Below are positions 1 to 64,000 of a DNA stretch of 64,000 bases, one piece after another (position 1 is the first letter of the stretch; each line of letters begins with the position of its first letter). The stretch comes from a bacterium (lineage in GTDB: Bacteria > Hydrothermota > Tepidihabitantia > SM23-42 > JAOAFX01). Where the stretch lies: positions 8,724 to 72,723 of the forward strand of contig JBNAVN010000003.1 of assembly GCA_049700315.1 (NCBI GenBank), given 5' to 3'. The position numbers and the translations under genes were made by a program. Under the pieces are notes generated by a model. The model was not told where the DNA came from. It did not search any database and worked only from the letters and a program-made list of their open reading frames with translations.

Positions 1-7
1 ATAACTA

Positions 8-2308
8 ATGCGAAGAGTCCATTTGAGTGTCAGAGGCATTGTTCAGGGTGTTGGATTCAGGCCGTTTGTTTATCGTCTTGCCTACAAATTAAATCTTGCT
101 GGTTTTGTTTGCAATACATCATACGGAGTGGAAATAGAGATTGAAGGTGATCTAAAAAAAATAAAAGAATTTTTAAAAAGACTCTCCTTAGAGAAACCAG
201 GGGCATCAATAATTGAATTGATCACGGTTAAACAGGTACAACTCAGAAGAGAAAAAAGGTTTGTAATAAAACAAAGTAAACGTGCTGAGGGTTTCACTCA
301 GATTTCGCCGGACATTGCAACCTGCAAAGATTGTTTGAAGGAATTTTTTAACCCTAAAGACCGTAGATTTATGTTTCCTTTTATAAACTGCACAAATTGT
401 GGTCCAAGATATTCAATAATCTATAATACACCTTATGACCGCAAACAGACTTCAATGAAGGAATTCAAAATGTGCCCGGATTGCGAAAAAGAATTTGAAG
501 ATGTAAACAATCGCAGATTCCATGCCCAGCCCGATTGTTGTTTTGTCTGTGGCCCAGAGTTTTCATTGTACAGAATTGACGGAAAAAAGATTAAAACAAA
601 AGACCCGATTGGAGAAGCAATAAATTTGATTAAAAAGGGACACATCATTGCAATCAAAGGGATTGGTGGATTCCATATTGCCTGTGATGCAACCAATTGT
701 GCCACTGTAAATAAACTAAGGGTTTTGAAGAATCGTCCAACAAAACCATTTGCGATAATGGCGAATGAAAAAGATCTTGAGAAGATAGTGAAGATAACAT
801 TACAAGAAAAAAAGATGATAAAATCTCCAATCGCACCAATAGTGCTCCTTGAGAAAAAAAAGAGTGTGGTATGTGAGGAGGTCGCGCCCAATAACCCCTA
901 TCTTGGTGTGATGTTGCCATATGCGCCGGTCCATTATTTACTGCTTGAGAAAATTCCCTTTCTCGTTATGACAAGTGCAAATATCGCAGATGAACCACTT
1001 GTAAAAGATGATACAGAAATGAAAACAAAACTAAAAAAAATGGTTTCATTCTATCTTACACACAATCGCAAAATCATAAACAGGTGTGATGATTCTGTAG
1101 GATTTTATCTCAAAACCCGCGGATTTTCAATCATCCGTCGTTCAAGGGGCTATGTGCCGATGCCGATTGAACTACCATTTTCTGTAAAACCAACCCTTGC
1201 GACCGGACCTTATCTAAAAAACACTTTTACCCTTGCCAATAAAAAAGATGCCTATATTTCTCCTCATATTGGAGACCTTGATAACGCTGACACATTGAAT
1301 TTTTTTTATGAGATGGTTGAGAAATATAAAAGATGGTTCAAGATTGAACCAGAATTGATTGTGCACGATTTACATCCGGATTACCTTTCAACAAAAATTG
1401 CAAGTGAAATGGCAATGAAAAAGGGATTAAAAAAGATTGCTATCCAGCATCACATTGCCCATATCGTTTCCTGCCTTTGTGAGAACAAAATCTTTGAAAA
1501 GGCGATCGGCATTGCATTTGATGGAACTGGATATGGAATTGATGGAAATATCTGGGGAAGTGAATTCTTTATCGGTGATTTGAAGAATCAAAAAAGGGTT
1601 GCCCATTTAGAATATCTTCCATTGCCTGGTGGTGAAGAAAGTATTAAAAAACCTTATCGCATTGCCATCGCATATCTTTATAAGATCTTTGGCTTGGAGT
1701 TCATCCGTAAGGATTTTATAAAAACCTTATGCCTTAACTATCCCTTCAGGGAGATTGATACAATAATCAAAATGATAGACCAGCATTATAACCTTGCCTA
1801 TACATCAAGTATGGGAAGATTATTTGACTGTATTTCAGCAATGCTTGGCATAACTCAGGAAATCACCTATGAGGCAGAGGCAGCAATAAACCTTGAATAT
1901 GTAGCAAAAAAGGGCATAAAAGATTATTATTCATATGAAGTTTTAAGAAAATCAGGGGACAAAGTAGTCAGTTCTTACGATGATGATGAATATGTTGTCC
2001 ATATCCGCCCAATCCTTGAAGGCATCATAAATGATATTATAAAAGGAGTGAACAAAAATATAATTTCATCAAAATTCCATAATACCGTTGTTCAATTCTC
2101 ACTTGACATCGCAAGGAAACTGCGTAGAATTCATAGCGTGAACAAGGTTGTCTTATCCGGCGGAGTCTTTCAGAATAGATATTTGTTAAATCTGATGATT
2201 AAGCGATTTGAAAATAATGATTTTAAGGTCTTTACCCATCATAAACTTCCAACGAATGATGGTTGTATCTCTTATGGGCAGGTGATATGTGGGAACTTAA
2301 TAACTTAA
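8..2308 (+). CDS. hypF: [NiFe] hydrogenase maturation carbamoyltransferase HypF
   Basis: N-terminal acylphosphatase motif (VxGxVQGVGFRPFVYRLA). Two CxxC-x18-CxxC zinc fingers (CKDC...CTNCGP, CPDC...CFVCGP). YrdC-like and Kae1/YgjD-like C-terminal domains. 766 aa, typical HypF length. Confidence 0.9.
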   Translation: MRRVHLSVRGIVQGVGFRPFVYRLAYKLNLAGFVCNTSYGVEIEIEGDLKKIKEFLKRLSLEKPGASIIELITVKQVQLRREKRFVIKQSKRAEGFTQISPDIATCKDCLKEFFNPKDRRFMFPFINCTNCGPRYSIIYNTPYDRKQTSMKEFKMCPDCEKEFEDVNNRRFHAQPDCCFVCGPEFSLYRIDGKKIKTKDPIGEAINLIKKGHIIAIKGIGGFHIACDATNCATVNKLRVLKNRPTKPFAIMANEKDLEKIVKITLQEKKMIKSPIAPIVLLEKKKSVVCEEVAPNNPYLGVMLPYAPVHYLLLEKIPFLVMTSANIADEPLVKDDTEMKTKLKKMVSFYLTHNRKIINRCDDSVGFYLKTRGFSIIRRSRGYVPMPIELPFSVKPTLATGPYLKNTFTLANKKDAYISPHIGDLDNADTLNFFYEMVEKYKRWFKIEPELIVHDLHPDYLSTKIASEMAMKKGLKKIAIQHHIAHIVSCLCENKIFEKAIGIAFDGTGYGIDGNIWGSEFFIGDLKNQKRVAHLEYLPLPGGEESIKKPYRIAIAYLYKIFGLEFIRKDFIKTLCLNYPFREIDTIIKMIDQHYNLAYTSSMGRLFDCISAMLGITQEITYEAEAAINLEYVAKKGIKDYYSYEVLRKSGDKVVSSYDDDEYVVHIRPILEGIINDIIKGVNKNIISSKFHNTVVQFSLDIARKLRRIHSVNKVVLSGGVFQNRYLLNLMIKRFENNDFKVFTHHKLPTNDGCISYGQVICGNLIT

Positions 2309-2363
2309 TAAGTAGGAAGTGGGAAGTGAGAGGCGAGAAGTGGGAAGTGGAAAGTGAGGAGAT
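2309..2363. repeat. Purine-rich spacer with about 5 tandem GAAGTG-containing heptamers between hypF and hypC
   Basis: Sequence gtaGGAAGTGgGAAGTGagaggcgaGAAGTGgGAAGTGgaaAGTGaggag read directly. Ends in GAGGAG, a Shine-Dalgarno for hypC. Confidence 0.5.
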
Positions 2364-2585
2364 ATGTGTTTAGCAGTGGTTGGTAGGATAGAAAAGATTG
2401 ATGGAGATATGGCAATTGCCGAGATTATGGGTGTGCAAAAAGAGATTTCAATCGTGCTCACACCTGAAGTAAAAATTGGTGATTATGTAATGATCCATGC
2501 AGGTTTTGCAATAAACCCCATAGACGAAAAAGAAGCAAAAGAGACCGAAAAACTTTTAAGAGAAGTTGCAAAGTATTCATTCTAA
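2364..2585 (+). CDS. hypC: Hydrogenase assembly chaperone HypC/HupF
   Basis: Starts MCLAV (conserved N-terminal Cys2 of the HypC family). About 73 aa. Immediately downstream of hypF. Confidence 0.8.
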   Translation: MCLAVVGRIEKIDGDMAIAEIMGVQKEISIVLTPEVKIGDYVMIHAGFAINPIDEKEAKETEKLLREVAKYSF

Positions 2586-2604
2586 AAAGATAAAATCTCA
2601 CTTT

Positions 2605-2796
2605 CTAATCAATTTTCCAGACAGGCCTATCGTCCTTCTTTATTTTCTTTGCTATCTCCTGTAATTTTACAAGTATCTTTATTTTTTCCTCAAAGGAAAT
2701 TCGGGCTTGTTCTTTGTGAAAATGCGATTTCTTTTCAAAAAGTTCTCTTCTTGTTATTATTTTACTCTCGTCTATGACTATTTTTACCTCTTCCAT
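2605..2796 (-). CDS. Hypothetical 63-aa protein, in frame with the upstream nucleotidyltransferase ORF; possible C-terminal piece of a disrupted or recoded gene
   Basis: Its ATG lies one codon after the TAG stop of ORF 2800..3303 in the same frame (minus strand reads TAG ATT ATG). Lys/Glu-rich helical sequence. Confidence 0.35.
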   Translation of the reverse strand: MEEVKIVIDESKIITRRELFEKKSHFHKEQARISFEEKIKILVKLQEIAKKIKKDDRPVWKID

Positions 2797-2799
2797 AAT

Positions 2800-3303
2800 C
2801 TAATCCATTTTTAAAAGTTCCAAAAATTTTTCTCTCAAGCCAAATTTATTCAAAATTTCATCAAGCCTTGTTTTGTCAATATCTGTCTGTGTAAGCAATT
2901 TTTCAATCTTTTCCAAATCTTTTTTCCTTCCTGCCCTTAAAAATATTGCTATAAGATATTCAGGATTAACTATTCTAATTTTTATTCCTTCATATTCTAC
3001 TTCTTTAGCATTTTCAACTGCCTCTTTTTCCAGTTCATCTGCAGGAATAAATTGGACTGGAACACCATCAATAATAATATGCTCGCCTTTCCAGGAATAT
3101 CCCTGAGATTTAAGATAATCAAAGATAGGGGTAAGTATTATTAAATTTTTTTCTTTTTCACTCATTGAAATTACAAATATATCTAAGTCATATGTTAAAA
3201 AGGGTTCAACATAAAATAATGCGGCGATACCACCACCTATAGCATAATCAATAATTATTCCCTTATCCTTTAATTCATTGATAACCTTCAGTGTCTCTTT
3301 CAT
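2800..3303 (-). CDS. Minimal nucleotidyltransferase (Pol beta superfamily fold)
   Basis: hG[GS]-x(9-15)-DhDh signature in IIIDYAIGGGIAALFYVEPFLTYDLDIFV. 167 aa. Confidence 0.5.
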   Translation of the reverse strand: MKETLKVINELKDKGIIIDYAIGGGIAALFYVEPFLTYDLDIFVISMSEKEKNLIILTPIFDYLKSQGYSWKGEHIIIDGVPVQFIPADELEKEAVENAKEVEYEGIKIRIVNPEYLIAIFLRAGRKKDLEKIEKLLTQTDIDKTRLDEILNKFGLREKFLELLKMD

Positions 3304-3339
3304 TCAATCTTTTTCTATCCGGTATTGTTTTTCACAAAA

Positions 3340-5271
3340 CTATCTTTCCCTCTTTGCCCACCAATTTTTTTCACCAAGTCCTTCAGTATAACATTTTCCT
3401 TCAATCCGTTCCCAGTCATCAAAAAGTTTACCTTTCAGGATAACTCTTTTCTTCTTCGTCGTCCAATAAAACACATTACGCTCCTTACAATTGACAGCAC
3501 CGTCTGCAAGAAAATCATCTTTTATCAAGAGCGCTGGAATTTCACCATTATAGGTAAGTTCTGCTGTTGGTTGATGCTGAAATTTCACTGTGAGTTGACC
3601 ATTCTTTTCTTTAATTGTCATTTTGAACGAGGCATTGTATGTAATACCATCTTCACCAATCTTGCCGATCCACGTACCAAGAGGGTTTTTCAAAACAATC
3701 ATTCCCAGATCAAGGGTCTCATGCTCACTCAAAGCAATATTGCGGGTGTAAACCTGGTATCCAGGAAAGACAATTTCAACTTTGTGTGGTGTTAAAAGAA
3801 TATTTCCTGAGACGTAGGGGGTCTTACCAACAAGCTCTCCATCAAGATAGACATTTGCACTTTCAGGTTCAGAATTAACCTGAAATACACCGTAAAGTGG
3901 AACAAGGCTTGCCCTGACCACAGCATTTCTACCAAACCCAATATTCACTCTTGTCTGCCATCTTTCGTACCCTGCTTTTTCAATCACAATCGTGTGCGAA
4001 CCCATAAACATTTTTGAAGATTCAAAAACACCTGCTTTCTTAGATTGAGTATCCAATTTTTTTCCATCAATGGAGACCAAGACATCGGTAGCAGGTTCAA
4101 CATAAATAACTATTTTGTTACGCACCAATGTCCATATCAGCAAAATGAAAATGACTATTGCAACCGCACCGATTGAAATGGATATTGTTTTCCTTATGAA
4201 ATTTTTGGTTGAGACCTCCACTTCTATTCTGGTTTTTTCTAACATTTCCTTATACTCAATTGCATCATGATCATACTCAACAGCCTTTTCAAAAAACAGA
4301 ACAGCATTTTTAGATTTTTTCTCTTTAAGATGTTTATCACCAATTTTATAGAAAATTGAAGCCAGTTTTCGCCGTGTCTCTTCATCAAAGCTTGTCACCT
4401 GCGATACTGGTATTCTGTTGATATAATATTCAGCACCTGATAGATCACCATTATCAAATTTCGCCAATGTCAAATAGCAGTTTATCGCACTCATCATTTC
4501 CTCCGAAATATTCTCTTTCACAAGCAAACTATTCAGAAATTCATCTGCCTTATCATATTCGCCATTATCATAATAGTACTTTCCAATCATAAAGCCCAAC
4601 TGAATATCATCAATTTTCATTTCCTCCATCTTCCTGTAATACTTTATCAATCTTTCCATATCATTCTGATCTGTGAAATATTGAACAATTTCTTTGATAA
4701 CCTCCACATTATCAGGAATTAGCGACTCCAGTTTCTGAAGTTCATGAAATGTCTTTTCTTTATCACCTTTTTGCTTGTACAGATTTTTCATTAACATATG
4801 GAACTCAACACTATCAGGTTTGATCTTAAGTATTTTTTCGCCGAGTGCTAGTGCTTCAATGATTTTATTTTGAAGATAATATACCCGGAAAAGTCCAATA
4901 AGTGGCTCCTCCGAATTAGGAGCAATATGTAAAGCAGAACGAAATGACTTTTCTGCATCATTGAGTTCATGGTTTTTGAGGTAAATCAAAGCAGATTTGT
5001 TGTGGGCATCAAAATTATTCGGGTCAATCCCTATTGCTATCTTATATTCATCAAGTGCTTCAAGTAGAAGACCATTTTTTTGATAAAGACCACCAAGTTC
5101 AATGCGGAGTTTTACATCCTTTGGGTCAGATTCAATTTTTTTTCGCAGAAGATTAATATGAGCAGAGGTTTCAGTCCTAAGGGTTATCAGAAATGTTCCA
5201 CATGCGCTACACATCTTGTATTTTTCCTTAATTGGTTTACCACAATGCGGACAATTATCCATAGTTACCAT
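3340..5271 (-). CDS. Zinc-ribbon, TPR-repeat and PEGA-domain membrane protein
   Basis: N-terminal CPHCG...CSACG zinc ribbon. Multiple TPR-like repeats. One TM helix (AVAIVIFILLIWTLV). Two C-terminal PEGA-like motifs (VNSEPESANVYLDGELVGKTP). Confidence 0.6.
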   Translation of the reverse strand: MVTMDNCPHCGKPIKEKYKMCSACGTFLITLRTETSAHINLLRKKIESDPKDVKLRIELGGLYQKNGLLLEALDEYKIAIGIDPNNFDAHNKSALIYLKNHELNDAEKSFRSALHIAPNSEEPLIGLFRVYYLQNKIIEALALGEKILKIKPDSVEFHMLMKNLYKQKGDKEKTFHELQKLESLIPDNVEVIKEIVQYFTDQNDMERLIKYYRKMEEMKIDDIQLGFMIGKYYYDNGEYDKADEFLNSLLVKENISEEMMSAINCYLTLAKFDNGDLSGAEYYINRIPVSQVTSFDEETRRKLASIFYKIGDKHLKEKKSKNAVLFFEKAVEYDHDAIEYKEMLEKTRIEVEVSTKNFIRKTISISIGAVAIVIFILLIWTLVRNKIVIYVEPATDVLVSIDGKKLDTQSKKAGVFESSKMFMGSHTIVIEKAGYERWQTRVNIGFGRNAVVRASLVPLYGVFQVNSEPESANVYLDGELVGKTPYVSGNILLTPHKVEIVFPGYQVYTRNIALSEHETLDLGMIVLKNPLGTWIGKIGEDGITYNASFKMTIKEKNGQLTVKFQHQPTAELTYNGEIPALLIKDDFLADGAVNCKERNVFYWTTKKKRVILKGKLFDDWERIEGKCYTEGLGEKNWWAKRER

Positions 5272-5376
5272 CCTTTTTTGAACTGACCATAATACATTGT
5301 AATTATATTGGTCATTAAGTGAATGTCAATAGCAATGATGGATTGACATTGCTATAAAAAGTACTATAATAAATTG

Positions 5377-5742
5377 ATGCTTCAGCAATTAAATGAATTT
5401 AAATATAATGCAGAGACCGGAAAGAGTTATATTGTATATTTTTTGAAATTCTGGCAGGACAGGAATGATTATATTGTAAAATATCAAATAAGGAGTGAAG
5501 AAAAAGATTTGTTCTGGTTTGGAAGAATTTCAAAAGAACGGGCTTTGATAGATCTGAAAATCACACCTGAAGAAATCAAATCAATTCCTGAGGAAGAAAT
5601 GGCTAAGAAAATAAAAGAACATTTGATGAAGTTGTTTACAGCGGTTATTAAAAAGGGGCTTGATAAGGGATTTGAAGAACCAGACACAGAATTTGTATTT
5701 TATAAAGAACCATTTGTGACAAAAAGAGTCTGGAATGGATGA
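5377..5742 (+). CDS. Hypothetical protein
   Basis: ORF with ATG at 5377, 6 nt after a TATAAT that is preceded by TTGACA at 16 nt spacing. No recognisable domain. Confidence 0.4.
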   Translation: MLQQLNEFKYNAETGKSYIVYFLKFWQDRNDYIVKYQIRSEEKDLFWFGRISKERALIDLKITPEEIKSIPEEEMAKKIKEHLMKLFTAVIKKGLDKGFEEPDTEFVFYKEPFVTKRVWNG

Positions 5743-5759
5743 TGTCTAAGCAAAAAAGC

Positions 5760-6190
5760 AGGGGTTAATTTTCTGACACAACTTTTTATGGCAGATTTGC
5801 GCTTCGTGTTTCGGATTTGAACCGTCAGACAAAACCGTAAAAACGAAAAACGATCTTCAAAGAAGGGTGAAGAAGGGGAAATAAGGGTGAAAAGGGGTGA
5901 AAAGGGGGAATTTTCAATTGGATTTCGGACTGCGAATCGGGTGGTACGCTCTGCTGGGCAAAATGCACTGCGTGCTGTGACAAAACGCTAACGCTGTACT
6001 AAACGCTTCGCTGTAACTGAACGCACTTCGTGCTGGGACTGAAGAGGAACCAATCGTCCATCTAATCCGCCACACTGCATGGCGGATGGACGCTGCAAAA
6101 TCTTTTGAATTTCTCTGTCAGACGAAACCGTAGGCATTTATTTGCAAGGCCAAAGCCTTGCCCTACGATTTCTCCATGAAATTTGTAGGT
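5760..6190. other. ORF-free, GC-richer segment with internal repeats; candidate ncRNA or regulatory region of unknown nature
   Basis: No ORF of 60 aa or more on either strand. By eye, base composition departs from the flanking AT-rich DNA. Direct repeat GTCAGACRAAACCGTA at 5824 and 6118. Purine decamer repeats at 5865-5910. AACGCT/CTTCGTGCTG-type repeats at 5964-6036. Strong hairpin ATCCGCCAcactgcaTGGCGGAT at 6065-6087. Confidence 0.3.
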
Positions 6191-6239
6191 GCGGTGATAA
6201 TAATCCTTGCATTATCAAAAATGTCAGATATAATATCCC

Positions 6240-8678
6240 GTGAAGAAGTTTTTACTACTTGATGCACATTCTTTGATATTCCGTGCCTATTTTGCATTTA
6301 TCAAAAATCCACTCAGGAATTCCAAAGGGCAGAACACCTCAGGAATTTATGGCTTTTTGAATTCAATAAGAAAAATAAAAACAAAATTTGCAAGTGATTA
6401 TATAGTTCTTGCATTTGATGCCCCTGACGAAACCTTCAGAGACAGATTATTCAAAGAATACAAGGCAACCCGTCCAGCCCCACCAAGGGATATCCCATTT
6501 CAGATTGAAAAGGCAAAAGAGATCAGCAAGTTTTTAGGCATGGTAGACTTTGAAATTCCCGGTTTTGAAGCAGATGACATACTTGCAACCCTGACGAAAA
6601 AATTAAAAGATAATGGTGAGGTCTATATCGTGAGTTCTGACAAAGACCTTATGCAACTTATCTCTCAAAATGTCTTTGTTTATGATGCAGTCAATGACAT
6701 AATCTATGATGCAGAAAAGGTGAGAGAAAAATTTGGTGTCCTGCCTGATAGAATTGGAGATTATCTCGCACTCTGCGGTGATTCAATTGACAATGTTCCC
6801 GGTGTTCCTGGCATCGGTCCCCATAGAGCAATAGAAATCCTGAAAAAATATCCGGACCTTAATCAGGCACTGGAAAAAGAACCAAAACTTGCTGAGCACC
6901 GTGAGACCCTGATGTTATCAAGAAAACTCGTGGCACTGGAAACAGATATTCCAATTGAAATAAATCCTGAAGCATTGAAGGCAAAAACCCCGGATGTCAA
7001 AGGTATTTTTGAAATTCTGTCCGAACTTGAATTCCATTCTTTGATAAAAGAATTTGCTGAAAGATATAATACCGAAAGTATAATCAGAAAAACAGATATC
7101 TCAAAGGCAGAAATAAAAAAGTATGCAGGAATCCATGTTGACGAAGACAATTTCTTTGTGAGTTTCAATGAAAATGAAGTCTATGTCGCATCTATAGAAG
7201 ATTCATTCAATATTATTTCCAGACCAGATATAACAAAGATTGGCTACGACCTGAAACAGGTGATAAAAACTGGACATTTGATATCACCTTTATTTGATGT
7301 GAAGATTGCGGTCTGGCTTATTGACCCGAACATAAAGAATAATGAATTTGAAGATATCTGTTTGAAGTATTTGAATTGTTATTGTGCGCCAACACCCGAA
7401 GCAATTTCCACACTTTCTCTAAAGCTCTATCCTATTTTGCAAAAAAAACTTGAGGAACTTAATGAAGTTGATCTCTACCGAGAAATTGAAGAACCCCTCA
7501 TATTTGTCCTTGCGCAAATGGAGAAAAGAGGCATAGGCATTGATGTTAACTACTTGAAAGAATTGAAGAAGCATATTGAAAGGGATATTACGACACTGGC
7601 TGACGAGTGCTACAGGATTGCCGGCAGTGTATTCAATATCAATTCACCAAAGCAACTCGCTCATATTCTGTTTGAAAAACTCAGACTGACACCATTGAAA
7701 AAAGGGAAATCCCACTATTCAACAGATTTTGAAGTGCTCCAGCAATTGAGTTTGAAACATGAATTACCAAAAAAAATCCTTGAATATCGGGAACTGGCAA
7801 AAGTTTCAAGCACCTACATTGACCCTTTGATTGGATTTGCAAGAAACAACAGGATACATACAACCTTCAACCAGACCGGCACGGCTACAGGCAGATTATC
7901 TTCAAACAATCCCAATATCCAGAACATCCCCATCCGCAGTCGCCTGGGTAATGAACTGCGAAAGGCATTTGTAGCACAGAAAGGATTCATGCTTGTTTCA
8001 GCTGATTATTCCCAGATTGAATTGAGAATACTTGCCCATGTCTCAAAAGACAGAAATCTTATTGAAGCATTCAAATCCAGTCGTGATATCCACAATCACA
8101 CTGCCTCATTGATATTTGCTCTTAGCGAAGATGAAGTTGATGACGAAAAAAGGCGCATCGCCAAAGTTGTTAACTATGGGTTAATATATGGAATGAGTGA
8201 CTATGGACTTGCTCAGGAACTCGGAATTTCCGTTGAACAAGCAGGGCAATTCATACAGTCCTATTACGGTTTGTATCCTGAAGTTGATAAATGGCGGCTA
8301 TCAGCAATATCAAGTGTTGAGCAAAAAGGTTATACAGAGACACTCTTCAGCAGAAAAAGACCTATCCCTGAAATAAATTCTGAAAATTATAATCTCAGAG
8401 AATTTGCAAAAAGACTGGCAATCAATACACCAATCCAGGGGACCGCTGCGGATTTGATTAAGATGGCAATGATTGAGGTTGAAAAGAGATTAAACCAGGC
8501 ACATTTCAAAAGTGGACTTCTATTATCAATCCACGATGAGTTGTTGTTTGAAATAGAAGAAGAAAGAACTGATGAAGCAAGAGAAATCATAAAGAAGACA
8601 ATGGAAAATGTCTGTGAGTTCAATGTGCCGATTGTAGTAAATATTAATATCGGAAAAAACTGGGCAGAAGCCCATTGA
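6240..8678 (+). CDS. polA: DNA polymerase I
   Basis: N-terminal 5-prime nuclease domain (LLLDAHSLIFRAYFAF). C-terminal family A polymerase motifs (RRIAKVVNYGLIYG, DYSQIELR). 812 aa. GTG start 5 nt after a TATAAT. Confidence 0.9.
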   Translation: MKKFLLLDAHSLIFRAYFAFIKNPLRNSKGQNTSGIYGFLNSIRKIKTKFASDYIVLAFDAPDETFRDRLFKEYKATRPAPPRDIPFQIEKAKEISKFLGMVDFEIPGFEADDILATLTKKLKDNGEVYIVSSDKDLMQLISQNVFVYDAVNDIIYDAEKVREKFGVLPDRIGDYLALCGDSIDNVPGVPGIGPHRAIEILKKYPDLNQALEKEPKLAEHRETLMLSRKLVALETDIPIEINPEALKAKTPDVKGIFEILSELEFHSLIKEFAERYNTESIIRKTDISKAEIKKYAGIHVDEDNFFVSFNENEVYVASIEDSFNIISRPDITKIGYDLKQVIKTGHLISPLFDVKIAVWLIDPNIKNNEFEDICLKYLNCYCAPTPEAISTLSLKLYPILQKKLEELNEVDLYREIEEPLIFVLAQMEKRGIGIDVNYLKELKKHIERDITTLADECYRIAGSVFNINSPKQLAHILFEKLRLTPLKKGKSHYSTDFEVLQQLSLKHELPKKILEYRELAKVSSTYIDPLIGFARNNRIHTTFNQTGTATGRLSSNNPNIQNIPIRSRLGNELRKAFVAQKGFMLVSADYSQIELRILAHVSKDRNLIEAFKSSRDIHNHTASLIFALSEDEVDDEKRRIAKVVNYGLIYGMSDYGLAQELGISVEQAGQFIQSYYGLYPEVDKWRLSAISSVEQKGYTETLFSRKRPIPEINSENYNLREFAKRLAINTPIQGTAADLIKMAMIEVEKRLNQAHFKSGLLLSIHDELLFEIEEERTDEAREIIKKTMENVCEFNVPIVVNINIGKNWAEAH

Positions 8679-8721
8679 TTATCGCCCATTGATTCTTTGT
8701 CTATTTTGGATATAATAATTT

Positions 8722-8919
8722 GTGATCACCAGAGAAACGAAGGTTGAGAATATTCTCAGAGAATTTCCCGAGAAGATACCTATCTTTGTACAAATGGGTC
8801 TACCCTGCTTTGTCTGCGGTGAACGGTTCTGGGGCACAATTGAAGAATTGTGTCAGAGATATGATATTGAACCAGAAACATTATCAAAAGAATTGAACAG
8901 AATCAATAAAGGGGTGTGA
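8722..8919 (+). CDS. DUF1858-type small redox/disulfide domain protein (hybrid-cluster-protein-associated domain family)
   Basis: 65 aa with GLPCFVCG...ETLEELC core typical of DUF1858. GTG start 5 nt after a TATAAT. Confidence 0.5.
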   Translation: MITRETKVENILREFPEKIPIFVQMGLPCFVCGERFWGTIEELCQRYDIEPETLSKELNRINKGV

Positions 8920-9773
8920 ATATGCAAAAATGGTTATATTGTCCGGTCTGCAGAGGAAGTTTGGTGAAGAAACAATCAGTAATTCTTTGCAAAAAGTGTG
9001 GCTGGCAACATTATAAAAATCCTCTGCCTTCAGTTGCCGGATTTATAATGAATGCTGATGATGAGATATTATTGATCAAACGCGGTGCTGAACCAGAAAA
9101 AGGCAGATGGGCACTACCTTCGGGCTTTATTGAACCCAATGAAACACCAGAGCAGGCAGTATTGAGAGAATTGAAGGAAGAAACTGGGTTGAATGGCACG
9201 ATAAAAAAGATGCTCGGAATTTATGTTGAACCAACAAGGTTCTATGGAGATGTGCTTCTCATTGGTTATGAGATTGAAGGCACCGGTGGCAAGATCAGAC
9301 CCGGCTCAGATACCACAGAAGTCAATTTCTTTTCCAAAAACAAACTGCCAAGAATTCCATTTTTGAGCCATCGCGAAATCATCAATCAGGGAATCAATAG
9401 TCAAACAGATAATGTCTATGTTGAAGTCCTGAAATCAAAGATTTCTGAAGCAGTCATTACTGATACAATTCTCTTTTATAAGGGAAGTATGGGTATAGAT
9501 GCAAAAATTATGCGGTCAGCGCACATTAAGCCCGGAGAAAAGGTGCAGGTTTTAAATTATGATAATGGCGAAAGGCTTGAAACCTATGTTATCCCTGAAA
9601 AACCAGATTCAAGGAAGTTCATCCTTTATGGTCCGGCTTCATTAAAAGGTAAGAAGGGACAGAGATTATGCATACTCTCTTATGCATTTGTTGCCCAGAA
9701 TAAAGCAGAATTTTTTAAGCCGAGGATTGTCATCCTTGATACAAAAAATTTCATCAAAAAAATCAAATCCTAA
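8916..9773 (+). CDS. Fusion protein: zinc-ribbon NUDIX hydrolase (NudC-like) N-terminal domain plus aspartate 1-decarboxylase (PanD) C-terminal domain
   Basis: CPVCRG...CKKCGW zinc ribbon. Nudix box GRWALPSGFIEPNETPEQAVLRELKEETG. C-terminal 110 aa align with PanD, including the Gly-Ser self-processing site (YKGSMGID), NG.R..TY and GPASL regions. One continuous ORF, no internal start for the PanD part. Confidence 0.7.
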   Translation: MNMQKWLYCPVCRGSLVKKQSVILCKKCGWQHYKNPLPSVAGFIMNADDEILLIKRGAEPEKGRWALPSGFIEPNETPEQAVLRELKEETGLNGTIKKMLGIYVEPTRFYGDVLLIGYEIEGTGGKIRPGSDTTEVNFFSKNKLPRIPFLSHREIINQGINSQTDNVYVEVLKSKISEAVITDTILFYKGSMGIDAKIMRSAHIKPGEKVQVLNYDNGERLETYVIPEKPDSRKFILYGPASLKGKKGQRLCILSYAFVAQNKAEFFKPRIVILDTKNFIKKIKS

Positions 9774-10701
9774 AAAATTTATATATGGACCGGTCCCTTC
9801 GCGACGGCTGGGCTATTCATTAGGAATTGATTTACTCATTCCCAAGACCTGCACTTATAATTGTATTTACTGCCAGTTAGGAAAGACAACAAATCAGACA
9901 CTGAAGCGAAAAAAATATGTTCCATCAAGAATGATTTTGAAAGAACTGAGCCATTTGTTAAGAACAAAAACCCGCATTGATTATATCACATTTTCCGGTT
10001 CTGGTGAACCAACCCTGAGTTCAGATATTGGACTATTAATAAAGAAAATTAGACGACTCACAAAAATCCCTGTTGCAGTTATAACTAATTCTTCCTTAAT
10101 GCACAAAAAAGATGTCCAGAAAGGTCTATTAAGTGCGGATGTCATCCTGCCCACACTCACCACGGTTCAGGAAAAAACATTCAGAAAAATTCATCGGTCA
10201 ATCCCGGCGATAACTGCCAAAAAAATCGTTAATGGGTTGATTCGGTTTCGCAAATGTTACAAAGGGAAAATCTGGCTTGAGGTAATGCTTATCAAAGGGT
10301 TGAACGATTCAAAACAGGAAATTCAGGCATTAAAAAAGATAATAAGAAGAATCAAGCCTGATAGAATCCATCTAAATACTGTAGTAAGACCACCAAGTGA
10401 GAAATTTGCCCGACCCTTATCCATATCTGAACTGAAACGGATAAAGAAAATCATCGGAAGGAATTGCGAAATTGTAGCAGAATTCAAGAAACCAGGCAAT
10501 GTTTCAAAATTTAAAGACAATAATGAAATGGTCTTACAATATTTAAGACGAAGACCTGCAACCCTTATTGATATGAACAAAAGTCTGGGCATCAATCAAA
10601 GTGAATTGATAAAAAATCTTGAAAGACTCCTAAAATCCAGAAAAATCAAAAAGAAGAGATATGGAGGTAGAATTTTTTATGAAACAGTCAAAGATAGTTG
10701 A
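9682..10701 (+). CDS. Radical SAM protein (function unknown)
   Basis: CTYNCIYC (CxxxCxxC) cluster motif preceded by GPVPSRRLGYSLGIDL. True start likely near 9760-9775 (non-ATG), as the tracked ORF overlaps the upstream gene by 92 nt. Confidence 0.65.
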   Translation: MHLLPRIKQNFLSRGLSSLIQKISSKKSNPKKFIYGPVPSRRLGYSLGIDLLIPKTCTYNCIYCQLGKTTNQTLKRKKYVPSRMILKELSHLLRTKTRIDYITFSGSGEPTLSSDIGLLIKKIRRLTKIPVAVITNSSLMHKKDVQKGLLSADVILPTLTTVQEKTFRKIHRSIPAITAKKIVNGLIRFRKCYKGKIWLEVMLIKGLNDSKQEIQALKKIIRRIKPDRIHLNTVVRPPSEKFARPLSISELKRIKKIIGRNCEIVAEFKKPGNVSKFKDNNEMVLQYLRRRPATLIDMNKSLGINQSELIKNLERLLKSRKIKKKRYGGRIFYETVKDS

Positions 10702-11206
10702 ACCATATGATTTGTCAAAAGAGGAACTTCTGGAGTTTATTCCTGACCTTGCCAAAAACTGGCTTGCCCATGATGGACTCTGGTTTTTGTGTATTGAACA
10801 GAAATACGGTATTGAATCAGCAATTGAACTTGATAAAAAGGCGTGGGAAAAATTTACAGTAATTGAAGCAGAAAGAATAATGAAACGGCTGAATATAGAG
10901 CCCAATAGCGGTATTACAGGTTTGATTCAGGCGCTAAAATTCCGGCTGTATGCATTTATCAATAAGCAGGAAATTATTGAAATCTCTGACAAAAGATGTG
11001 TGTTGAGAATGAATAACTGCCGTGTGCAGGAAGCGAGAAAGCGCAAAGGTCTGCCTGATTTTCCCTGCAAGCCTGTTGGTATAGTGGAATATGCCTATTT
11101 TGCCCAAACCATTGATAGCCGTATTAAGACCAATTGTATTACCTGTCCCCCAGATTCCCATCCCGACGATTATTTCTGCGCCTGGGAGTTTGTACTTCAG
11201 GATTAA
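10661..11206 (+). CDS. Hypothetical protein with C-terminal Cys/His-rich motif
   Basis: 181 aa with WLAHDGLWF and CITCPPDSHPDDYFCAWE. Overlaps and is co-oriented with the radical SAM gene. Alternative start at 10679. Confidence 0.4.
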   Translation: MEVEFFMKQSKIVEPYDLSKEELLEFIPDLAKNWLAHDGLWFLCIEQKYGIESAIELDKKAWEKFTVIEAERIMKRLNIEPNSGITGLIQALKFRLYAFINKQEIIEISDKRCVLRMNNCRVQEARKRKGLPDFPCKPVGIVEYAYFAQTIDSRIKTNCITCPPDSHPDDYFCAWEFVLQD

Positions 11207-11209
11207 ATT

Positions 11210-11944
11210 TTATTTTTCCTTGATCTGTTCCAGAAGTTTTAATGCCTCTGGTTGGTCATCAAGTATATAATCTGCCACATAAGTAGGATTGTTTATTTCC
11301 AGGACTTTATTCAGATACCACCTTGCCTTTTCATATTCTCTTTTCTTGATGTATACCTTCGCCATATCCACATAAAGAATTGTATAATTTGAATCAATGG
11401 CAATTGCCTGATTCAAATATTCTATTGATTTATTCAGATTACCGCCCATCAGTTTTGGTAATTCGTAATAAAGCATAGCACAAGCATCCATGGCACCGGT
11501 ATGTTTGGGATCAAGTTTTAAGACAATATCAATTTCCTTTTTGATCTCGGGAACCAGACTGAGAGAATTGAGAACACCTTTTGTCTGTCCACTCCTTCCT
11601 AAGTTTACCATATACCAGAAGTGCGCCTGGGCACAGTCCTTGTCCAATGCCATTGCCCTTTTCCCATATTCCATGCCCCGGGTGTAGAAATTCAACTTCT
11701 CGTCCTTTTTTTCAGCATTGTCGCCCATAAGATAATTGATTCTGGAAAGTTCATAATTAGCCCGAAGGTTATCAGGCTCATCCTTAACAATATCAAGCAG
11801 TATCTCATAACTCTTCATTAAATTATCTTTGTTCAAATGTCTTGATTCGTATAAATCAATCGCCTCCTGTATCCTTATGTCTGAGTTCTGTGCAAACAGA
11901 AATACAAAACTTGACAATAATCCAATGTAGATTCTGTAGTTCAT
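11210..11944 (-). CDS. Secreted/lipoprotein TPR-repeat protein
   Basis: N-terminal signal-like hydrophobic segment. Several TPR-like repeats (AxxYxxLG patterns). Confidence 0.55.
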   Translation of the reverse strand: MNYRIYIGLLSSFVFLFAQNSDIRIQEAIDLYESRHLNKDNLMKSYEILLDIVKDEPDNLRANYELSRINYLMGDNAEKKDEKLNFYTRGMEYGKRAMALDKDCAQAHFWYMVNLGRSGQTKGVLNSLSLVPEIKKEIDIVLKLDPKHTGAMDACAMLYYELPKLMGGNLNKSIEYLNQAIAIDSNYTILYVDMAKVYIKKREYEKARWYLNKVLEINNPTYVADYILDDQPEALKLLEQIKEK

Positions 11945-11981
11945 ATAACCTCCTTATATACAAATATTTTGTCTGTTTTTC

Positions 11982-12734
11982 TCAGCATTTTTGATGGCTG
12001 TCCATTTTTAACATTGTCGCAATCGTAAAACAATTGATTGCCTTCTGTTGAAGACGTTCATAATAATACAGAATTGATGGCTTTTCTGAAATCTTCACTC
12101 GCAATGTAAATACATTATCAGTAATGTATATCGCTTCCTTCTTAATACTCAAATCATTCTTTCCATCACCACCAAAACCATATTTGTATCCTGCCTCCTT
12201 AACCTTACTCAGTACTACCGGATTGATTCTATTAAACGGATACGAAATGGCATCAATTGGTCCGAGATATTTCTCTAAAACTCTCTTGGATTCAAATATC
12301 TCATATTCTAACCTTTCAGAATTCATCCGGGCAAGGTTGCAGTGCGACATGGTGTGAGAGCCAAAACTGACACCCGATTCTTTCATTTCCAAAATTTGAT
12401 GCCAATCAAGATGGCGGTTTCTTTTCTTCCAAATTGAGATATCCCAGTAATTTTCCATACCAATATAATCCACTACCAAAAACACAATCGCTGGACATCG
12501 GTATTTTTTCAAAATCGGAAATGCGTAATGATACAAATTTTCTTCACCATCATCAAAGGTGATGATTATCCCATCTTTTTTCTGCTCGGGTAGAATAATA
12601 TCATAGCCACTATCAATAATTGTCTTGATAAAAAAATCAAATTGCCAGGGAAAATTCCAGGTACCGCCGAACTGAAACTGATCAGTTATTCTGTGGAACT
12701 GCAATGCCTTCATTATTGCTTTTTGCCCGAACAA
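11982..12734 (-). CDS. Polysaccharide deacetylase (NodB homology domain)
   Basis: IITFDDGEEN motif (TFDDG) and downstream His-containing motifs typical of the CE4 family. Confidence 0.7.
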   Translation of the reverse strand: MFGQKAIMKALQFHRITDQFQFGGTWNFPWQFDFFIKTIIDSGYDIILPEQKKDGIIITFDDGEENLYHYAFPILKKYRCPAIVFLVVDYIGMENYWDISIWKKRNRHLDWHQILEMKESGVSFGSHTMSHCNLARMNSERLEYEIFESKRVLEKYLGPIDAISYPFNRINPVVLSKVKEAGYKYGFGGDGKNDLSIKKEAIYITDNVFTLRVKISEKPSILYYYERLQQKAINCFTIATMLKMDSHQKC

Positions 12735-14088
12735 TTAAAATCCAGCTTGCGATGGCAAGGACAAACACAATTCCTCCAAAGATAAAAAAGAGAATTTTTC
12801 TGCTTATAAAAGCTGCAAGCGAACCAACAACCAATGCACCAACAACAAATGTTAAATTCAAAAGCCAATCACGGAAAGAAAATATTCTTCCCCGAATTTC
12901 TTCATCTGCATAATGATGGATCAGTGTATCCTGACCAATAAATATTGGCGATGCTGCAGCACCTACAATCAGGGCAATGATAATGAATTGATAGAACTGG
13001 CTAATAAAAGGAAATGCAATCAGTCCAATACCAATAATAACGAAGCAATAAACGATAAAGACCTTCAAATCAAGGTAGTGCCCAAGTGTCCCTGCAATAT
13101 AAGCGCCAAGCAGAAGTCCAATTGCGCCAACTGCAGCAAGCACACCGACACCCCTTGTTCCCCATTCCATATCCTGCTGGATTGTAGGAATTGCCAGAAC
13201 ATATATCACACTCCCCGCAACAATCATCAAAAAAATTGTACCCATTGCAAAACTTAGATTTTTCTTCTTTACAATATGCCTGATTGCCTGAAACATTTCT
13301 TTCAGAATTTTCAGTATCCCATCTTTTACCATTATGACCAGATTCTCAGGTTTCAAATGGCTTGCTTCTTTGGCCCGTTCTCTTAATTTTACCTTCATTA
13401 TATAAAGCATTATCGCTGATATGCCGAATGTAATGCCGTCAATAAGAAATGCAACAATCCAGCCAGCAATGCCCAATACATTCTTCCAGATGGGCCAATC
13501 AATGATCAGTCCGCCTGTTGCCATACCCAAAAATGTCGCTCCTCTACCCACGAGATTGATGATGGAATTTGCCGTTAGCAGTCTCTTTTTTGATACAAGA
13601 TTGGGAATTATGGCACTCCTTGCAGTATTGAAAAATAGAGCAAGCAGGAACATAAAGAAAACAATTCCAAATACTGGATAAATATTTTTTGTGTATATAT
13701 AAACCAGCGGCAGAAAGAATGCACAAATCATCCGAAGTGTATCACATATCACCATAACCTTTTTCTTATGCCAGCGGTCAACCAGAACTCCGGCAATTGG
13801 TCCAAAAATCAATACGGGAAGGGTAATGAATAACGCAAGTTGCGACAACAAGAAAGGCGTCCTCTCTTTGGGAAACAAACCAATAAGAGCGATGAGAGCA
13901 ATGTAGTCAAGTTTATCACCAAATTGACTGACTGTCTGTGAAAACACAAAGATTGAGAAATCCCGTATTTTTAGTATATTCCAGAATTTAACCCTGCTTA
14001 TGACACACCTCAGTGTAAAAATCCAGAACCTGCTTCGTGACAGCTTTCCAGTCGTATTTTTTTGCCTTTTCTCTGCCTGCAGAGCCAA
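12682..14088 (-). CDS. MFS-type transporter
   Basis: About 12 predicted TM helices. VSQFGD motif near the N-terminus, typical of MFS. True start probably downstream of the tracked one (non-ATG). Confidence 0.65.
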   Translation of the reverse strand: MALQAEKRQKNTTGKLSRSRFWIFTLRCVISRVKFWNILKIRDFSIFVFSQTVSQFGDKLDYIALIALIGLFPKERTPFLLSQLALFITLPVLIFGPIAGVLVDRWHKKKVMVICDTLRMICAFFLPLVYIYTKNIYPVFGIVFFMFLLALFFNTARSAIIPNLVSKKRLLTANSIINLVGRGATFLGMATGGLIIDWPIWKNVLGIAGWIVAFLIDGITFGISAIMLYIMKVKLRERAKEASHLKPENLVIMVKDGILKILKEMFQAIRHIVKKKNLSFAMGTIFLMIVAGSVIYVLAIPTIQQDMEWGTRGVGVLAAVGAIGLLLGAYIAGTLGHYLDLKVFIVYCFVIIGIGLIAFPFISQFYQFIIIALIVGAAASPIFIGQDTLIHHYADEEIRGRIFSFRDWLLNLTFVVGALVVGSLAAFISRKILFFIFGGIVFVLAIASWILIVRAKSNNEGIAVPQNN

Positions 14089-15109
14089 GTTTTCTCATCA
14101 ATTCAGGTTGTCTCAGAAGATAAATTACCTTCTCGGCAAGAGAATCAGGATTCATTGGTTCAAAGAACAAACCCTCAATCCCCTCGCCAAGGATTGTTCT
14201 ATATCCTGGTATATCAGATGCGACAATGGGTTTGCCACTTGCCATTGCCTCAAGCAGCACAATGCCAAAACTTTCTGCACCGGTCGCAGGTGAACAATAG
14301 ATATCACAGGAGGCATAATAACGTGGCAGGTCTTCGGGTGTTACAAAACCAACAAATACTACATTTTCCTTTATATGCTCTTCAATATAGCGCCGATAAT
14401 AATGCTCTAAAAATCCCTCACCAACTATCACAAGTTTTGCTTCAGGAAATTCTTTCACTATTTTGGGAAATGCCATCAAAAGATACTTCAGTCCTTTGCG
14501 CGGTTCAAACCTTCCTACAAAAAGAATCTTTGGCGAATATCTCTTAAGTTCTTCTATCTGAGGTAGCGCCGGATGGAATCTCTCTGTATCAATGCCATTG
14601 GGAATAATTCGATATTCACCGATTGGGAAATAACGCAGAACACAATCCCGTGCCACTGTAGAAACTGCAATCATACCATCAATTCTTCTGAAGTATTGTT
14701 CTAAAACAGGTTCCCACAATACATAACCAAAACTCTCTTCATAAGCCGAATGGAAAGTGACAAAATTCCTGGCACTGGAATATTTGATGGCAAGATAAGG
14801 CAGGGTTGGTGCAAGTGCACCATGAAGATGAATAACATCAAACTTCTCTGCCTCCAGAAAACGACGAACCTGCCAGGGCAGGGTGATGCCAAAACTTAAA
14901 ACTGAGAATGAGCGATTCTTTGGAAATTTTATTGCCCTACCCATTCTTATGATTTTTTCATCCACATAGGGATAATTCTTGCCAAATGAAGGTGCAACAA
15001 TCTTTGTTAAATGCCCCATCTGATTCAGATTTTTCCAGAGATGAAGGATGTGTTCTGATATGCCACCGGTATGAGGATAGAAAATATCTGAAACAAGCAA
15101 AATCTTCAA
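13988..15109 (-). CDS. Glycosyltransferase family 4
   Basis: GT-B fold with C-terminal EAMASGKPIVASDIPG motif (EX7E region) characteristic of GT4. Confidence 0.8.
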   Translation of the reverse strand: MKILLVSDIFYPHTGGISEHILHLWKNLNQMGHLTKIVAPSFGKNYPYVDEKIIRMGRAIKFPKNRSFSVLSFGITLPWQVRRFLEAEKFDVIHLHGALAPTLPYLAIKYSSARNFVTFHSAYEESFGYVLWEPVLEQYFRRIDGMIAVSTVARDCVLRYFPIGEYRIIPNGIDTERFHPALPQIEELKRYSPKILFVGRFEPRKGLKYLLMAFPKIVKEFPEAKLVIVGEGFLEHYYRRYIEEHIKENVVFVGFVTPEDLPRYYASCDIYCSPATGAESFGIVLLEAMASGKPIVASDIPGYRTILGEGIEGLFFEPMNPDSLAEKVIYLLRQPELMRKLGSAGREKAKKYDWKAVTKQVLDFYTEVCHKQG

Positions 15110-15588
15110 TCAATACCCCCGGTATGACCAAAACCACCACTTCCCCGTTCGGTTCTATTCAATTTTCTTACCTTTCTAAATTCTGCCTTTATGACCTTTG
15201 CTATTACCATCTGTGCGATTCTATCACCCGGCTTTATTCTAACGCCTTTTCTACCAAAGTTAAAAAGAATCACCTTTATCTCGCCGCGGTAATCTGCATC
15301 TATTGTGCCCGGTGCATTTAGAATGCCGATGCCATATTTCAATGCCAGACCACTGCGGGGTCTAACCTGTGCCTCATAGCCTGCTGGTATTTCAATCTTG
15401 ATACCTGTGGGAATGGCGCAAAAATCATGCGGCCGCAGGACCACTGTTCTCTGAATGTCTGCGTACAAATCGCAACCGGCCGATTGCGGAGTTTGATATT
15501 TTGGTATGAAATTGCCCTTTATTTTGATTCTTATTTTTTCAATGTTCCTATTATTATTAGGTGTTTTGGACTTTAAGTATTTAGGCAT
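15106..15588 (-). CDS. dut: dUTP diphosphatase
   Basis: SAGCDLYA, GTIDADYRGEI and GDRIAQMVI motifs. Start trimmed to MPKYLK so it does not overlap the upstream gene. Confidence 0.8.
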   Translation of the reverse strand: MPKYLKSKTPNNNRNIEKIRIKIKGNFIPKYQTPQSAGCDLYADIQRTVVLRPHDFCAIPTGIKIEIPAGYEAQVRPRSGLALKYGIGILNAPGTIDADYRGEIKVILFNFGRKGVRIKPGDRIAQMVIAKVIKAEFRKVRKLNRTERGSGGFGHTGGID

Positions 15589-15596
15589 TTTGTGAG

Positions 15597-16442
15597 TCAT
15601 TCTATCCACTCTGGATGAAATACAAACCACTGGTCTGGAAACCTAGATATAATCTCTTCAAATCTCTTTATCATAAACTTGTAAAATTCCTTTTCATCAT
15701 CAAACATTTTCATCGGCTCAACGACACCTAAATAGCGCTTTCTTTCACCTGCTCTGTTCAATAAGACCATATATCCAAACAAAACCGGAATTTTCCTTCT
15801 CACAATTATCTCACCCAAATTTTTAGGAAAACTCCTTTTTCCTGAAAAAAATCTGAATATCGTGCCCTGTTTCATTAAATCCCGGTCTGCAAGAACAGCC
15901 AGTATCCGGTTTTTTTTTATTGCTTCAAGAAGCGCATAACTTGCCCGTGATAAAGTAAATGTCTTCAATCCTGTTGCCTCACGGTGTTTTGTATACAATT
16001 TGAACATCTCAGGTTCAGTCTCTTCAACCAGTGCATTCATTGGAAAGCCACAAGCAGCAAGATAACTACCTGCATAATCCCAGTTTCCAATGTGCATGGT
16101 AATCAGGATACATCCCTTATTATGCGCAAGTGCATCATTCAGATTTTCAATTCCCTGAGGAATGACATTTTCTATCAGTTCTTCCTTCTTCAAAAATCCC
16201 AGTCGAAAAAAGTCAATCATACATCGGGCGAAATTCTCAAAGGTCCGGCGACAGAAATAATTATGGTATTCTGGCTTTGAAGGGAATATGTAGTATAAAT
16301 TCCGCAGGATGTATACTCTCTTCTTTTTAAGAAAAAAATAACAGATTCCACCAATAAAGCGCGCAAGTCCATCTGCAATTCTCAAAGGAATTATCTTTGT
16401 CAATCCCACTCCACATTTTTGTAGTCTAACCGCGATATTCAC
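15597..16442 (-). CDS. Lysophospholipid/lipid A-type acyltransferase (LpxL/HtrB-like family)
   Basis: HIGNWDYAG (HX4D-like acyltransferase motif). Size about 280 aa. Confidence 0.6.
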   Translation of the reverse strand: MNIAVRLQKCGVGLTKIIPLRIADGLARFIGGICYFFLKKKRVYILRNLYYIFPSKPEYHNYFCRRTFENFARCMIDFFRLGFLKKEELIENVIPQGIENLNDALAHNKGCILITMHIGNWDYAGSYLAACGFPMNALVEETEPEMFKLYTKHREATGLKTFTLSRASYALLEAIKKNRILAVLADRDLMKQGTIFRFFSGKRSFPKNLGEIIVRRKIPVLFGYMVLLNRAGERKRYLGVVEPMKMFDDEKEFYKFMIKRFEEIISRFPDQWFVFHPEWIE

Positions 16443-16457
16443 CAGTCAATAAATATG

Positions 16458-17696
16458 CTATTGCTTATACTCTCTTAGCGCAATACCCAGTATCTTCATA
16501 GCACTTCTGATATCTTCTTCTTTAAGCACATAGGCAATTCTCACCTGATTTTTGCCCTTTTTTAGTGTTGAATAGAATCCATTTGCGGGTGCAAGCATCA
16601 CTGTCCTATTCTGGTAATTGAAATCGGTCAAGAGCCACTGACAGAAATGGTCTGCATCTTTCACAGGCAAACTCAGTACCGTATAAAATGCACCTTCTGG
16701 TTTATGTCCATAAACATCAGGAATTTCTTTTAAACATTCAAATAGCAAATTGCGTCGATGCTCATATTCCCTGATCATCGGTGTAATATACTTGTTGATA
16801 TTCTTATATGCGGCAATAGCACCAATCTGCTCTAAGGTTGGAGGGCATAATCGCGCCTGACAGAACCTTATTATTGCATCCATTACCTTTTTATTACGAC
16901 TGATAATACATCCGACCCTGGCACCACAGGCAGAAAACCTTTTTGATATAGAATCCATTAAAATCACACGGTCTTCAATTTCCGGCAGGGACAGAGCACT
17001 GATGTGTGCTTTGCCATCGTAGATAAACTCCCGATATACTTCATCAGAAAGAATGAATAGATTGTGTTTTTTACTCAAACGCTGGAGGATAAACATCTCC
17101 TCTTCAGTAAGCACAGTTCCTGTTGGATTATTTGGTGTATTGATAAGAATTGCCCTCGTCCGATTGGTTATTCTCTTTTCAATCTCTGACTCAGGTGGGA
17201 TATGAAAACCATTTTCAATCTTTGTCTCTATTGCAACCAATTTGATATTAGCCATTACCGAGAAACCATTGTAATTTGTATAATAGGGTTCAAAAATAAT
17301 TATTTCATCTCTTGGGTCGCAAACTGTCATCATGGCAAATATTATTGCCTCACTCCCACCAACCGTAATCCAGATATTGTCCAGATCCAGATCAAAACCA
17401 AGATTTCGGTAATAGTCAAGAATTGCAAGACGTAAATCAAGTATTCCACCTGAAGGACCATAACCAAGAACCTTTTCCTTATGCTGGGTAATCGCCTCAA
17501 ATATCTCCGCAGGCGTCTCAATATCAGGTTGACCAATATTCAGGTGATAAATTTTTATCCCCTTTTTCTTTGCCTCATCAGCAAATGAAGACAGTTTTCT
17601 GATTGGTGAATAGGGCATTTTTCCTGCCCTTCGTGAAAGTATATTTTCTCCTGTTTTATTATTAGCCATAGTGAAATTATATCCAGAAGATTTCAA
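16458..17696 (-). CDS. PLP-dependent aminotransferase, class I/II
   Basis: SPIRKL N-terminal motif. SISKRFSACGARVG with the PLP-binding lysine. About 400 aa. Confidence 0.75.
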   Translation of the reverse strand: MKSSGYNFTMANNKTGENILSRRAGKMPYSPIRKLSSFADEAKKKGIKIYHLNIGQPDIETPAEIFEAITQHKEKVLGYGPSGGILDLRLAILDYYRNLGFDLDLDNIWITVGGSEAIIFAMMTVCDPRDEIIIFEPYYTNYNGFSVMANIKLVAIETKIENGFHIPPESEIEKRITNRTRAILINTPNNPTGTVLTEEEMFILQRLSKKHNLFILSDEVYREFIYDGKAHISALSLPEIEDRVILMDSISKRFSACGARVGCIISRNKKVMDAIIRFCQARLCPPTLEQIGAIAAYKNINKYITPMIREYEHRRNLLFECLKEIPDVYGHKPEGAFYTVLSLPVKDADHFCQWLLTDFNYQNRTVMLAPANGFYSTLKKGKNQVRIAYVLKEEDIRSAMKILGIALREYKQ

Positions 17697-17774
17697 AAGT
17701 CAACCACTATGGGACCTGGTTCCTCCCTCATCAAAGGGTGAGGAAAAGCGGAAAGAAATCTGTTTTTAAGATCA

Positions 17775-17802
17775 TTGACATATGCAGGAATTTTCGTATA
17801 AT
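17775..17802 (+). promoter_or_regulatory. Sigma70-type promoter, TTGACA-N16-TATAAT
   Basis: TTGACA at 17775 and TATAAT at 17797, read directly. Upstream of the PAS-GGDEF gene. Confidence 0.45.
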
Positions 17803-17824
17803 ATGAGTCATTAATGGATTGTCA

Positions 17825-19189
17825 ATGATAGGAAGAAAAAAAACTTCTCAGGCTGAACCAGTTGAAGAAATTGTCAGACTTAGAACCCAAATTAAGAAAC
17901 TACAGGAAAATTTAAGACGTTCTCAGGCAATTATCAAGGCAGTATTTGAAAACTCGCCCGTTGGTATAACCGTACGTTTGGGTTCAGGAAAATTGGTTTC
18001 GTTTAACAAAGCCTGGAAAAAAATCTGGAATTTAACATATCACAAAATCGCTGAGAATGAAAGAAAATCTAAAAACTGGAATGTCCGACAGAGATATCCA
18101 TTTCTCAAGGATGCCATACCAAAAGTTCAACGTATCTTTGACAAGGGCGGGGAGATATTTTTGCCAGAAATTCATGTTGCCAATTCAAAGACCAAATTTG
18201 ATAAATGGATTTCCCAGCATTATTACGCAATAAAAAATAATAAAGGCCGGGTGGAACACATTGTTACCATTACTCAGGATATAACCGAACAGAAGCGCAC
18301 TCTTCTGGCGCTTCAGGAAAGTGAGGCAAAATTCAGAACCATTGTCAACAATGTCAATCTTGGGGTTTATCGTTCTACAGTCAAGCCCCCAGGATATTTT
18401 ATCCAGGTCAATCCTGCATTTGTAAAAATGTTTGGTTACAATTCGATGAAACAGATATTGAAAACTCCCGTAGAAAGATTCTACAAAAATCCAAAAGACC
18501 GTATGGAGTTCGTTAATGAATTAATGTCAAAAGGAGAAGTCAGAGATCGAGAGTTGCTATTAAAAAAATTTGATGGTTCACTGTTCTGGGCTTCAATATA
18601 TGCCAAGGCACATTTTGATGAAAACGGAGATCTTCAGTGGATTGACGGCGTGATTGAAGATATTACTGAACGGAAGAGAATGACTGAGACTTTGCACGCC
18701 CTCTCATTTACTGATGAACTCACCGGATTATACAACCGTCGGGGATTTCTTACTTTGACTGAACATCAAATGAAAATCGCTGATAGGACCAAAAAACCAA
18801 TGTTTCTGCTCTTTGTGGATATGGATAATCTTAAAGATATTAATGATGAATATGGGCATCCTATGGGTGACCAGGCGCTTATTCAGACAACCAGGATTCT
18901 GAAGAAGACATTTCGTGGCTCTGACATCATTGCCCGCATTGGCGGCGATGAATTTGTTGTGTTGACCCTTGAAATGCAAAAGACAAAAGGCGAGGTTTTC
19001 TACAGACGTCTACAAAAAAGTCTGGATATTTTTAACGAATCAGCAAGATTACCTTTTAAGATTGCCCTGAGTGGTGGATGGGCTTATTATGATCCCAAAA
19101 GACCACGCACCATTATCCAGTTGTTAAAACAGGCAGATAGAATGATGTATTTGCATAAGCAAAAGAAGAAACGACTTATTAAGAGTTGA
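17825..19189 (+). CDS. PAS-PAS-GGDEF diguanylate cyclase
   Basis: RIGGDEFVV active site with an RxxD I-site 5 residues upstream. Two PAS-like segments. ATG at 17825 chosen over the upstream TTG. Confidence 0.8.
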   Translation: MIGRKKTSQAEPVEEIVRLRTQIKKLQENLRRSQAIIKAVFENSPVGITVRLGSGKLVSFNKAWKKIWNLTYHKIAENERKSKNWNVRQRYPFLKDAIPKVQRIFDKGGEIFLPEIHVANSKTKFDKWISQHYYAIKNNKGRVEHIVTITQDITEQKRTLLALQESEAKFRTIVNNVNLGVYRSTVKPPGYFIQVNPAFVKMFGYNSMKQILKTPVERFYKNPKDRMEFVNELMSKGEVRDRELLLKKFDGSLFWASIYAKAHFDENGDLQWIDGVIEDITERKRMTETLHALSFTDELTGLYNRRGFLTLTEHQMKIADRTKKPMFLLFVDMDNLKDINDEYGHPMGDQALIQTTRILKKTFRGSDIIARIGGDEFVVLTLEMQKTKGEVFYRRLQKSLDIFNESARLPFKIALSGGWAYYDPKRPRTIIQLLKQADRMMYLHKQKKKRLIKS

Positions 19190-19450
19190 TAGTTCATTAA
19201 GAATTTTGATTAAAGGGAAGTAAGAATGAGATATCTTACGATAATAATAAAAGAAAAATCATATAGAGGTTTGAGTGCCGGGAATTATCTCTTGTTATTC
19301 AGCAGAGGCACATAATACACAGTTAGAAAACTAATTATCTACTGAAGTAACCGTCTCTGGATTACCGGCCTTCACTATCTGGACGCAATGCTGTGTAGTA
19401 AATTCATTGGAATCTTATTGACTTAATATCCTAAATATATATAATCTGCT

Positions 19451-20383
19451 ATGAAAATACTCGTTACTGGTGGTGCTGGTTTTATAGGATCGCACATTGT
19501 TGATGCTTATGTTAAAGATGGTCATACTGTAGTAATCATTGATGACCTTTCAACTGGTGATATTAGAAATCTAAATCCCCGGGCAGAATTCTATAGAGAA
19601 GATATTTGCTCATCAGATATTGAAAAAATATTTGAAAGACATAAATTTGATGTTATTAACCATCATGCAGCACAAATAAATGTGCGTCGTTCACTTGAAG
19701 ACCCATTGTTTGATGCCCGTGTCAATATCACAGGTTCTTTAAATCTTCTCAATTTATCATCAAAATACAATATAAAGAAATTTATCTTCTCCTCAAGTGG
19801 TGGCGCAATCTATGGTGAACCCGAAAGATTCCCGATTACCGAAGATTACCAACCCGCACCACTGTGTCCCTATGGTGTTGCCAAACTTGCAGTAGAACAC
19901 TACATCAAGGTATTCGCGAAATTATACAATTTCAAATATGTTATTCTCCGCTATAGTAATGTTTATGGACCGCGCCAGATTTCCAAAAGTGAAGCAGGTG
20001 TAATATCAATTTTTATTAATCAGATCTTGGAAAAGAAAGAATGCTTTGTGAATGGTGATGGCGAACAAATAAGAGATTATGTGTATGTTGGTGATGTAGT
20101 AAAGGCGAACCTATTGGCTTTAGATGCTGAATCAAACTATTTTAATATTGGTACAGGCATTGAGACAAGCGTGAACAAACTCCTCAATGTGCTGGGACAA
20201 ATATTAAATAAGGCAATACCTCATCAACATCGTGCACCAATACCTGGCGAAGTACTTAAAAATGTTTTGGATTTTTCAAAGGCAAAAAAAACCTTGGGCT
20301 GGGCTCCAGAAATTTCCTTAATAAAAGGCATTGAACTGACATATAATTATTTCCATAATGAAAAACAAGGCAAGATATCTTAA
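19451..20383 (+). CDS. NAD-dependent epimerase/dehydratase (UDP-sugar 4-epimerase-like SDR)
   Basis: VTGGAGFIGSH Rossmann motif, YxxxK catalytic motif (YGVAK). 310 aa. Confidence 0.8.
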   Translation: MKILVTGGAGFIGSHIVDAYVKDGHTVVIIDDLSTGDIRNLNPRAEFYREDICSSDIEKIFERHKFDVINHHAAQINVRRSLEDPLFDARVNITGSLNLLNLSSKYNIKKFIFSSSGGAIYGEPERFPITEDYQPAPLCPYGVAKLAVEHYIKVFAKLYNFKYVILRYSNVYGPRQISKSEAGVISIFINQILEKKECFVNGDGEQIRDYVYVGDVVKANLLALDAESNYFNIGTGIETSVNKLLNVLGQILNKAIPHQHRAPIPGEVLKNVLDFSKAKKTLGWAPEISLIKGIELTYNYFHNEKQGKIS

Positions 20384-21248
20384 TTTAGAAGTTCTTGCCC
20401 GTTTATCAAAACTTGATTTAAAGGCAAGATTAGTAGTAGAAGGATTTTTGACCGGATTACACCATAGCCCCTACAAGGGCTTTTCCCAGGAATTTACTGA
20501 TTACCGGCCCTATATGCCGGGTGATGAATTGAAAAGTATTGACTGGAAAGTCTATGGCCGGCGTGATCGTTTCTATATCCGGGAATATCAAGAAGAAACA
20601 AACCTCCGTGCCTACATACTCCTTGATAAAAGCGGCTCTATGGGTTATGGAAGAAATATAACAAAACTTGAGTATGCAAAATTTCTGAGTGCCTGTCTTG
20701 CCTATTTACTATACAAACAACGCGATGGTGTAGGTATTATTACCTTTGATACAAAAATCAACGATTTTGTACCTGCTTCAGCAAAAAAAATGAACTTTAC
20801 ACGCATTCTCCAGGCAATTGATGGAATAAGTCCAGGTAATGAAACATCTCTCGCCCGAGTTCTATTTGAACTCGGGCAGAAGATCAAGCGAAGGGCGCTG
20901 GTCATAATTATCTCGGACCTTTTTGATCAGCCAAATATGGTTTTGAAATCTTTGAAATCCTTTCGTGCGCGCAAACATGAAATAATTGTTTTTCAAATTC
21001 TTGACCCTCAGGAGTTTACATTCCCCTTCAGTGAAACGGCAATTTTCCAGGATATGGAGACAGATGAAAATCTTGTTGTTGAACCCGGTGCAATCCGCGA
21101 TTCATACCGAAAGAAATTCAAAGAATTCTTGAATTCCTATAATCAGGGAATGCTCGAATCCCGGATAGACTATGAGTTGGTCAACACGACAGAAACATTT
21201 GATCGCGCATTGTTTTCATATCTTCAAAAACGCTCAAGACTTGTATGA
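20358..21248 (+). CDS. DUF58 family protein (vWA-like, MoxR-associated type)
   Basis: YRPYMPGDELKSIDWKVYGRRDRFYIREY motif typical of DUF58. Confidence 0.7.
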   Translation: MKNKARYLNLEVLARLSKLDLKARLVVEGFLTGLHHSPYKGFSQEFTDYRPYMPGDELKSIDWKVYGRRDRFYIREYQEETNLRAYILLDKSGSMGYGRNITKLEYAKFLSACLAYLLYKQRDGVGIITFDTKINDFVPASAKKMNFTRILQAIDGISPGNETSLARVLFELGQKIKRRALVIIISDLFDQPNMVLKSLKSFRARKHEIIVFQILDPQEFTFPFSETAIFQDMETDENLVVEPGAIRDSYRKKFKEFLNSYNQGMLESRIDYELVNTTETFDRALFSYLQKRSRLV

Positions 21249-23056
21249 AATTCCTCAATCCTGCATATCTGCCTGGTCTAATTCTTATTTCCGTTCCCAT
21301 TATCATCCATCTATACTTTAGAAAAAGACTGAAGAAAATCCCTTTCTCTTCACTGGTGTTTTTGAAGGGTGCTGAAGCATCAAGATTGAAATGGCTAAAA
21401 CTGAAGGAAATCCTGATTTTGCTTGCCAGGTGTCTGCTTGTCGCCGCCTTATTTCTGGCCCTTGCCCGACCCCAGTACGAAGGTAGAGTCTTCACAGGAA
21501 ACAAACTCGCATCTGTATATCTAATTATTGACAACTCCTTCAGTATGGGGTATGGTAAGAATTTTGAAACTGCCTTAGAACAGGCAGAAAAAATCATTAA
21601 CATATATTCACCGAAAAGTATGTTTTATGTTATTCCAATGTGCGAACAGAAGGATTTCAAATCATTTTGGTGCGACAAGAGTTCTGCGTCCAGAAATCTG
21701 AAGGAACTCAAATTATCAAATTCCACCGGGCGATTGAAAGATTTATATGATAAATTTTTGCACGAAAAAAGTGATTTGCCAAAGGAATTTATATACATTG
21801 GTGATGGTCAGGCAATCAATTTCAAGGGCATTGACACATTAGGCAATTTCTACTGGTTAAGAATACCCCTCGGTAGTAATACTGCAGTTGAATATGTAAT
21901 ATTAAAAAATCCGTTTATGATACCCGAGCAGAATTATCAAATGACGGTAAGTGTAAGAAACTATTCAACTCATTCATACCAGGGTAAGATCCAGATTTCT
22001 GCAGGTAACTATTTTAGTCAGCAGGATTGTAATATTCCGCCGGGACAGGATTATGTAACCAACTTTTCATTACCTGTTACCCTCCAAAAAGGTGTAGTAA
22101 AGATAGACAATGACAGTCTGCCAATTGATAATCAATACTACTTTTGTAAATCTCTTTTGACAAAAACAAAGGTTTTGATTGTGGGTAATGACAACTATAT
22201 TAGATTGGTATTATCACCCTCACAAACGATTAAATCACCATTTGAAATTGAAAATACCCGGGATTTAAAAAGAATAGACCTGCGTCCGTTTCAGGTTATC
22301 ATCCTCAATGGCATTGAAGAAATTACCGAATTTGAAAAATTGAAATTGGCGAACTTTCTTGCACAATCAAGAAATGGAATGATCGTCTTTCTGGCACCAA
22401 AGATCGGCAGACAATTGGCAAGTTTGATTGCTGAGTGTGGTGAAGTTGGTAATTGGATGAATATGGATGGCTACTTGAATATCAAATCTTATGATACAGA
22501 TTATCAAGCATTTCAAATCTTCAAAGAGAACCCCGGATTGAAAACTATTAAATTTTTCAGGTTCTGTGAGGTTAAGCCACGGGGCAATGTACTGGCAGAA
22601 CTGGATAATGGTATGCCCCTTATTATCAATCAAAGGAATATTGTGGTCTTTGCCACAGAAATCAATGAAAATAATACAGATATTATGTATAATCCTAATT
22701 TCCTACCATTACTCCATTCACTTATTTATGGACTGGTAAACAGAAATATAGATAGCGAATTTAAAATTGGAGAGAAATTCCTCAGAACAGGCTTGATAAA
22801 AGGGCCTGAGGGTGAAATTCTGAGTGAAGGTATTTTTTCAAAGCCTGGCTTTTATACAATTGATGGTGAAACACTGGGTGTCAACATAGATCCGATTGAG
22901 AGTAATTTCGCAACAATCAGTCCAGAAATGGCAAAAAATTTAGGAATAAAAACAATTACTATTGAATCATCAGGTGGGCCCGCAGATTTAACTAACTTTT
23001 TTTTGATCCTGGCGCTATGCGCCTTTGTCTGCGAGCTCGTACTTCTTTTGTTGTGA
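21245..23056 (+). CDS. BatA-like aerotolerance-family membrane protein (N-terminal double TM domain)
   Basis: N-terminal NPAYLPGLILISVPIIIHL motif of the BatA/TIGR02226 family. C-terminal TM anchor. Confidence 0.55.
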   Translation: MKFLNPAYLPGLILISVPIIIHLYFRKRLKKIPFSSLVFLKGAEASRLKWLKLKEILILLARCLLVAALFLALARPQYEGRVFTGNKLASVYLIIDNSFSMGYGKNFETALEQAEKIINIYSPKSMFYVIPMCEQKDFKSFWCDKSSASRNLKELKLSNSTGRLKDLYDKFLHEKSDLPKEFIYIGDGQAINFKGIDTLGNFYWLRIPLGSNTAVEYVILKNPFMIPEQNYQMTVSVRNYSTHSYQGKIQISAGNYFSQQDCNIPPGQDYVTNFSLPVTLQKGVVKIDNDSLPIDNQYYFCKSLLTKTKVLIVGNDNYIRLVLSPSQTIKSPFEIENTRDLKRIDLRPFQVIILNGIEEITEFEKLKLANFLAQSRNGMIVFLAPKIGRQLASLIAECGEVGNWMNMDGYLNIKSYDTDYQAFQIFKENPGLKTIKFFRFCEVKPRGNVLAELDNGMPLIINQRNIVVFATEINENNTDIMYNPNFLPLLHSLIYGLVNRNIDSEFKIGEKFLRTGLIKGPEGEILSEGIFSKPGFYTIDGETLGVNIDPIESNFATISPEMAKNLGIKTITIESSGGPADLTNFFLILALCAFVCELVLLLL

Positions 23057-23057
23057 A

Positions 23058-23972
23058 TTAATAAACAACGACTTTAATACGCTGGGGCTTGATATAAACC
23101 GAGCTTAAGAATTCAGGCAGGATGATTTCTGGTGAAAGATCGTATTCACCACCTACAAGGTCCGTCGTCTTAATGCGCAATCCAATGTTTTCTTTTATCA
23201 AACCACTGACCTGGCTGCGCGCTCCCTGAACAATAAGCGTGTCTATGGATTGATTGGAAATCCAGATCTTCTGCCCGGCATTTTTCAAGATATTCACTGG
23301 AACATTTGTAAATATCCTCTGGTCTGATGTATCTATTACTACTCTTACTCTTAAATTTTCAGTTGAAAACTTGATCAAACTGGATACCGGATCAAGTTTA
23401 AGGGTTTTTTCAAAAGTTGCAGACTGATTTTTCACATCCAGGGATTCAACACTTACTTCATTCAATTTCTGCAAAATCTTCTTTGGTCCTGTTATCTGGA
23501 TAGTATCAAGCGATTCAATCGTTGATATTGAAAATCCATTTTTCAGAACTCCTTTGATCGGAATCAATGGCTTGACAGTTTTGCTAACTTTCTCATCAAC
23601 CTCAACATTGATAAATTTCGCACCATAATTTACCAACACATCCTCTAATGGCATTGCAAGATCCTTTGTAGAAATGACATTCTTCCCTGGCACTACCTCA
23701 GAAAGATTACACTCTGCTTCTGGTGGATTTGCCCAGATCCCGAAAAGCGCCTTTCCCTTACCACTAAACGAAATCTTCAATTTTGTTAATGAATCGGTGA
23801 TAATATAAGCCTCCGGCAGACTCGTATATTTGACTAAGATCTCCCGTTCATAACTATATCTGCCATCAATTGCGACAAATAGCCATAGTCCAAAGGCAAA
23901 TAATAATGCCAGAATCTTGCGTGCAGGTTCTAAGGTGAAAAATCCTAAAATTGATTTCAGGATTTTGAGCAT
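23058..23972 (-). CDS. YbbR-like domain protein (CdaR family)
   Basis: N-terminal TM anchor followed by repeated YbbR-like beta-rich segments. 304 aa. Confidence 0.55.
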   Translation of the reverse strand: MLKILKSILGFFTLEPARKILALLFAFGLWLFVAIDGRYSYEREILVKYTSLPEAYIITDSLTKLKISFSGKGKALFGIWANPPEAECNLSEVVPGKNVISTKDLAMPLEDVLVNYGAKFINVEVDEKVSKTVKPLIPIKGVLKNGFSISTIESLDTIQITGPKKILQKLNEVSVESLDVKNQSATFEKTLKLDPVSSLIKFSTENLRVRVVIDTSDQRIFTNVPVNILKNAGQKIWISNQSIDTLIVQGARSQVSGLIKENIGLRIKTTDLVGGEYDLSPEIILPEFLSSVYIKPQRIKVVVY

Positions 23973-24862
23973 AAGAATACCATTATGCCCTTTTGTATGT
24001 GCAAACGGTTTTCTGCCTGATCAAAAACAATTGAATGCGACCCATCAATCACCTCATCAGTAATCTCTTCTCCCCTATGTGCAGGAAGACAATGCATTAT
24101 TATGTAATCATCTTTCTTTGCATTTTTTAGCAGCATACTATTCAACTGAAAGGGCTTGAATATTTTCTTACGCTGCTCTGCCTCTGACTCCTGCCCCATT
24201 GATGCCCAGACATCAGTATAGATAACATCTGCATCCTTTACGGCCTCTGCTGGATTATCGGTTATTTTCACATTCTTTGCCTTCTTCAAATATTCCTTGT
24301 CTGGTTCATATCCATTGGGCGTGGCAATCTTCATAGGAAAACCGAGCAACGCTGATGCGGCTACAAAGGAATTACATACATTATTGCCATCGCCAACATA
24401 TGCCAGGGTAATCTTGTTCAAATCACCTTTTTTCTCAATCACAGTAAAAAGGTCGCAGAGTATCTGACATGGGTGTTCAAGATCACACAACCCATTTATC
24501 ACCGGTACACTTGCATTTTCAGCAAGCTCTTTGATATGATTATGGCTATACACCCTTGCCATAATCAAATCAACCCACCGTGAAAGGTTCTTTGCCACAT
24601 CCTTTACAGTTTCTCTTTTCCCTAATTGTATATCAGCAGGTGCAAGATATATGGCATGACCACCAAGCTGGGTCATACCAGTCTCAAATGTTACCCTGGT
24701 CCTCAATGATGGCTTTTCAAATATCATTGCCAGGGTTCTATCTTTCAAAATCTTGTGTTCAATTCCTTTTTTCTGTTTATCTTTCAGTTCCCGGGTAACA
24801 TCAAATATCTTATAGATTTCATCCCGGCTCAAATCAAAGATTGAAGTGAGGTCTCTTTTCAC
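23957..24862 (-). CDS. argF: Ornithine carbamoyltransferase
   Basis: SLRTRVTFE (STRTR motif), DVWASMG, HCLPAHRGEE motifs. 301 aa. Confidence 0.8.
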   Translation of the reverse strand: MKRDLTSIFDLSRDEIYKIFDVTRELKDKQKKGIEHKILKDRTLAMIFEKPSLRTRVTFETGMTQLGGHAIYLAPADIQLGKRETVKDVAKNLSRWVDLIMARVYSHNHIKELAENASVPVINGLCDLEHPCQILCDLFTVIEKKGDLNKITLAYVGDGNNVCNSFVAASALLGFPMKIATPNGYEPDKEYLKKAKNVKITDNPAEAVKDADVIYTDVWASMGQESEAEQRKKIFKPFQLNSMLLKNAKKDDYIIMHCLPAHRGEEITDEVIDGSHSIVFDQAENRLHIQKGIMVFLCSKS

Positions 24863-24931
24863 TTTTCTCCTCTTTTTGATTATTATATAGAATTTCGGAC
24901 AAAAATCAATAGAACAAGTTAAACCAACCCA

Positions 24932-24959
24932 TTGACAAAAGTAAAAAATGCTTTATAAT
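24932..24959 (+). promoter_or_regulatory. Sigma70-type promoter, TTGACA-N16-TATAAT, 5 nt upstream of the thrS ATG (leaderless arrangement)
   Basis: TTGACA at 24932 and TATAAT at 24954, read directly. ATG at 24965. Confidence 0.45.
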
Positions 24960-24964
24960 TGACT

Positions 24965-26863
24965 ATGTTGAAGATTAAGCTTAATGGCAGCATAATGGAA
25001 GTCCAGGCAGGTAAGAAGATTGCGGATTTAATAACGGATAAGGATTATATTGCGGCTCGGATAAATGGAGAATTGAAAGACCTGAATATACCCATCACCG
25101 AGAACTGCGAAGTAGAATTGATCAAATCCAGTGACCCTGAAGGACAGCAAATCTTCTGGCATTCAACTTCTCATATAATGGCGATGGCAGTAAAGATCCT
25201 GTTCCCTGATGCGAAACTTGCCATAGGTCCTGCAATTGACCAGGGCTTTTACTATGATTTCGACCGTCCGAGTCCATTTTCCACTGAAGACCTTGCAAAA
25301 ATAGAAGAGAAAATGTCTGAGATAATCAAAGAAGATATACCATTTGAACGGATTGTAATGACCAAAGAGGCAGTGATTGAATTTTTTTCGCGCCGCAGTG
25401 AATATTACAAAGTGGAACTGGTCAAAGAAATAAATGATAAAGAAATAAGCCTTTATCGCAATGGAGAATTTGTTGACCTCTGCCGTGGCCCGCATATTCC
25501 AAGGACCGGACTTGTCAAGGCATTCAAACTTCTCAGCGTTGCTGGTGCTTACTGGCGCGGTGATTCAAGATTGCCTATGCTCTCAAGAATATATGGCATA
25601 TCGTTTACCTCAAGTGAACAATTGAAGAATTATCTACACAAACTTGAAGAAGCACAGAAAAGGGACCACCGCAAATTAGGAACTGAACTTGAATTATTTT
25701 CAATTTTTGATGAAGCGGGCGCAGGGTTGGTTTTCTGGCATCCAAAAGGTACGATTGTAAGAAGATTGATTGAAGAATACTGGATCAAACAACATCTGAA
25801 AAATGATTATGAATTGATTGCCACTCCCCACATTGCCCGAAGCAATCTATGGCAAACTTCTGGACACTATGATTTTTACCGGGATAAGATGTTCACTTTA
25901 CCGGTTGAAAATGAAGAATATGTCCTAAAACCTATGAATTGTCCGGGTCATATTCTCATATATAAATCAAAGGTAAGAAGTTATAAAGAACTGCCTATAA
26001 AATATGCAGAACTGGCAACCGTGTATAGAAACGAACTTTCGGGAACCCTGCATGGTTTGCTAAGGGTGAGAGGTTTTACCCAGGATGATGCCCATATCTT
26101 TTGCAGACCTGACCAGATTGAAGAAGAGATTGTAAAAATCCTCCAATTGACCCTGACGATCTTCAAAAAATTCGGCTTTGAAGATTTTCAGGTGAATTTA
26201 TCAGTGCGTGATCCAAAAAATAAAGAGAAGTTTATGGGTTCTGATGAAGAATGGCAAAGGGCAGAGAATGGTTTGATATCTGCATTAAAGAAAGTGAAAT
26301 TGCAATACAAAGTTCAAATAGGAGAGGCAGTATTTTATGGTCCCAAGATTGATATCAATATCCTTGATGCACTGGGTCGTGCATGGCAGGCAACTACGGT
26401 CCAGTTTGATTTCAATCTGCCCAAGCGATTCAGCATTGAATATATGGATGCAAAAGGACAGCACAAAGAGGTTGTGGTTATCCATCGTGCTTTGTACGGT
26501 TCTTTGGAGCGGTTCATAGGAACCCTGATTGAACACTATGCAGGTGCATTTCCTTTCTGGCTTGCGCCGGTCCAGGTGGTGGTAATGCCCATAACGGACA
26601 AGGAAAACACCTATGCCCGGGATGTGTATAATCGGGCTCTGAAACGTGGTTTAAGGGTAGAGTTAAATAGTAAATCTATGAAAATAAACTATCGTATCAG
26701 AGAAGCAGAGGTCAAAAAAATTCCGTACATCCTTGTTGTTGGTCCCAGAGAAGTTGAGAAAAAGACCATTTCTGTAAGAAAAAGGGGACGCGGTGACCTC
26801 GGCGAAATGAAATTGAAAGATTTCTTCAATCTTTGTGATTCAGAACAAGGGGGTGAAGATTAA
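24965..26863 (+). CDS. thrS: Threonine--tRNA ligase
   Basis: TGS N-terminal domain, class II aaRS motifs. Zinc ligands in the catalytic core (CPGH...HRALYGS). About 630 aa. Confidence 0.9.
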   Translation: MLKIKLNGSIMEVQAGKKIADLITDKDYIAARINGELKDLNIPITENCEVELIKSSDPEGQQIFWHSTSHIMAMAVKILFPDAKLAIGPAIDQGFYYDFDRPSPFSTEDLAKIEEKMSEIIKEDIPFERIVMTKEAVIEFFSRRSEYYKVELVKEINDKEISLYRNGEFVDLCRGPHIPRTGLVKAFKLLSVAGAYWRGDSRLPMLSRIYGISFTSSEQLKNYLHKLEEAQKRDHRKLGTELELFSIFDEAGAGLVFWHPKGTIVRRLIEEYWIKQHLKNDYELIATPHIARSNLWQTSGHYDFYRDKMFTLPVENEEYVLKPMNCPGHILIYKSKVRSYKELPIKYAELATVYRNELSGTLHGLLRVRGFTQDDAHIFCRPDQIEEEIVKILQLTLTIFKKFGFEDFQVNLSVRDPKNKEKFMGSDEEWQRAENGLISALKKVKLQYKVQIGEAVFYGPKIDINILDALGRAWQATTVQFDFNLPKRFSIEYMDAKGQHKEVVVIHRALYGSLERFIGTLIEHYAGAFPFWLAPVQVVVMPITDKENTYARDVYNRALKRGLRVELNSKSMKINYRIREAEVKKIPYILVVGPREVEKKTISVRKRGRGDLGEMKLKDFFNLCDSEQGGED

Positions 26864-27389
26864 AAATCTACCAAGGGTCAATACCGAAATAAGAACCGAA
26901 AAAGTCAAACTGGTGGATGAAAATCGTCAGTATATGGGTATCTTTGATACTTCAATTGCCCTGCGCATTGCCCGCGAACGCGGACTTGATCTTGTGGAGG
27001 TTGCACCTGATGCCCAACCACCAGTTTGTCGTTTAATGAATTTCGGACGATATGTTTATGAAAAGAAAAGACAGGAACGGGAATCAAGGAAACATCAACA
27101 TCAGACTCAGGTCCGAGAAATGCGTATGTCAATGAAGATATCAGACCATGATTATCAGGTGAAAATGAACAAGATAAAGGAATTTTTGGAGAGAGGCGAC
27201 CGTGTAAAAGTGAAACTCAGACTGCGCGGCAGAGAGTTAATCCATGCACATTTAGGTATGAATCTGGTTGAAAGGGTGATCAATGATCTCCAGGCTATGG
27301 CCAAGGAAGAAGCACCGCCAAAACAGGAAGAACAGACTATTTCAGTGACTTTGATTCCACAAAGAACAAGAAAGGAGAACAAGGAATGA
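26835..27389 (+). CDS. infC: Translation initiation factor IF-3
   Basis: IRxxEVRL-like N-terminus (EIRTEKVKLVD), conserved C-domain. Start ambiguous: GTG 26835, GTG 26853, or ATT 26859 preceded by GGGGG. Confidence 0.8.
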   Translation: MIQNKGVKIKNLPRVNTEIRTEKVKLVDENRQYMGIFDTSIALRIARERGLDLVEVAPDAQPPVCRLMNFGRYVYEKKRQERESRKHQHQTQVREMRMSMKISDHDYQVKMNKIKEFLERGDRVKVKLRLRGRELIHAHLGMNLVERVINDLQAMAKEEAPPKQEEQTISVTLIPQRTRKENKE

Positions 27390-27574
27390 GTAAACTGAAA
27401 ACCAAGAGAGGCTGGCTAAAACGGGTCAAGATAAAAAAGAATGGTAAGATTCTGCGCTGGAAATCAGGGAAAAGGCATCTTTTAACAGGAAAATCAAGAA
27501 AACGCAAGAGGAGGCTTTCAAAACTAACCCCGGTGTCCAAGGCAGATCTCAAAAGATATAAGGACTTTAGATAG
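27386..27574 (+). CDS. rpmI: 50S ribosomal protein L35
   Basis: MSKLKTKRG...RHLLTGKS signature. 62 aa. Overlaps infC stop (ATGA). Confidence 0.85.
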   Translation: MSKLKTKRGWLKRVKIKKNGKILRWKSGKRHLLTGKSRKRKRRLSKLTPVSKADLKRYKDFR

Positions 27575-27579
27575 ATTGT

Positions 27580-27672
27580 TCTGTCGCAACCAACCTTGAA
27601 TTTTGCACAAGGAACAATCCTGTTGCACCTGGTGTACAGTTTTGCGCCAAGATTGCAAGGTTCGGTTGCTAC
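27580..27672 (+). promoter_or_regulatory. Structured spacer element between rpmI and rplT (long-range stem GCAACCAACCTTG / CAAGGTTCGGTTGC with internal repeats)
   Basis: Complementary segments at 27586-27600 and 27657-27671. Repeated TTGCA(C)AAGG. CACCTGGTG palindrome. Confidence 0.3.
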
Positions 27673-27674
27673 AG

Positions 27675-27703
27675 CCTTGACAGAATTTGTGTTATGGTTA
27701 TAA
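27675..27703 (+). promoter_or_regulatory. Sigma70-type promoter, TTGACA-N16-TATAAT, for rplT-pheST
   Basis: ccTTGACAgaatttgtgttatggtTATAATctc, read directly. Confidence 0.45.
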
Positions 27704-27774
27704 TCTCTCGGAATGCCCGAAAACTGAAATTTCAGGCAATCCAGAAAAAGAATTTAAAGAAAGGAGCATGACAG

Positions 27775-28143
27775 ATGCCAAGAACAAAGAATGCACCATA
27801 TACGAGAAAACGTCGAAAAAAATGGCTTAAGGCAGCAAAAGGATATTGGGGAGCAAAGCACCGCCTTTATAAGACTGCGAGAATACAGGTAATGAAGGCA
27901 TGGCTCTCTGCTTATCGAGAACGAAAACGGAAAAAAAGGGTTTTCAGGGCGTTATGGATCACAAGGATAAATGCAGCCTTAAGGGAAAAAGGATTAAAGT
28001 ATTCTGAATTTATTAATTCTCTGAAGAAGAACAACATAGAGATTGATCGCAAAACCCTGGCAATGCTCGCTTATGAGCATCCTGAGGAATTCAATTCCCT
28101 GGTTGAAGCCTGTAAGGCAATTAAGGAACAGCCAAAGGCATAG
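27775..28143 (+). CDS. rplT: 50S ribosomal protein L20
   Basis: KGYWGAKHRLYKTA...RRERKRKKR...WITRINAA signature. SD AAAGGAG upstream. Confidence 0.9.
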   Translation: MPRTKNAPYTRKRRKKWLKAAKGYWGAKHRLYKTARIQVMKAWLSAYRERKRKKRVFRALWITRINAALREKGLKYSEFINSLKKNNIEIDRKTLAMLAYEHPEEFNSLVEACKAIKEQPKA

Positions 28144-28150
28144 ACAGAAA

Positions 28151-29152
28151 ATGGAAAAAAAATTAGAAGAAATTAAGGCAACGATTGAAAACGAACTGCA
28201 TAATATTAAGGATACAAAGACCCTTGAAGCATTCAGGATCAGGTATCTGGGTAGAAAAGGTATGTTAAATGAATTGATCAAAGAACTTGTGAATCTGCCC
28301 GTTGAGGAAAGAAGAAAAATAGGCAGCGAGATAAATGTCCTGAAGTCAAGATTGAATGAAATCCTGAGTACACGACAAACAGAATTTGCCCAAACCACAG
28401 TCCCGAGAATTGATCCCTTATTACCCGGTAGAATGGGTTATGTTGGACATCGTCACCCCATTTCATTAATCCTTGATGAAATAGAATCATTTTTCGAAAA
28501 CCTTGGCTTTGTTGTTGCCTCAGGTCCAGAGATTGAATATGACTGGTACAACTTTGAAGCATTGAACATACCCAAAGACCATCCAGCACGAGACAATTTT
28601 TCAAGTCTTTATATCTCAGATGAACTTTTGTTGAGAAGCCATACCTCACCGGTCCAGATAAGGGTAATGGAAAAGACAAAACCACCGATCAAAATCATCT
28701 GTCCGGGAAGATGCTACAGATTTGATCCATTTGATCCAAGTCATTCACCGGTATTCCATCAAGTTGAGGTTTTGTATGTTGATAAAGGTGTATCCTTTGG
28801 CGAATTGAAATGGCTACTCGGTGAGTTCGTGAGACATATTTTTGGTCCCAAAACGAAATACGAACTCAGACCGAGTTTCTTTCCATTCACCGAACCTTCT
28901 GGTGAACTCGCGATAAGTTGTTCAGTTTGTCAGGGTGAAGGCTGTCCGGTTTGTGGTAATACCGGTTGGCTGGAAATGTTAGGATGTGGAATGGTCCATC
29001 CCCAGGTCTTAAAGAATGTGAAGATTTCACCAAAGGAATATTCTGGTTATGCCCTGGGTATGGGCATTGAACGAGTCGCCATTATTAAATATCTGATAGA
29101 TGATATACGGGTTTTTTATAATAATGATATGAGATTCTTGGAACAGTTTTAA
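28151..29152 (+). CDS. pheS: Phenylalanine--tRNA ligase alpha subunit
   Basis: Class II motifs (FRxE-like CYRFD, GLGIERVAII). ATG at 28151 (MEKKLEEIKA) chosen over the tracked 5-prime extension that overlaps rplT. Confidence 0.9.
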   Translation: MEKKLEEIKATIENELHNIKDTKTLEAFRIRYLGRKGMLNELIKELVNLPVEERRKIGSEINVLKSRLNEILSTRQTEFAQTTVPRIDPLLPGRMGYVGHRHPISLILDEIESFFENLGFVVASGPEIEYDWYNFEALNIPKDHPARDNFSSLYISDELLLRSHTSPVQIRVMEKTKPPIKIICPGRCYRFDPFDPSHSPVFHQVEVLYVDKGVSFGELKWLLGEFVRHIFGPKTKYELRPSFFPFTEPSGELAISCSVCQGEGCPVCGNTGWLEMLGCGMVHPQVLKNVKISPKEYSGYALGMGIERVAIIKYLIDDIRVFYNNDMRFLEQF

Positions 29153-29199
29153 GAATATGATGGCAAAGGTAGAAAACGAAAGTGTAAATAGGAGAAGGA

Positions 29200-31521
29200 A
29201 TGTTAGTTTCTGTTAAGTGGCTTGAGGAATTGCTCAATTCAAAACTTGATGTGAAAGCACTGGAGAATGCCGCGAACAATCTTGGAATGGAGATTGTCCA
29301 GCAGTACAATTATTGTCCCGGAGATATTATCATTGGTAAAATTCTTAAAATCACACCCCACCCTACTTTAAAGAATTTACAAATACTGGATATCAAAACT
29401 CATGCACACCATCAGATTGTTACATCTGCAACCAACATCAAGTTGAATGATCTTGTGTTTGTAGTACCCGCAGGAAAGAAATTTAAAGACCAGACTGTTG
29501 GAGAAAGAAACTTTGATGGTATTAAATCAAATGGCATGCTTGTGAGCGACGAAGAAATGGGCATTGCAGAAAAATCAACGGGTGTCATTGTCCTGGATAA
29601 GGGAATGGAAGGAAAAGATTTTGTGGATGTGTATGACAATATCGTTCTGGATGTAAAAGTCAGTGCGAATCGTCCAGACCTTTTGTCGGTAACCGGACTG
29701 GCACGGGAATTCAGTTTAGGACTGGGGATAAAATTTGTCTGTAAAGAAAAAATCCCTGACCAGATAAATCACATTGACAAATCCTGGGTAAATATCAAAG
29801 ACCTGGACGGTTGTCCAAGATATACGGCAAGAATATTTGAAGATGTAAGAATTGCGGAGTCTCCATTTTCTATAAAATGGCGCCTTTCCTGTATGGGAAT
29901 GAAAGGTATAAACAATGTGGTTGACATCACAAACATCAATATGTTACTCTTTGGTCAACCTTTGCATCCATTTGACCTTGATTTATTGAAAGAGCCCATA
30001 GTAATCAGACGGGCGCAGAAAAATGAACAGTTTGTAACCCTTGAAGGAACCGTCTTCAAGTTAGATGAAAACGATCTTGTAATTGCTGATAAAAACGGAC
30101 CGGTTGCCCTTGCAGGCATAATCGGTGCCCGGTGTTCCCAGATCACGCACTCAACCCGACGCATATTGTTAGAAAGTGCTTTTTTCAATCCCCAGCGCGT
30201 TGCCCACACAAGAAGACGTCTGGGTATTCAGACCGAGGCATCTATGAGGTTTGAACGCGGTGCAGATTTATCAATGGTTGATGAAGTATCAAGAATAACC
30301 AGTGAAGATTTTAAAACCTGTGCAGGTGCAAAGGAATCAAGATTCATTGGTACCGGGAAAAAAGCAAAACCAAGGATAATACCATTCTCCCGAAATCATT
30401 TGAATACCATACTTTCTCTAAAATTAAGCAGTGATGAAATAAAGAACATATTGAATAAGTCAGAAATCAAAATCACCGGTAAAAATCAACTCAAGGCGAA
30501 AATCCCTCATTATCGTTATGACCTCCAGATTGCCGAAGACCTATATGAAGAGGTAGCACGGATATATGGTTATATGAATATTCCTGATGTCCTGCCTGGA
30601 CGCTGGGCTGTTACTAAAATCTATGATAAGAGCAGAACCTTCGTTAAATTCCTGAAATCATATATGATTGGACTTGGTTTCAGTGAAACCTATAATCTCT
30701 CACTTGTGTCCAGTCAAAGGTTGAGCGAACTTGGATACAGTGAGTTTGTCAAATTAAAGAATCCGTTGAATGAACGTTTTGATGCATTAAGACCCACTCT
30801 GTTTTTAGGATTACTTGATGCAGTCCAATACAATCTCTCAAAGGGAAATTACTCACTAAAACTCTTTGAGGTTGGAAACATACTCCTGGGTGGTGAACCA
30901 TTCCAGGAAAAAAGGCTTGGTGTCATTATGGGTGGTGAACGTTACCCGAATTTCTGGGAAAAGAACGATCAAATTCTAAACTATTATGATGCCAAAGGTG
31001 CAGTAGAGATGATCTTTGAAGCATTGAGAATAAGGGAAATTCGCTTTGTTCACCATAGACAATCAGGATTCAGTCAGGTAACAAGAATCCTGTTTTCTGA
31101 CAAAGACCTCGGATACCTGGGCATCATTGCCCCGGAATTCTGTGAGCGTGAATTCTTCTTTTTTGAATTATCAATTGACCGGATACTTTCGCTTGTTAAT
31201 GAACCATTTTATAATCCGCCACCAAAATTTCCTGCGAATATTCGTGACCTTGCCTTCTTGTTTGATGAGACCACTGAAGTGCCTCAGGTAAAAGATCTTA
31301 TCGCACGCGTTGCTGGTCCAATCCTTGACAAAATTATACTCTTTGATTATTATAAAGGTAAGAATCTGCCCTCAAACAAAAAGAATTTGGGGTTCAGACT
31401 ATTTTTCAAGGCGCCGGACCGGACCTTAACCGATGAAGAAGTTGATCGGTTTGTTAAAAAAATAGTTGATGAGGTCTCAGGTAATTTTGGGGCTATTTTG
31501 AGAACAAAGGAGACAAATTGA
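29200..31521 (+). CDS. pheT: Phenylalanine--tRNA ligase beta subunit
   Basis: N-terminal tRNA-binding (MLVSVKWLEE), B3/B4, B5 and C-terminal FDX-ACB-like domains. 773 aa. Confidence 0.9.
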   Translation: MLVSVKWLEELLNSKLDVKALENAANNLGMEIVQQYNYCPGDIIIGKILKITPHPTLKNLQILDIKTHAHHQIVTSATNIKLNDLVFVVPAGKKFKDQTVGERNFDGIKSNGMLVSDEEMGIAEKSTGVIVLDKGMEGKDFVDVYDNIVLDVKVSANRPDLLSVTGLAREFSLGLGIKFVCKEKIPDQINHIDKSWVNIKDLDGCPRYTARIFEDVRIAESPFSIKWRLSCMGMKGINNVVDITNINMLLFGQPLHPFDLDLLKEPIVIRRAQKNEQFVTLEGTVFKLDENDLVIADKNGPVALAGIIGARCSQITHSTRRILLESAFFNPQRVAHTRRRLGIQTEASMRFERGADLSMVDEVSRITSEDFKTCAGAKESRFIGTGKKAKPRIIPFSRNHLNTILSLKLSSDEIKNILNKSEIKITGKNQLKAKIPHYRYDLQIAEDLYEEVARIYGYMNIPDVLPGRWAVTKIYDKSRTFVKFLKSYMIGLGFSETYNLSLVSSQRLSELGYSEFVKLKNPLNERFDALRPTLFLGLLDAVQYNLSKGNYSLKLFEVGNILLGGEPFQEKRLGVIMGGERYPNFWEKNDQILNYYDAKGAVEMIFEALRIREIRFVHHRQSGFSQVTRILFSDKDLGYLGIIAPEFCEREFFFFELSIDRILSLVNEPFYNPPPKFPANIRDLAFLFDETTEVPQVKDLIARVAGPILDKIILFDYYKGKNLPSNKKNLGFRLFFKAPDRTLTDEEVDRFVKKIVDEVSGNFGAILRTKETN

Positions 31522-31693
31522 ACGGAATAGCAAAACTTGAAGAAAAAGTTGATAGGTTAATAAATTTGATAAATGAATTGAAACAAAAGATCAGTGAACT
31601 TGAAGAAGAAAATAGACAATTGAAAGAGAAAGAAGAAGAAGTAAGAAAACGGGTTGACGGCCTGATTGAAAAGATTGATACAATGACATTATG
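31517..31693 (+). CDS. ZapB-like coiled-coil cell-division protein (58 aa, below the ORF-track cutoff)
   Basis: TTG start overlapping pheT stop. Heptad-repeat sequence LEEKVDRLINLINELKQKISELEEENRQLKEKEEE. Sits immediately upstream of zapA. Confidence 0.45.
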
Positions 31694-31740
31694 AGTGTAT
31701 CTTTTGAGAGTCTGATTTTGCAGAGGCATTAGGAGCAATC

Positions 31741-32037
31741 TTGAAAAAAAGTCAAGCCAACGAAGTTGTGGTCAATATCTTCGGAAATGACTATCGGATA
31801 ACCTCCGAAGATATGGACGAGGAACGAATTAAGAAAATAGCCGAAATTGTGGATAAGAAGATGCGGGATATTCACCGTGAATTTCCCCTGCCATCAACCA
31901 CCAAGATTGCCGTGCTCGCCTGTTTGAATTTGGTTGATGAGTATCTGCAGAAAGAAGAGCATCTTAGCAAGAAAAATTTGGAATTGGAACAAAGAATTAA
32001 TACGTTGATCCTCAAGATTGATGAGGTAATTACTTAA
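31741..32037 (+). CDS. zapA: Cell division protein ZapA
   Basis: VNIFGNDYRI N-terminal motif and C-terminal coiled coil. 98 aa. pheT-zapA linkage is common. Confidence 0.65.
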   Translation: MKKSQANEVVVNIFGNDYRITSEDMDEERIKKIAEIVDKKMRDIHREFPLPSTTKIAVLACLNLVDEYLQKEEHLSKKNLELEQRINTLILKIDEVIT

Positions 32038-32204
32038 TTCGTTCCCTGCGATGCTCGTGATGGGCATTAAGTCTTGAGCCAACACCCATCGTTTGGGAGC
32101 CAAGTTCGGCTACAGGTTTTCCTGTAGTTGACAGGCGCCCACTTTAACCCTGGGTTCAAAGACTTTTTCCCACACGGCATACGCGGGGAACTTTCTAAGA
32201 TTTT

Positions 32205-32232
32205 CCTGGGGCTGATAATTATCAGCCCCAGG
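32205..32232 (+). promoter_or_regulatory. Perfect 28-nt palindrome/hairpin (14-bp stem) immediately 5-prime of the rny Shine-Dalgarno
   Basis: CCTGGGGCTGATAATTATCAGCCCCAGG read directly. Followed by tccAAGGAGGtttatATG. Confidence 0.5.
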
Positions 32233-32247
32233 TCCAAGGAGGTTTAT

Positions 32248-33801
32248 ATGACAGTGCTAATAATCGCCATAATTATTCTGGCTTTAGAAGCAATTCTTGT
32301 TGCTTATTTCTATCTCAGGTATAACCGGGCAAAAATAATCAGTGCCCAGGATGAAGCAAGAAAAATAATTGAGGATGCAAAAAAAGAGGCAGAGAATTAT
32401 CGTAAGTCGGCTGAAATTGCTGCAAAAGAACACTGGTATCAGGAAAAGTTAAATTTTGAAAAAGAAACCCTGAACCGCCGAAGGGAGATTGAAAAAGCGG
32501 AAAGACGTTTACTGGAAAAAGAAAACAGTTTTGAAAGGCGTGAAAGGCTTATCATTGATAAAGAAAAAGAACTGATAAACAAAGAACATAACCTGCAGAA
32601 TAGAGAAAAAATCATCCAGGTAAAATCAGAAAGACTTGACCAGTTGATCAAAGAGGAAACCGAAGCACTACAAAAAATTGCCAATCTTTCAAGGGAAGAA
32701 GCCAAAACCGCCTTGATGAAAAACCTGGAGGATGAGGCAAGACACGAGGCATCTGCCCTGTTGAATCGCATAAAAGAAGAGGCACGACAAAAGGCGGATG
32801 AGACTGCGCGTGAGATCATTATCCAGGCAATCCAGCGGTGCGCGACAGGTCATACTACAGAATCAACAATCTCGGTTGTATCAATCCCTTCAGAAGAAAT
32901 GAAAGGAAGGATCATCGGCAGAGAAGGTAGAAACATTCGGGCATTTGAAAATTTAACCGGCGTTGAGGTAATCATAGATGATACACCAGAAACCATTTCC
33001 TTATCCTGCTTTGACCCGGTACGAAGAGAGATTGCCCGCCTGGCAATGTCAAAATTGATTTCCGACGGCAGAATTCATCCGGCACGCATCGAAGAAGTTG
33101 TGAAGAATGCGCAAAAAGAAATTGAAACGACAATAAAAAATACTGGTGAAGAAATCTGTCTGGAATTGGGAATAATTGGTCTGGCACCGGAGATTGTAAG
33201 ACATTTAGGCAAAATGCGGTTTCGCACAAGTTATGGTCAGAATTTATTGCAACACTCAAAAGAAGTTGCCTTCCTTTCTGCCCTCATTGCCCAGGAGTTG
33301 GGCTTGGACCCGGTCATTGCAAAGCGAGCAGGATTATTGCATGACCTGGGAAAGGTTGCTGATGTCACAATGGAAGGTTCTCATGCCGAGATCGGGGCAG
33401 AACTTGCGGCCAAGTTTAATGAAAGTGACACCATAGTCAATGCCCTTGCTGCCCACCATGAGGAAAGTATGCCAAACACTCCTTATGCGTTCATTGTGGA
33501 GATTGCGGATTCAATTTCAGGCGCAAGGCCCGGTGCAAGACGAGAAACCATTGAGGCATATATTAAGAGATTAAAGGCACTTGAAGAAGTCGTTTCATCT
33601 TTCAATGGTGTGGATAGGGTCTATGCGATTCAGGCAGGTCGTGAAGTGCGCGTAATGGTCAACCCCGGAGCGGTTTCAGATACTGAAGTGACAAATATGG
33701 CAAATGACATCGCCCGCAGGATTGAAAAAGAAATTCAATATCCTGGCCAGATAAAGGTGACCGTGGTGCGCGAGACCAGGGCAATAGAAATAGCGAAGTA
33801 A
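32248..33801 (+). CDS. rny: Ribonuclease Y
   Basis: N-terminal TM helix, long coiled coil, KH domain (GRIIGREGRNIRAFE), HD domain (HSKEVAFLSALIA...LHDLGK). 517 aa. Confidence 0.85.
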   Translation: MTVLIIAIIILALEAILVAYFYLRYNRAKIISAQDEARKIIEDAKKEAENYRKSAEIAAKEHWYQEKLNFEKETLNRRREIEKAERRLLEKENSFERRERLIIDKEKELINKEHNLQNREKIIQVKSERLDQLIKEETEALQKIANLSREEAKTALMKNLEDEARHEASALLNRIKEEARQKADETAREIIIQAIQRCATGHTTESTISVVSIPSEEMKGRIIGREGRNIRAFENLTGVEVIIDDTPETISLSCFDPVRREIARLAMSKLISDGRIHPARIEEVVKNAQKEIETTIKNTGEEICLELGIIGLAPEIVRHLGKMRFRTSYGQNLLQHSKEVAFLSALIAQELGLDPVIAKRAGLLHDLGKVADVTMEGSHAEIGAELAAKFNESDTIVNALAAHHEESMPNTPYAFIVEIADSISGARPGARRETIEAYIKRLKALEEVVSSFNGVDRVYAIQAGREVRVMVNPGAVSDTEVTNMANDIARRIEKEIQYPGQIKVTVVRETRAIEIAK

Positions 33802-33816
33802 GAAGAACATTGGCTT

Positions 33817-33842
33817 GACTTTTGATTTTTTTTTATTATAAT
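33817..33842 (+). promoter_or_regulatory. Sigma70-type promoter TTGACT-N16/17-TATAAT, 5 nt upstream of the tdh ATG
   Basis: ggcTTGACTtttgatttttttttatTATAATtgcccATG, read directly. Confidence 0.4.
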
Positions 33843-33847
33843 TGCCC

Positions 33848-34885
33848 ATGGCAATGATGAAAGCAGTAGTTAAAACAAAATCTGAACCCGGCGCAGAATT
33901 AATTGATGTACCAATCCCGACACCAGGGCCTGACCAGGTTCTGGTAAAAGTTTTAGCAACTTCAATCTGTGGAACTGATCTCCATATCTTCCAATGGAAT
34001 GAATGGGCACAAAAAAGAATAAAAAGAGTTCCTCAGATTATGGGGCATGAATTATGCGGACAGGTTGTTGAAGTTGGCGCCAATGTCCCGCATATTAAAA
34101 AAGACAGCATTATCTCTGCGGAAACCCATATTGCCTGTGGATATTGTTTTCTCTGTCGGAATGGACTTGGACATATCTGCGAGAATGTAAAGATATTTGG
34201 TGTTGATGTTGATGGGGTATTTGCTGAATATGCAGTTATTCCAGCAACCAATGCCTGGGTCATTGAGGATAAAATACCCAATGATTATGTTTCGGTGATG
34301 GAACCACTGGGCAATGCAATCCACACTGTTCTCGCCGGTGATATTGCTGGCAACACGGTGTTGGTCACTGGTTGCGGCCCGATAGGACTTATGTCTATTG
34401 CGGTCTGCAAAATCTGCGGTGCAACCAAAATAATCGCCACAGAAATAAATGAATTCAGATTGCAAATGGCAAAAAAGATAGGAGCAGACATTGTTTTGAA
34501 CCCAAAGAAAAACAAAATCATTGATTCAATAATGCAAAATACCAATGGTAAAGGCGTAGATGTAGTACTTGAAATGTCGGGCAATCAAACCGCAATTACT
34601 GAAGGATTGAAAAGTCTAAGACCTGGTGGCAGGTATTCTATCTTGGGAATTCCAGACCGACCCCTCAAAATAGACCTTGCAGAAATTGTTTTCAAGTACT
34701 TTACAATTCAGGGAATAAATGGCCGGCTAATGTTTTCAACCTGGTATAAGAGCACAAGATTCCTCGCATCTGGCAGACTTGACCTTGATCCTGTCATCAC
34801 CCATCGGTTGCGCCTGGAAGAATTTCAGAAGGGAATGGAATTGATGGAAAGCGGTAATTGTGGTAAAATTCTTTTATATCCATAA
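33848..34885 (+). CDS. tdh: L-threonine 3-dehydrogenase (zinc-dependent MDR family)
   Basis: Near-collinear similarity to classical TDH: ICGTDLHI, GHELCGQVVEVG, CxxCxxC structural zinc (CGYCFLCRNGLGHIC), TGCGPIGL NAD motif. Confidence 0.85.
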   Translation: MAMMKAVVKTKSEPGAELIDVPIPTPGPDQVLVKVLATSICGTDLHIFQWNEWAQKRIKRVPQIMGHELCGQVVEVGANVPHIKKDSIISAETHIACGYCFLCRNGLGHICENVKIFGVDVDGVFAEYAVIPATNAWVIEDKIPNDYVSVMEPLGNAIHTVLAGDIAGNTVLVTGCGPIGLMSIAVCKICGATKIIATEINEFRLQMAKKIGADIVLNPKKNKIIDSIMQNTNGKGVDVVLEMSGNQTAITEGLKSLRPGGRYSILGIPDRPLKIDLAEIVFKYFTIQGINGRLMFSTWYKSTRFLASGRLDLDPVITHRLRLEEFQKGMELMESGNCGKILLYP

Positions 34886-34891
34886 TCACTG

Positions 34892-35242
34892 ATGATAAAG
34901 GGCATCGGCATTGACCTGATTGAAATCAGCCGATTTTCAAAAGTTTCTGATGATTTTCTAAAACAGGTATTCAATTCCCAGGAAATAGAAAATACAAGAA
35001 ACAACCCCCTGTTATCAAGTATCAAATTCTGTTTGAAAGAATCAGTTTTGAAGGCGCTTGGTAAGGGATTGTATTTTGGTTTTTTATGGCATAAGATAAA
35101 ATTAGAAAATGATGAAGTAAATATTTCAGAATCGCTCAGGCAAAGATTGAGTGAAAAAAATATTATACATACCTGTGCAGGCAATTCAAAGAAGTATGCC
35201 TGTGCAATTGCAATAATTGAAGATAAGCAGGAGGTTTTTTGA
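34892..35242 (+). CDS. acpS: Holo-[acyl-carrier-protein] synthase (4-phosphopantetheinyl transferase, AcpS type)
   Basis: GIGIDLIEISRF and KESVLKALGKGL motifs of AcpS-type PPTases. 116 aa. Confidence 0.7.
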   Translation: MIKGIGIDLIEISRFSKVSDDFLKQVFNSQEIENTRNNPLLSSIKFCLKESVLKALGKGLYFGFLWHKIKLENDEVNISESLRQRLSEKNIIHTCAGNSKKYACAIAIIEDKQEVF

Positions 35243-36942
35243 TGTTTAACATTGGCTCATATGAAGAAAGGTACAAAAATTTTGATTGGAAACAGAGTGA
35301 AAAAGAATTGGATTATGGTAAAAACGGTAAATACAATATCGGATATTATTGCAGTGACCGTATCTGTGAATTGGGAATGAGCACTAAGATAGCCCTGGTA
35401 TGGCAGGGGTTCAGCGGTGAAGTGAAAAAGTATACCTATGATGACATTCGTATAAATAGCAACAAATTTGCCCATTTTTTGACTTCACTGGGAATAAAAC
35501 CTGGTGAACGCGTGTGCATCTTTATGGACCGCATCCCTGAACTATACATTTCTTTCATTGGCATTCTCAAGGCAGGATTTATAGTACAGCCGCTCTTCTC
35601 CGCATTTGGTGAAGAGGCATTATTCACGAGACTTGATGATGCAAAAACCACTGCCATAATAACGACCCGCAAACATTTATCAAAAGTGCGGAAAATCAAA
35701 TCACAACTACCTGAATTGAAATTCATCATCGTTTTACACAATGAAGGCAAGCCCCTTGAAGGGCGCGAGATTGAATTCAGTATGGATGCATACCAGCGAA
35801 TTGAAAAATTCAGTATCTACCCTGTGGATAGAGAAACACCTTCGGTACTACATTATACATCTGGTACTACAGGCAAACCAAAAGGTGCACTTCATGTTCA
35901 TTCCTCAATCATTGCCCAATATATCACTGCCAAATGGGTTCTTGATTTGAAACAGAACGACATTTACTGGTGTACAGCAGATCCCGGCTGGGTTACCGGA
36001 ACATCTTACGGCATAATTGGCCCCTGGTCAAACGGCATTACCCAGGTTGTATACGATATTGGGTTTAATACTGAAAAATGGTATGCCTTTATTGAAAAAC
36101 ACAAGGTAACCGTCTGGTATAGTGCCCCGACAGCAATCAGACTTCTGATGAAGGAAGGTGAAGAAGTTGTCAAAAAATTCAATTTAAAATCCTTACGCCA
36201 TCTGGTGAGCGTGGGTGAACCTTTAAATGCTGAGGCCGTTATCTGGTCCGAAAAGGCGTTTGGTTTACCGTTCCACGACTCATACTGGCAGACTGAAACT
36301 GGTTCCATTGTCATATCCAATTATCCGGGGATGAAGATAAAACCTGGTTCAATGGGGAAGGCATTTCCTGGTATTGTCGCAGTTGTTGTTGACCCGAAAA
36401 GATATGAACCAATAGATACCCCAGGCTCAATTGGATTGATCGCCTTAAAACCAGGCTGGCCATCAATGATGAGAACCTATTGGAACAACAAAGAAACCTA
36501 TAATAATAAATTCAAAAATGGCTGGTATATATGCGGTGACCGGGCTTACCTTGATAATGAAGGATATTTCTGGTTTATTGGTCGGGATGATGATGTAATA
36601 AATACTGCTGGTCATCTTGTTGGACCATTTGAGATTGAATCTGCCTTGCTTGAACACCCAGCAGTTGCTGAATCAGCCGCGGTAGGAAAACCTGACCAGG
36701 TCAATATGGAAGTAGTAAAGGCATTTGTAGCCCTGAAACCTGGTTACGAACCCAGTAATGACCTGGAACTTGATATAATGAATTTCATTAGAAAAAAACT
36801 ATCACCCCTGGCAATGCCCCAGGAGATTGAATTTGTTGATTCGCTCCCGAAAACCCGCAGTGGTAAGATAATGCGGCGGTTATTAAGGGCAAAAGAATGG
36901 GGTGAAGAAATTGGTGACCTCTCCACACTGGAGAATGATTAA
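35239..36942 (+). CDS. AMP-dependent synthetase/ligase (acyl-CoA/acyl-carrier-protein synthetase, ACS-like family)
   Basis: YTSGTTGKPKG AMP-binding motif, YWQTETG, GDRAY...GR.DD motifs. N-terminal region resembles acetyl/propionyl-CoA synthetases. Confidence 0.75.
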   Translation: MMFNIGSYEERYKNFDWKQSEKELDYGKNGKYNIGYYCSDRICELGMSTKIALVWQGFSGEVKKYTYDDIRINSNKFAHFLTSLGIKPGERVCIFMDRIPELYISFIGILKAGFIVQPLFSAFGEEALFTRLDDAKTTAIITTRKHLSKVRKIKSQLPELKFIIVLHNEGKPLEGREIEFSMDAYQRIEKFSIYPVDRETPSVLHYTSGTTGKPKGALHVHSSIIAQYITAKWVLDLKQNDIYWCTADPGWVTGTSYGIIGPWSNGITQVVYDIGFNTEKWYAFIEKHKVTVWYSAPTAIRLLMKEGEEVVKKFNLKSLRHLVSVGEPLNAEAVIWSEKAFGLPFHDSYWQTETGSIVISNYPGMKIKPGSMGKAFPGIVAVVVDPKRYEPIDTPGSIGLIALKPGWPSMMRTYWNNKETYNNKFKNGWYICGDRAYLDNEGYFWFIGRDDDVINTAGHLVGPFEIESALLEHPAVAESAAVGKPDQVNMEVVKAFVALKPGYEPSNDLELDIMNFIRKKLSPLAMPQEIEFVDSLPKTRSGKIMRRLLRAKEWGEEIGDLSTLEND

Positions 36943-36997
36943 CTATTCATCCTCACCTTTGTTCTCTCTTTTCGGATAGAGGATGGAAAGGAGAAAA

Positions 36998-37258
36998 ATG
37001 GCTGAAGATTTGAAAAAAATGATAATTGATTATGTGAAAAAAGAATATCTGGATGAAGATTCAGATCAGGAGATCACAGAGAATACCCCTTTGATCTCCA
37101 GTGGCATTGTTGATTCTTTTTCAATGGTTTCACTGAAGACTTTCTTAGAAAAAAAATTCAACATAAAAATTCCTGATGAAAAAGCAACAACCGATGCATT
37201 TGATAGCGTTAACAATATTATTAAATTGCTTGGCGAATTCGTAAAGCTTGATATCTGA
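36998..37258 (+). CDS. Phosphopantetheine-binding carrier protein (DltC/ACP-like)
   Basis: GIVDSFSMVSL motif with the conserved attachment Ser. 86 aa from the ATG at 36998, which follows AAGGAG. Confidence 0.6.
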   Translation: MAEDLKKMIIDYVKKEYLDEDSDQEITENTPLISSGIVDSFSMVSLKTFLEKKFNIKIPDEKATTDAFDSVNNIIKLLGEFVKLDI

Positions 37259-37276
37259 AAATGAAAAGGAGGCAGT

Positions 37277-38524
37277 ATGGCATTTGATACAAAAACCAGA
37301 GAATTGTTTGCCAGCGAATTGAAAGGAATAAGAGAAAAAGGCTTATTTAAGGAGGAAAGGTATATTACTTCCCCCCAGTCAGCATATATAAAAGTAGAAT
37401 ACCCTGCTGGTTCACCACCAAAGGAAGTTATAAATTTCTGTGCAAATAATTATCTTGGATTGTCAAGCCATCCTGAAGTTGTTAAGGCAGCACACGAAGG
37501 ACTTGAGAATAGAGGTTATGGAATGTCTTCAGTTCGGTTCATCTGTGGAACCCAGGATATCCATCGGGAGCTTGAACGAAAACTTACGGAATTTTTAGGC
37601 ACTGAAGATACGGTTCTATTCCCATCCTGTATGGATGCAAACGCGGGTGTATTTGATGTAGTACTGGATAAAGAAGATGCAATGATTGCAGATCGACTTG
37701 TTCATGCGTCGATTGTTGATGGTATGAAACTGTGCAAAGCCCAGACCTTCAATTACAAACACCTGAATATGGCACACCTGGAAGAGAAACTACAGGAAAC
37801 TCAGAATTGCAGATTCCGAATGATCATTACGGACGGTGTTTTTTCAATGGATGGTGATATTGCACCCCTTGATAAAATCTGTGAGTTGGCAGAAAAATAT
37901 AATGCAATGGTGATGGTTGATGACTCACATGCTACAGGATTTCTTGGTAAGAATGGCAAGGGAACTCATGAGCATTGTGGTGTAGTTGGCAAGATTGATA
38001 TCATTACCACAACCCTTGGCAAAGCAATGGGTGGCGCATCAGGCGGGTGTGTAAGTGGTCGTAAAGAAATTGTTGAGATGTGCCGTCAGCGTGCCCGGCC
38101 TTATCTATTTTCAAATACAATTCCCCCGGTTGTAGTTGCGGCAGCAAACAAGGTGGTTGACCTTATTGCCAGTACAACTGTACTAAGGGACAAATTAGAA
38201 GAGAATACAAAATATTTCAGGGCAAAGATCAAAGAGGCGGGGCTTGATATCAGAGAAGGTGTACATCCAATAGTCCCAATAATGCTTTATAATGCAAAAC
38301 TTGCCCAAGATATGGCACGAGATTTGTATAACGAAGGTATCTATGTCATTGGTTTCTTCTATCCAGTTGTTCCGCAAGGGCAGGCGAGAATAAGAGTTCA
38401 GATTTCGGCAGTCCATGAAAAAGAACACCTTGATAAAGCGATTGAGGCATTTAAGAAGATTGGCGAGAAATATAAAATTCTGGGAAAGAAAAAAGATGAG
38501 ATAATTGCGATGTACGGATTATAG
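37277..38524 (+). CDS. kbl: 2-amino-3-ketobutyrate CoA ligase (glycine C-acetyltransferase)
   Basis: Strong collinear similarity to classical KBL: GLFKEERYITS, VINFCANNYLGL, SSVRFICGTQD, PLP-lysine region TLGKAMGGASGG, GIYVIGFFYPVVPQGQARIRVQ. Confidence 0.85.
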   Translation: MAFDTKTRELFASELKGIREKGLFKEERYITSPQSAYIKVEYPAGSPPKEVINFCANNYLGLSSHPEVVKAAHEGLENRGYGMSSVRFICGTQDIHRELERKLTEFLGTEDTVLFPSCMDANAGVFDVVLDKEDAMIADRLVHASIVDGMKLCKAQTFNYKHLNMAHLEEKLQETQNCRFRMIITDGVFSMDGDIAPLDKICELAEKYNAMVMVDDSHATGFLGKNGKGTHEHCGVVGKIDIITTTLGKAMGGASGGCVSGRKEIVEMCRQRARPYLFSNTIPPVVVAAANKVVDLIASTTVLRDKLEENTKYFRAKIKEAGLDIREGVHPIVPIMLYNAKLAQDMARDLYNEGIYVIGFFYPVVPQGQARIRVQISAVHEKEHLDKAIEAFKKIGEKYKILGKKKDEIIAMYGL

Positions 38525-38710
38525 AAAATGCCTAAAATAATGAGTTCCAAAAATCCAAATCCCAATTACCAGGTAAATTTCAAATTTCCATTACCAGACA
38601 GTCTGAGGTCTGCGGAAAATAGTAACTTGGATGTTAATTATTGCTTAGAATTTAGACATTGAAGATTAAATATTGTTTGTGATTTGGGGCTTGGGATTTG
38701 AGATTTAATC

Positions 38711-39838
38711 ATGAATACTGCTGATGTCATAGTAATTGGTGGTGGTATTATAGGCTGTGCCACAGGTTATTATCTCACAAAAAAAGGTTTAAAGGTATTT
38801 CTTTTTGAAAAAGACTATCTTACTGCAGGGTCTACAGGCAGATGTATTGGCGGAATAAGACAACAATTCTCAACAGAATTGAGTATCAAGGTAGCCATGG
38901 AATCAGTAAAAAAATTCAAAGCAATGAACGATGAATTAGAAACAGATGTGGAATTTGAACAAGATGGCTATTTGTTTCTGGCACACGCTCAGGAAAAAGA
39001 AAAGATCTATAAGAATCTGATTGCATTACAGAAAAAGATGGGCCTGGATGTGGAATATGTTGATGTTCCAACCATAGAAAAAATTGTGCCCGGTATCAAT
39101 ACTGAAGGATTACTTGGTGGTGCCTACTGCCCAAGCGATGCCCAGGCAAATCCATTCTTAGTGGTTGATGCCTATGCAAAAAAGATAAAGCAGAAAGGGA
39201 AAATTTTTACCCATTGTGAAGTGAAAAGTATCAATTTCCAGAAAAACAAGGTTATTTCTATAACTGCAGTCAATAACGAGACCTATTATTCACCAATTGT
39301 AGTAAATGCTACTGGACCATTTATAAGAGAATTTACAAAATCTCTTGGCATTGATATTCCGGTATTTGCTGAGCGTCATGAATCACTCATTACCGAACCA
39401 ATTGAAATATTTTTCAAACCAATGGTAGTTGACTATCGTCCTGATGGTTGCTATTTTCACCAGAAATCAAAACAGGGTAGTATCATTGGATGTTTTACAC
39501 CAGTTCCCAATGTGCCGGGTAATGATATCCGTTCTTCATTTGAATTCATAAAAGAAATGGGAAGAAGGATGGCAAGGTTGATTCCAAAACTTGAGAACAT
39601 TAAAATAATCAGACAGTGGGCGGGCAGTTATGAAATGACTCCGGATGGCAACCCAATATTAGACAGGACTGATATTGAAGGACTATGGATAATCAGCGGT
39701 TTTTGTGGTCATGGTTTTATGCTTGGTCCAGAAATTGGTTTTGTAGCATCTGAATATATCACAAATGGAAAACCACCCTATGATATCAGTGAATTTACCC
39801 TGAAACGAGATTTTTCTCGCCAGGAAGTGATGAAATAA
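38711..39838 (+). CDS. FAD-dependent oxidoreductase (DAO family; glycine/D-amino-acid/sarcosine oxidase-like)
   Basis: VIVIGGGIIGCATGYYL dinucleotide-binding motif. C-terminal GFCGHGFMLGP motif typical of the DAO family. 375 aa. Confidence 0.7.
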   Translation: MNTADVIVIGGGIIGCATGYYLTKKGLKVFLFEKDYLTAGSTGRCIGGIRQQFSTELSIKVAMESVKKFKAMNDELETDVEFEQDGYLFLAHAQEKEKIYKNLIALQKKMGLDVEYVDVPTIEKIVPGINTEGLLGGAYCPSDAQANPFLVVDAYAKKIKQKGKIFTHCEVKSINFQKNKVISITAVNNETYYSPIVVNATGPFIREFTKSLGIDIPVFAERHESLITEPIEIFFKPMVVDYRPDGCYFHQKSKQGSIIGCFTPVPNVPGNDIRSSFEFIKEMGRRMARLIPKLENIKIIRQWAGSYEMTPDGNPILDRTDIEGLWIISGFCGHGFMLGPEIGFVASEYITNGKPPYDISEFTLKRDFSRQEVMK

Positions 39839-40011
39839 ACAAAAAATGCCCATTTAAAAAAGCAAAAGATAGCCCTAGATAAACAAAATACAATAAAATT
39901 TCTAAATCAAAAGTTTGGATTAATGATTGTCAAGATTGCAACCGCTTCATAATTCGCCCCATAAATTCATATTGTTCTTGACAGAGTGAAAATAATATAT
40001 ATTATAACAAT

Positions 40012-41138
<1,127 letters not shown>

Positions 41139-41237
41139 CATTCTTGCAATTATATATATAATATTAAAATTTGTTTAAGGGGATTAGCCCCGGGTGCAGT
41201 TAGTTTAAGAATATGGCTACAAAGCAAAGGAGTGAAT

Positions 41238-42278
41238 ATGTTTGGGAAAAAGAAAAGAGTGATCGGTCTTGATATTGGTTCAAGTCAAACAAAGATCGTT
41301 GAGCTTTCGCCAGGCAAGACCAAAAAATTGATCAACTATGGCATATCAAAGATATTGCCGGATGCAATTGTAGAAGGCGAGATAATTGATCGAGAGGCAG
41401 TTCTTGATTCAATTAGAACCCTTCTTGAATCCCGCAATATCACAACCAAAGATGTTGTGATTGGTCTTGCCGGACGGGATGTCATCATCAAAAGAATTGT
41501 AATGGACCGTCTGAGTGAAGCAGAAACCAGGGAACAGATAAAGTGGGAGGCGGAACAATATGTGCCATTTGACATAAATGAAGTCACCCTGGATTTTGAT
41601 GTTGTAAATCCCAACTTTGGCGAAAACCAACAAGAAGTAGTTCTGGTCGCAGCCAAGAATGAATTGATTAGCAATCTGAGTACTCTGTTAAAAGACCTGA
41701 ATCTTAATCCAGTCGTTATTGATACTGCAGCGTTTGCCCTTCAAAATGCATACGAATATAATTATCAGCCAAGTCCGGATGAATCAATTGGATTGTTGAA
41801 CATTGGTGCAGGAATGACAGTAATCAATGTTGTAAGAGGCGGCTCTTCATTACTGGCACGAGATGTCTATTATGGAGTAAACTCATATATCAACAAACTG
41901 CAAAAGGAAATCGGATTCAACTACGAAGATGCAGCCAATGCAGTGAAGGGTACGATTCCGGTTGGTGCTTCTCAGGAATCTATTCAGGGTGTTTTTGAGT
42001 CATTTGTTAATGATTTGAGTACGCAAATTGAGAGAAGTCTACAATTCCTTTCAACTGTGACCGGTGAAGAAAAGGTTAATAGAATGTTCATAACCGGTGG
42101 TGGCGCATTGATACCAAATCTTGTTGAATATCTGAAACGGCGCTTGAATGTAAGTGTTGAAGTCTTTAATCCCTTCAAAAACATTCTTTATGACCCCACT
42201 ATATTCGCACCTGAAGGGGTTGATATAATTGGTCCGGTTTTAACCCAGGCAGTTGGTCTTGCACTAAGGGGGGACTAA
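41238..42278 (+). CDS. pilM: Type IV pilus assembly protein PilM
   Basis: Actin-like ATPase fold with N-terminal GLDIGSSQTKIVEL. ATG at 41238 follows AAGGAG. Confidence 0.8.
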   Translation: MFGKKKRVIGLDIGSSQTKIVELSPGKTKKLINYGISKILPDAIVEGEIIDREAVLDSIRTLLESRNITTKDVVIGLAGRDVIIKRIVMDRLSEAETREQIKWEAEQYVPFDINEVTLDFDVVNPNFGENQQEVVLVAAKNELISNLSTLLKDLNLNPVVIDTAAFALQNAYEYNYQPSPDESIGLLNIGAGMTVINVVRGGSSLLARDVYYGVNSYINKLQKEIGFNYEDAANAVKGTIPVGASQESIQGVFESFVNDLSTQIERSLQFLSTVTGEEKVNRMFITGGGALIPNLVEYLKRRLNVSVEVFNPFKNILYDPTIFAPEGVDIIGPVLTQAVGLALRGD

Positions 42279-42883
42279 TGATAAAAATAGACCTATCGCC
42301 AAGCCCTAAGAAGGCAAAGGCGGCAAAAGCCAAACCCGCAAAACCTGGTGCACCAGCAGTCAAATTGCCATCCATTAAGTTAGGTGCACTGTATATTTTT
42401 GGAATTGCGGTAGTTGTTATTATTATCGCACTTTTTCTGATTATTCAATCAACTAAGATGGGTGGGCTAAATCGCAATATTACTGAGCTGAGAACAAGAC
42501 TTGATGAATTGAAAGTCTATGTTGCAACAGTTGATAGTCTTAAAAAGCGTGAAAAAGAGTTAATGGCACTCATTTCACCTATTCGCGAACTGAATCAAAA
42601 TCGCTTTTTGATTGCCCACATTCTTGATGAAGTATCTGCACGTATTCCTGAATTTACCTGGCTAACCATGCTCAATGTTAGTGCACAGAACATAAATATA
42701 AAGGGAACCACAGCCTCAAATCTCCTGGTTGCTGATTTTATGAACCGTTTAGAAGAATCCCCTTATATTGCAAATGTTGATCTTACGGTCCTTGAGAAAA
42801 AGACGGTTGAAAAACAGGAAATGATGGAATTTACACTTACTGCAAGTGTTAAAATTGATACAATCCCGGGAGGTACCAAATGA
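42278..42883 (+). CDS. pilN: Type IV pilus assembly protein PilN
   Basis: Short cytoplasmic N-terminus, single TM, coiled coil, periplasmic domain. Overlaps pilM stop. Confidence 0.65.
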   Translation: MIKIDLSPSPKKAKAAKAKPAKPGAPAVKLPSIKLGALYIFGIAVVVIIIALFLIIQSTKMGGLNRNITELRTRLDELKVYVATVDSLKKREKELMALISPIRELNQNRFLIAHILDEVSARIPEFTWLTMLNVSAQNINIKGTTASNLLVADFMNRLEESPYIANVDLTVLEKKTVEKQEMMEFTLTASVKIDTIPGGTK

Positions 42884-43452
42884 ATTTGAAAGAACCTAAG
42901 ACCCAGCAAACAATTGTGTTTTTTATTATCCTGATCCTGGTGTTAATTCTCTTTTTCCGATTCCCATATACCTCAAACCAGAAAAAGATAAAAAGCCTTG
43001 AGGCAAAAAGGGATTCATTGCAAATTAAGGTTCAAGAAGCTGAGGCAGCAAAGGCACGTCTGCCTGAATTGCAGGCAAGAATTGCCAGGCTTGAGGCTGA
43101 ATGGGAAGTCGCCAAAGAGATGTTACCACAGGAGAAAGAAATTCCGAAGTTGATCCAGCAAATATCCAATTCTGGAACTAAGGCGGGTGTAAGTTTTCTG
43201 CTTTTCAAACCGAGTGGTCCAGTTTCAAAAGCCAACTATTCAGAAATACCCGTTCAAATCAAGGTGACATGTGGATATCATCAACTTGGCAAATTCCTTT
43301 CAAATATTGGTAATCTATCACGAATTGTTAATGTTCCAGGGATAAAAATTGCACACGGTAAAGATCGCAGTACCGAAGCAGAATTGCAGGCAATCACCTA
43401 TACAGTTGCGAAAAAACAGGAGGTGCCAAGTGGTGCTCCACGCCGTCGGTAG
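42880..43452 (+). CDS. pilO: Type IV pilus assembly protein PilO
   Basis: TM helix then coiled-coil (LEAKRDSLQIKVQEAEAAKARLPELQARIARLEAEW). Operon position. Confidence 0.6.
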   Translation: MNLKEPKTQQTIVFFIILILVLILFFRFPYTSNQKKIKSLEAKRDSLQIKVQEAEAAKARLPELQARIARLEAEWEVAKEMLPQEKEIPKLIQQISNSGTKAGVSFLLFKPSGPVSKANYSEIPVQIKVTCGYHQLGKFLSNIGNLSRIVNVPGIKIAHGKDRSTEAELQAITYTVAKKQEVPSGAPRRR

Positions 43453-43828
43453 TATTCTTTCTTTATTCATTATCTTTAACCAAACACCATCCGGCGACTC
43501 ATTGTTTCCTGTTGAGAAGTACAGTTATGAGCAGGCAGGACGAAGAGACCCATTTGTTCCACTATTGGGAATGGAACTGGGTGGTGGAAAAACTGGTCAT
43601 TTAAGTCCCGAGAATCTGCGTTTGATCGGTGTCCTCTGGGGAGATCGTGGTTATTATGCCTTAGTAAAAGATGGCCAGGATAACGGTTATATTCTTAAAC
43701 GCGGTGACCGCGTTGCAGGCGGTCATGTCAGTGAGATCAATCACCAGGCTATTATTTTTGAAATTATGCATGCGGGAGTAGTAACAAAATATGAATTAAG
43801 GCTTGAAGAGGAAAAAGAAAGGAGGTAA
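43430..43828 (+). CDS. pilP: Type IV pilus assembly protein PilP-like
   Basis: GTG at 43430 preceded by AGGAGG. Hydrophobic N-terminus, RDPF motif. Operon position before the secretin. Confidence 0.5.
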   Translation: MVLHAVGSILSLFIIFNQTPSGDSLFPVEKYSYEQAGRRDPFVPLLGMELGGGKTGHLSPENLRLIGVLWGDRGYYALVKDGQDNGYILKRGDRVAGGHVSEINHQAIIFEIMHAGVVTKYELRLEEEKERR

Positions 43829-43831
43829 ATT

Positions 43832-45427
43832 ATGAGATTTTTGTTGACAATTCTCTCAATACTCTCTCTAATGCAGGCAGTAGTTATTAAAGATGTAATC
43901 GTAAAATCTGAGGGAGTAAACACAAAATTAATTCTTGAAGCGGATGGACCATTCATTGCCAATGCGTTTAGTCTTAAAGATCCATCACGGATGGTAGTTG
44001 ATTGTTCTGGAGTATCAAGTGCCCTGATTGGAAAGACTTACGGCCCTAATTCTGGCGGCATCAAGGATATTTCAGTAACCGGATTTGCCGGACAACCAGA
44101 TCTTATTAGGGTAGTGGCAAAACTGAATCAGGACTATTCTTTTTTGACTGCAACTGAGGGGAATAATTTTGTTGTCACATTGCTAACCGGACTCACAGCA
44201 CCGATACCGCAGTGGCAGGCAGTTGCTTCACAACCCGTCGCTTCAGTTTCAACAGAAACTCCCCCTCCAGTTGTTCCTACCTCAAGACCACCCGTCAGCA
44301 TCACCGGCCGTCCAATTAGTATTGACCTTGAAAATGCTGATATTCTGACGGTCTTAAGGGCATTGTCCGAGTACGCAGGCGTAAATATTGTTGCGGGTAA
44401 AGACGTGAAAGGCACAGTAACAGTCAGACTGCATAATGTTCCCTGGCATCAGGCACTTGAAATCATACTTCGTGCTGCTGGTTATGCATATCGTGAAGAC
44501 CCCGGAGTTATCCGTGTGGATACTGCCGATAATCTTGATAAACAGGATTTTGACCTACCACTGATTTCCAATATATACAAACTTGAATTTGCCAACCCTG
44601 GTGAAATGTTAAACAAGATTACTGCTATGCTATCACCAAAAGGGAAAGCAAATGTTGATGAAAGAACAAATTCTGTTGTAGTAACTGAGGTGCAACCCAT
44701 TCATGATAAGATCAAACAACTGGTAAAGTTACTTGATACACCAACGCCGCAAGTAGAAATTATGGCTAAGGTTGTAGATATTGATGCATCTCAATCCCAG
44801 GGTTTGGGAATTGACTGGACTATCAAAGGGTTGGAGACCAGGTTAATACGCGCTGACCTTACAAGCAATGCCAATCCTGCAATTGCAGGATATGGTGTTT
44901 TCAACATCGGTAGCGTTCCTTCACTGGCACAGGTTTCTGCTACAATCAATTTGCTTGAAGAAAAAGGCAAGGCGAACACAATATCAGCACCACGCGTGTC
45001 AGCAGTGGACAATAAAAAAGCATCAATCCTCGGTGGCCAGCGTTTTGGCATTCCTACAAGAGATCTGGCAGGCAATACAGTAATTCAATTTTACACAGTT
45101 GGTACCAAGCTTGAAGTAACACCACACATAAATTCATTAGAAGAGATTACTATGGAAATCCATGCCGAAGTGAGTGAACTTGACAAAGCATCAGCCCTGG
45201 CTGGAAGACCCATTATTACAACCTCAGAAGCAGATTCAAAAGTCCTTGTAAAAGATGGAAACACTGTCGTCATCGGTGGCTTTATCAGGAAAAAAGAGAC
45301 AAAGAATGTTCGGGGTATACCAATCCTGAAAGATATTCCTATTATTGGTGCGCTTTTCAAAGAGACAACCACAACCTATGAAGACCGTGAACTATTGATA
45401 TTCATCACCCCGACTATAATCAAGTAG
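43832..45427 (+). CDS. pilQ: Type IV pilus secretin PilQ
   Basis: Signal peptide, AMIN-like N-terminal domain, secretin C-terminal domain (VKDGNTVVIGGF, IPILKDIPIIGALF). Confidence 0.8.
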   Translation: MRFLLTILSILSLMQAVVIKDVIVKSEGVNTKLILEADGPFIANAFSLKDPSRMVVDCSGVSSALIGKTYGPNSGGIKDISVTGFAGQPDLIRVVAKLNQDYSFLTATEGNNFVVTLLTGLTAPIPQWQAVASQPVASVSTETPPPVVPTSRPPVSITGRPISIDLENADILTVLRALSEYAGVNIVAGKDVKGTVTVRLHNVPWHQALEIILRAAGYAYREDPGVIRVDTADNLDKQDFDLPLISNIYKLEFANPGEMLNKITAMLSPKGKANVDERTNSVVVTEVQPIHDKIKQLVKLLDTPTPQVEIMAKVVDIDASQSQGLGIDWTIKGLETRLIRADLTSNANPAIAGYGVFNIGSVPSLAQVSATINLLEEKGKANTISAPRVSAVDNKKASILGGQRFGIPTRDLAGNTVIQFYTVGTKLEVTPHINSLEEITMEIHAEVSELDKASALAGRPIITTSEADSKVLVKDGNTVVIGGFIRKKETKNVRGIPILKDIPIIGALFKETTTTYEDRELLIFITPTIIK

Positions 45428-45470
45428 ATAGAATAATATTGTAGAAATAAAATAGCAGAGCACTTAATTT

Positions 45471-45507
45471 TAAGATAAACCCCGAATTACTTCAAATGTG
45501 ATTCGGG
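45471..45507 (+). terminator. Rho-independent terminator after pilQ
   Basis: AAACCCCGAATtacttcaaatgtgATTCGGGGTTTATTG: 11-bp stem then T-rich tail. Confidence 0.55.
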
Positions 45508-45521
45508 GTTTATTGAATACG

Positions 45522-46073
45522 ATGAAGATTATTGCAGGTTTAAATAAGGGTAGATATCTAAAAGTCGCAAAGTCCGGTATGCGACCAACAAGGGCAATTG
45601 TACGATCCGCAATATTTAATATACTGCGCGACCACATTTGCAATGCCAATCTAATAGACATATTTGCAGGTACTGGTGCCCTCGGATTAGAAGCATTGTC
45701 CCAGGGTGCCAAATCTTGTGTTTTTGTTGAAAAAAATCCCAGAATACTACTGAACAATATCAAGCACCTAAAATTACAGAAAAAAATACAAGTCATCAAA
45801 CAGGATTTCAGACCTGCGTTGAAATATCTCCGTGGGGAAAAATTTGATATTGCATTCATTGATCCACCATACAAAGGAGAATTTGTTTCTGAGACTCTAA
45901 AGTTAATCTGTTTTTATCAACTGATAGAAGAACAAGGTATTATAGTAGCTGAATATGCACGATTTAATCGCTTGGTAATACCACAAGAATATATTGTGTT
46001 GAAAGAAAAAAGATATGGTGATACCTCAGTATCATTTCTAAAATTGAAATATAATGACAGGGGGCAGGCATGA
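45522..46073 (+). CDS. rsmD: 16S rRNA (guanine966-N2)-methyltransferase RsmD
   Basis: MKIIAG...RPT...RSAIFNIL and DLFAGTGALGLEALS (SAM motif I), DPPY motif IV. Start moved to ATG 45522, downstream of the terminator hairpin. Confidence 0.75.
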   Translation: MKIIAGLNKGRYLKVAKSGMRPTRAIVRSAIFNILRDHICNANLIDIFAGTGALGLEALSQGAKSCVFVEKNPRILLNNIKHLKLQKKIQVIKQDFRPALKYLRGEKFDIAFIDPPYKGEFVSETLKLICFYQLIEEQGIIVAEYARFNRLVIPQEYIVLKEKRYGDTSVSFLKLKYNDRGQA

Positions 46074-46552
46074 AAAGAGCAGTTTATGCAGGAACATTTG
46101 ACCCAATTACTTATGGCCATATTGATGTTATTGAGCGGGCAACAAAAATTTTTGATAAGGTAATAATCGGCGTAAGCAATGGTCCCAAACAAACCCTCTT
46201 CGCCCTTGAGGAAAGAATTTCCATAATTAAAATCATTTACCGACACAACTCCAGGGTTGTTGTTCAGGGATTTTCATCATTGCTTGTTGATTTTGTAAAA
46301 TCAGTCTCAGCGAAGACAATTATCCGCGGAATCAGGGCAGTTTCTGATTTTGACTATGAGTTTCAACTTGCCCTGATGAATAGAAAATTGAATGCCGAGA
46401 TTGATACATTATTTCTTATGCCTTCCGAAAAATATTTTTTTATCAGCTCATCTCTGGTTAAAGAAATTGCCTTTCTCGGTGGTGATATTTCTAAACTTGT
46501 ACCCCCAGTGGTGCAACGTAGTTTAGCGAGAAAACTAAACCTCAAACCTTGA
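46070..46552 (+). CDS. coaD: Phosphopantetheine adenylyltransferase
   Basis: AVYAGTFDPITYGHIDVI (T/HxGH nucleotidyltransferase motif). 160 aa. Confidence 0.85.
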   Translation: MKRAVYAGTFDPITYGHIDVIERATKIFDKVIIGVSNGPKQTLFALEERISIIKIIYRHNSRVVVQGFSSLLVDFVKSVSAKTIIRGIRAVSDFDYEFQLALMNRKLNAEIDTLFLMPSEKYFFISSSLVKEIAFLGGDISKLVPPVVQRSLARKLNLKP

Positions 46553-48176
46553 TGCTTCTCTCAATAAACATATGGCGCTTTATCTTCTGGGTTGTTGTTT
46601 TTGGGAATTCCTCTTCTCTGATTTCAAATTTCGTTATACGTTTATGAGTAATCAAACCTTCGTTTATCCTCTTAATCTCGTCCCTGAATATCTTCTCAAT
46701 ATCAGAAACACCAAGGGTGATATTTTGATTGATACTATGTTGCTCAAGTAGTTCATAGTCTGGGAAAATTAATGCACAGACTTCTTCTTTCTTGGTTGCA
46801 GGATCAATTCTGGGTACAACGAGTACTTCCTTAATCCATTTACTGGCAATCAACTTTTCTTCCAATTCTTCAGGGATAATATTTTTGCCTGTCGCAGTCA
46901 CAATCAGACTTTTCTTTCTTCCAGTTATATAGATGTACCCTTCATTATCAATGTACCCGAGGTCACCGGTATAGAGCCAGCCATGTTTAAGGATTTCATC
47001 TGTGGCTTCTTTATTATTGTAATAGCCGAGCATGACATTTGGACCACGGGCGATGATTTCACCAATACCATTTTCATCAGGTTCATATATTTTTACCTCA
47101 ACACCGGGAATTGGTTTTCCTACTGAATTGTTTTTAGGTCTTTCAGGGGGATTCACAGAAATAACCGGTGCTGATTCAGTTAGTCCATAACCCTGTAAGA
47201 TTGGAATACCCAACATTTCTAATCCCCGGGCAACTTTGGTTGATAGTGCTGCACCACCCGAAACAGTAAGTCGCAGATTTCCCAAACCCATTTCTTTTCT
47301 AACCTTTCCAAATAATGGTCTGCGCAAAAACCTTAACACTGAAGATATTCCGCTAATTGTCGAAAAAATAACTTTTGTAGGAATTGGTGCACTGGCAATT
47401 TTTCTATGAAGACCAGCAAGAAATTTTTCAAATAGTAAGGGCACAGCGATTAAACAGGTTACTCGTGCTTCCTTCATTGTAGCAATCAACTCATTCGGTT
47501 TTAGACTTGGTGGATAATATATGGCTGAACCTCTGTACAGGGGATATAGAAAACCACAGGTTGCCTCAAAAGTATGATGCATTGGTATGACCGACACAAA
47601 GGTATCATCTTCATATACTGGAATGACTTTCTCAATTGCCAGCAAATTAGCAATAATGTTCTTATGACTGAGCATTACTGCCTTTGCCAAACCTGTAGTA
47701 CCGGATGTGAAAATAAGAACCGCCAGAGAATCAGGATTGATATCAATAGCCACCTCCTCTTTAGTCTCAGAAAACTGCGGTATTTGCTTCATATTTATCA
47801 ACCATTTCAAGTCTTTGAGTTCACCTTTTATGGCTTCAACTTTGTAGGTGTAATTATCTGAACATATCACCCCCTTTGCCCCACTTTCACGCAGAATATG
47901 CAACAACTCACCTTCTGACAGCATTACATCAAGGGGTACGCATACCAGCCCTGCTCTATTTATAGCAAGATAACTTATTGCCCAGTGCGGACTATTTTCA
48001 CCAAGGACTCCAAATCGGTCACCAGGAGAAATTTTCAATCCAAGTAGATGCTTTTTCAAGGCAAGCACGCGCCCTTTTAGCTGCTTATAGGTATAAACAA
48101 CATCGCCTTTTTTCAAGGCAATTCTATCCGGAAAAAACTCTACGGAATTTTCAAAGACTTCACCGATTGTGTTCAA
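46542..48176 (-). CDS. Long-chain-fatty-acid--CoA ligase (AMP-binding family)
   Basis: FTSGTTGLAKAVMLSHKN AMP-binding motif. TGD...GR.K motifs. 544 aa. Confidence 0.75.
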   Translation of the reverse strand: MNTIGEVFENSVEFFPDRIALKKGDVVYTYKQLKGRVLALKKHLLGLKISPGDRFGVLGENSPHWAISYLAINRAGLVCVPLDVMLSEGELLHILRESGAKGVICSDNYTYKVEAIKGELKDLKWLINMKQIPQFSETKEEVAIDINPDSLAVLIFTSGTTGLAKAVMLSHKNIIANLLAIEKVIPVYEDDTFVSVIPMHHTFEATCGFLYPLYRGSAIYYPPSLKPNELIATMKEARVTCLIAVPLLFEKFLAGLHRKIASAPIPTKVIFSTISGISSVLRFLRRPLFGKVRKEMGLGNLRLTVSGGAALSTKVARGLEMLGIPILQGYGLTESAPVISVNPPERPKNNSVGKPIPGVEVKIYEPDENGIGEIIARGPNVMLGYYNNKEATDEILKHGWLYTGDLGYIDNEGYIYITGRKKSLIVTATGKNIIPEELEEKLIASKWIKEVLVVPRIDPATKKEEVCALIFPDYELLEQHSINQNITLGVSDIEKIFRDEIKRINEGLITHKRITKFEIREEEFPKTTTQKIKRHMFIERSIKV

Positions 48177-48558
48177 AGTTACCTCCCAGGATGGTGATAT
48201 TATCCTTTGCCTTTTTCAGCAAAATTGGTATCAGTTCTTCAGCAGTGTATTTTTCACGCAAAAGGAAAAACTCTATGAGCATGGGTAAGTTGACCCCGCA
48301 TAAGATCTTCAATTTCTTATCAATTTTCAAAAGATTCAAACACGATATTGCACAACTGCCACCGGGTAAGTCAACAAACAATATTTTTTCCTGCTCATCC
48401 ACTTCAACTGAATTCTTTATATTTTCTGCAAGTAACTCACATGATAGTCTTTCATTGGAGAATACCTCAACCATCTCCTGTTTACCCAAAATCCTTTCTA
48501 CTGTGTTCAATAGTGCTCGGGCAAATTCTCCGTGCCCAATTATTATTCCCTTAATCAT
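48160..48558 (-). CDS. PTS EIIA component, mannose/fructose/sorbose family
   Basis: MIKGIIIGHGEFARAL with the phosphorylatable His in the GHG context. DLPGGSC motif. 132 aa. Confidence 0.65.
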   Translation of the reverse strand: MIKGIIIGHGEFARALLNTVERILGKQEMVEVFSNERLSCELLAENIKNSVEVDEQEKILFVDLPGGSCAISCLNLLKIDKKLKILCGVNLPMLIEFFLLREKYTAEELIPILLKKAKDNITILGGNFEHNR

Positions 48559-48666
48559 ACCAGAACTCCTTCCTTTGTATTATCATTGTCTTTTTTAGCC
48601 ATCTCATAACCTCATAGTTCTGACCGTCAATTCCCTATTTCTACCTTTCCCTTGCCATAAATCTTC

Positions 48667-49647
48667 TTACTCTATATCTTCATCAAAATGCACGCTTGGC
48701 AATTCCTTCTTCAAAAGAACTCTTTGCAGTTCTTCATTGTATTCACGTGCAGCATTTATTCCTCTCAACTCCAAAAGATAATTCATTGCTACAACCTCTG
48801 TAATTACTGAAATATTCTTTCCTGGTGTGAGTGGCAATAAGATATGGGGAATTTTGACTCCCAAGATTTCCTTAACCTTCTTGGCAAGACCAAGCCTTTC
48901 GTATTCGCCCTTCGTTTCTTCCCAGTATACAAGTTCAATAATGATCTCTATACGCTTACGCAAACGAATTGCTTTTACTCCAAAGATTCTAAAGATATCA
49001 ACTATTCCAACACCCCTAATCTCAAGATGATGTTTCAATCGGTCACTCTTCTCTGCACCGGTCCCAATCAACATTTCACCCCGGCGAACAATCTTTACCA
49101 AATCGTCTGCTACAAGTCTGTGTCCTCTTTCCACAAGATCAAGGGCACACTCACTTTTGCCAATTCCTGGTTTCCCCAGGAAGAGAACTCCTACTCCATA
49201 GATATCCATTAATGTTCCGTGCATAAAAATACTGGGTGCAAGTTTATAATCAAGATAGATGGAAAGTGCATGGATAAAAGGAGTAGTTGATAAAGGGGTC
49301 TTCAATATCGGAATTTTCTTTCTATTTGCCTCTTCAATAATCTTGTTATCAATCTTCAAGTTCTTTGTAACAATAATACAGGGAGTACCGAGCCTCATAA
49401 TTGTCGTAATTCGCTTTTCTTTTATTTTCTCCTGGAGGGTTTTCAAATAGGATGTTTCAGTCTTGCCGATAATCATTATCCGTTCGCTCAAAAAATATCC
49501 TGTGTATCCAGCAAGAGCAAGTCCGGGGCGGAAAATATCGCTACTTGTTATCTCTCTCTGCTTCAGGTATTTCTCACCGGCCATAATCTTAAAAGAAAAC
49601 TCTTTCTTTTTTTCTTCATATAAGGTAAAGGCAGTAATTTTATTCAT
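48667..49647 (-). CDS. hprK: HPr kinase/phosphorylase
   Basis: Walker A GKPGIGKSE followed by CALDLVERGHRLVADD signature. About 320 aa. Confidence 0.85.
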   Translation of the reverse strand: MNKITAFTLYEEKKKEFSFKIMAGEKYLKQREITSSDIFRPGLALAGYTGYFLSERIMIIGKTETSYLKTLQEKIKEKRITTIMRLGTPCIIVTKNLKIDNKIIEEANRKKIPILKTPLSTTPFIHALSIYLDYKLAPSIFMHGTLMDIYGVGVLFLGKPGIGKSECALDLVERGHRLVADDLVKIVRRGEMLIGTGAEKSDRLKHHLEIRGVGIVDIFRIFGVKAIRLRKRIEIIIELVYWEETKGEYERLGLAKKVKEILGVKIPHILLPLTPGKNISVITEVVAMNYLLELRGINAAREYNEELQRVLLKKELPSVHFDEDIE

Positions 49648-49649
49648 AG

Positions 49650-49970
49650 TTATGTCCGTTTAGTTTTAGCAGCAATCCTCTTTCTTTCCTTAAATTTATC
49701 TTCATATTTCTGAAGTTGTCGCTCAGCCTTCTTTGTAATATCTATTATGCCCTGATAAATATCCTGGGTATTAACCTTACACAGAATTGTGGAATGTTTT
49801 ACAAGCAGTGCCAATTCAACAACACTGATTGACTTATCCTTTTCCAAAACCAAATGACCATTGATGATATGATGCTCAAACCTTTTTAGTTTTGCCAGTT
49901 TCTTACCGGCAAACTCGGTCAGCGCATCAGTTAACTCAAAATTCCTTGCTGATATCGTTATGTTCATCAT
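49650..49970 (-). CDS. hpf: Ribosome hibernation promoting factor (short HPF/RaiA type)
   Basis: MNITISARNFELTDALTEFAGKKLAKLKRF typical of the sigma-54 modulation protein/HPF family. 106 aa. Confidence 0.8.
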   Translation of the reverse strand: MMNITISARNFELTDALTEFAGKKLAKLKRFEHHIINGHLVLEKDKSISVVELALLVKHSTILCKVNTQDIYQGIIDITKKAERQLQKYEDKFKERKRIAAKTKRT

Positions 49971-49976
49971 ACCTCC

Positions 49977-50999
49977 TTATATTTTACATGCTTTCGGCAA
50001 AAATATCTTATGAAGATTTTTTTTAAGATTACCTTCAAAAAGATAGGAAGCAATTGCAATGCCGTTAGCCCCAGCATTCAAAACCTTCCTGTAGTTTTTG
50101 CTACTGATTCCGCCAATACCAATAACTGGAATACTCACTCTCTTGCTGATAAGTTTAATTAAGTTCAAACCACAAACCTGTGCATCATATTTTGTTGTGG
50201 TCGGGAAGACCGCACCAACTCCCAGATAGTCTGCGCCTGATTTCTCTGCACTCAGAGCTTCTTTCAAACTATGGGCTGAGGCACCAATTATGAACTTATC
50301 ACCCAAAATTTTCCTCGCACAACTAATTGGTAAATCGTCTTTGCCAAGGTGGACTCCATCGGCACCAACGCCCAAAGCAATATCAATACGGTCATTGATG
50401 ATGAATTTGAATTTTGCATTATTAATTCGTTTTCTGATCCTGATTGCATAATTATGAAAATCTCTGTCTGACAGAGTTTTTATTCTCAGTTGTAACATCG
50501 TTGCTCCTTCTTTCTGAAGGATGTCAATTACGGTCTCCAGACATATTTTGCAAAGATATTTCTCATCAATGATTGCACAAAGCCTCGGATCAAATTTCTT
50601 ATGCTTCTTTTCTATCAACAATTTTTCAAGATCATAAATTTCAAACCTTATTTTCTTAATATCTTTGCTGAGTTTTCTATTTTTCTTTCGCATGATCTCT
50701 TCAACTATTCTCGCTGATTCTTTTGCCCGGGTAAGATTTGCCATCAGAAGATCATTATCAGTGTAACGAGGAACTGTGTCAAATGCCGGTGCTCTACCAG
50801 GATCAACTTCACTCTTCCGATACCCTACCAGGTTGTAAATAGGTATGGCTTTTTTGATATCCAAAAAATCAGCTCGCACTTTTCTTATTTTACCGAGAAT
50901 TAATAGGTCCCCTGTTTCAAACCTGATATAGTCTTCAAGGAATTTTAAGGATTCAGTGAGTCTATTAAAGTTGACATCAAGAATACCTTCCCACGACAC
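49977..50999 (-). CDS. thiE: Thiamine-phosphate synthase (ThiE domain) with about 150-aa N-terminal extension of unknown function
   Basis: C-terminal ThiE/TenI motifs (LQLRIK, INDRIDIALGVGADGVHLG, GASAHS, GADYLGVG, VIGIGGI). N-terminal region has no recognised motifs. Confidence 0.65.
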   Translation of the reverse strand: MSWEGILDVNFNRLTESLKFLEDYIRFETGDLLILGKIRKVRADFLDIKKAIPIYNLVGYRKSEVDPGRAPAFDTVPRYTDNDLLMANLTRAKESARIVEEIMRKKNRKLSKDIKKIRFEIYDLEKLLIEKKHKKFDPRLCAIIDEKYLCKICLETVIDILQKEGATMLQLRIKTLSDRDFHNYAIRIRKRINNAKFKFIINDRIDIALGVGADGVHLGKDDLPISCARKILGDKFIIGASAHSLKEALSAEKSGADYLGVGAVFPTTTKYDAQVCGLNLIKLISKRVSIPVIGIGGISSKNYRKVLNAGANGIAIASYLFEGNLKKNLHKIFLPKACKI

Positions 51000-51078
51000 A
51001 ATAAATTATATTGAAATATGTTTAGCTGTCAACACTTTCAGATAATAACTGCTGAAGAAATCTCTGGAAATGATTAGT

Positions 51079-52374
51079 TTATTTGATAATTGAAATAAGA
51101 ATCAGAACCGCCATTACCGCCAGAATGATAGTAATGATAAAAACGAATTTGTTCAATTTTTTCGCATGAGACTCCTGATTGAGAAAATATTTTAATAGGC
51201 TATCACTGATATTCTGAATACCTACCTTTGTTTCATTCCCCACCTTCAGCAACGATGTAGTTGCCTGACGATTTTCGTCAACTTTTGCACAAACATTCTG
51301 ACTCGTTGATTCATAACAAACACTTAGCTCTTTCAAATCACTCAACATTTTCTGATTAACGGACTGGAACTGGTTACCAATGTGTTCAAGATTCTTTGTA
51401 ATTTCTTGAACAATCAGTTTTTGATTGCTGTTAATGCTGGCAATTGATTGATTTAACTGTATAACCACTTTTTCTATACCCTCAACATTCTTTCTTGAAC
51501 CTGTCTGCAATTCACTGACCGTTTTCTGCAGATTTTCAAGACTGGTGTGCAATGATTTATGGATCAAACTGATTGCTTCTCTTTGCTGCTGGGAAAAAAC
51601 CGACAAAGATTTGTCTATGGCAATAACCACTTCATCAATCCTCATTGCACGACGCAAGTCTTCAAGCACTTTCTGTAAATCACCGGTCAGTCTTTCCATA
51701 CGGTCTATAGATTCAGCATCAATAGAGCTCATGAATTTCTGGGCAGAAGCGCTCCTTTCAGGCTCTTTATCAAGTATCACCGAATGAAGTTCAGATATTT
51801 CAGTTTTTAAATCAGGCACTTTTTCCACAGGTATTTCACTTATCTCTTGCTTAACCTCCTCTGCTTTTTTCTTTTCGCCAAATGTATCATAAATCGTAAC
51901 CATCTTGTCCGCCATTGTGCGATCGCTAACCTTCAGGTTTTTTAACATTTCCATTGCCTTCATTACTTCTTTCTTGTTACCAGCAGACATCTGCCTTTCA
52001 ATGTAAGAAAAAAGATACATTGCCGCATCACTCTTTTCGTCCAGTTCTATGAGTAGTTGGGCAATCGTAAGATTTACATCTATGTTGCCAGGATCATAAC
52101 GCATAATCTTTTTACAAAGAGCAAGGGCATTGCGCAGAAAATTGTCATTTTTAAATGCCTCAATACCCTTTTGATACACAGACAAGGCATCTTTTGGTCT
52201 ATTCATTTTTATATACAGATCGCCAAGCCGATTGAAAAGATTACCATCATTGGGATTCAATTTTATTGCCCGCTCCAGAATAATAATGGCTTCTTTAAAC
52301 TTTCCAGCCATTTCAAGATTGGTGGCATTCTTCAGAAATTCCTTTATATCATCCGATTTTTTTTCTGGAATCAT
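51079..52374 (-). CDS. TPR plus coiled-coil protein with C-terminal TM anchor
   Basis: N-terminal TPR repeats. Long heptad-repeat region. C-terminal hydrophobic helix FVFIITIILAVMAVLILISII. Confidence 0.45.
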   Translation of the reverse strand: MIPEKKSDDIKEFLKNATNLEMAGKFKEAIIILERAIKLNPNDGNLFNRLGDLYIKMNRPKDALSVYQKGIEAFKNDNFLRNALALCKKIMRYDPGNIDVNLTIAQLLIELDEKSDAAMYLFSYIERQMSAGNKKEVMKAMEMLKNLKVSDRTMADKMVTIYDTFGEKKKAEEVKQEISEIPVEKVPDLKTEISELHSVILDKEPERSASAQKFMSSIDAESIDRMERLTGDLQKVLEDLRRAMRIDEVVIAIDKSLSVFSQQQREAISLIHKSLHTSLENLQKTVSELQTGSRKNVEGIEKVVIQLNQSIASINSNQKLIVQEITKNLEHIGNQFQSVNQKMLSDLKELSVCYESTSQNVCAKVDENRQATTSLLKVGNETKVGIQNISDSLLKYFLNQESHAKKLNKFVFIITIILAVMAVLILISIIK

Positions 52375-52392
52375 AATTGCACATCCTTATAA

Positions 52393-52428
52393 AATGTGGA
52401 GCCTGGTTGTACCCAGGCTCCACATCTG
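52393..52428 (-). terminator. Rho-independent terminator downstream of csp
   Basis: TGTGGAGCCTGGgttgtaCCCAGGCTCCACA perfect stem. On the minus strand it is followed by TTTTAT. Confidence 0.5.
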
Positions 52429-52443
52429 GATTCATTGAATCCA

Positions 52444-52695
52444 TTATTCATTTGCAGTGCGTTCGACCTTAATGGCTTTGTCTCCTTTCGGAGTTTGCGT
52501 AATCTCAAACTTAACTCGTTCGCCTTCTCTAAGGACCCGATAACCTTCGCCCACAATATCCTGATAATGAACAAAGACATCACCGGTTCCATCTTCTTTT
52601 TCTATGAAACCATAGCCCTTCTTACCATCGAACCACTTTACTTTTCCGTAGACCAAATTTCCTCCTTTCGAGCCTTCATCGCCCTTGAAATTCAT
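52444..52695 (-). CDS. Cold-shock protein (CspA family) with short N-terminal extension
   Basis: GKVKWFDGKKGYGFI (RNP1-like) and VFVHY (RNP2-like) motifs. ATG at 52695 preceded by AGAGG. Own TTGACA-N16-TATAAT promoter at 52727-52754 (minus strand). Confidence 0.8.
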   Translation of the reverse strand: MNFKGDEGSKGGNLVYGKVKWFDGKKGYGFIEKEDGTGDVFVHYQDIVGEGYRVLREGERVKFEITQTPKGDKAIKVERTANE

Positions 52696-52726
52696 AAGGG
52701 CAACCTCTACGGTCAAAGCTTATTAT

Positions 52727-52754
52727 ATTATATTTATTTTATGAAGTATGTCAA
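52727..52754 (-). promoter_or_regulatory. Consensus sigma70-type promoter for csp
   Basis: Minus strand reads TTGACAtacttcataaaataaaTATAAT. Confidence 0.5.
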
Positions 52755-52776
52755 GAGCAGAATTTATTAAATAAAA

Positions 52777-52812
52777 AAGAGGGAGGCATTTACCTCCCTC
52801 TTTTTACTCTAT
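52777..52812. terminator. Bidirectional rho-independent terminator
   Basis: AAAAAGAGGGAGGcatttaCCTCCCTCTTTTT: perfect 13-bp stem flanked by A-run and T-run. Confidence 0.6.
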
Positions 52813-52813
52813 G

Positions 52814-52870
52814 TTACTTTTTTTTCTTCTTACCCTTCTTTTTAGTTTTCTTTGCCTTGCACTTTGGCAT
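52814..52870 (-). CDS. 18-codon polybasic mini-ORF (MPKCKAKKTKKKGKKKKK)
   Basis: Minus strand: consensus promoter, GGAGG 4 nt before ATG, 13 Lys of 18 residues, TAA stop abutting the bidirectional terminator. Not in the ORF track because it is under 60 aa. Confidence 0.45.
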   Translation of the reverse strand: MPKCKAKKTKKKGKKKKK

Positions 52871-52892
52871 TATGCCTCCTTTTTATTTCTTA

Positions 52893-52920
52893 ATTATATT
52901 CATTATTTCAATTTTGTCAA
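52893..52920 (-). promoter_or_regulatory. Consensus sigma70-type promoter for the polylysine mini-ORF
   Basis: Minus strand reads TTGACAaaattgaaataatgaaTATAAT, 15 nt before GGAGG. Confidence 0.5.
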
Positions 52921-53043
52921 TAGTCGCATGCGATATATGAATCATTATCTCTTGATTTCTGAAAATGTAGTAACAATCATAGATTTATTTCACGCAACAA
53001 TGATTACAATAGACAAATTGATGTACCAAATAGAAACTCTGTA

Positions 53044-53071
53044 TTGACATAGTCAATAATCAGAATATAAT
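53044..53071 (+). promoter_or_regulatory. Consensus sigma70-type promoter for the GYD-ferredoxin-agmatinase-peptidase operon
   Basis: TTGACAtagtcaataatcagaaTATAAT followed by AAGGAG and ATG at 53088. Confidence 0.5.
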
Positions 53072-53087
53072 CACCAAAAGGAGTTTT

Positions 53088-53384
53088 ATGGCAACCTATA
53101 TCTTAGCGACAAAACTCTCTCCAGAATTGACCAGGGATTTGAGAAAAAGGGCTGAAATCGGTCGACAATGGATGGGAAGAGTGAAAAAAGATTGTCCTGA
53201 GGTAAAATTTCTTGCTCACTATGCACTCTTAGGACCTTATGATTTTCTGGACATCTATGAGGCACCCGATGAAGAAACTGCAGCCAAGGTTTCTATGATC
53301 AGTCTTTCCGGGGGTGCAATTTCCGCTGAATCATGGACTGCAATTCCTTATAAGAAATTTCTCGAATTGATAAAAGATTTGTAG
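53088..53384 (+). CDS. GYD domain protein
   Basis: HYALLGPYDFLDIYEAPDEETAAKVSM matches the GYD family signature. 98 aa. Confidence 0.65.
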   Translation: MATYILATKLSPELTRDLRKRAEIGRQWMGRVKKDCPEVKFLAHYALLGPYDFLDIYEAPDEETAAKVSMISLSGGAISAESWTAIPYKKFLELIKDL

Positions 53385-53389
53385 AAGTA

Positions 53390-54106
53390 ATGGAAGATCT
53401 GATCTGTATCTTAAGATGCAAAGGCGGTCTGAACGCCCGTAACCTCTTTGTATACAAAGGTCCCAGAGATTGTTGGTTGAACTGGACACTTTTCGGTGGC
53501 AATAAAGAGTGTTATTACGGTTGTATTGGAGATGGAAATTGTGCTGAAATATGCCCACAAAAGGCAATAACCATGGACAATGACCACCTGCCAATTATCA
53601 ACTCAGATAGGTGCGATGGCTGCGGTGTCTGCGTGAAAGAATGTCCCAGGAATGTTTTAGAATTGATTCCCAGATCTCAATTGATATATCTTGCCTGCAA
53701 ATTATTAGATGGAAAAGAGAACTCAAAACACATCTGCAAAATGGCTTGCTCGGGCTGCAATATATGCGTTGATATTTGCCCTTATGAAGGAGCAATTGAA
53801 ATAGAAAATGCTCTGCCTAAGATAAATTATGATAAATGCAATTCTTGTGGTATGTGTTTTCGCAAGTGTCCTGCAAATTGTTTTATTGACCGTGCCGTAG
53901 CAAGACCTTACGGAATCATTTCAATGAAATGCGATGGCTGTGGTGAATGCGCCAAGGTCTGTAAGTTTGATGCAATTACCGGGGAACTAAATCAAAGACA
54001 TATTATTGACAAAGAAAAATGCATTGGATGTGGCAGATGTTTTGAGGCTTGTCCAATAAGGGCAATTACAATGGTTGGTGCACTTGGTTATACAAAGGTT
54101 GCTTGA
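53390..54106 (+). CDS. Polyferredoxin (six 4Fe-4S cluster motifs)
   Basis: Six CxxCxxCxxxCP-type motifs (CAEICP, CDGCGVCVKECP, CSGCNICVDICP, CNSCGMCFRKCP, CDGCGECAKVCK, CIGCGRCFEACP). Confidence 0.75.
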   Translation: MEDLICILRCKGGLNARNLFVYKGPRDCWLNWTLFGGNKECYYGCIGDGNCAEICPQKAITMDNDHLPIINSDRCDGCGVCVKECPRNVLELIPRSQLIYLACKLLDGKENSKHICKMACSGCNICVDICPYEGAIEIENALPKINYDKCNSCGMCFRKCPANCFIDRAVARPYGIISMKCDGCGECAKVCKFDAITGELNQRHIIDKEKCIGCGRCFEACPIRAITMVGALGYTKVA

Positions 54107-54127
54107 AGATTTAAACAGGAAGGAGTT

Positions 54128-54940
54128 ATGATTATTGAATATGCCAATTCAAAGCTTAGCCAGGCAGATATTGTAATCATCGGTTTTCCTTACGACCGAA
54201 CCTCTTCATTTATTCCTGGCTCAAGATTTGGACCGCGATATATAAGGATGTGCACAGAAAATATTGAATGGTTTTCACCATATCAGAATCACTCAGTAGA
54301 ATCTGTGAAGATTGCAGACCTTGATGATTATGAATTTAAGACTGATGATCAGTTAAAAGAGATGGAAGAAAAGGCATTTGAATTGTATAAAAAGGGTAAG
54401 AGAGTTATATTCCTGGGTGGTGAGCATACAATCTCTTTTCCAATAGTGAAGGGGATAAACAGGGTAATCAAGAAATTTTCAATTATACATTTTGATGCCC
54501 ATGCTGATCTAAGAGATGATTATCATGGCGAAAAGATAAGTCACGCAGCAGCCTTACGAAGGGCAAGTGATGTTGTGGGATTAGAGAACATTTATCAATT
54601 CGGAATTCGCTCTGGCACCGAAGTTGAATTTTCTCTAAATAAGAATCTATTTCGATTTTCAGCATACCAACCACTGAAACAAATAATAGATAGAATTACT
54701 ACGCCAGTCTATGTAACGATTGATGTAGATGTCCTTGACCCTTCGGTATTGCCAGCCGTGGCAACCCCAGAACCAAATGGCATAACTTTCAAAGAATTGC
54801 TTGATTGTCTGTTGCTCTTAAAAGATAAAGAGATCATTGGGGCAGATATTGTGGAATACAATCCTCTGGCAGCATCACCCTATGCCTCTGGTTCAACTGT
54901 TGCGGAGATACTGAGAGAATTGATATTAATAATGAAATGA
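54128..54940 (+). CDS. Agmatinase/ureohydrolase family protein (arginase fold)
   Basis: Mn-binding motifs HFDAHADL, DVDVLDP, SGGEH-like GGEHTIS. 270 aa. Confidence 0.75.
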   Translation: MIIEYANSKLSQADIVIIGFPYDRTSSFIPGSRFGPRYIRMCTENIEWFSPYQNHSVESVKIADLDDYEFKTDDQLKEMEEKAFELYKKGKRVIFLGGEHTISFPIVKGINRVIKKFSIIHFDAHADLRDDYHGEKISHAAALRRASDVVGLENIYQFGIRSGTEVEFSLNKNLFRFSAYQPLKQIIDRITTPVYVTIDVDVLDPSVLPAVATPEPNGITFKELLDCLLLLKDKEIIGADIVEYNPLAASPYASGSTVAEILRELILIMK

Positions 54941-54976
54941 ACTTGTAGGTTTTAGACATCACAGTCAGGAGGTCTT

Positions 54977-56827
54977 ATGACATTTTTGTTGATATTGTTA
55001 TCAAATCAGGAATTTTTTGGCTTGGACAATAAACAGGTATTTTGTCCTGAACCGGTTTATGCGGAATCAACTCATTCATACAATGTGCTACATTATTTCA
55101 TTGACCTTGATCTACCAATGACATCAAGATATCTATCTGGCGCAGTCACGATTGCCATGCGCAGTAATATAAACAATCTGAATATAATTGACCTTTATCT
55201 TGCAGGATTGAATGTTGATTCCATAAAAGTTGATGGAGTAACATCAACCTACACTCATACTGGAGATACACTACTTGTTAACTTACCAGTTCCCTATAAT
55301 CAGGGCGACTCATTCAATGTAAAAGTTGGCTACAGTGGAACCGCATCAGGCAATATGGGCTATCTGTATTATCAAAGTCTGCATCCAATATCATATACCC
55401 TGGGATGTCCTTTTTCAGAAAAACGGTGGTTCCCATGTTATGACCGTCTATGGGATAAGGCAGACTACGGTGTTGAATTTTACATTACTGTCCCAGATTC
55501 ATTCACAGTCTGTGCGACTGGTGAATATCTGGGTAAAGATGTGTCTCAGGGTTACGCAACTTATCATTGGAAACACAATTATCCTGTTTCCCCATATTTA
55601 ATTCATTTTGCATCAAGTATTTATACAACATATTCAGATTGGTATTATCCAGCACCAGGTGAAAGTGTGGAAGTGAAATACTATTTCTGGCCCAATGATA
55701 GTATTGCCGCAGCAAACGCATTCTCGTTAACAACTAACATGCTCTTTTTCTATGATTCATTGTTTGGTGATTATCCATTTGAACGGTATGGAATGAATGT
55801 AGTTAATCCGTTTGCCTATGGTGGTATGGAACATCAAACAATGAGCACAATCCACAGACAATGGCTTATCAATAATGACTATTATGGTATGGCACATGAA
55901 TTGTCCCATCAATGGTGGGGCGATATGATAACCTGTTTTGGCTGGCAAAATGTCTGGCTTAATGAAGGTTTTGCTACATACTGCGATGCACTCTACAAAG
56001 AATACAGAGAAGGACACAATGCATTCATAAATTTGATGCTCTCCCGGTTGAACGCATACTTTAGTGCAGAAAATTCAACGCCTCATCCAATCTACAATCC
56101 ACCATCTAACTTAATATTTGAATGGGGACACAGTTATTGCAAGGGTTCCTGGGTATTACACATGATCCGTTATCTTTGTGGTAACGACAGCATTTGGTTG
56201 AACCTTATGTCAACTTATCGTGATTCATTCGCCTATAAAAATGCCTCAACCGATGATTTGAATATGATAATGAATCAGGTTTTAAACAGCAATTATGATT
56301 GGTTTTTTGATGAATGGGTTTATAATATGGGTTATCCATACTACAGTATTGTATGGGGTAAAACATATGAACCGCCAAACTGGCGCCTTGTGCTTGATAT
56401 CACCCAGATTCAGACAATCGGACCCGCAGTATTTCATATGCCTCTACCCATCAGTATTTATTTTTCAAGCGCGGATACAATCGTTGTTCTCCAGATAAAT
56501 CAGTCTCCCCAGCACTTTGAGATTGTTCTAAATCAAGAACCAACCGCCATTGTTGTTGACCCTGAACATTGGTTAATTCAGAAGAATTTAGTCACGGGTA
56601 TAGAAGAATATGAATCTACGAACTGGTTTGGTGATTTGACCGTTTCCTCAATCAATAAAGAAATAAAAATGAAATTTCTTGATCCTCAGCGTATCAAAAT
56701 CTATGATGTTACAGGAAGGTGTGTTTTGGAAAGGCTTACAAGAAAATTAGATTTTACTCCTGCCAATGCGGGTGTTTACTATGTAAATATTGATAGAATT
56801 TTTAAGAAAATAATAATCGTGAAGTGA
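54977..56827 (+). CDS. M1-family zinc aminopeptidase with C-terminal T9SS-type sorting domain
   Basis: HELSHQWWG plus WLNEGFATY (HExxH-x18-E). GAMEN-like GGMEH. C-terminal beta-rich IYDVTGRCV...AGVYYVNI resembling Por secretion CTD. Confidence 0.7.
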   Translation: MTFLLILLSNQEFFGLDNKQVFCPEPVYAESTHSYNVLHYFIDLDLPMTSRYLSGAVTIAMRSNINNLNIIDLYLAGLNVDSIKVDGVTSTYTHTGDTLLVNLPVPYNQGDSFNVKVGYSGTASGNMGYLYYQSLHPISYTLGCPFSEKRWFPCYDRLWDKADYGVEFYITVPDSFTVCATGEYLGKDVSQGYATYHWKHNYPVSPYLIHFASSIYTTYSDWYYPAPGESVEVKYYFWPNDSIAAANAFSLTTNMLFFYDSLFGDYPFERYGMNVVNPFAYGGMEHQTMSTIHRQWLINNDYYGMAHELSHQWWGDMITCFGWQNVWLNEGFATYCDALYKEYREGHNAFINLMLSRLNAYFSAENSTPHPIYNPPSNLIFEWGHSYCKGSWVLHMIRYLCGNDSIWLNLMSTYRDSFAYKNASTDDLNMIMNQVLNSNYDWFFDEWVYNMGYPYYSIVWGKTYEPPNWRLVLDITQIQTIGPAVFHMPLPISIYFSSADTIVVLQINQSPQHFEIVLNQEPTAIVVDPEHWLIQKNLVTGIEEYESTNWFGDLTVSSINKEIKMKFLDPQRIKIYDVTGRCVLERLTRKLDFTPANAGVYYVNIDRIFKKIIIVK

Positions 56828-56839
56828 TGTCTGTATTAT

Positions 56840-57385
56840 TTATTGGATTTTTTGTGCTGCAGTAATACCGGCGCGAAATGCCTTGACATTGAGTTCTTCT
56901 GTTCCTTTTGGTACCCGAGATAAGATAGCGGATTCCACTGCTTCTTTTGATACTACCCCGGCCAATTCTGTAATTACTCCTAAGGCAACAATATTGGCAA
57001 CAAGTGTTTTCCCCACTTGGTTTTCAGCAATTTCTGTGATGGGTAAAGAATAAATCTTGAATTTTCCTTCTGGACATTTAGTCACATAACCTGAATCAAT
57101 CAAAATAATCCCATTTTCCTTAACATCACGGGCATATTTGTCACATGCCTCCTGAGTAAAGGCAAGCAGAAAATCAATATTAACCGCTTTTGGGTAATCA
57201 ATGTCTTCATCACTGATAATTACCTCAGAGCGACTTGAACCACCCCTTGCCTCAGGTCCATAAGATTGACTCTGAGTAGCATTCTTGCCATCATATATTG
57301 CTGCAGCCTCAGCAAGAATCTTACCGGCAAGAATCAATCCCTGACCACCAGAACCACTTAATCTGATTTCATAACGAAAAGACAC
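56840..57385 (-). CDS. 2-oxoacid:ferredoxin oxidoreductase gamma subunit
   Basis: RLSGSGGQGLILAGKILA N-terminus typical of POR/KOR gamma. 181 aa. Confidence 0.75.
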   Translation of the reverse strand: MSFRYEIRLSGSGGQGLILAGKILAEAAAIYDGKNATQSQSYGPEARGGSSRSEVIISDEDIDYPKAVNIDFLLAFTQEACDKYARDVKENGIILIDSGYVTKCPEGKFKIYSLPITEIAENQVGKTLVANIVALGVITELAGVVSKEAVESAILSRVPKGTEELNVKAFRAGITAAQKIQ

Positions 57386-57421
57386 GGCACCTCCCTTTCA
57401 ATTTTCTAATACCTTGTTGCA

Positions 57422-58234
57422 CTATTCCTTCCTGACCCTTTCCACCAATTTCTGATATTCTTCACAAAATTCAGGTCTCTCAATATCATGAAGCACACCC
57501 ACTGTGATCTTACCCCGCTTTTCTGCATCAGGTAATTTTCGTGCGGTTTCTACAGGAATACTGTTTTCCTTATAGTATTTAAGCATATCAACAGCGTTGC
57601 CAAGACGATTTGGCCTGCCATAATATGTTGGACAGGGTGACAATACTTCAATCAAAGAAAATCCCTTTTTCTGTAATGCCTTTTCTATCAGTTTGTCAAG
57701 TTGAGTTGCATGATAACAGGTAGAACGGGCAACAAATGAAGCACCTGCAGCAATTGCCAGAACAGAGATATCAAAATCTGGTTCTGTGCTACCGTATGGC
57801 GCAGTGCTTGCTCTTTTACCAAACGGGGTTGTCGGCGAAACCTGCCCTCCAGTCATTCCATAAATGTGATTATTGTATAATAAGACAGTCATATCAAGAT
57901 TTCTACGCGCTGCATGGATAAAATGATTGCCACCAATGGCAGTTGCATCACCATCACCGGTTACAACTATGACCTTAAGTTTTGGTTTGGCAAGTTTCAA
58001 CCCGGTTGCAAAAGCAATTGCCCTACCATGGTGTGTATGTAAAGTATTAAAATCCATATAACCCGGTGTTCGGGAAGAACAACCAATACCAGAAACAATC
58101 GCCACATCATCCTTCTGGATTTTTGCACGGTCTATAGCCCTGAGCATTGCCTTCATTATTATACCACAGCCACAACCCGTGCACCAGATATGAGGGAATT
58201 TATCAATCCTTAAATATTTCTTATAAGGAAACAT
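57422..58234 (-). CDS. 2-oxoacid:ferredoxin oxidoreductase beta subunit (TPP-binding)
   Basis: WCTGCGCGI N-terminal Cys motif. GDGDATAIGGNHFIHAARRN TPP-binding motif. Confidence 0.85.
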   Translation of the reverse strand: MFPYKKYLRIDKFPHIWCTGCGCGIIMKAMLRAIDRAKIQKDDVAIVSGIGCSSRTPGYMDFNTLHTHHGRAIAFATGLKLAKPKLKVIVVTGDGDATAIGGNHFIHAARRNLDMTVLLYNNHIYGMTGGQVSPTTPFGKRASTAPYGSTEPDFDISVLAIAAGASFVARSTCYHATQLDKLIEKALQKKGFSLIEVLSPCPTYYGRPNRLGNAVDMLKYYKENSIPVETARKLPDAEKRGKITVGVLHDIERPEFCEEYQKLVERVRKE

Positions 58235-59363
58235 CTCTTATTTTCTCTAAAATTTCCTGAGGTGTGATTAGATTTCCGTCAACCCTGTTCACCTTCACTA
58301 CCTTGGTCATTGTCGCACATTCAACCTCCTGAGCAACCTGTCCCAGATTCATTTCCGGAACCACAAATTTCTTGATCTTCTTTGAAAGATTATTCAGTGC
58401 CTCATAAGGAAAAGGCCAGAGTACCAATATCTGCAATAAGCCAACTTTCAAACCCTGCGCCCTTGCCTCATGCATTGCCCTTCTTGCAGAACGAACACTT
58501 GAGCCATAGGAAACAAGGCATATTTCAGCATCTTCAAGGAATTCAGTCCTGTATGAAATAATCTCATTTTTGTACCTCTCAATCTTACGGTTTATCCGAC
58601 GGTACAACGCATCAATTTTTTTTGGATCGTTCGTCGGAAACCCAGTTTCATCGTGACTTAGACCTGTTACATTAAATCGATAGCCGGTTCCGTAATGGGC
58701 AATCGGTGGAATATCAGAATCAGTGGACTTGTAAGGAAGGTATTTTTCTGGTGGATCCGTAGTAAGAATTCTATCAACTATTTCTATTTCCTTATCATCA
58801 GGAATTACGATTTTTTCATTGATATGGCCCACAATTTCGTCAAGTAAGATAATCACTGGAACACGGTATTTCTCTGAAAAATTGAATGCCTTAATTGTCC
58901 ACCCATAAGTTTCCTGGACTGTTGACGGAGCTACTGCAATGACTGGATGGTCACCATGCGTGCCCCACCGTGCTTGCATTACATCTGCCTGGGAAGGAAG
59001 TGTAGGTAATCCTGTACTGGGTCCCCCACGTTGTACATTGACCACAACAACAGGGACTTCTGCCATTGATGCGTACCCAATATTTTCCTGCATTAAAGAA
59101 AATCCCGGTCCACTTGTTGCAGTCATTGACTTTAATCCTGCCATGGAAGCACCAATCAGTGCTCCCATTGAGGCAATTTCATCCTCCATTTGAATAAAAA
59201 CGCCACCCACTTCAGGTAATCTCTTTGATAGCACCTCAGCAATCTCTGAAGATGGCGTGATTGGATAACCCGCAAAAAAACGCATACCAGCAACAATTGC
59301 TGCCTCAGCACAGGCTTCGTTGCCAGTCATTATCTTTATTGCTTTACCTTCTGCTTTTCTCAT
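58221..59363 (-). CDS. 2-oxoacid:ferredoxin oxidoreductase alpha subunit
   Basis: MTGNEACAEAAIVAGMRFFAGYPITPSSEI N-terminus typical of OFOR alpha. 380 aa. Confidence 0.85.
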   Translation of the reverse strand: MRKAEGKAIKIMTGNEACAEAAIVAGMRFFAGYPITPSSEIAEVLSKRLPEVGGVFIQMEDEIASMGALIGASMAGLKSMTATSGPGFSLMQENIGYASMAEVPVVVVNVQRGGPSTGLPTLPSQADVMQARWGTHGDHPVIAVAPSTVQETYGWTIKAFNFSEKYRVPVIILLDEIVGHINEKIVIPDDKEIEIVDRILTTDPPEKYLPYKSTDSDIPPIAHYGTGYRFNVTGLSHDETGFPTNDPKKIDALYRRINRKIERYKNEIISYRTEFLEDAEICLVSYGSSVRSARRAMHEARAQGLKVGLLQILVLWPFPYEALNNLSKKIKKFVVPEMNLGQVAQEVECATMTKVVKVNRVDGNLITPQEILEKIRDVSL

Positions 59364-59411
59364 AATATGAGCTAAATCCTGATACCCTGATACCCTGATA
59401 TTCCACCCATC

Positions 59412-59615
59412 TCATATCTTCTCCACCTCAATCGCAAAATCAGGACAATATATTTCACACAATTGACAACCAGTGCAGGCTTCAGGATTGGCGACTTTTG
59501 CCTTATCTCTTTCCATTATCAGAACTTTCTTTGGACAAAATGCAACACATATTTCACAACCTTTGCACCATTTTTCGTTGATTTTCACTTCAAATTTCTG
59601 GGTGGAAACTGACAT
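59412..59615 (-). CDS. 2-oxoacid:ferredoxin oxidoreductase delta subunit (2x[4Fe-4S] ferredoxin)
   Basis: CKGCEICVAFCP and CTGCQLCEIYCP motifs. 67 aa. First gene of the four-gene operon. Confidence 0.7.
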   Translation of the reverse strand: MSVSTQKFEVKINEKWCKGCEICVAFCPKKVLIMERDKAKVANPEACTGCQLCEIYCPDFAIEVEKI

Positions 59616-59704
59616 ATATTTTATATTATATTCAAAAAATTCAATATGTCAAGAAATTTTTTCTTGACTTACATAAATGTTCAAATATAATTACAACAGA
59701 GAAA

Positions 59705-60178
59705 ATGCTGATTGTTTTTCTTTTGTTAACTCAGGTGTCCGATTCCATAGAACTACAGAAACCATTAACTGCATTTTATGAACAAGGATTTAAAGATGGA
59801 AAACATCTCGCTGAGAAAAAGTTCTATACAGGCTATTGTGTTGGTGGTTGTCTTATTGGCGCAAGTGGTGGATGTCTTGGCGCATTAGCATGCATTAAAA
59901 TATCAAAGAGTGCTGATTTGGATGGAATAGTTTACTGTTCAGCTGCAGGTAGTTTTGTTGCAGAAGTATTATTGTATCGCAAGCCCAGAATAGATACTCT
60001 TCCCGGAAACATAACATCAAGAGATTCTTTGTACATTAAAGAAATTATTGATGGCTACAATAAAATTGCCGGACCAAGAAAGACTATATACTCGGCTGGT
60101 GGCTGGATTATCGGTAGTGCCCTTTCTTTAGGTATTATGTACTTTGTCTTTGGAGTTCTGAGCGGAATTGATATATAG
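59705..60178 (+). CDS. Hypothetical membrane/secreted Gly-Cys-rich protein
   Basis: N-terminal hydrophobic segment. GYCVGGCLIGASGGCLGALAC glycine-zipper-like stretch. C-terminal TM. Confidence 0.35.
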   Translation: MLIVFLLLTQVSDSIELQKPLTAFYEQGFKDGKHLAEKKFYTGYCVGGCLIGASGGCLGALACIKISKSADLDGIVYCSAAGSFVAEVLLYRKPRIDTLPGNITSRDSLYIKEIIDGYNKIAGPRKTIYSAGGWIIGSALSLGIMYFVFGVLSGIDI

Positions 60179-60209
60179 TAAATCAATTCAATGTTCCTGT
60201 TAGAAAGGT

Positions 60210-63119
60210 CTATTCGTAACACATAGATGCTATAAGTTTCTTGATCGTTTCGCTTACACCTGTACGGGTGTCACAAAATCTTTTGTACAATTCTTCTTCA
60301 TTACCAAAATTCATTGTTAGCACCACATTCTTTAAGCCTTCTTTTGTTATTACATCTGTTGCGCCGATTGTCAAACGATAGATATCCCTGATTGTTTTAA
60401 GAAAATTAAAACTATCAGATAAAAAATTAAATTCACTCTGATATCTGGGCATTTTCTGCGCAAGAATCTCAAACAATTTTGAATTTACGGGTTCAGTGAT
60501 TTCCAAATGTGCTTTCAAAATAAGCATTATCATTTCTATATCTCGTAGACCACCGGGGCATTCCTTTATGTCTATTCCTGAGTTGATATATTCTTTTTCC
60601 GAATGGCGTGAATTCATCTCATTTATCATTCTCTTTATATAAATCTCTTTTTTATCAAAGATTAGAGGCTGAATAATTGTTCTTAGAAACTCCCTTGCAA
60701 ATCGATGTGATCCTGCAATCAGACGCGCACCGAGTATTTGTGATTGTTCAATAAATATATCGGGTCTATCTTCATTAAGTAATTGTTCAATTTCTCTTAT
60801 AATGATTACAAATCTTCCGAAATATTCAGCAAATCTATGATGAGGGATTGTTCCGCGTTTTATTATCTCAGCATTCATTTTGCTTATTACTTTGTTAGAA
60901 TACGAAAGCAAATCAGGATCTTCTGAATTCAGTAACACAATTAAATCATAATCATCATCATAAGCCTGTTCCCTTGCGTGCCCGCCTACCGCAAATATTG
61001 CCAGTACATCCTCCGTAATAATTCTTCTGCTGAATTCTACATCAGTCTCTTCACGGCAAATATCATAGAGAGTTCTAATGTACTGGTCAGCAAATTCAAT
61101 ATATTCGGTATTTGTGAGGTGAATTGGAGCCCCTCTCAAAGTGGCAAGGGATACTCTGACCATCTCAAAATCATAATATTCGCCAAGTTTTCTTATTTTT
61201 TCGCTAAATGTGCGCATTGAATTTGTATCACTATAAATCCCCTCGGCAAATTCCCTTAAAAAATCAGGGTCTTTCAAAAATCTCAAGCATTCAGGATATT
61301 TGTTTGTTATTCTTACAAAAAATCTTTTGAGAAAATAGCTGGATGAAAGATATATTTGAATCAAATTTTTCAACTCATCAACAATTGTAGCAACTTCCTC
61401 TTCATATATCCTTGCCTCTAATGTCTGAATATATCGCTTGAGATTCTCTGGTGTCTCAAAAGAAAACAACTTATTTAAAAGGTCTGGATACCGTGAAAAA
61501 ACAAAGGCAATGTGCCTGACGGCATCCGGAATCAAATCTATATTGTTTAGAAATTCCTTATTCAACATTTGGTATATACCAGTAGAACATTTGTTCTTAC
61601 CCAGTGCGGAAAGAAAAGTAAGTAGTGTATAAAAGTCAAATTTCAACCATTCAATATATTTTTCCACAATCGCATTTTGCTCCAAAGGAACCAGTCTGTA
61701 AAAATCATCTGAGAACTTGCTCAATACTCGCTCACTTCCAAAATCATCAAGTATATCATCCCAGTAAGAAGTTCCTCTGAAAAATCTAAATTTCTCAATA
61801 AAATCGTAAACTAAATTCCCTTGATAGTTACTCTCAAATAATTGAATAAATAACGAATTTTTTTTCAAATGATATTTCAGATCATCTAACAAATGTGGTA
61901 TAACTCTACGAATATTCTGAATATGCTCATAATAATGTACGAGAAGATGCTCTTCCGCATGACACAGTCCGATATCTGTATATCCAACTAATTGGGCAAT
62001 TTTTCTCATATTCTTAAGGACAGCATCATCTATAACAATTTCTTCGTCCTGGGTAACAAACATCTGATAAAGATAGCGAAATATTTCAATGAAGGTTAAT
62101 GATTTCTCAAGTATGTCATATTCTGCTGATCTTTTAGGATCAACCTGTTTCAATTCATCTATGATGTCCCAGGCGTTTACCTTCCAGATATTAAAGACTG
62201 TTTTTTTAGCGGAAATAATGCTCTTTGTTGGTCTCAGACCGTCTTCTTTGAAATTTATGTACGATTTACTGATAGGTCGAGCTAAAAGAGCGCGCACTTC
62301 ACCAAGGATACCACGTAAATAACCTTCATGATATTTCATATCACCATCTGGATGATAAAAATAATGTAAAATTACCTCATTCTGAAATTGTTTAAATAAC
62401 TCATTATCTCCAACAATAACTGCTGCCCCGAGCATTTCATTTATAATCACGAAATCCCTTAATTCCTGTTTTAATGACTCCTTGAACTCATCAATTGAAG
62501 CAGAATAGTGCTCACTTCCGATATGTTCAGATAAGTGAAAGTGCAATGATACTGCATATTTTAACATCTCTTTACTCATTCTTGCAATCGCCTTATTAAA
62601 ACAAATACGATTGTTTGAACCATCGTCAATAATTCCTATGTCAATATCATCCTGGTCAGATTTTGTGCCTACACCCATAATAACAAACTTCGGAAATTCC
62701 ATTTTTTCTTCAAATATGTTTAGCAATTCTTCAATATACGCAGCGGTCAGATAGCGAAATTGATTCCCTGCACGGCGCATAAACTGTTTGTAAACCTGCG
62801 TTCTATCAATATCAGAAGAGAGCAATTCCATCTTCAACATATCAACCAACTGTCGGTTCATCCATAATAGATGAAGGGCAAAATAAGCACCAATGAAATT
62901 GAATTTTTCTTCTGTTGACTTAGCGACACCAGCCACAATTTTTAGTTCTTCTGGAAAATTATTTGAAGGATGTAAGAAATGAATCATTTCACGCTTCTTA
63001 CATATCTCAATGTTTTCCAACATCGGTTCGTAAAATCGCTTCACCGCCTGAAGTTGTTTGCGATAATGATTACCAAACTCTTGTGTCTTTTCAGAAACAA
63101 TCGTTAAAAAGTCTTTCAT
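60210..63119 (-). CDS. GlnE/GlnD-like tandem nucleotidyltransferase (putative protein adenylyl-/uridylyltransferase), 969 aa
   Basis: Two Pol-beta NTase signatures (VIMGVGTKSDQDDIDIGII and FAVGGHAREQAYDDDYDLIVLL). GGLRDIEMIM resembling the GlnE GGxRDIEF motif. No HD domain. Confidence 0.45.
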   Translation of the reverse strand: MKDFLTIVSEKTQEFGNHYRKQLQAVKRFYEPMLENIEICKKREMIHFLHPSNNFPEELKIVAGVAKSTEEKFNFIGAYFALHLLWMNRQLVDMLKMELLSSDIDRTQVYKQFMRRAGNQFRYLTAAYIEELLNIFEEKMEFPKFVIMGVGTKSDQDDIDIGIIDDGSNNRICFNKAIARMSKEMLKYAVSLHFHLSEHIGSEHYSASIDEFKESLKQELRDFVIINEMLGAAVIVGDNELFKQFQNEVILHYFYHPDGDMKYHEGYLRGILGEVRALLARPISKSYINFKEDGLRPTKSIISAKKTVFNIWKVNAWDIIDELKQVDPKRSAEYDILEKSLTFIEIFRYLYQMFVTQDEEIVIDDAVLKNMRKIAQLVGYTDIGLCHAEEHLLVHYYEHIQNIRRVIPHLLDDLKYHLKKNSLFIQLFESNYQGNLVYDFIEKFRFFRGTSYWDDILDDFGSERVLSKFSDDFYRLVPLEQNAIVEKYIEWLKFDFYTLLTFLSALGKNKCSTGIYQMLNKEFLNNIDLIPDAVRHIAFVFSRYPDLLNKLFSFETPENLKRYIQTLEARIYEEEVATIVDELKNLIQIYLSSSYFLKRFFVRITNKYPECLRFLKDPDFLREFAEGIYSDTNSMRTFSEKIRKLGEYYDFEMVRVSLATLRGAPIHLTNTEYIEFADQYIRTLYDICREETDVEFSRRIITEDVLAIFAVGGHAREQAYDDDYDLIVLLNSEDPDLLSYSNKVISKMNAEIIKRGTIPHHRFAEYFGRFVIIIREIEQLLNEDRPDIFIEQSQILGARLIAGSHRFAREFLRTIIQPLIFDKKEIYIKRMINEMNSRHSEKEYINSGIDIKECPGGLRDIEMIMLILKAHLEITEPVNSKLFEILAQKMPRYQSEFNFLSDSFNFLKTIRDIYRLTIGATDVITKEGLKNVVLTMNFGNEEELYKRFCDTRTGVSETIKKLIASMCYE

Positions 63120-63854
63120 TTAATGTTGTAGTATTTTCAAAACAAAATCGGGAATCTCAATATTGCCGTAACCAATCTCAGGTGCAAGTCTTAAAATTGT
63201 GAGAAGTCTATCCTTAAATTCCATTTCTCTGTTTATCCCTATGATTTTTTGCTGAACATACTCCCAGAATTTCTCGTTTGTCAATTCTCTTAAATAAACG
63301 ATGTATATATGCCTTATATCAACACTCATATCTACTTTTAAGTCAATGTCCTTTACAAGACGGGGAGAAAGAACTTTTTCCACAAATAAATCATAGGGGT
63401 GGGCAAGATATAGCTCAATTGGAAATTTACCATCTTTTAATTCAATTACGGCAGCATAAGGCTTTAGCTTTGAAATCTTTTCAGTATAGAACTCAAAAAC
63501 ACCTTCCCTCAAAATATAATCAACATTAAACCAGGTCCTGGTAAATGACCATGCAGTATGAAAACTCGTAATTTTTTCACTTATCATCAGTTCATCATCA
63601 TAATTTACAATCTGAAGATTGTGTGATTTGGGACGGTTAATAAATTCCTTCAAACGATTTGCATTTTTGAATAACAAATCAATATCCCAGAATGCTGTAT
63701 ATTTTAAATAACCCTGGATTAATAGAGATAAAGCACCTATTATAATAAAGTTTAAATCGTTTTTATCCTGTAATTTAGATACTTCAGCAAGAACTCTAAT
63801 AAAATTCAATCGCCTCTTTTCATCAACAAAATTCAACCAATCAGGAACTGACAT
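63120..63854 (-). CDS. Minimal nucleotidyltransferase-like protein, translationally coupled to the GlnE-like gene
   Basis: FIIIGALSLLIQGYLKYTAFWDIDLLF fits hG[AS]-x(n)-DhDh. Its stop TAA directly abuts the ATG of the 969-aa gene. Confidence 0.4.
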   Translation of the reverse strand: MSVPDWLNFVDEKRRLNFIRVLAEVSKLQDKNDLNFIIIGALSLLIQGYLKYTAFWDIDLLFKNANRLKEFINRPKSHNLQIVNYDDELMISEKITSFHTAWSFTRTWFNVDYILREGVFEFYTEKISKLKPYAAVIELKDGKFPIELYLAHPYDLFVEKVLSPRLVKDIDLKVDMSVDIRHIYIVYLRELTNEKFWEYVQQKIIGINREMEFKDRLLTILRLAPEIGYGNIEIPDFVLKILQH

Positions 63855-64000
63855 ACTTCATCCCTTAAATATGAGAATTGAAGATAATCTGTGCCAGATT
63901 TTCATAATCTCTGCTATCAATGAAATGCAATTCATATTTCATTATAATTAAAGAAAAGAATAAAGTCAAGGTGGGCATAAAAGAGCAATTGTTTTAAAAC

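Follow-up and report, generated by a model that had tools for sequence, protein, structure and literature searches.

The window analyzed here, a 64-kb stretch of bacterial DNA, carries at 8722-11206 what its sequence indicates to be a genuine operon: four translationally coupled genes forming one transcription and translation unit. The operon is the form taken in WOR-3 by a gene neighborhood around one very widespread, uncharacterized radical SAM (rSAM) family of anaerobic bacteria and archaea. Judging by sequence, its rSAM enzyme fits no characterized family. The rSAM gene and the DUF6125 gene that follows it constitute the most constant element, or core, of the operon. With low confidence, we suggest that the operon encodes a pathway that tailors small molecules and may be connected with beta-alanine or CoA.

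Operon organization, promoter and conservation of the locus

The first-pass annotation had placed a co-directional four-gene operon in this region, and all four ORFs can be read on the plus strand, overlapping or abutting at tight junctions. Gene 1 (8722-8919, + strand, 65 aa) encodes a DUF1858 protein and ends with a TGA stop codon at 8917-8919. Gene 2 (8922-9773, + strand, 283 aa) encodes a Zn-ribbon-Nudix-PanD fusion. Its ORF is open from GTG 8916, so that the overlap with the gene 1 stop codon reads GTGA and not ATGA as previously described for 8916-8919. The likely start of gene 2 is ATG 8922, with AGGGG located 7 nt upstream; this start leaves a 2-nt gap between genes 1 and 2 and agrees with the NCBI gene call (P0241, 283 aa). 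Gene 3 (9736-10701, + strand) encodes the rSAM protein with its C-terminal winged helix and is called by NCBI at the same length of 321 aa (P0001). No in-frame ATG, GTG or TTG is found between TTG 9736 and the conserved YGPVPSRRLG motif of gene 3, which must therefore begin within gene 2 with an overlap of at least 38 nt. The sequence GAGGA is present 9 nt upstream of TTG 9736. Gene 4 (10679-11206, + strand, 175 aa, P0121), encoding DUF6125, starts at ATG 10679 and shares its first 23 nt with gene 3, in line with the overlap noted earlier for these two ORFs. No terminator-like site was found on the plus strand between 8722 and 11206. The locus has the marks of a bacterial operon: co-directional genes, minimal gaps, an order kept across genomes, one promoter for all four genes and no terminator inside.

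A predicted sigma-70-type promoter is located immediately upstream of gene 1 on the plus strand (8689-8716), consisting of a -35 element TTGATT (8689-8694), a 16-nt spacer and a -10 element TATAAT (8711-8716), with 10 of 12 consensus positions matched. The -10 element ends only 5 nt before the GTG start codon at 8722, so a leaderless or nearly leaderless mRNA is predicted. The exact sequence TTGATW-N16-TATAAT occurs twice in the window compared with 0.09 expected occurrences, and the perfectly spaced motif TTGAT[TA]-16 nt-TATAAT precedes the DUF1858 start codon by 5-10 nt in all 16 homologous loci inspected (16/16), which have different upstream genes. This conservation and the low chance rate per 64 kb support the leaderless-type promoter that had been suggested before gene 1. 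A conserved sigma-70-type promoter of its own thus probably drives the operon and yields a leaderless or near-leaderless mRNA, with the transcript start placed by conservation.

The order DUF1858, Nudix-PanD, rSAM and DUF6125, in some cases with a DUF89 gene before the rSAM gene, is kept in about 16 WOR-3 loci with differing flanking genes, in agreement with the single transcription and translation unit proposed earlier. Loci with like order and tight junctions are L001-L006, L009, L086, L088, L091, L093, L096, L099, L100 and L165-L168. Upstream genes vary among syntenic loci and include polA, PAC2, FmdE, RtcA and Por_Secre_tail; the gene order is maintained despite such differences in the flanks, at rSAM identities of 47-65%. 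Co-occurrence of the four families at other loci, a check that the first-pass annotation had called for, is thereby established. In some sister WOR-3 loci, a DUF89 phosphatase gene (PF01937) lies between the Nudix-PanD and rSAM genes, directly before the latter. DUF89 is present in 13 of 80 species-level rSAM loci, several times directly adjoining the rSAM gene on either side; it is absent from the four-gene operon and from the whole 64-kb window. The host of the operon is an uncultured WOR-3-type bacterium.

Beyond WOR-3, the rSAM gene is found directly upstream of the DUF6125 gene on the same strand in half of the DUF6125-centered metagenome loci with enough upstream DNA (30/60). This adjacency extends to Aminicenantes, where the upstream genes are different. 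Stand-alone PanD genes precede the rSAM ORF in two loci outside WOR-3, at a distance of 15 nt in L044 and of about 2 kb, within one co-directional cluster, in L036 (Latescibacterota). DUF6125 adjoins the rSAM gene in only 13 of 84 rSAM-centered loci, and 40 of 80 species-level loci show no recurrent rSAM neighbor at all, indicating that the rSAM enzyme must be able to function without DUF6125, PanD or Nudix. Other neighbors of the rSAM gene suggest metallocluster work (Mrp/MinD-Fer4 ATPases, NifX-like proteins, including N-terminal fusions, and NifU_N) or RNA modification (TrmO_N and QueF).

Domain composition of the encoded proteins

The gene 1 product matches PF08984 (DUF1858) with 36.1 bits (cut-off 32.2) and TIGR03980, the hybrid cluster protein-associated redox disulfide domain, with 46.4 bits (cut-off 44.95). 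Its GLPCxVCG (CxxC) motif is invariant across 13 homologous loci, placing the protein in this domain family at the motif level, and the domain weakly resembles ScdA_N. The Fe-S and redox chemistry earlier attributed to the operon is supported only by motifs, namely CX3CX2C in the rSAM enzyme and CxxC in DUF1858.

Gene 2 encodes a Zn ribbon (C7, C10, C23 and C26) that is invariant in the fusion family, followed by a Nudix hydrolase domain (approximately nt 9027-9347, + strand) and a PanD-type aspartate 1-decarboxylase domain (approximately nt 9420-9755, + strand). NCBI annotates the protein simply as aspartate 1-decarboxylase. The Nudix assignment is based on a PF00293 score of 72.6 bits (cut-off 21.1) and the Nudix box GFIEPNETPEQAVLRELKEETGL (pattern G-x5-E-x7-REUxEExGU), whose key residues are invariant. 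The protein scores 46.4 bits against the NudC equivalog NF001299, below the cut-off of 158, and neither the NudC nor the CoA-diphosphatase signature motif was seen by eye in the Nudix domain. The PanD part matches PF02261 (Asp_decarbox) with 109.7 bits (cut-off 25), and its best PDB match is Francisella PanD (3OUG, E 3e-24). In a BLASTP alignment to E. coli PanD, the equivalents of K9, Y22, G24-S25, R54, T57 and Y58 are invariant in 17 fusion proteins; the predicted Gly-Ser self-processing site is encoded at nt 9483-9488 (+ strand). The domain therefore has the double-psi barrel and the Gly24-Ser25, K9, R54, T57 and Y58 positions of PanD but not its Asn72, a position at which the fusion proteins invariably have Tyr, nor an equivalog-level score (86.6 bits against TIGR00223, cut-off 106).

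The gene 3 product belongs to the radical SAM superfamily, with 60.9 bits against PF04055 (cut-off 29.5), the CX3CX2C motif and, in its AF2 model (mean pLDDT 87), a core of the partial (beta/alpha)6 TIM-barrel type. The cluster motif C39-x3-C43-x2-C46 (nt 9850-9873, + strand) is invariant in 56 homologues. Its three cysteines are the only invariant ones in the family, so no ligands of an auxiliary cluster are evident; R23, R24, K37, R218, R272 and R273 are invariant as well. The N-terminal motifs quoted earlier, GPVPSRRLGYSLGI...CTYNCIYC, are present in the protein, as are an N-terminal hairpin YGPVPSRRLGxSLG and the further motifs SGSGEPT and LNTVVRPP. A winged-helix domain is predicted at the C-terminus (approximately nt 10519-10686, + strand), with weak matches to wHTH and Z-alpha nucleic-acid-binding domains. 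The protein has no sequence relative in the PDB. By profile, MoaA (E 5e-4) and viperins (E 1e-3) come nearest to it among solved enzymes, each as a weak match, while fold comparison of the model recovers PFL-AE, TYW1, NifB, viperin and RlmN at E 1e-10 to 1e-8. The best of these fold matches is PFL-AE (3c8f, E 1e-10, TM 0.69 on the target), followed by TYW1; NifB (E 1.6e-9) and RlmN also rank high.

The rSAM protein reaches no NCBIfam cut-off and so does not classify into a well-known housekeeping family. Identity as a viperin or pVip (NF038283 47 bits, cut-off 180; PADLOC pVip 47.5 bits) was rejected, as was identity as the GTP 3',8-cyclase MoaA (TIGR02666 41.3 bits, cut-off 284), the C-terminal auxiliary [4Fe-4S] cysteines of which are absent. 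The 4-demethylwyosine synthase TYW1 (TIGR03972 25.3 bits, cut-off 318) and RlmN and Cfr (model scores of 16-18 bits) were rejected likewise. A SPASM/twitch protein was also dismissed, there being no Pfam match to such a domain and the C-terminus being a predicted winged helix without conserved Cys. JGI names rSAM homologues 'wyosine [tRNA(Phe)-imidazoG37] synthetase', a label at the COG0731 level only. Some homologues carry an N-terminal PF02579 NifX-like domain (P0070, P0113). Far from the small subfamily initially supposed, this one is found in at least 598 GTDB species from many anaerobic phyla, with 7955 matches at E<=1e-5 among 8000 candidates scored, and its members are 40-65% identical between phyla.

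The gene 4 product matches PF19620 (DUF6125) over its full length with 281.9 bits (cut-off 27). DUF6125 proteins are 65-87% identical across phyla with approximately 60 invariant residues, including six Cys and two His. The Cys motif reported near the end of the last gene, CITCPPDSHPDDYFC, is present at nt 11135-11179. Based on similarity to solved members, DUF6125 is predicted to adopt a V4R/XylR-sensor/Bet3/H-NOX-like ligand-binding fold, and HNOB, V4R and ATC_hydrolase have been described as related families with a common Cys cluster (PMC5847659). Four of the invariant cysteines (C130, 11066-11068; C153, 11135-11137; C156, 11144-11146; C167, 11177-11179; + strand) form the pattern C130-x22-C153-x2-C156-x10-C167 compared with C149-x22-E172-x2-C175-x7-C183 in the XylR zinc site, and in both proteins the first site residue is located on a helix and the others on a beta-hairpin. 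In spacing and secondary structure, the Cys motif resembles the structural zinc site of the fold and may correspond to it, and the redox protein suggested by the earlier label 'Cys-rich protein' is not evident. C107 and C114 are the two further invariant cysteines. Some DUF6125 homologues also match PF14196 (ATC_hydrolase), and elsewhere DUF6125 is fused to SAM methyltransferases and to GGDEF-REC. At 12 of 44 DUF6125 loci lacking the rSAM gene, acyl-CoA dehydrogenase and enoyl-CoA hydratase genes or HGD-D and CCG genes are present; these acyl-CoA contexts may stem from two lineages only.

Proposed function and alternative explanations

As the best explanation of operon and enzyme together, we tentatively propose that the rSAM protein acts on a small metabolite, a reading that has a real prospect of being right but that we would not yet rely on. 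With one predicted [4Fe-4S] cluster, a core of PFL-AE size, many invariant Arg and Lys residues and a C-terminal winged helix, the rSAM enzyme would generate a 5'-deoxyadenosyl radical and with it alter a small metabolite that is probably phosphorylated or linked to a nucleotide. DUF6125 would be a V4R-type ligand binder held by a putative Cys4 zinc site and serve as substrate- or product-binding partner of the rSAM enzyme; the sequence constraint on DUF6125 exceeds the needs of a passive carrier and counts against this role. Trimming of this metabolite at its diphosphate or phosphate end would fall to the Nudix domain and, in loci that have it, to DUF89. With its pyruvoyl-forming and substrate-binding residues intact, the PanD domain may supply beta-alanine or decarboxylate an aspartyl moiety, and DUF1858 may provide thiol/disulfide or metal-handling support. 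The beta-alanine/pantetheine/CoA family is the only area known to have documented roles for PanD, Nudix hydrolases and DUF89 phosphatases alike. Because these roles meet there and DUF6125 is found among acyl-CoA enzymes elsewhere, we weakly favor a metabolite of this family. The absence by eye of NudC and CoA-diphosphatase signatures from the Nudix domain speaks against this proposal. The DUF89 family comprises metal-dependent phosphohydrolases (PMC9062747), and the DUF89 domain of PANK4 is reported to be linked to CoA (PMC9352595). Our literature search returned no substrate, product or activity for any member of the rSAM family or DUF6125.

Two alternatives would give the rSAM enzyme a metal cluster or RNA to work on. 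It is unlikely, in our estimate, that the enzyme is a pared-down maturase of the NifB/HydE type that acts on a metal cluster or on a ligand of one, with Cys-rich neighbors (DUF1858 and DUF6125; elsewhere DUF6485, NifU_N, NifX-like and Mrp/MinD-Fer4 proteins) serving as scaffolds or carriers. Mrp/MinD-type P-loop ATPases with Fer4 inserts and NifX-like genes near the rSAM gene (23 of 80 species loci), NifU_N (7 of 80), the NifX-like domain of some homologues, the NifB fold match, the ScdA_N-like, hybrid cluster protein-associated DUF1858 and the invariant Cys and His of DUF6125 all point in this direction. However, the enzyme lacks auxiliary cluster ligands, the operon contains no scaffold gene, four of the DUF6125 cysteines have the spacing and secondary-structure positions of a zinc site known from a ligand-binding fold, and cluster assembly has no place for PanD, Nudix and DUF89. 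Somewhat less likely still is a tRNA or rRNA modifying enzyme that binds RNA through its winged helix and basic residues and has loosely related neighbors. Broad distribution and no conserved context are typical of housekeeping modification enzymes, and the family is widespread with half of its loci devoid of conserved context. The COG0731/wyosine synthetase label, the TYW1 and RlmN fold matches, the wHTH/Z-alpha resemblance of the C-terminal domain, the six invariant Arg and Lys residues and the recurrence of TrmO_N and QueF in some lineages are also consistent with RNA modification. Set against this are the far lower TYW1 and RlmN/Cfr model scores, the missing auxiliary cluster cysteines and the tight translational coupling, in several phyla, of the rSAM gene to PanD, Nudix, DUF89, MBL-fold and ligand-binding protein genes.

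The remaining alternatives are progressively more improbable. Modification of a small Cys-containing neighbor (DUF1858 or DUF6125; elsewhere DUF6485 or Zn-ribbon proteins) has little probability. PFL-AE, the closest fold match with an equally compact core, acts on a protein loop, small Cys-rich genes (DUF1858, DUF6485, Zn_ribbon_8) precede the rSAM gene in several lineages, and the winged helix could be the recognition element, given that winged-helix domains are peptide-recognition elements in RiPP enzymes. Yet the small neighbors come from unrelated families without a visible common target motif, half of the rSAM loci lack them, DUF6125 (175 aa) is a folded domain rather than a peptide, and the enzyme has no SPASM/twitch domain. 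A chance packing of unrelated housekeeping genes (PanD for CoA, Nudix 'house-cleaning', rSAM and a DUF) without common function would fit a compact genome in which neighboring genes also abut, the uniform base composition across the region and the NCBI label of gene 2. The synteny data largely refute this reading, which we consider very improbable: gene order persists despite changing flanks, the promoter is conserved in all 16 loci and rSAM-DUF6125 and rSAM-PanD adjacency recurs in other phyla. Anti-phage defense by a viperin-like enzyme making a modified nucleotide with a Nudix partner would be most surprising. Prokaryotic viperin models give the rSAM protein its best NCBIfam and PADLOC matches, over nearly the full length, and the Nudix part of gene 2 matches the PADLOC candidate PDC-S07, but the viperin score, far below the curated cut-off, essentially excludes this function. 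The high conservation of the family between phyla, its stable chromosomal contexts without mobile-element or defense neighbors and the unexceptional base composition of the region likewise argue against defense.

Comparison with known systems

The rSAM enzyme shares the CX3CX2C motif and partial TIM-barrel core with MoaA and viperin, which are its best partial NCBIfam and PADLOC matches and act on GTP or CTP; the Nudix/phosphatase association of the rSAM gene would fit a nucleotide substrate. In contrast to these enzymes, it scores far under their cut-offs (41 vs 284; 47 vs 180), lacks MoaA-type auxiliary cluster cysteines and has its own YGPVPSRRLG hairpin, LNTVVRPP motif and C-terminal winged helix. 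PFL-AE is similar in fold and core size, and NifB resembles some rSAM homologues in carrying a NifX-like domain, but identity to either is only 13-16%. No glycyl-radical enzyme gene is located near gene 3 and ligands for NifB-type K clusters are missing, while the NifX-like domain is N-terminal, restricted to few homologues and absent from gene 3.

The PanD domain resembles PanD in its PF02261 match, Gly-Ser processing site and K9, Y22, R54, T57 and Y58 equivalents. It differs in being fused behind a Zn-ribbon Nudix hydrolase, in being embedded in an rSAM operon and not among pan genes, and in its sub-threshold TIGR00223 score and N72 to Tyr exchange. As in NudC-like Zn-ribbon Nudix hydrolases (PDB 3CNG), the C4 zinc ribbon directly precedes a complete Nudix box, and the alignment to E. 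coli NudC covers both ribbon and Nudix fold; in our own reading of the sequence, the NudC signature after the box and the CoA-diphosphatase signature before it are lacking. DUF89/ARMT1 damage-control phosphatases, such as the PANK4 C-terminal domain, are represented by PF01937 genes adjoining or near the rSAM gene in WOR-3 and other phyla, whereas the four-gene operon described here does without one. Finally, the DUF6125 Cys pattern resembles, in spacing and secondary structure, the zinc site of the XylR/DmpR/PoxR/MopR sensors, although identity to V4R and sensor-fold proteins is approximately 10-15%. Instead of Cys3-Glu, the putative DUF6125 site contains four cysteines, accompanied by two extra invariant ones. 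Unlike these sensors, DUF6125 is a stand-alone 175-aa protein, is unusually conserved and is coupled to an rSAM enzyme instead of a sigma-54 activator.

Organization and conservation of the four-gene operon

The operon consists of four forward-strand open reading frames at 8722-11206 of the window. Gene 1 (8722-8919, +; 65 aa, GTG start) exceeds the curated cut-offs of both DUF1858 and TIGR03980, the 'hybrid cluster protein-associated redox disulfide domain'. Gene 2 (+) encodes a 283 aa fusion of an N-terminal C4 zinc ribbon, a Nudix domain (NUDIX, 72.6 bits) and a PanD domain (Asp_decarbox/PanD, 109.7 bits), followed by the radical SAM enzyme of gene 3 (+; PF04055, 60.9 bits; 321 aa as protein P0001) and a full-length DUF6125 protein encoded by gene 4 (ATG at 10679, +; 175 aa, 281.9 bits). 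The first-pass annotation had described an ATGA overlap between genes 1 and 2, where the sequence in fact reads GTGA: the stop codon of gene 1 occupies 8917-8919 and the frame of gene 2 is open from a GTG at 8916. The likely start of gene 2 is the ATG at 8922, which lies behind an AGGGG Shine-Dalgarno sequence and is also the start used by NCBI (P0241). Gene 3 possesses no canonical in-frame start between a TTG at 9736 and its conserved N-terminal motif and must therefore begin within gene 2, the two genes sharing at least 38 nt; an SD-like GAGGA is found 9 nt upstream of the TTG. Gene 4 (protein P0121) overlaps gene 3 by 23 nt. The upstream polA gene ends at 8678, leaving an intergenic space of only 43 nt, and a convergent TPR gene (11210-11944, -) lies 3 nt downstream of gene 4. 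No forward-strand terminator-like sites were found within 8722-11206. A short hairpin at 8661-8674 (5 bp, 4 GC), in the last nucleotides of polA and immediately before the operon -35 element, scans as terminator-like on both strands but has a poor T tract.

A programmed frameshift fusing PanD to the radical SAM enzyme at the A-rich overlap 9748-9778 was considered and rejected. The radical SAM frame is +1 relative to PanD, and a -1 slip, the kind usually seen at sites like this, would lead into the other frame; GAGGA and TTG 9736 already provide a normal start, and sister loci carry a 1 nt overlap or an intervening DUF89 gene at this junction. A horizontal-transfer island was likewise rejected, as base composition is uniform (34-41% GC) and ARAGORN detects no tRNA genes in the whole 64 kb window. 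When the window and seven homologous loci were scanned against Rfam, neither a riboswitch nor any other known RNA element turned up ahead of the operon. The sole gathering-level match in the window is a 6S RNA far from the operon (32040-32193, +; RF00013, 80.4 bits; gathering score 46.4).

The gene neighbourhood was approached from three independent starting points. The order DUF1858, Nudix-PanD, radical SAM, DUF6125 is found in homologous loci L001-L006 and L009 when starting from the radical SAM enzyme, in L086, L088, L091, L093, L096, L099 and L100 when starting from DUF6125, and for all three fusion proteins looked up (L165-L168). Upstream flanks vary (polA, PAC2, FmdE, RtcA or a Por_Secre_tail protein), while a TPR or a convergent MGMT-like gene lies downstream. 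The earlier proposal that the four genes form one unit holds, since order and tight junctions (overlaps of 1-35 nt) persist while the flanks change and radical SAM identity to the window drops to 47-55%. Several loci have a gene for a DUF89/ARMT1 phosphatase between PanD and the radical SAM gene, with an 11 nt overlap into the latter; tblastn returned no DUF89 match anywhere in the window. That the operon is conserved, promoter-equipped and translationally coupled is firmly supported.

Many WOR-3 loci carry a convergent PF01035 gene (methylated-DNA-protein-cysteine methyltransferase-like) after DUF6125, all on the reverse strand (L003 6455-7018, L004 6452-7048, L165 6360-6854, L166 6359-6913 and L168 7127-7660), its place being taken by a TPR gene in the window and L001. 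The annotated gene in L004, a locus of the complete WOR-3 genome CP070664.1, covers PanD alone (133 aa, 4491-4892), and tblastn locates the Nudix half just upstream (4026-4511, 52% identity). The stretch 4026-4892 may hold a fusion that is split or frameshifted, or its appearance may be an artefact of gene calling.

The promoter preceding gene 1 consists of TTGATT (8689-8694, +), a 16 nt spacer and TATAAT (8711-8716, +) ending 5 nt before GTG 8722. Promoter-like sites are not enriched overall in this AT-rich region (12 versus 9.4 ± 3.5 in shuffles). The pattern TTGAT[TA], exactly 16 nt, TATAAT is found in 16 of 16 distinct loci, its last base 5-10 nt ahead of the start codon of DUF1858, and none of the 16 has a Shine-Dalgarno sequence between the -10 element and that codon; in the 64 kb window TTGATW-N16-TATAAT occurs only twice versus 0.09 times expected. 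This conservation and rarity are strong comparative evidence for a dedicated promoter and support the leaderless-type promoter noted on first inspection; the predicted mRNA would be leaderless or nearly so. The second match in the window (24882-24909, -) is separated by 19 nt from the GTG start codon of a downstream 301 aa ORF (23957-24862, -), which, judging by its sequence, we take to resemble ornithine carbamoyltransferase.

The radical SAM enzyme and DUF6125

Alignments A1 and A3 of the radical SAM family show invariant YGPVPSRRLGxSLGxD, K37, C39-x3-C43-x2-C46-Q-L-G, SGSGEPT and LNTVVRPP motifs and, where the last domain begins, an invariant RRP. The only invariant cysteines are the three cluster ligands, making an auxiliary Fe-S cluster unlikely as judged from conservation. 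In the AF2 model (mean pLDDT 87) a compact partial TIM barrel is flanked by a beta-hairpin at the N-terminus and a winged helix at the C-terminus. Foldseek returns generic relatives alone at 13-18% identity, PFL-AE being the best followed by TYW1, NifB, viperins and RlmN. Single-sequence searches found no relatives in the PDB; profile searches of PDB sequences gave weak matches of the core to MoaA (5e-4) and viperins (1e-3) and of the tail to wHTH and Z-alpha domains.

The enzyme falls below every NCBIfam family cut-off, the best partial match being prokaryotic viperin (47 bits versus 180); it is thus not placed in a well-known housekeeping family, an outcome that would have counted against the earlier proposal. 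None of the models for TYW1, MoaA, PFL-AE, QueE, lipoyl synthase, Cfr/RlmN and HxsC comes near its cut-off, and the COG0731 name 'wyosine synthetase' used by JGI is a label (TYW1 model, 25 bits versus 318). The family was initially described as a small uncharacterised subfamily. Uncharacterised it is, with no structure, curated model or paper found; small it is not, as two family-specific peptide patterns place it in at least 598 species-representative genomes. A protein search yielded 7955 matches at E ≤ 1e-5 among 8000 candidates scored, and the best 120 are all full-length with at least 47% identity. Carriers include WOR-3, Aminicenantes, Latescibacterota, Planctomycetota, Thermodesulfobacteriota/Syntrophales, Ignavibacteria, Armatimonadota, Spirochaetota, Actinomycetota, Methanocellales and Methanosarcinales, and the family, whose members fall into more than 15 phylum-level groups, forms thousands of sequence clusters, with bacterial and archaeal members sharing 40-65% identity. 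A few homologues carry an N-terminally fused NifX-like domain (PF02579; P0070, P0113). Our literature search found no paper on this family, COG0731, DUF6125 or the cluster, and mentions of DUF1858 are confined to lists, among them one as a selenoprotein family.

DUF6125 accompanies the radical SAM enzyme beyond WOR-3. Of the 60 metagenome loci in which 1.2 kb or more of sequence precedes DUF6125, 30 encode the radical SAM enzyme immediately upstream on the same strand. In Aminicenantes (L094-L137, e.g. L094 3802-4005 and L095 3246-3728), NifU_N and a Cys-rich 67 aa DUF6485 protein precede the pair in place of DUF1858 and Nudix-PanD, and a SAM methyltransferase, an IlvE-like aminotransferase and TrmO_N follow it. 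The radical SAM-DUF6125 pair as core module is firmly supported. DUF6125 proteins of WOR-3, Aminicenantes and WOR-1 share 65-87% identity with about 60 invariant positions, including six cysteines and two histidines, and the family comprises 1104 representatives at 50% clustering.

Searches of the PDB found no direct sequence relatives of DUF6125. Its AF2 model (mean pLDDT 93) matches several solved structures, with Foldseek in agreement, and some family members also match PF14196 (ATC_hydrolase). HNOB, V4R and ATC_hydrolase have been described as related families with a common cysteine cluster (PMC5847659). In XylR, PoxR, MopR and DmpR a structural zinc is held by a helix cysteine and the Glu-x2-Cys...Cys of the following hairpin (C149, E172, C175 and C183 in XylR). 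In DUF6125, C130 opens helix 130-145 while C153, C156 and C167 lie on strands 149-155 and 167-173, and the x22 and x2 spacings equal those of the XylR-type site. Because spacing and secondary structure match, the CITCPPDSHPDDYFC motif noted at the end of gene 4 is most simply predicted to be a Cys4 version of this structural metal site; C107 and C114 fall outside the four-cysteine match. The only DUF6125 fusions found are to further copies of itself in tandem, to SAM methyltransferases (P0370, P0389) and to one GGDEF-REC protein (P0457), a pattern that fits a ligand-binding module without naming a ligand. The methyltransferases are of class I and sit on either side, GGDEF-REC lies ahead of DUF6125, and P0361 is also listed among the fusion homologues. 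Twelve of the 44 DUF6125 loci lacking an adjoining radical SAM gene contain either an acyl-CoA dehydrogenase with an enoyl-CoA hydratase or a 2-hydroxyglutaryl-CoA (2-hydroxyacyl-CoA) dehydratase D-component with CCG-domain proteins (L109, L122, L125, L128, L143, L151; L117, L126, L134, L146, L147, L155), contexts that may come from two lineages only.

The Nudix-PanD fusion and neighbours in other phyla

Both domains are present in all of the 120 best fusion homologues, and every named taxon among these is WOR-3. Invariant residues include the zinc ribbon cysteines C7, C10, C23 and C26, the Nudix box and the equivalents of PanD K9, Y22, G24-S25, R54, T57 and Y58, while the position of PanD N72 is an invariant tyrosine. 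In the PDB the PanD half is matched best by Francisella PanD (3e-24), and the Nudix half aligns with 3CNG and, ribbon included, with NudC. Based on these conserved residues and PDB matches, both halves look catalytically competent. As we read the sequence, the Nudix half carries neither the NudC nor the CoA-diphosphatase signature.

Recurrent co-directional neighbours were identified by ORF clustering and Pfam in 80 species-level radical SAM loci. Mrp/MinD-type ATPases with Fer4 inserts plus NifX-like proteins are the most frequent (23 of 80), followed by MBL-fold proteins (15), DUF89 (13, in several directly adjoining the radical SAM gene on either side), DUF5320 (12), DUF6125 and NifU_N (7 each) and PanD/Nudix, TrmO_N, SAM methyltransferase and Zn_ribbon_8 (6 each); 40 of the 80 loci have none of them. 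Two non-WOR-3 loci encode a stand-alone, classical-looking PanD (120 aa, 41-42% identical to the window PanD domain), located 15 nt upstream of the radical SAM ORF in L044 and about 2 kb upstream in L036 (Latescibacterota). Both belong to long co-directional clusters with DUF5320, two Mrp genes, PanD and the radical SAM gene, to which L036 adds MBL-fold, methyltransferase and DUF89 genes. The PanD link is therefore no WOR-3 accident, and the recurrent association of the radical SAM gene with PanD and DUF89 is firmly supported. Long co-directional clusters in other phyla (L036 299-7778, L044 387-6924, L024, L041, L045 and L051) contain DUF5320, two Mrp/MinD-Fer4 ATPases, NifX-like, MBL-fold, SAM methyltransferase and DUF89 genes and sometimes a stand-alone PanD. 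The window operon looks like a reduced version of this cross-phylum neighbourhood.

Possible functions and relation to known systems

The gene set suggests a scheme in which the radical SAM enzyme would modify a small molecule, probably phosphorylated or nucleotide-linked and held by DUF6125. Nudix and DUF89 would trim phosphates, PanD would supply beta-alanine or decarboxylate an aspartyl group and DUF1858 may back thiol or metal chemistry. Our guess is a metabolite of the beta-alanine, pantetheine or CoA type, favoured because this is the one known area with precedents for PanD, Nudix and DUF89 (PMC9062747; PMC9352595), and because it fits the acyl-CoA contexts of DUF6125. More broadly, and tentatively, the operon may be one face of an unrecognised pathway, widespread among anaerobic bacteria and archaea, in which the GPVPSRRLG radical SAM enzyme makes or repairs a small molecule or cofactor, a reading we consider possible though rather doubtful. 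DUF6125, DUF89, MBL-fold, Mrp/MinD-Fer4, NifX-like, DUF5320, PanD, Nudix and SAM methyltransferase proteins would then be variable accessories, the WOR-3 version would involve beta-alanine and nucleotide-diphosphate chemistry, for example yielding a modified pantetheine or CoA-type compound, and the radical SAM enzyme and DUF6125 would constitute a new two-component radical enzyme with a V4R-type protein presenting the substrate.

The context in other phyla points just as much to metallocluster handling, given the Mrp, NifX and NifU neighbours, and RNA modification is suggested less strongly by TrmO_N and QueF neighbours and the winged helix of the radical SAM enzyme; both are kept as rival readings. 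Anti-phage defence is largely excluded, pVip and PADLOC searches giving weak generic matches only. A chance assembly of four genes without common function is largely excluded too, as their order and promoter are kept across loci. A pantetheine- or CoA-linked function, if true, would point to unrecognised cofactor chemistry in anaerobes, and a metallocluster or RNA role, if borne out, would still assign a function to a major orphan radical SAM family.

For this radical SAM subfamily, DUF6125 and the cluster alike, our searches turned up neither a curated functional model nor a solved structure or a paper. The radical SAM family is large, strongly conserved and orphan, and DUF6125 is even more conserved and as little studied. 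The WOR-3 operon provides the clearest and most compact context yet for both, and its fixed partners, the tying of beta-alanine formation to a Nudix hydrolase by fusion and the conserved leaderless-type promoter make it a testable system. Since every protein of the operon belongs to a known Pfam family, nothing is categorically new at the fold level; we class the operon as radical SAM-centred and of biosynthetic type with an unusual set of partners, one that merits experiments but does not come as a surprise.

What the first reader, a model, noticed from the sequence alone, without database searches (positions are those of the whole stretch)
33848..39838. acpS, an AMP ligase and a DltC-like carrier protein inserted between tdh and kbl, followed by an FAD amine oxidase
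tdh and kbl are normally adjacent partners (Thr to 2-amino-3-ketobutyrate to Gly plus acetyl-CoA). Here three genes sit between them: an AcpS-type PPTase, a 567-aa ACS-like adenylating enzyme and an 86-aa phosphopantetheine carrier protein (GIVDSFSMVSL). A DAO-family FAD oxidoreductase follows kbl. KBL is an alpha-oxoamine synthase and runs reversibly, and carrier-protein-dependent AOS chemistry exists in sphingolipid and prodiginine pathways. The layout therefore suggests either a carrier-protein-linked variant of threonine/glycine metabolism or a small aminoketone/aminolipid-type biosynthetic cassette. The KBL itself looks canonical, so simple catabolism with an unrelated inserted module is also possible.
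Basis: partly seen in the sequence, partly recalled or inferred. Interest (0 to 1): 0.6.

Follow-up and report, generated by a model that had tools for sequence, protein, structure and literature searches.

The report
Carrier-protein-dependent threonine/glycine enzyme module
This is a widely conserved, uncharacterised gene module in which the threonine/glycine enzyme pair (Tdh plus a special Kbl paralog) appears to work with acetate loaded onto a dedicated small carrier protein rather than with coenzyme A; databases currently label its parts as ordinary housekeeping enzymes.

Summary
All six genes are present at the stated coordinates, apparently as one operon (tdh, AcpS-like PPTase, ACS-like ligase, 86-aa carrier, Kbl-like synthase) followed by a DAO gene. 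This is not a local insertion. The carrier occurs in at least 580 species-level genomes (WOR-3, Ignavibacteriota, Zixibacteria, Aminicenantes, Calditrichota and others). A Kbl-type gene follows it within 1 kb in 70 of 71 loci, and the ligase precedes it in 62 of 69. In the reverse test, 68 of 72 loci found through the Kbl alone carry the carrier.

The "Kbl" is a distinct paralog clade with a basic 12-residue C-terminal tail and N135V. In many genomes it sits beside a canonical Kbl and Tdh. The ligase passes the acetate-CoA ligase model and keeps an invariant acetate pocket. It also carries a clade marker (Arg526 to Leu) shared with sister ligases, four of seven of which sit next to DltC-like carriers.

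Best reading: acetate is loaded onto a private carrier, condensed with glycine to 2-amino-3-ketobutyrate, and reduced to threonine. This would be a short-chain analogue of the AasR/AcpR/SPT sphingolipid module. The direction is inferred; ATP-yielding catabolism is not excluded. The DAO gene accompanies the module only in WOR-3. No literature on the module was found. I rate it a new variant of a known kind.

The parts
33815..33842 (+). Promoter-like site (TTGACT, 16-nt spacer, TATAAT; 11 of 12 matches) immediately upstream of tdh
   Evidence: Consensus scan. A pattern match only; function was not shown.
33854..34885 (+). L-threonine 3-dehydrogenase (Zn-ADH family). The ORF opens at 33842, but the likely start is MKAVV at 33854.
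   Evidence: TIGR00692 472 bits (cutoff 458) and NF003808 468 bits (cutoff 380). Catalytic Zn ligands C38/H63/E64 (E. coli numbering) are conserved, and the NAD-type acidic residue is present (IATE). It is 72-94% identical in other WOR-3 cassettes.
34892..35242 (+). AcpS-type 4'-phosphopantetheinyl transferase, presumed to prime the carrier
   Evidence: Pfam PF01648 48 bits (cutoff 25). NCBIfam AcpS equivalogs score below cutoff. It overlaps the ligase start by 4 bp. A homolog is present upstream of the ligase in 25 of 61 loci with enough flank.
35239..36942 (+). ACS-like adenylating ligase, proposed acetate:[carrier protein] ligase
   Evidence: NF003313 796 bits (cutoff 729). Closest solved structure is PDB 9g79, a 572-aa acetyl-CoA synthetase, at about 50% identity. 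The acetate-pocket equivalents of S. enterica Acs V310/T311/V386/W414 are invariant in 58 cassette ligases. The A8 motif reads TAGHLVGP, with Leu at the Arg526 position. Sister GHL ligases lie next to DltC-like carriers.
36998..37258 (+). Dedicated 86-aa phosphopantetheine carrier protein (DltC-like; Ser in GIVDSFSMVSL)
   Evidence: Pfam PP-binding 22.8 bits (cutoff 20.8). More than 4200 homologs, 80-96% identical among the best 120, with 38 invariant columns across phyla. pI 4.45. 31% identical (E 3e-12) to the carrier of a Dlt-like MBOAT cluster.
37277..38524 (+). Kbl-paralog alpha-oxoamine synthase ('AOS1'), proposed carrier-dependent glycine C-acetyltransferase
   Evidence: TIGR01822 621 bits (cutoff 493). 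All PLP and catalytic residues are conserved, including K249 (E. coli K244), H143, D215, H218 and R373. It forms a distinct clade, 68-98% identical within AOS1 against 49-63% to AOS2 and E. coli Kbl. It has a conserved tail ILGKKK(D/E)EIIxxYG plus N135V, F112M and gains of Arg/His. It follows the carrier within 1 kb in 70 of 71 loci.
38711..39838 (+). DAO-family FAD oxidoreductase. A lineage-specific neighbour, not part of the conserved module.
   Evidence: Pfam DAO 220 bits. Best PDB match is 1y56_B, deposited as 'sarcosine oxidase' (220 bits); from memory this is the beta subunit of P. horikoshii L-proline dehydrogenase. It lies 186 bp from the Kbl-like gene. It is adjacent only in WOR-3 loci and in 1 of 80 loci found through AOS1.

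Best explanation
This is a self-contained, carrier-protein-dependent version of the Tdh/Kbl threonine-glycine pathway. The AcpS-like transferase converts the 86-aa carrier to its holo form. The ACS-like ligase activates acetate with ATP and transfers the acetyl group to the carrier's phosphopantetheine thiol rather than to CoA. The Kbl paralog (AOS1) interconverts acetyl-S-carrier plus glycine with 2-amino-3-ketobutyrate plus holo-carrier. The Tdh-family dehydrogenase interconverts 2-amino-3-ketobutyrate and L-threonine.

The most likely net direction is biosynthetic: acetate + glycine + ATP + NAD(P)H gives threonine. A private, ATP-charged acetyl-carrier pool would push the otherwise cleavage-favoured Kbl reaction towards condensation. 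The logic matches the specialised acyl-ACP synthetase/ACP/serine palmitoyltransferase module of proteobacterial sphingolipid synthesis.

Shown here: gene content, conservation and linkage, clade distinctness, pocket and catalytic residues. Inferred: the carrier as acyl acceptor and donor, glycine as the amino acid, and above all the direction. The confidence given (0.5) is for the carrier-dependent Kbl/Tdh chemistry with the biosynthetic direction as the leading option. The carrier-dependent chemistry alone I put at about 0.65, and the biosynthetic direction specifically at about 0.35-0.4.
For: Linkage.
- The carrier is found in at least 580 species genomes.
- AOS1 lies within 1 kb downstream in 70 of 71 loci, median gap 22 bp. 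The ligase lies within 600 bp upstream in 54 of 69 loci and further upstream in 8 more.
- Reciprocally, 67 of 72 loci found through AOS1 alone have the carrier immediately upstream, plus one with a divergent carrier 1.1 kb away. 42 of 45 have the ligase.
- No other gene family is conserved around the triad except the PPTase, Tdh-like ADHs and a second Kbl.

Ligase.
- The acetate pocket is invariant.
- Arg526 is replaced by Leu (GHL motif) in all cassette ligases, whereas S. enterica Acs, the 9g79 AcsA-type enzyme and the long ACS representatives keep Arg.
- An NJ tree groups the cassette clade (bootstrap 100) with other GHL ligases.
- Of 7 GHL sisters examined, 4 are adjacent to small carriers, 3 of them in MBOAT/DltD/DltX-like clusters. 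An Arg-type control has no carrier.
- The window carrier is homologous to one of those Dlt-like carriers (31% identity).

AOS1.
- It has a full catalytic set but forms a distinct clade.
- Its signature includes gains of basic residues (A133R, L298R, E160H, and the KKK tail with pI 9.7), which would complement an acidic carrier of pI 4.45.

Threonine chemistry.
- Four different Tdh-family classes accompany the module in different phyla, all with catalytic Zn ligands.
- The Zixibacteria/Fermentibacteria class lacks the NAD-specifying acidic residue, which hints at NADPH and a reductive role.

Precedent.
- AasR acylates only AcpR, and SPT prefers acyl-AcpR. The authors argue this diverts fatty acids from CoA-based catabolism to biosynthesis (PMC9386255).
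Against: - No biochemical or expression data exist.
- The ligase passes the curated acetate-CoA ligase equivalog cutoff and keeps the basic residue equivalent to the CoA-contacting Arg584, so it may still use CoA.
- The deep nodes that join the cassette ligases to the carrier-associated GHL ligases have weak bootstrap support (24-40%). 3 of 7 GHL sisters have no visible carrier.
- AOS1 also passes the Kbl equivalog cutoff.
- Direction is not determined by sequence. In WOR-3 and Ignavibacteria the ADH has an NAD-type site.
- In Ignavibacteria a canonical Kbl lies directly downstream on the same strand, which would create a futile cycle if both ran at once.
- About 5% of AOS1 genes lack a nearby carrier.
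- N135V sits next to the PLP-stacking His and could change amino-acid specificity.
Confidence: 0.5

Rival explanations
1. Same enzymes and carrier, but the module runs catabolically and conserves energy. Tdh oxidises threonine. AOS1 cleaves 2-amino-3-ketobutyrate with holo-carrier to give glycine and acetyl-S-carrier. The ligase then runs in reverse (acetyl-S-carrier + AMP + PPi gives acetate + ATP).
For: The host lineages are anaerobes from sediment and groundwater metagenomes (record titles). Their being reported as peptide fermenters is my own knowledge and was not checked here. The WOR-3 and Ignavibacteria ADHs have NAD-type cofactor sites. A canonical catabolic Kbl and Tdh lie next to the module in many genomes. 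In WOR-3 an amino-acid-oxidising DAO flavoprotein follows. The three core proteins are unusually conserved, 70-80% identical across phyla, as central energy enzymes often are. Reverse operation of an AMP-forming ACS has been described for Syntrophus (my own knowledge, not checked here).
Against: The sister ligase-carrier pairs sit in MBOAT/Dlt-like acyl-transfer clusters, where the ligase must work in the activating direction. CoA would serve equally well for ATP synthesis, so a private carrier brings no evident benefit. The Zixibacteria/Fermentibacteria ADH class looks NADP-type.
Confidence: 0.2
2. The acetyl-carrier is condensed by AOS1 to make a small aminoketone or amino-alcohol metabolite rather than threonine. 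Examples are aminoacetone leading to 1-aminopropan-2-ol after decarboxylation, or a product from an amino acid other than glycine. The Tdh-like ADH would act as the ketoreductase.
For: AOS1 differs from all canonical Kbls at N135V, next to the PLP-stacking His, and at F112M in the SCFDAN loop. The cassette ADHs outside WOR-3 fall below the Tdh equivalog cutoffs (289-374 bits) and carry insertions or lack the structural Zn site. Most alpha-oxoamine synthases are decarboxylative (established knowledge of AONS, ALAS and SPT).
Against: AOS1 is 55-63% identical to canonical Kbl and scores as a Kbl equivalog. The carboxylate-binding Arg (E. coli R368) and N50 are invariant. The WOR-3 ADH passes both Tdh equivalog cutoffs. 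No tailoring, export or cobamide genes are conserved nearby, and there is no riboswitch.
Confidence: 0.13
3. Ordinary CoA-dependent enzymes. The ligase is a housekeeping acetyl-CoA synthetase and AOS1 a normal CoA-dependent Kbl. The carrier and PPTase serve an unrelated function and are merely co-located.
For: Both enzymes exceed the curated equivalog cutoffs for acetate-CoA ligase and glycine C-acetyltransferase. The Arg584-equivalent basic residue is kept. Public annotations call them exactly that.
Against: Carrier-AOS1 adjacency holds in 70 of 71 and 68 of 72 loci across many phyla, with gaps of about 20 bp. No other candidate partner for the carrier is conserved. AOS1 and the ligase are each distinct clades with their own signatures. 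Many genomes carry a separate canonical Kbl and Tdh beside the module.
Confidence: 0.1
4. A long-chain or dicarboxylate pathway: a sphingoid/aminolipid base (SPT-like) or biotin precursor (BioW/BioF-like) synthesis that uses the carrier.
For: The ligase + ACP + alpha-oxoamine synthase architecture matches the AasR/AcpR/SPT module (PMC9386255). Pimeloyl-ACP-dependent BioF is a further parallel (my own knowledge).
Against: The acetate-sized pocket, including Trp, is invariant in 58 ligases. The SPT models score 235-327 bits against cutoffs of 500-670, and bioF scores 376 against 426. No N-acyltransferase, reductase or bioA/D/B genes are conserved nearby.
Confidence: 0.03

Closest known systems
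Tdh-Kbl threonine degradation pair (E. coli kbl-tdh operon)
   Same: Same two enzyme families. The WOR-3 Tdh and AOS1 both pass the equivalog HMM cutoffs, and all catalytic residues are kept.
   Different: The E. coli enzymes are adjacent and CoA-dependent, with no carrier, ligase or PPTase. AOS1 is a separate clade, 54% identical to E. coli Kbl, with a 12-aa basic tail and N135V. It coexists with canonical Kbl and Tdh in many genomes.
AasR / AcpR / serine palmitoyltransferase module of proteobacterial sphingolipid synthesis (PMC9386255)
   Same: An ANL-family ligase that loads a dedicated small ACP rather than CoA, with an alpha-oxoamine synthase that uses the acyl-ACP, encoded together. The proposed rationale is the same: divert a free acid from the CoA pool into biosynthesis.
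   Different: There the ligase is a FadD-like long-chain enzyme, the amino acid is serine, and the product is 3-oxosphinganine. Here the ligase is ACS-type with an acetate pocket, the synthase is Kbl-type, and the partner dehydrogenase is Tdh-type. The hosts are FCB-group and Acidobacteriota lineages, not Proteobacteria. Nothing has been tested biochemically.
Dlt D-alanylation system (DltA-DltC-DltB-DltD-DltX) and the ACS-ligase Dlt-like clusters seen here
   Same: A DltC-like carrier (G-I/L-V/I-D-S-F/M motif) loaded by an adjacent adenylating ligase. The nearest relatives of the cassette ligase and carrier sit in MBOAT + DltD-like + DltX-like clusters.
   Different: [quoted passage not shown] The DltC models score below cutoff (30 bits against 68).
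AcsA-type acetyl-CoA synthetase (PDB 9g79, presumed B. subtilis AcsA; NCBIfam NF003313)
   Same: About 50% identity. The adenylation motifs, the catalytic Lys (PKTRSGK) and the acetate pocket are identical.
   Different: The A8 Arg (S. enterica R526) is Leu in every cassette ligase, and the gene is always linked to a carrier gene.
SxtA-type and other ACP-dependent alpha-oxoamine synthases of natural-product pathways (my own knowledge)
   Same: A short acyl-ACP is condensed with an amino acid by an AONS-like PLP domain.
   Different: Those are multidomain secondary-metabolite enzymes with narrow distribution. This module consists of discrete proteins, is very strongly conserved, and sits among housekeeping genes in hundreds of species.

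Membership tests
Glycine C-acetyltransferase / Kbl (TIGR01822, NF005394) | Score above the curated equivalog cutoff | tested here: met
   621 bits against 493, and 602 against 460.
Glycine C-acetyltransferase / Kbl (TIGR01822, NF005394) | PLP lysine and active-site residues (E. coli K244, H136, D210, H213, S185, T241, R368, N50) | tested here: met
   All are invariant in 61 AOS1 sequences.
Glycine C-acetyltransferase / Kbl (TIGR01822, NF005394) | Groups with canonical (E. coli-type) Kbl rather than forming a separate lineage | tested here: not met
   AOS1 sequences are 68-98% identical to each other, against 49-63% to AOS2 and E. coli Kbl. There are 20 clade-specific positions, including N135V (61 of 61 against 0 of 23), and a 12-aa tail absent from all canonical Kbls.
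Glycine C-acetyltransferase / Kbl (TIGR01822, NF005394) | CoA / acetyl-CoA as the thiol co-substrate | not testable with these tools
   Only context bears on this: the carrier gene is immediately upstream in 94-99% of loci.
Acetate-CoA ligase, AcsA type (NF003313) | Score above the curated equivalog cutoff | tested here: met
   796 bits against 729.
Acetate-CoA ligase, AcsA type (NF003313) | Acetate-sized acyl pocket (S. enterica Acs V310, T311, V386, W414) | tested here: met
   V, T, V and W are invariant in 58 cassette ligases.
Acetate-CoA ligase, AcsA type (NF003313) | A8-loop Arg (S. enterica R526), conserved in the characterised ACS sequences compared here | tested here: not met
   Leu in all cassette ligases. 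Arg in S. enterica Acs, the 9g79 AcsA-type enzyme, 8rpk and the long-ACS representatives.
Acetate-CoA ligase, AcsA type (NF003313) | CoA as acyl acceptor | not testable with these tools
   The Arg584-equivalent is kept, which is neutral. Sister GHL ligases are adjacent to carriers in 4 of 7 cases.
L-threonine 3-dehydrogenase (TIGR00692, NF003808) | Score above cutoff and catalytic Zn ligands present | tested here: met
   472 bits against 458, and 468 against 380. C38, H63 and E64 are conserved. Cassette ADHs of other phyla fall below cutoff at 271-374 bits.
Holo-ACP synthase AcpS | Pfam ACPS domain; NCBIfam equivalog cutoff | tested here: inconclusive
   Pfam 48 bits against 25 is met. TIGR00516 at 42 bits against 60, and the other equivalogs, are below cutoff.
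DltC D-alanyl carrier protein | Score above the DltC model cutoffs; partnered with DltA/DltB | tested here: not met
   NF003464 30 bits against 68; TIGR01688 23 bits against 52. No MBOAT is found in the 81 loci. The motif is similar, and the carrier is 31% identical to a Dlt-like cluster carrier.
AasR/AcpR/SPT specialised-ACP module | Co-encoded ANL ligase + dedicated ACP + alpha-oxoamine synthase | tested here: met
AasR/AcpR/SPT specialised-ACP module | The synthase is a serine palmitoyltransferase and the ligase a long-chain acyl-ACP synthetase | tested here: not met
   SPT models score 235-327 bits against cutoffs of 500-670. The ligase is ACS-type with an acetate pocket.
AasR/AcpR/SPT specialised-ACP module | The ligase acylates only its own ACP, and the synthase prefers acyl-ACP | not testable with these tools
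   Requires enzyme assays, as in PMC9386255.
BioF 8-amino-7-oxononanoate synthase | Score above cutoff; bioA/D/B neighbourhood | tested here: not met
   TIGR00858 376 bits against 426. No bio genes are found among the conserved neighbours.

The most novel reading that the evidence does not exclude
The module is a previously unrecognised, ATP-driven route that builds threonine (or a close beta-hydroxy-alpha-amino acid) from glycine and free acetate. A private acetyl-carrier-protein pool would reverse the Kbl/Tdh reactions. It would be an amino-acid counterpart of the rule 'CoA for breakdown, ACP for synthesis', widespread in uncultured FCB-group and Acidobacteriota anaerobes and hidden behind housekeeping annotations.
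Probability: 0.35. Interest if true: 0.8.

Novelty: new variant of a known kind. Interest (0 to 1): 0.62.

Why it matters
If the reading is right, thousands of database entries named 'acetate-CoA ligase', 'acyl carrier protein' and 'glycine C-acetyltransferase' in WOR-3, Ignavibacteriota, Zixibacteria, Aminicenantes and related lineages belong to one carrier-dependent pathway, and metabolic reconstructions of these organisms misassign them.

It would be the first carrier-protein-dependent Kbl and the first ACS-type enzyme that acetylates a carrier for a cytosolic C-C bond-forming step. It would also extend the AasR/AcpR/SPT principle from lipids to central amino-acid metabolism.

A natural, ATP-driven glycine-plus-acetate-to-threonine module would interest people who engineer reductive-glycine and serine-threonine cycles. 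The ATP-yielding catabolic alternative would be a new form of substrate-level phosphorylation. Both are directly testable with four small soluble proteins.

Tried and rejected
- Riboswitch or leader search (Rfam gathering thresholds) on the window and 10 diverse loci. Only tRNAs and a 6S RNA were found, nothing upstream of the module.
- Ten literature searches for Tdh/Kbl with ACP, acetyl-ACP, ACP-dependent oxoamine synthases, reverse threonine synthesis and Dlt-like ACS systems. None describes this module (one search failed on syntax). The NCBIfam best hit for the carrier, 'ACP for OlsHI', led nowhere, because the OlsH paper reports no ACP requirement.
- Mapping of the S. enterica Acs CoA-contact residues. 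The R191/R194 region does not align in the short AcsA family, and R584 is conserved, so this test is inconclusive.
- Overall identity does not separate the cassette ligase from AcsA-type enzymes (48-52% to both). Only the A8 motif, the tree topology (weak deep support) and genomic context do.
- L080 looked like a divergent variant (Kbl 44% identical) but is a frameshifted assembly of the same module.
- The AlphaFold2 model of AOS1 from a shallow alignment was poor (mean pLDDT 54), so no fold search was run. Only the C-terminal helices, including the tail (residues 406-413), were confident.
- A window aminotransferase next to an MFS/glycosyltransferase/LPLAT cluster (12682-17696, minus strand), which resembles genes upstream of the Eisenbacteria cassette, is an ordinary class I aminotransferase, not an oxoamine synthase.

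Full report
**Observation**

The window carries six co-directional genes on the + strand:
- tdh, ORF from 33842, likely start 33854, end 34885
- an AcpS-like PPTase, 34892-35242
- a 567-aa ACS-like ligase, 35239-36942, overlapping the PPTase by 4 bp
- a carrier protein whose conserved start is at 36998, giving 86 aa, end 37258
- a 415-aa Kbl-like enzyme, 37277-38524
- a DAO-family flavoprotein, 38711-39838, after a 186-bp gap

Tdh, the acetate-CoA ligase model (NF003313, 796 bits against 729) and the Kbl model (TIGR01822, 621 against 493) all score above their equivalog cutoffs. The PPTase and the carrier are recognised only at Pfam level. A strong promoter-like match lies just upstream of tdh. 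No riboswitch is present. The organism is a member of candidate division WOR-3; the closest locus, L005, has a carrier 98% identical.

**The arrangement is a conserved module, not an insertion**

The carrier has more than 4200 homologs, and the best 120 are 80-96% identical. These cover WOR-3, Ignavibacteriota, Bacteroidota and Chlorobiaceae-labelled MAGs, Zixibacteria, Aminicenantes/Acidobacteriota, Chrysiogenales, KSB1, Calditrichota, Fermentibacteria and Eisenbacteria.

Across 81 non-redundant loci:
- A Kbl-type gene follows the carrier within 1 kb in 70 of 71 loci, with a median gap of 22 bp.
- The ligase lies within 600 bp upstream in 54 of 69 loci and further upstream in 8 more.

All-against-all clustering of neighbours shows that only the ligase, carrier, Kbl-like gene, PPTase, a Tdh-family ADH and a second Kbl copy recur. 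Everything else is lineage-specific synteny.

I also ran the reciprocal test. Of 80 metagenome loci retrieved through the Kbl-like protein alone, 67 of 72 with upstream sequence have the carrier directly upstream. One more has a divergent carrier 1.1 kb away. 42 of 45 have the ligase. The DAO gene is adjacent only in WOR-3. Its best structural relative by sequence is PDB 1y56_B, which from memory is the beta subunit of P. horikoshii L-proline dehydrogenase. I do not count it as part of the module.

**The Kbl is a special paralog ('AOS1')**

Many loci have two Kbl genes in tandem. Both pass the Kbl equivalog cutoffs, but they separate cleanly:
- The carrier-linked copy (AOS1) is always 415 aa and 68-98% identical across phyla.
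- The second copy (AOS2) and E. coli Kbl are only 49-63% identical to AOS1.

AOS1 keeps every PLP and catalytic residue. It also has 20 clade-specific positions:
- N135V (E. coli numbering), next to the PLP-stacking His: V in 61 of 61 AOS1 sequences, N in 23 of 23 canonical ones
- F112M
- gains of basic residues: A133R, L298R, E160H
- a conserved 12-residue tail, ILGKKK(D/E)EIIxxYG, absent from all canonical Kbls

The tail is basic (pI 9.7) and the carrier is acidic (pI 4.45). This fits a docking surface, but that is an inference. An AlphaFold model was poor overall and was confident only for the C-terminal helices, including the tail.

**The dehydrogenases**

Four Tdh-family classes accompany the module:
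- the WOR-3 type, which passes the Tdh cutoffs
- a roughly 409-aa Ignavibacteria type with an insertion
- a roughly 370-aa Zixibacteria/Fermentibacteria type that lacks the structural-zinc cysteines
- canonical E. coli-like Tdh (66-70% identical to the E. coli enzyme), found next to AOS2

All four keep the catalytic zinc ligands. The recurrent pairing with Tdh relatives argues that the chemistry stays at the 2-amino-3-ketobutyrate/threonine level. The Zixibacteria/Fermentibacteria class lacks the acidic residue that specifies NAD, which hints at NADPH. The WOR-3 and Ignavibacteria classes look NAD-type.

**The ligase**

- It is about 50% identical to the AcsA-type acetyl-CoA synthetase of PDB 9g79.
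- It has all adenylation motifs.
- The four residues that shape the acetate pocket in S. enterica Acs (V310, T311, V386, W414) are invariant in 58 cassette ligases.

Acetate is therefore the predicted acid. That step rests on established Acs structure-function knowledge.

Every cassette ligase has Leu where S. enterica Acs, the 9g79 enzyme and other ACS sequences have Arg526 in the A8 loop: TAGHLVGP against SGHRLG or SGERVG. A search of 1.84 billion representative proteins gave nearest relatives at 45-52% identity. About a quarter of the ACS-like representatives share the GHL motif. In an NJ tree the cassette clade (bootstrap 100) falls among these, apart from the AcsA group, although the deep nodes are weak at 24-40%.

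Genomic context of seven GHL sisters:

| Context | Count |
|---|---|
| Next to a 77-82-aa carrier | 4 |
| of which, inside a cluster with an MBOAT, a DltD-like protein and a DltX-like peptide ending FxYxxF | 3 |
| Next to 2-oxoacid dehydrogenase E1 subunits | 2 |
| In a polysaccharide cluster with no visible carrier | 1 |

An Arg-type control has no carrier. The window carrier is 31% identical (E 3e-12) to one of the Dlt-like carriers. The ligase-carrier pair therefore shares ancestry with carrier-loading systems. That is my main reason for thinking the acetyl group goes to the carrier rather than to CoA. The Arg584-equivalent residue is retained, so CoA use is not excluded.

**Mechanism proposed**

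1. The PPTase primes the carrier.
2. The ligase makes acetyl-S-carrier from acetate and ATP.
3. AOS1 interconverts acetyl-S-carrier plus glycine with 2-amino-3-ketobutyrate plus holo-carrier.
4. The Tdh-type enzyme interconverts 2-amino-3-ketobutyrate and threonine.

I favour the biosynthetic direction at roughly 0.35-0.4 absolute, for three reasons:
- The sister ligases are clearly activating enzymes.
- In the cassette, AOS1 occupies the place that the acyl-consuming MBOAT has in the sister systems.
- A private carrier pool kept fully acetylated by ATP hydrolysis is a plausible way to drive the cleavage-favoured Kbl reaction backwards while the CoA-dependent Kbl/Tdh pair next door handles catabolism.

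The experimentally characterised AasR/AcpR/SPT module gives the precedent and the same rationale (PMC9386255).

Three other readings remain open:
- The catabolic direction, with ATP made by ligase reversal.
- A small aminoketone or amino-alcohol as the product.
- Ordinary CoA enzymes with an unrelated carrier. I consider this unlikely, given the two-way linkage statistics.

**Known or new**

None of the ten literature searches found this module. Public annotations call its parts acetate-CoA ligase, acyl carrier protein and glycine C-acetyltransferase. All members seen are from metagenome-assembled genomes. It works like the AasR/AcpR/SPT system and its ligase-carrier pair like the Dlt pair, but it fails the membership tests for those families. 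It is also a distinct clade within the Kbl and ACS families. I therefore rate it a new variant of a known kind, of moderately high interest. The function and direction are inferred, not shown.

Noticed in passing
window 32040-32193 (+): A 6S RNA (Rfam RF00013, 80 bits) lies between the zapA-like ORF (31741-32037) and rny. The longest rny ORF (start 32128) overlaps it, so the real rny start is probably near 32245 (MTVLIIAI...).
   Followed up: partly
window 40012-41138 (+), break near 40527-40551: The tgt gene (queuine tRNA-ribosyltransferase) is split into two overlapping ORFs by a frameshift at a run of nine A. tgt is also split in several other WOR-3 assemblies (L001-L003, L015, L020) but intact in L021. 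This could be an assembly error, a pseudogene or slippage.
   Followed up: partly
L088 129-4630; L097 2324-6653; L087 6001-11524: ACS-like 'GHL' ligases sit in Dlt-like clusters: a DltD-like protein, an MBOAT, a DltC-like carrier and a 38-43-aa peptide ending FxYxxF (DltX-like). This looks like an acetate or short-acyl version of the D-alanylation machinery. Several of these ligases have Phe in place of the pocket Trp.
   Followed up: partly
L093 1893-5109; L096 244-5457: Two other GHL-type ACS-like ligases are followed directly by the E1 alpha/beta subunits (and probably E2) of a 2-oxoacid/acetoin dehydrogenase complex. This raises the idea that the subfamily generally works with protein-bound thiol arms.
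   Followed up: no
window 8916-9773 (+): A single ORF combines a NUDIX hydrolase domain (aa 38-144) with an aspartate 1-decarboxylase (PanD) domain (aa 169-280).
   Followed up: no
window 24959-31521 (+): The cassette lies just downstream of what looks like the housekeeping cluster thrS-infC-rpmI-rplT-pheS-pheT-zapA-6S-rny. Only thrS was checked against Pfam; the other names are read from the ORF translations. Downstream lie what look like pilM/N/O/P/Q. Composition is uniform (GC 0.37-0.43), so there is no sign of recent horizontal insertion.
   Followed up: partly
window 12682-17696 (-); L004 964-4305 (-): An MFS transporter, a GT4 glycosyltransferase and an LpxL/HtrB-like acyltransferase occur together in the window, with dut and a class I aminotransferase interleaved. 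The same trio lies directly upstream of the cassette, divergently oriented, in the Eisenbacteria locus. The aminotransferase is not an oxoamine synthase, and I found no evidence of a functional link.
   Followed up: partly
L164 17-2445: In one metagenome contig a Zixibacteria-type Tdh-like ADH overlaps the start of AOS1 directly, with no carrier or ligase between them. Three further AOS1 genes (L167, L169, L175) have no carrier within 4 kb. A minority of genomes therefore separate the parts.
   Followed up: no

Follow-up and report, generated by a model that had tools for sequence, protein, structure and literature searches.

Does an open reading frame of only 18 codons, most of them for lysine, encode a protein, and what would such a protein do in the cell? 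The question is raised by a locus on the minus strand of the window (the whole stretch of DNA analyzed here, 64 kb in length). An earlier note on this DNA described the locus as a self-contained expression cassette with a promoter, a Shine-Dalgarno (SD) sequence, an ORF and a terminator. The cassette is genuine, as the same arrangement is present in 10 other distinct loci. Gene callers cannot see a gene of this kind. Judged by the comparison of its copies, the mini-gene represents a new, unannotated protein-coding gene family of a WOR-3 subclade, and no known family claims it.

The cassette and its surroundings

The promoter of the mini-gene consists of a -35 hexamer TTGACA (52915..52920, minus strand) and a -10 hexamer TATAAT (52893..52898, minus strand) with a 16-nt spacer between them. 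It matches the consensus at 12 of 12 positions. The -35 hexamer is kept at the same position in 11 of 11 family loci, and the -10 hexamer is also conserved in all of them. In the 64 kb of the window there are 11 perfect TTGACA-N16-TATAAT sites where 0.07 would be expected, always with a spacer of 16 nt. Thus it is the ordinary promoter form of this organism and gives no sign of exceptional expression of the mini-gene. At the same time, its recurrence makes the site in front of the mini-gene credible as a promoter.

The leader between TATAAT and the ATG is 22 nt long. It includes the SD region AAAAAGGAGG (52875..52884, minus strand, read from the sequence), which is located 4 nt 5' of the ATG. 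This region is identical in 10 of the 11 family loci; the remaining one, L055, has AAAAAGGGGG. The coding sequence of the 18-aa oligolysine peptide MPKCKAKKTKKKGKKKKK occupies positions 52814..52870 of the minus strand including the TAA stop codon, and its ATG is at 52870. The codons are ATG CCA AAG TGC AAG GCA AAG AAA ACT AAA AAG AAG GGT AAG AAG AAA AAA AAG TAA. The length of 18 codons agrees with the initial description of the ORF, whereas the number of Lys residues is 12 and not 13. A scan of the window for K/R-rich ORFs of 8-45 codons gave 14 ORFs, of which only the mini-gene both exceeds 10 codons and has an SD sequence.

The ORF is followed by an intrinsic terminator (52768..52811, minus strand), in which the core stem is formed by positions 52805-52792 and 52787-52774 with the loop UAAA, a U-run and four weak outer pairs. 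The hairpin 52805-52774 includes 13 Watson-Crick pairs and one G-U pair and precedes a T-run. The earlier note reported a perfect 13-bp terminator directly abutting the TAA. A strong hairpin with 13 Watson-Crick pairs is indeed there, but it does not abut the stop codon: the core stem starts 8 nt past the stop, and the distance decreases to 2 nt only when the four weak outer pairs are counted. The hairpin is by far the strongest terminator-like one within the surrounding 20 kb (44-64 kb). The transcript, of an estimated length of about 115 nt, folds with a minimum free energy of -29.4 kcal/mol (z = -5.3). Almost all of the structure belongs to the terminator, while the body of the transcript is unstructured and purine-rich. 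No Rfam 15 family matches the transcript; the best overlapping scores are 14-28 bits compared to gathering cut-offs of 44-100 bits.

The mini-gene is located between a divergent GYD-domain gene (53088-53384, plus strand) and csp (52656-52444, minus strand). The order of genes on the minus strand is the mini-ORF, csp, TPR, thiD2/thiE, hpf, hprK. Thus the initial placement of the mini-gene between csp and the hpf/hprK region is wrong. The organism belongs to the candidate division WOR-3, and the proteins encoded nearby have their best matches in WOR-3 metagenome-assembled genomes (MAGs), of which PMC12542636 lists 181. The GYD and TPR proteins of the window itself matched no record by exact sequence.

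Distribution and conservation of the mini-gene

We searched for other copies of the mini-gene in two scans. The first scan applied the strict pattern K-C-x-A-K-K-T-K-K-K to 185,579 species-representative genomes and gave 10 matches. Four of them are genuine, all from WOR-3 or unclassified MAGs, and six are chance matches in other reading frames. The second scan applied a relaxed ARR-codon pattern to metagenomes. Among the 120 matches listed, six are genuine copies; most of the other matches listed are ORFs in (AGA)n/(AAG)n microsatellites that look eukaryotic. As a result, the family includes at least 11 distinct loci from WOR-3 genomes and metagenomes. It can be described as M[PR]KC[GKTA][ATV]KKTKKK[GSN]KKKK(K)(K), with a length of 17-19 codons. 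It has been seen only in a WOR-3 subclade, which includes the GTDB order SM23-42 and MAGs from hot-spring sediments; carriers of the latter origin have a GC content of approximately 38%.

Several additional searches returned nothing further. With a family model, nhmmer finds one copy per family locus and detects no further copy, divergent or not, in the other WOR-3 loci examined. Viral contigs contain no pattern matches. A tandem query of 54 aa had no match at E ≤ 10 in a set of 5.8 billion predicted proteins, a search with poor sensitivity for an 18-aa low-complexity match. The literature searched describes neither a polylysine gene that stands alone nor small proteins of WOR-3.

The genomic context of the family is variable. 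The same cassette is found between GYD and csp at three loci with TPR identities of 76%, 73% and 69%, where it encodes MRKCGAKKTKKKGKKKKK, MPKCGAKKTKKKGKKKKK and MPKCGAKKTKKKGKKKKKK, respectively. Thus a K-rich peptide is present at the same synteny in some relatives, but elsewhere the neighborhood differs. Fifteen loci are syntenic through GYD (82-94% identical), have a different upstream side and contain no K-rich ORF within 4 kb; therefore, the mini-gene is not tied to GYD. More distant WOR-3 csp-TPR loci (TPR 44-60% identical) contain neither the mini-ORF nor any other SD-preceded basic mini-ORF. The idea that the location of the mini-gene fits a translation-related role is thus not supported, because the neighborhood is not conserved between loci and the mini-gene does not lie between csp and hpf/hprK.

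The genes downstream of the mini-gene vary in the same manner (neighbors were named by their N-termini or by Pfam hits of related loci). The window and the loci L016, L019 and L020 have csp in this place. In L119 the downstream gene encodes a 454-aa protein with a sigma-54 (RpoN)-like N-terminus, a putative rpoN. In L028 a putative smpB is followed by an amidase-like ORF and then by murI-like and rph-like ORFs. L024, L123, L147 and L029 have genes for a small cupin-like protein and for a putative lipoprotein of 147 aa downstream, and L055 has the gene for the same lipoprotein. In the window, L016, L019, L020 and L028, the gene that follows the mini-gene is preceded by a promoter-like site of its own. 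The variety of downstream genes with their own promoter-like sites indicates that the mini-gene travels as a self-contained module.

Every copy of the family has its own promoter, SD sequence and hairpin terminator. The hairpins were found in 10 of 10 folded downstream regions, with energies from -16.8 to -27.2 kcal/mol and with starts 6-18 nt past the stop codon. The sequences of the terminator stems differ between loci. By this arrangement of signals, the mini-gene is an autonomous monocistronic unit and not a leader of csp, and its dedicated terminator insulates the next gene.

Codon-level comparison of the homologous loci had been suggested in the earlier note as a check, with a frame not conserved in relatives as the outcome that would speak against the gene. 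The comparison shows that the frame, the length and the peptide are conserved under strong purifying selection. Over all pairs pS is 0.77, which is near saturation, and pN is 0.064, the ratio being 0.08. The numbers of variable alignment columns at codon positions 1, 2 and 3 are 3, 4 and 13. Synonymous changes occur in CCN, TGY, GCN and ACN codons as well as in AAR codons, and the third position of Lys codons is exclusively A or G. The ATG, the SD spacing and the stop codon are retained in all family loci. In the peptide alignment M1, K3, C4 (demanded by both search patterns), K7, K8, T9 (free in the second pattern yet invariant), K10-12 and K14-17 are invariant. Variation is confined to position 2 (P/R), position 5 (G/K/T/A), position 6 (A/T/V), position 13 (G/S/N) and the C-terminal end (17-19 residues). 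Between the window and L024, 16 of the 18 residues of the peptide (89%) are identical, while their M1 peptidases are only 40% identical. The substitution pattern thus shows that the mini-gene is a real, protein-coding, unannotated gene with purifying selection on the peptide itself. The mini-peptide is as well conserved as many housekeeping proteins. The locus illustrates well how ORFs much shorter than the cut-offs of annotation can be validated from their synonymous sites.

Codon usage adds two observations. AAG accounts for 47% of the Lys codons in the family versus 35% genome-wide, and runs of A do not exceed 8 nt in any member. The AAG excess and the short A-runs are consistent with selection for faithful translation of poly-Lys. 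The ORF ends in the Lys codons AAG AAA AAA AAG, and these four are the same in nine of nine 18-codon members, while the other Lys codons vary freely. This invariant end forms an in-frame A_AAA_AAG slippery heptamer, which is followed by the stop codon and the hairpin. We considered programmed -1 frameshifting at this heptamer. The shifted products are short and unconserved (VT*, VA*, VVPIVRKGR*); therefore, we do not propose it.

Possible roles of the product

The peptide has a net charge of about +12 and is composed of K, A, T, G, S, P, C and V alone. All 12 basic positions are occupied by Lys and never by Arg in 11 of 11 loci. For comparison, Arg makes up 38% of K+R genome-wide and 37-41% in bL35 and bL20 of the window, and AGA is the commonest Arg codon. 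The chance of a Lys-only set of 12 basic positions is 0.62^12 = 0.003 for one sequence. With this make-up the peptide is destroyed by trypsin. It contains neither a signal sequence nor a hydrophobic segment, and should therefore stay in the cytoplasm. In particular, the hydrophobic transmembrane segment of type I toxins and membrane small proteins is absent.

A sigma-70-type promoter drives the transcript of about 115 nt, which has a short leader, a strong SD sequence and 18 codons. We prefer the reading in which the resulting peptide, a polycation of approximately +12 in the cytoplasm, acts in trans, most likely by binding a polyanion, and has structured RNA as its target, perhaps in an rRNA pocket like that of bS22 and eL41. 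We give this reading a probability of roughly 0.4. The target would be structured RNA, specifically an rRNA pocket, where the peptide might neutralize closely packed rRNA phosphates as bS22, eL41 and bTHX do. P2, C4, T9 and the small residues at positions 6 and 13 would supply specificity. The fixed length and order of residues, at a distance where the neighboring peptidase is down to 40% identity, point to a defined binding site rather than to bulk charge. Several facts count against this reading. The mini-peptide has no detectable homology to a ribosomal microprotein, and the core conserved in bS22 is absent from it. It is Lys-only and has no hydrophobic anchors, whereas bS22, eL41 and bTHX are Arg-rich and have them. 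Moreover, the family has been seen only in the WOR-3 subclade, with four of 185,579 species representatives matching under the strict pattern, and is absent at the more distant csp-TPR loci.

In a bolder version, which is possible but has the odds clearly against it, the Lys-only 18-mer belongs to the ribosome or to another RNA of WOR-3 as a protein not seen before, either a drastically shortened equivalent of bS22 or a new family. With 18 aa, such a protein would fall below the sizes of eL41 (25 aa), bTHX (27 aa) and bS22 (28-33 aa). The strict choice of Lys over Arg would then point to a chemistry of binding or modification that is unused by known microproteins. If the peptide is ribosome-bound, it would add to the lineage-specific ribosomal microproteins (bS22, bL37, bL38) and would set a new lower size limit for a trans-acting protein of the ribosomal type.

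The strongest competitor is a general counter-ion for nucleic acids or other polyanions. The oligolysine would coat or condense DNA, RNA or polyphosphate non-specifically, like H1 tails or polyamines, and would not be a stoichiometric component of the ribosome. We regard this as possible, with the odds clearly against it. The composition of the peptide agrees with such a role: besides Lys it has A, T, G, S, P and V, with no Arg and no hydrophobic anchor. So do its strong SD sequence and the perfect-consensus promoter that is ordinary in this genome. Additionally, for carriers from hot springs with a GC content of about 38%, extra charge neutralization of nucleic acids would be plausible. However, low-complexity tails of this kind normally drift in length and order, whereas here the length of 17-19 aa, C4, T9 and the non-Lys positions are fixed despite synonymous saturation. 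Charge alone does not readily explain why the one Cys and the one Thr are invariant. If the peptide is a free polycation after all, the mini-gene would encode an equivalent of the polyamines. In either case the family offers a concrete, synthesizable 18-mer to test. A pure culture of the phylum, the isolate sy37, now exists (PMC12285271), and experimental tests are conceivable if this strain or a relative carries the mini-gene.

Alternatively, the ORF might act in cis. Translation of its 12 Lys codons would report the supply of Lys-tRNA, the modification of tRNA-Lys or ribosome rescue, and the position of the ribosome with respect to the terminator nearby would set read-through to the next gene or the stability of the transcript. 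The Lys-only make-up could then reflect a demand for Lys codons and not for charge. Some details suit this idea: the synonymously invariant AAG AAA AAA AAG in the nine 18-codon members, with its heptamer, stop codon and hairpin; the terminator stem merely 6-18 nt away from the stop; and the one copy located immediately upstream of the putative smpB. Still, we find a cis-acting sensor unlikely. The fold shows no alternative (antiterminator) pairing. As the distance from stop to hairpin varies between 6 and 18 nt, a ribosome that terminates at the stop codon would not cover the stem in every locus. The products of the -1 frame are unconserved, and a pure codon sensor needs no conservation of the amino acids P2, C4, A6 and T9. 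The earlier note had mentioned a lysine-codon-sensing leader as an option; the terminator in every copy and the genome-to-genome variation of the downstream genes, of which those shown have their own promoter-like sites, speak against it. Leaders of amino-acid operons such as thrL, hisL and pheL are 14-30 codons long, enriched in one amino acid and soon followed by a terminator, and in these respects the mini-gene resembles them. However, attenuator leader peptides precede a constant regulated gene and have terminator/antiterminator alternatives. The mini-gene has neither: a single dominant hairpin is predicted, and no lysine-related or constant gene is located downstream. Unlike in such leaders, the sequence of the peptide is conserved beyond its codon content.

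The transcript could also be a small regulatory RNA with an A-rich ARN-type tract and a terminator, the ORF being incidental or secondary. A short transcript with an unstructured purine-rich body and a hairpin with a U-tail has the appropriate shape, and toward its 3' end the ORF is conserved in nucleotide sequence. Moreover, (AAR)n fits the A-R-N repeat that is bound by the distal face of Hfq. We nevertheless consider a regulatory RNA very improbable, because the variation has the form expected of a coding sequence. It is concentrated at third codon positions (13 variable columns versus 3 and 4) and also affects the non-ARN codons CCA/CCT/CCG, TGC/TGT, GCA/GCG/GCT and ACA/ACC/ACT. The third positions of Lys codons are never C or T, although an ARN motif would permit them. 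The retention of the ATG, the SD spacing and the stop in all loci and the lack of an Rfam match also speak against this explanation.

Finally, a hydrophobic antisense ORF on the plus strand (52811-53047, MLLFFLLTLLFSFLCLALW...), Phe/Leu-rich as the complement of poly-Lys, type I toxin-like and open in the codon-aligned frame in all loci, can be dismissed as a real product almost entirely, since its ATG is present only in the window, L016 and L028, no promoter or SD sequence precedes it, it would run through the sense promoter, and the pattern of selection fits the sense frame. The codon-aligned antisense frame of poly-Lys is always open.

Comparison with known small proteins

The polycationic RNA-binding peptide that we prefer has its closest known counterparts among ribosomal microproteins. 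The resemblance to eL41 and bS22 proposed in the earlier note remains an analogy: it holds for size and charge, and the N-terminus MPKCG has some likeness to that of bS22, but no sequence homology was detected. A search of PDB with the family profile gave no hits at E ≤ 10, neither a THX chain nor eL41. The sequences of bTHX, eL41 and mycobacterial bS22, which were verified against PDB, have only size and charge in common with the mini-peptide. The fraction of K+R is 0.61-0.67 in the mini-peptide family, 0.68 in eL41 and 0.55 in bS22.

bS22 is a small-subunit microprotein of the AURKAIP1/COX24 type that is found in Mycobacterium, Flavobacterium, Porphyromonas and Borrelia. It occupies a pocket of the 16S rRNA (h44/h45/h27) at the interface of the subunits. 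We compared the family with the bS22 sequences of Flavobacterium (MPSGKKRKRHKVATHKRKKRARANRHKKKK), of the PDB chain 9i5v (MPNGKKRKRHKMATHKRKKRLKKNRHKKKK) and of Borrelia (MPCGRKRKLKKISTHKRKKKRRKNRHKK), taken from the Borrelia ribosome paper (PMC10618245) and confirmed in PDB. Like the mini-peptide, bS22 is tiny, extremely basic and missed by standard annotation. It went unannotated in Borrelia, and its discoverers expect more bacterial cases (PMC10618245). This is a precedent for a ribosomal role of an invisible basic mini-gene. The N-termini of bS22 (MPSGKKRK... or MPCGRKRK...) and of the mini-peptide (MPKCGAKK...) can be written together as M-P-x-[CS]-G followed by a basic run. However, MPKCG matches MPSG (Flavobacterium), MPNG (9i5v) and MPCG (Borrelia) only with a one-residue insertion, and the match is post hoc and of low complexity. 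The differences are larger. The length of bS22 is 28-33 aa in PDB chains versus 17-19 aa for the mini-peptide. The core [AS]THKRKK and the C-terminal NRHKK of bS22, which are invariant from Bacteroidota to Borrelia (Spirochaetota), are absent from all nine variants of the mini-peptide. bS22 is Arg-rich with His and hydrophobic residues, whereas the mini-peptide is Lys-only. An hhalign comparison of the family with bS22 of the FCB group and spirochaetes gave a probability of 0.7% with one aligned column. Homology to bS22 is thus not supported, given the missing core and tail and the low hhalign probability, and we do not file the mini-peptide as bS22. A canonical bS22-like ORF was not found in 386 kb of WOR-3 DNA, which is far too little to judge its absence.

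eL41 is a single-helix form that shares its rRNA pocket with bS22 (PMC10618245). Like the mini-peptide, eL41/eS32 (25 aa) is short and basic (K+R of 0.68 versus 0.67), and its non-basic residues are biased to one helical face. In the mini-peptide the non-basic residues 2, 6, 9 and 13 fall within an arc of 60 degrees on the helical wheel, a tendency that is not significant (permutation p of 0.07-0.15). In contrast, eL41 is Arg-dominated, has Trp, Met and Leu anchors, is eukaryotic and archaeal, and has no sequence match to the mini-peptide.

bTHX is a 30S protein of Thermus and plastids. Its length of 26-27 aa places it in a size class near that of the mini-peptide, and RRTRRGK of bTHX is loosely similar to KKTKKKGK. 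The signature GKGD...RGK...YGK.RPRK of bTHX is absent from the mini-peptide, in which G13 varies (G/S/N). Homology to THX was rejected, since the alignment needs two gaps, the mini-peptide lacks this signature, and the PDB search gave no THX chain.

In composition the mini-peptide is similar to H1-type tails and bacterial H1-like nucleoid proteins. H1-type tails combine Lys with Ala, Thr, Pro, Gly and Ser and have nearly no Arg or hydrophobic residues, unlike the microproteins embedded in rRNA. However, these tails are long, repeat-like, fast-evolving parts of larger proteins, whereas the mini-peptide is a free-standing chain of 18 aa with a fixed length and a fixed order of residues.

Nucleotide-level constraint at the end of the mini-gene

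The last four lysine codons of the mini-gene (minus strand, 52817-52828) read AAG AAA AAA AAG. The same four codons, in the same order, close the gene in eight of the loci from other genomes and metagenomes (L016, L019, L024, L028, L029, L119, L123 and L147). AAA and AAG are freely interchanged among loci in the remaining lysine codons. The end of the gene is constrained at the nucleotide level. The conserved run creates an in-frame A_AAA_AAG slippery heptamer immediately 5' of the stop codon; the -1 frame products following it show no conservation across the compared family loci.

In nearly all terminators of the family (52792-52805, minus strand, in the window), the 5' arm holds an SD-like GGAGG, as GGGAGG, GGGGAGG or GGAGGAG. 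The 3' arm is therefore CCUCC(C), an anti-SD-like sequence that could pair with the mini-gene's own AAAAAGGAGG. The recurrent GGAGG may simply reflect a preference for purine-rich stems.

A loose metagenome pattern also caught an element that recurs between conserved flanks, ...CAGTGGAGAC ATG GAG AAA TGC (AGA/CGN)n ... GGGPGRW, in L047, L049, L061, L062, L071, L081, L092, L105, L108, L113 and others (Ga0325xxx and Ga0307xxx contigs). The element is probably a microsatellite-bearing repeat of eukaryotic origin, with no relation to the mini-gene.

Promoters and the csp leader

Perfect TTGACA-N16-TATAAT promoters occur 11 times in the 64 kb, compared with 0.07 expected, at 5329(-), 5343(+), 17775(+), 24932(+), 27677(+), 41135(+), 51032(-), 52754(-), 52920(-), 53044(+) and 59652(-). 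The spacer is exactly 16 nt in every one of them, and the sigma-70 promoter seems to be unusually invariant in this WOR-3 lineage. In several cases the promoter sits so near the start codon that the predicted transcripts seem to lack a leader or to have only a very short one.

The csp gene (52656-52444, minus strand, TTG start) is preceded by a 5'UTR of about 70 nt (52657-52726, minus strand; GCTTTGACCGTAGAGGTTGCCCTTATGAATTTCAAGGGCGAT...GAAAGGAGG), which is kept in L016, L019, L020, L022 and L154. It contains a hairpin with compensatory changes in L154, and a comparison with Rfam gave no match. This 5'UTR is a possible RNA thermosensor of the cold-shock type. Three relatives have a Csp protein that is 100% identical.

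Synteny and neighboring genes

The closest relatives of the divergent GYD gene, L006-L010 (94% identity; positions ~1-3770), retain the GYD-ferredoxin-agmatinase-M1 peptidase side; on the opposite side, a TetR regulator and an RND efflux operon take the place of the mini-gene and csp. L028 has the same mini-gene, with an identical peptide and a similar stretch of 120 nt upstream of it, but the next gene there is a putative smpB, not csp. This arrangement implies a rearrangement breakpoint immediately 3' of the mini-gene terminator.

In L157, a distant WOR-3 relative, positions 1-3006 encode a LanC-like/DUF4135 protein and a C39-peptidase ABC transporter. This is lanthipeptide-type machinery, located ~3 kb from the TPR homologue. 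In related loci, homologues of the M1 aminopeptidase (54977-56827, plus strand) show a faint match to the Pfam domain Por_Secre_tail (type IX secretion sorting). If real, this match is in keeping with a relationship between this WOR-3 lineage and the FCB group.
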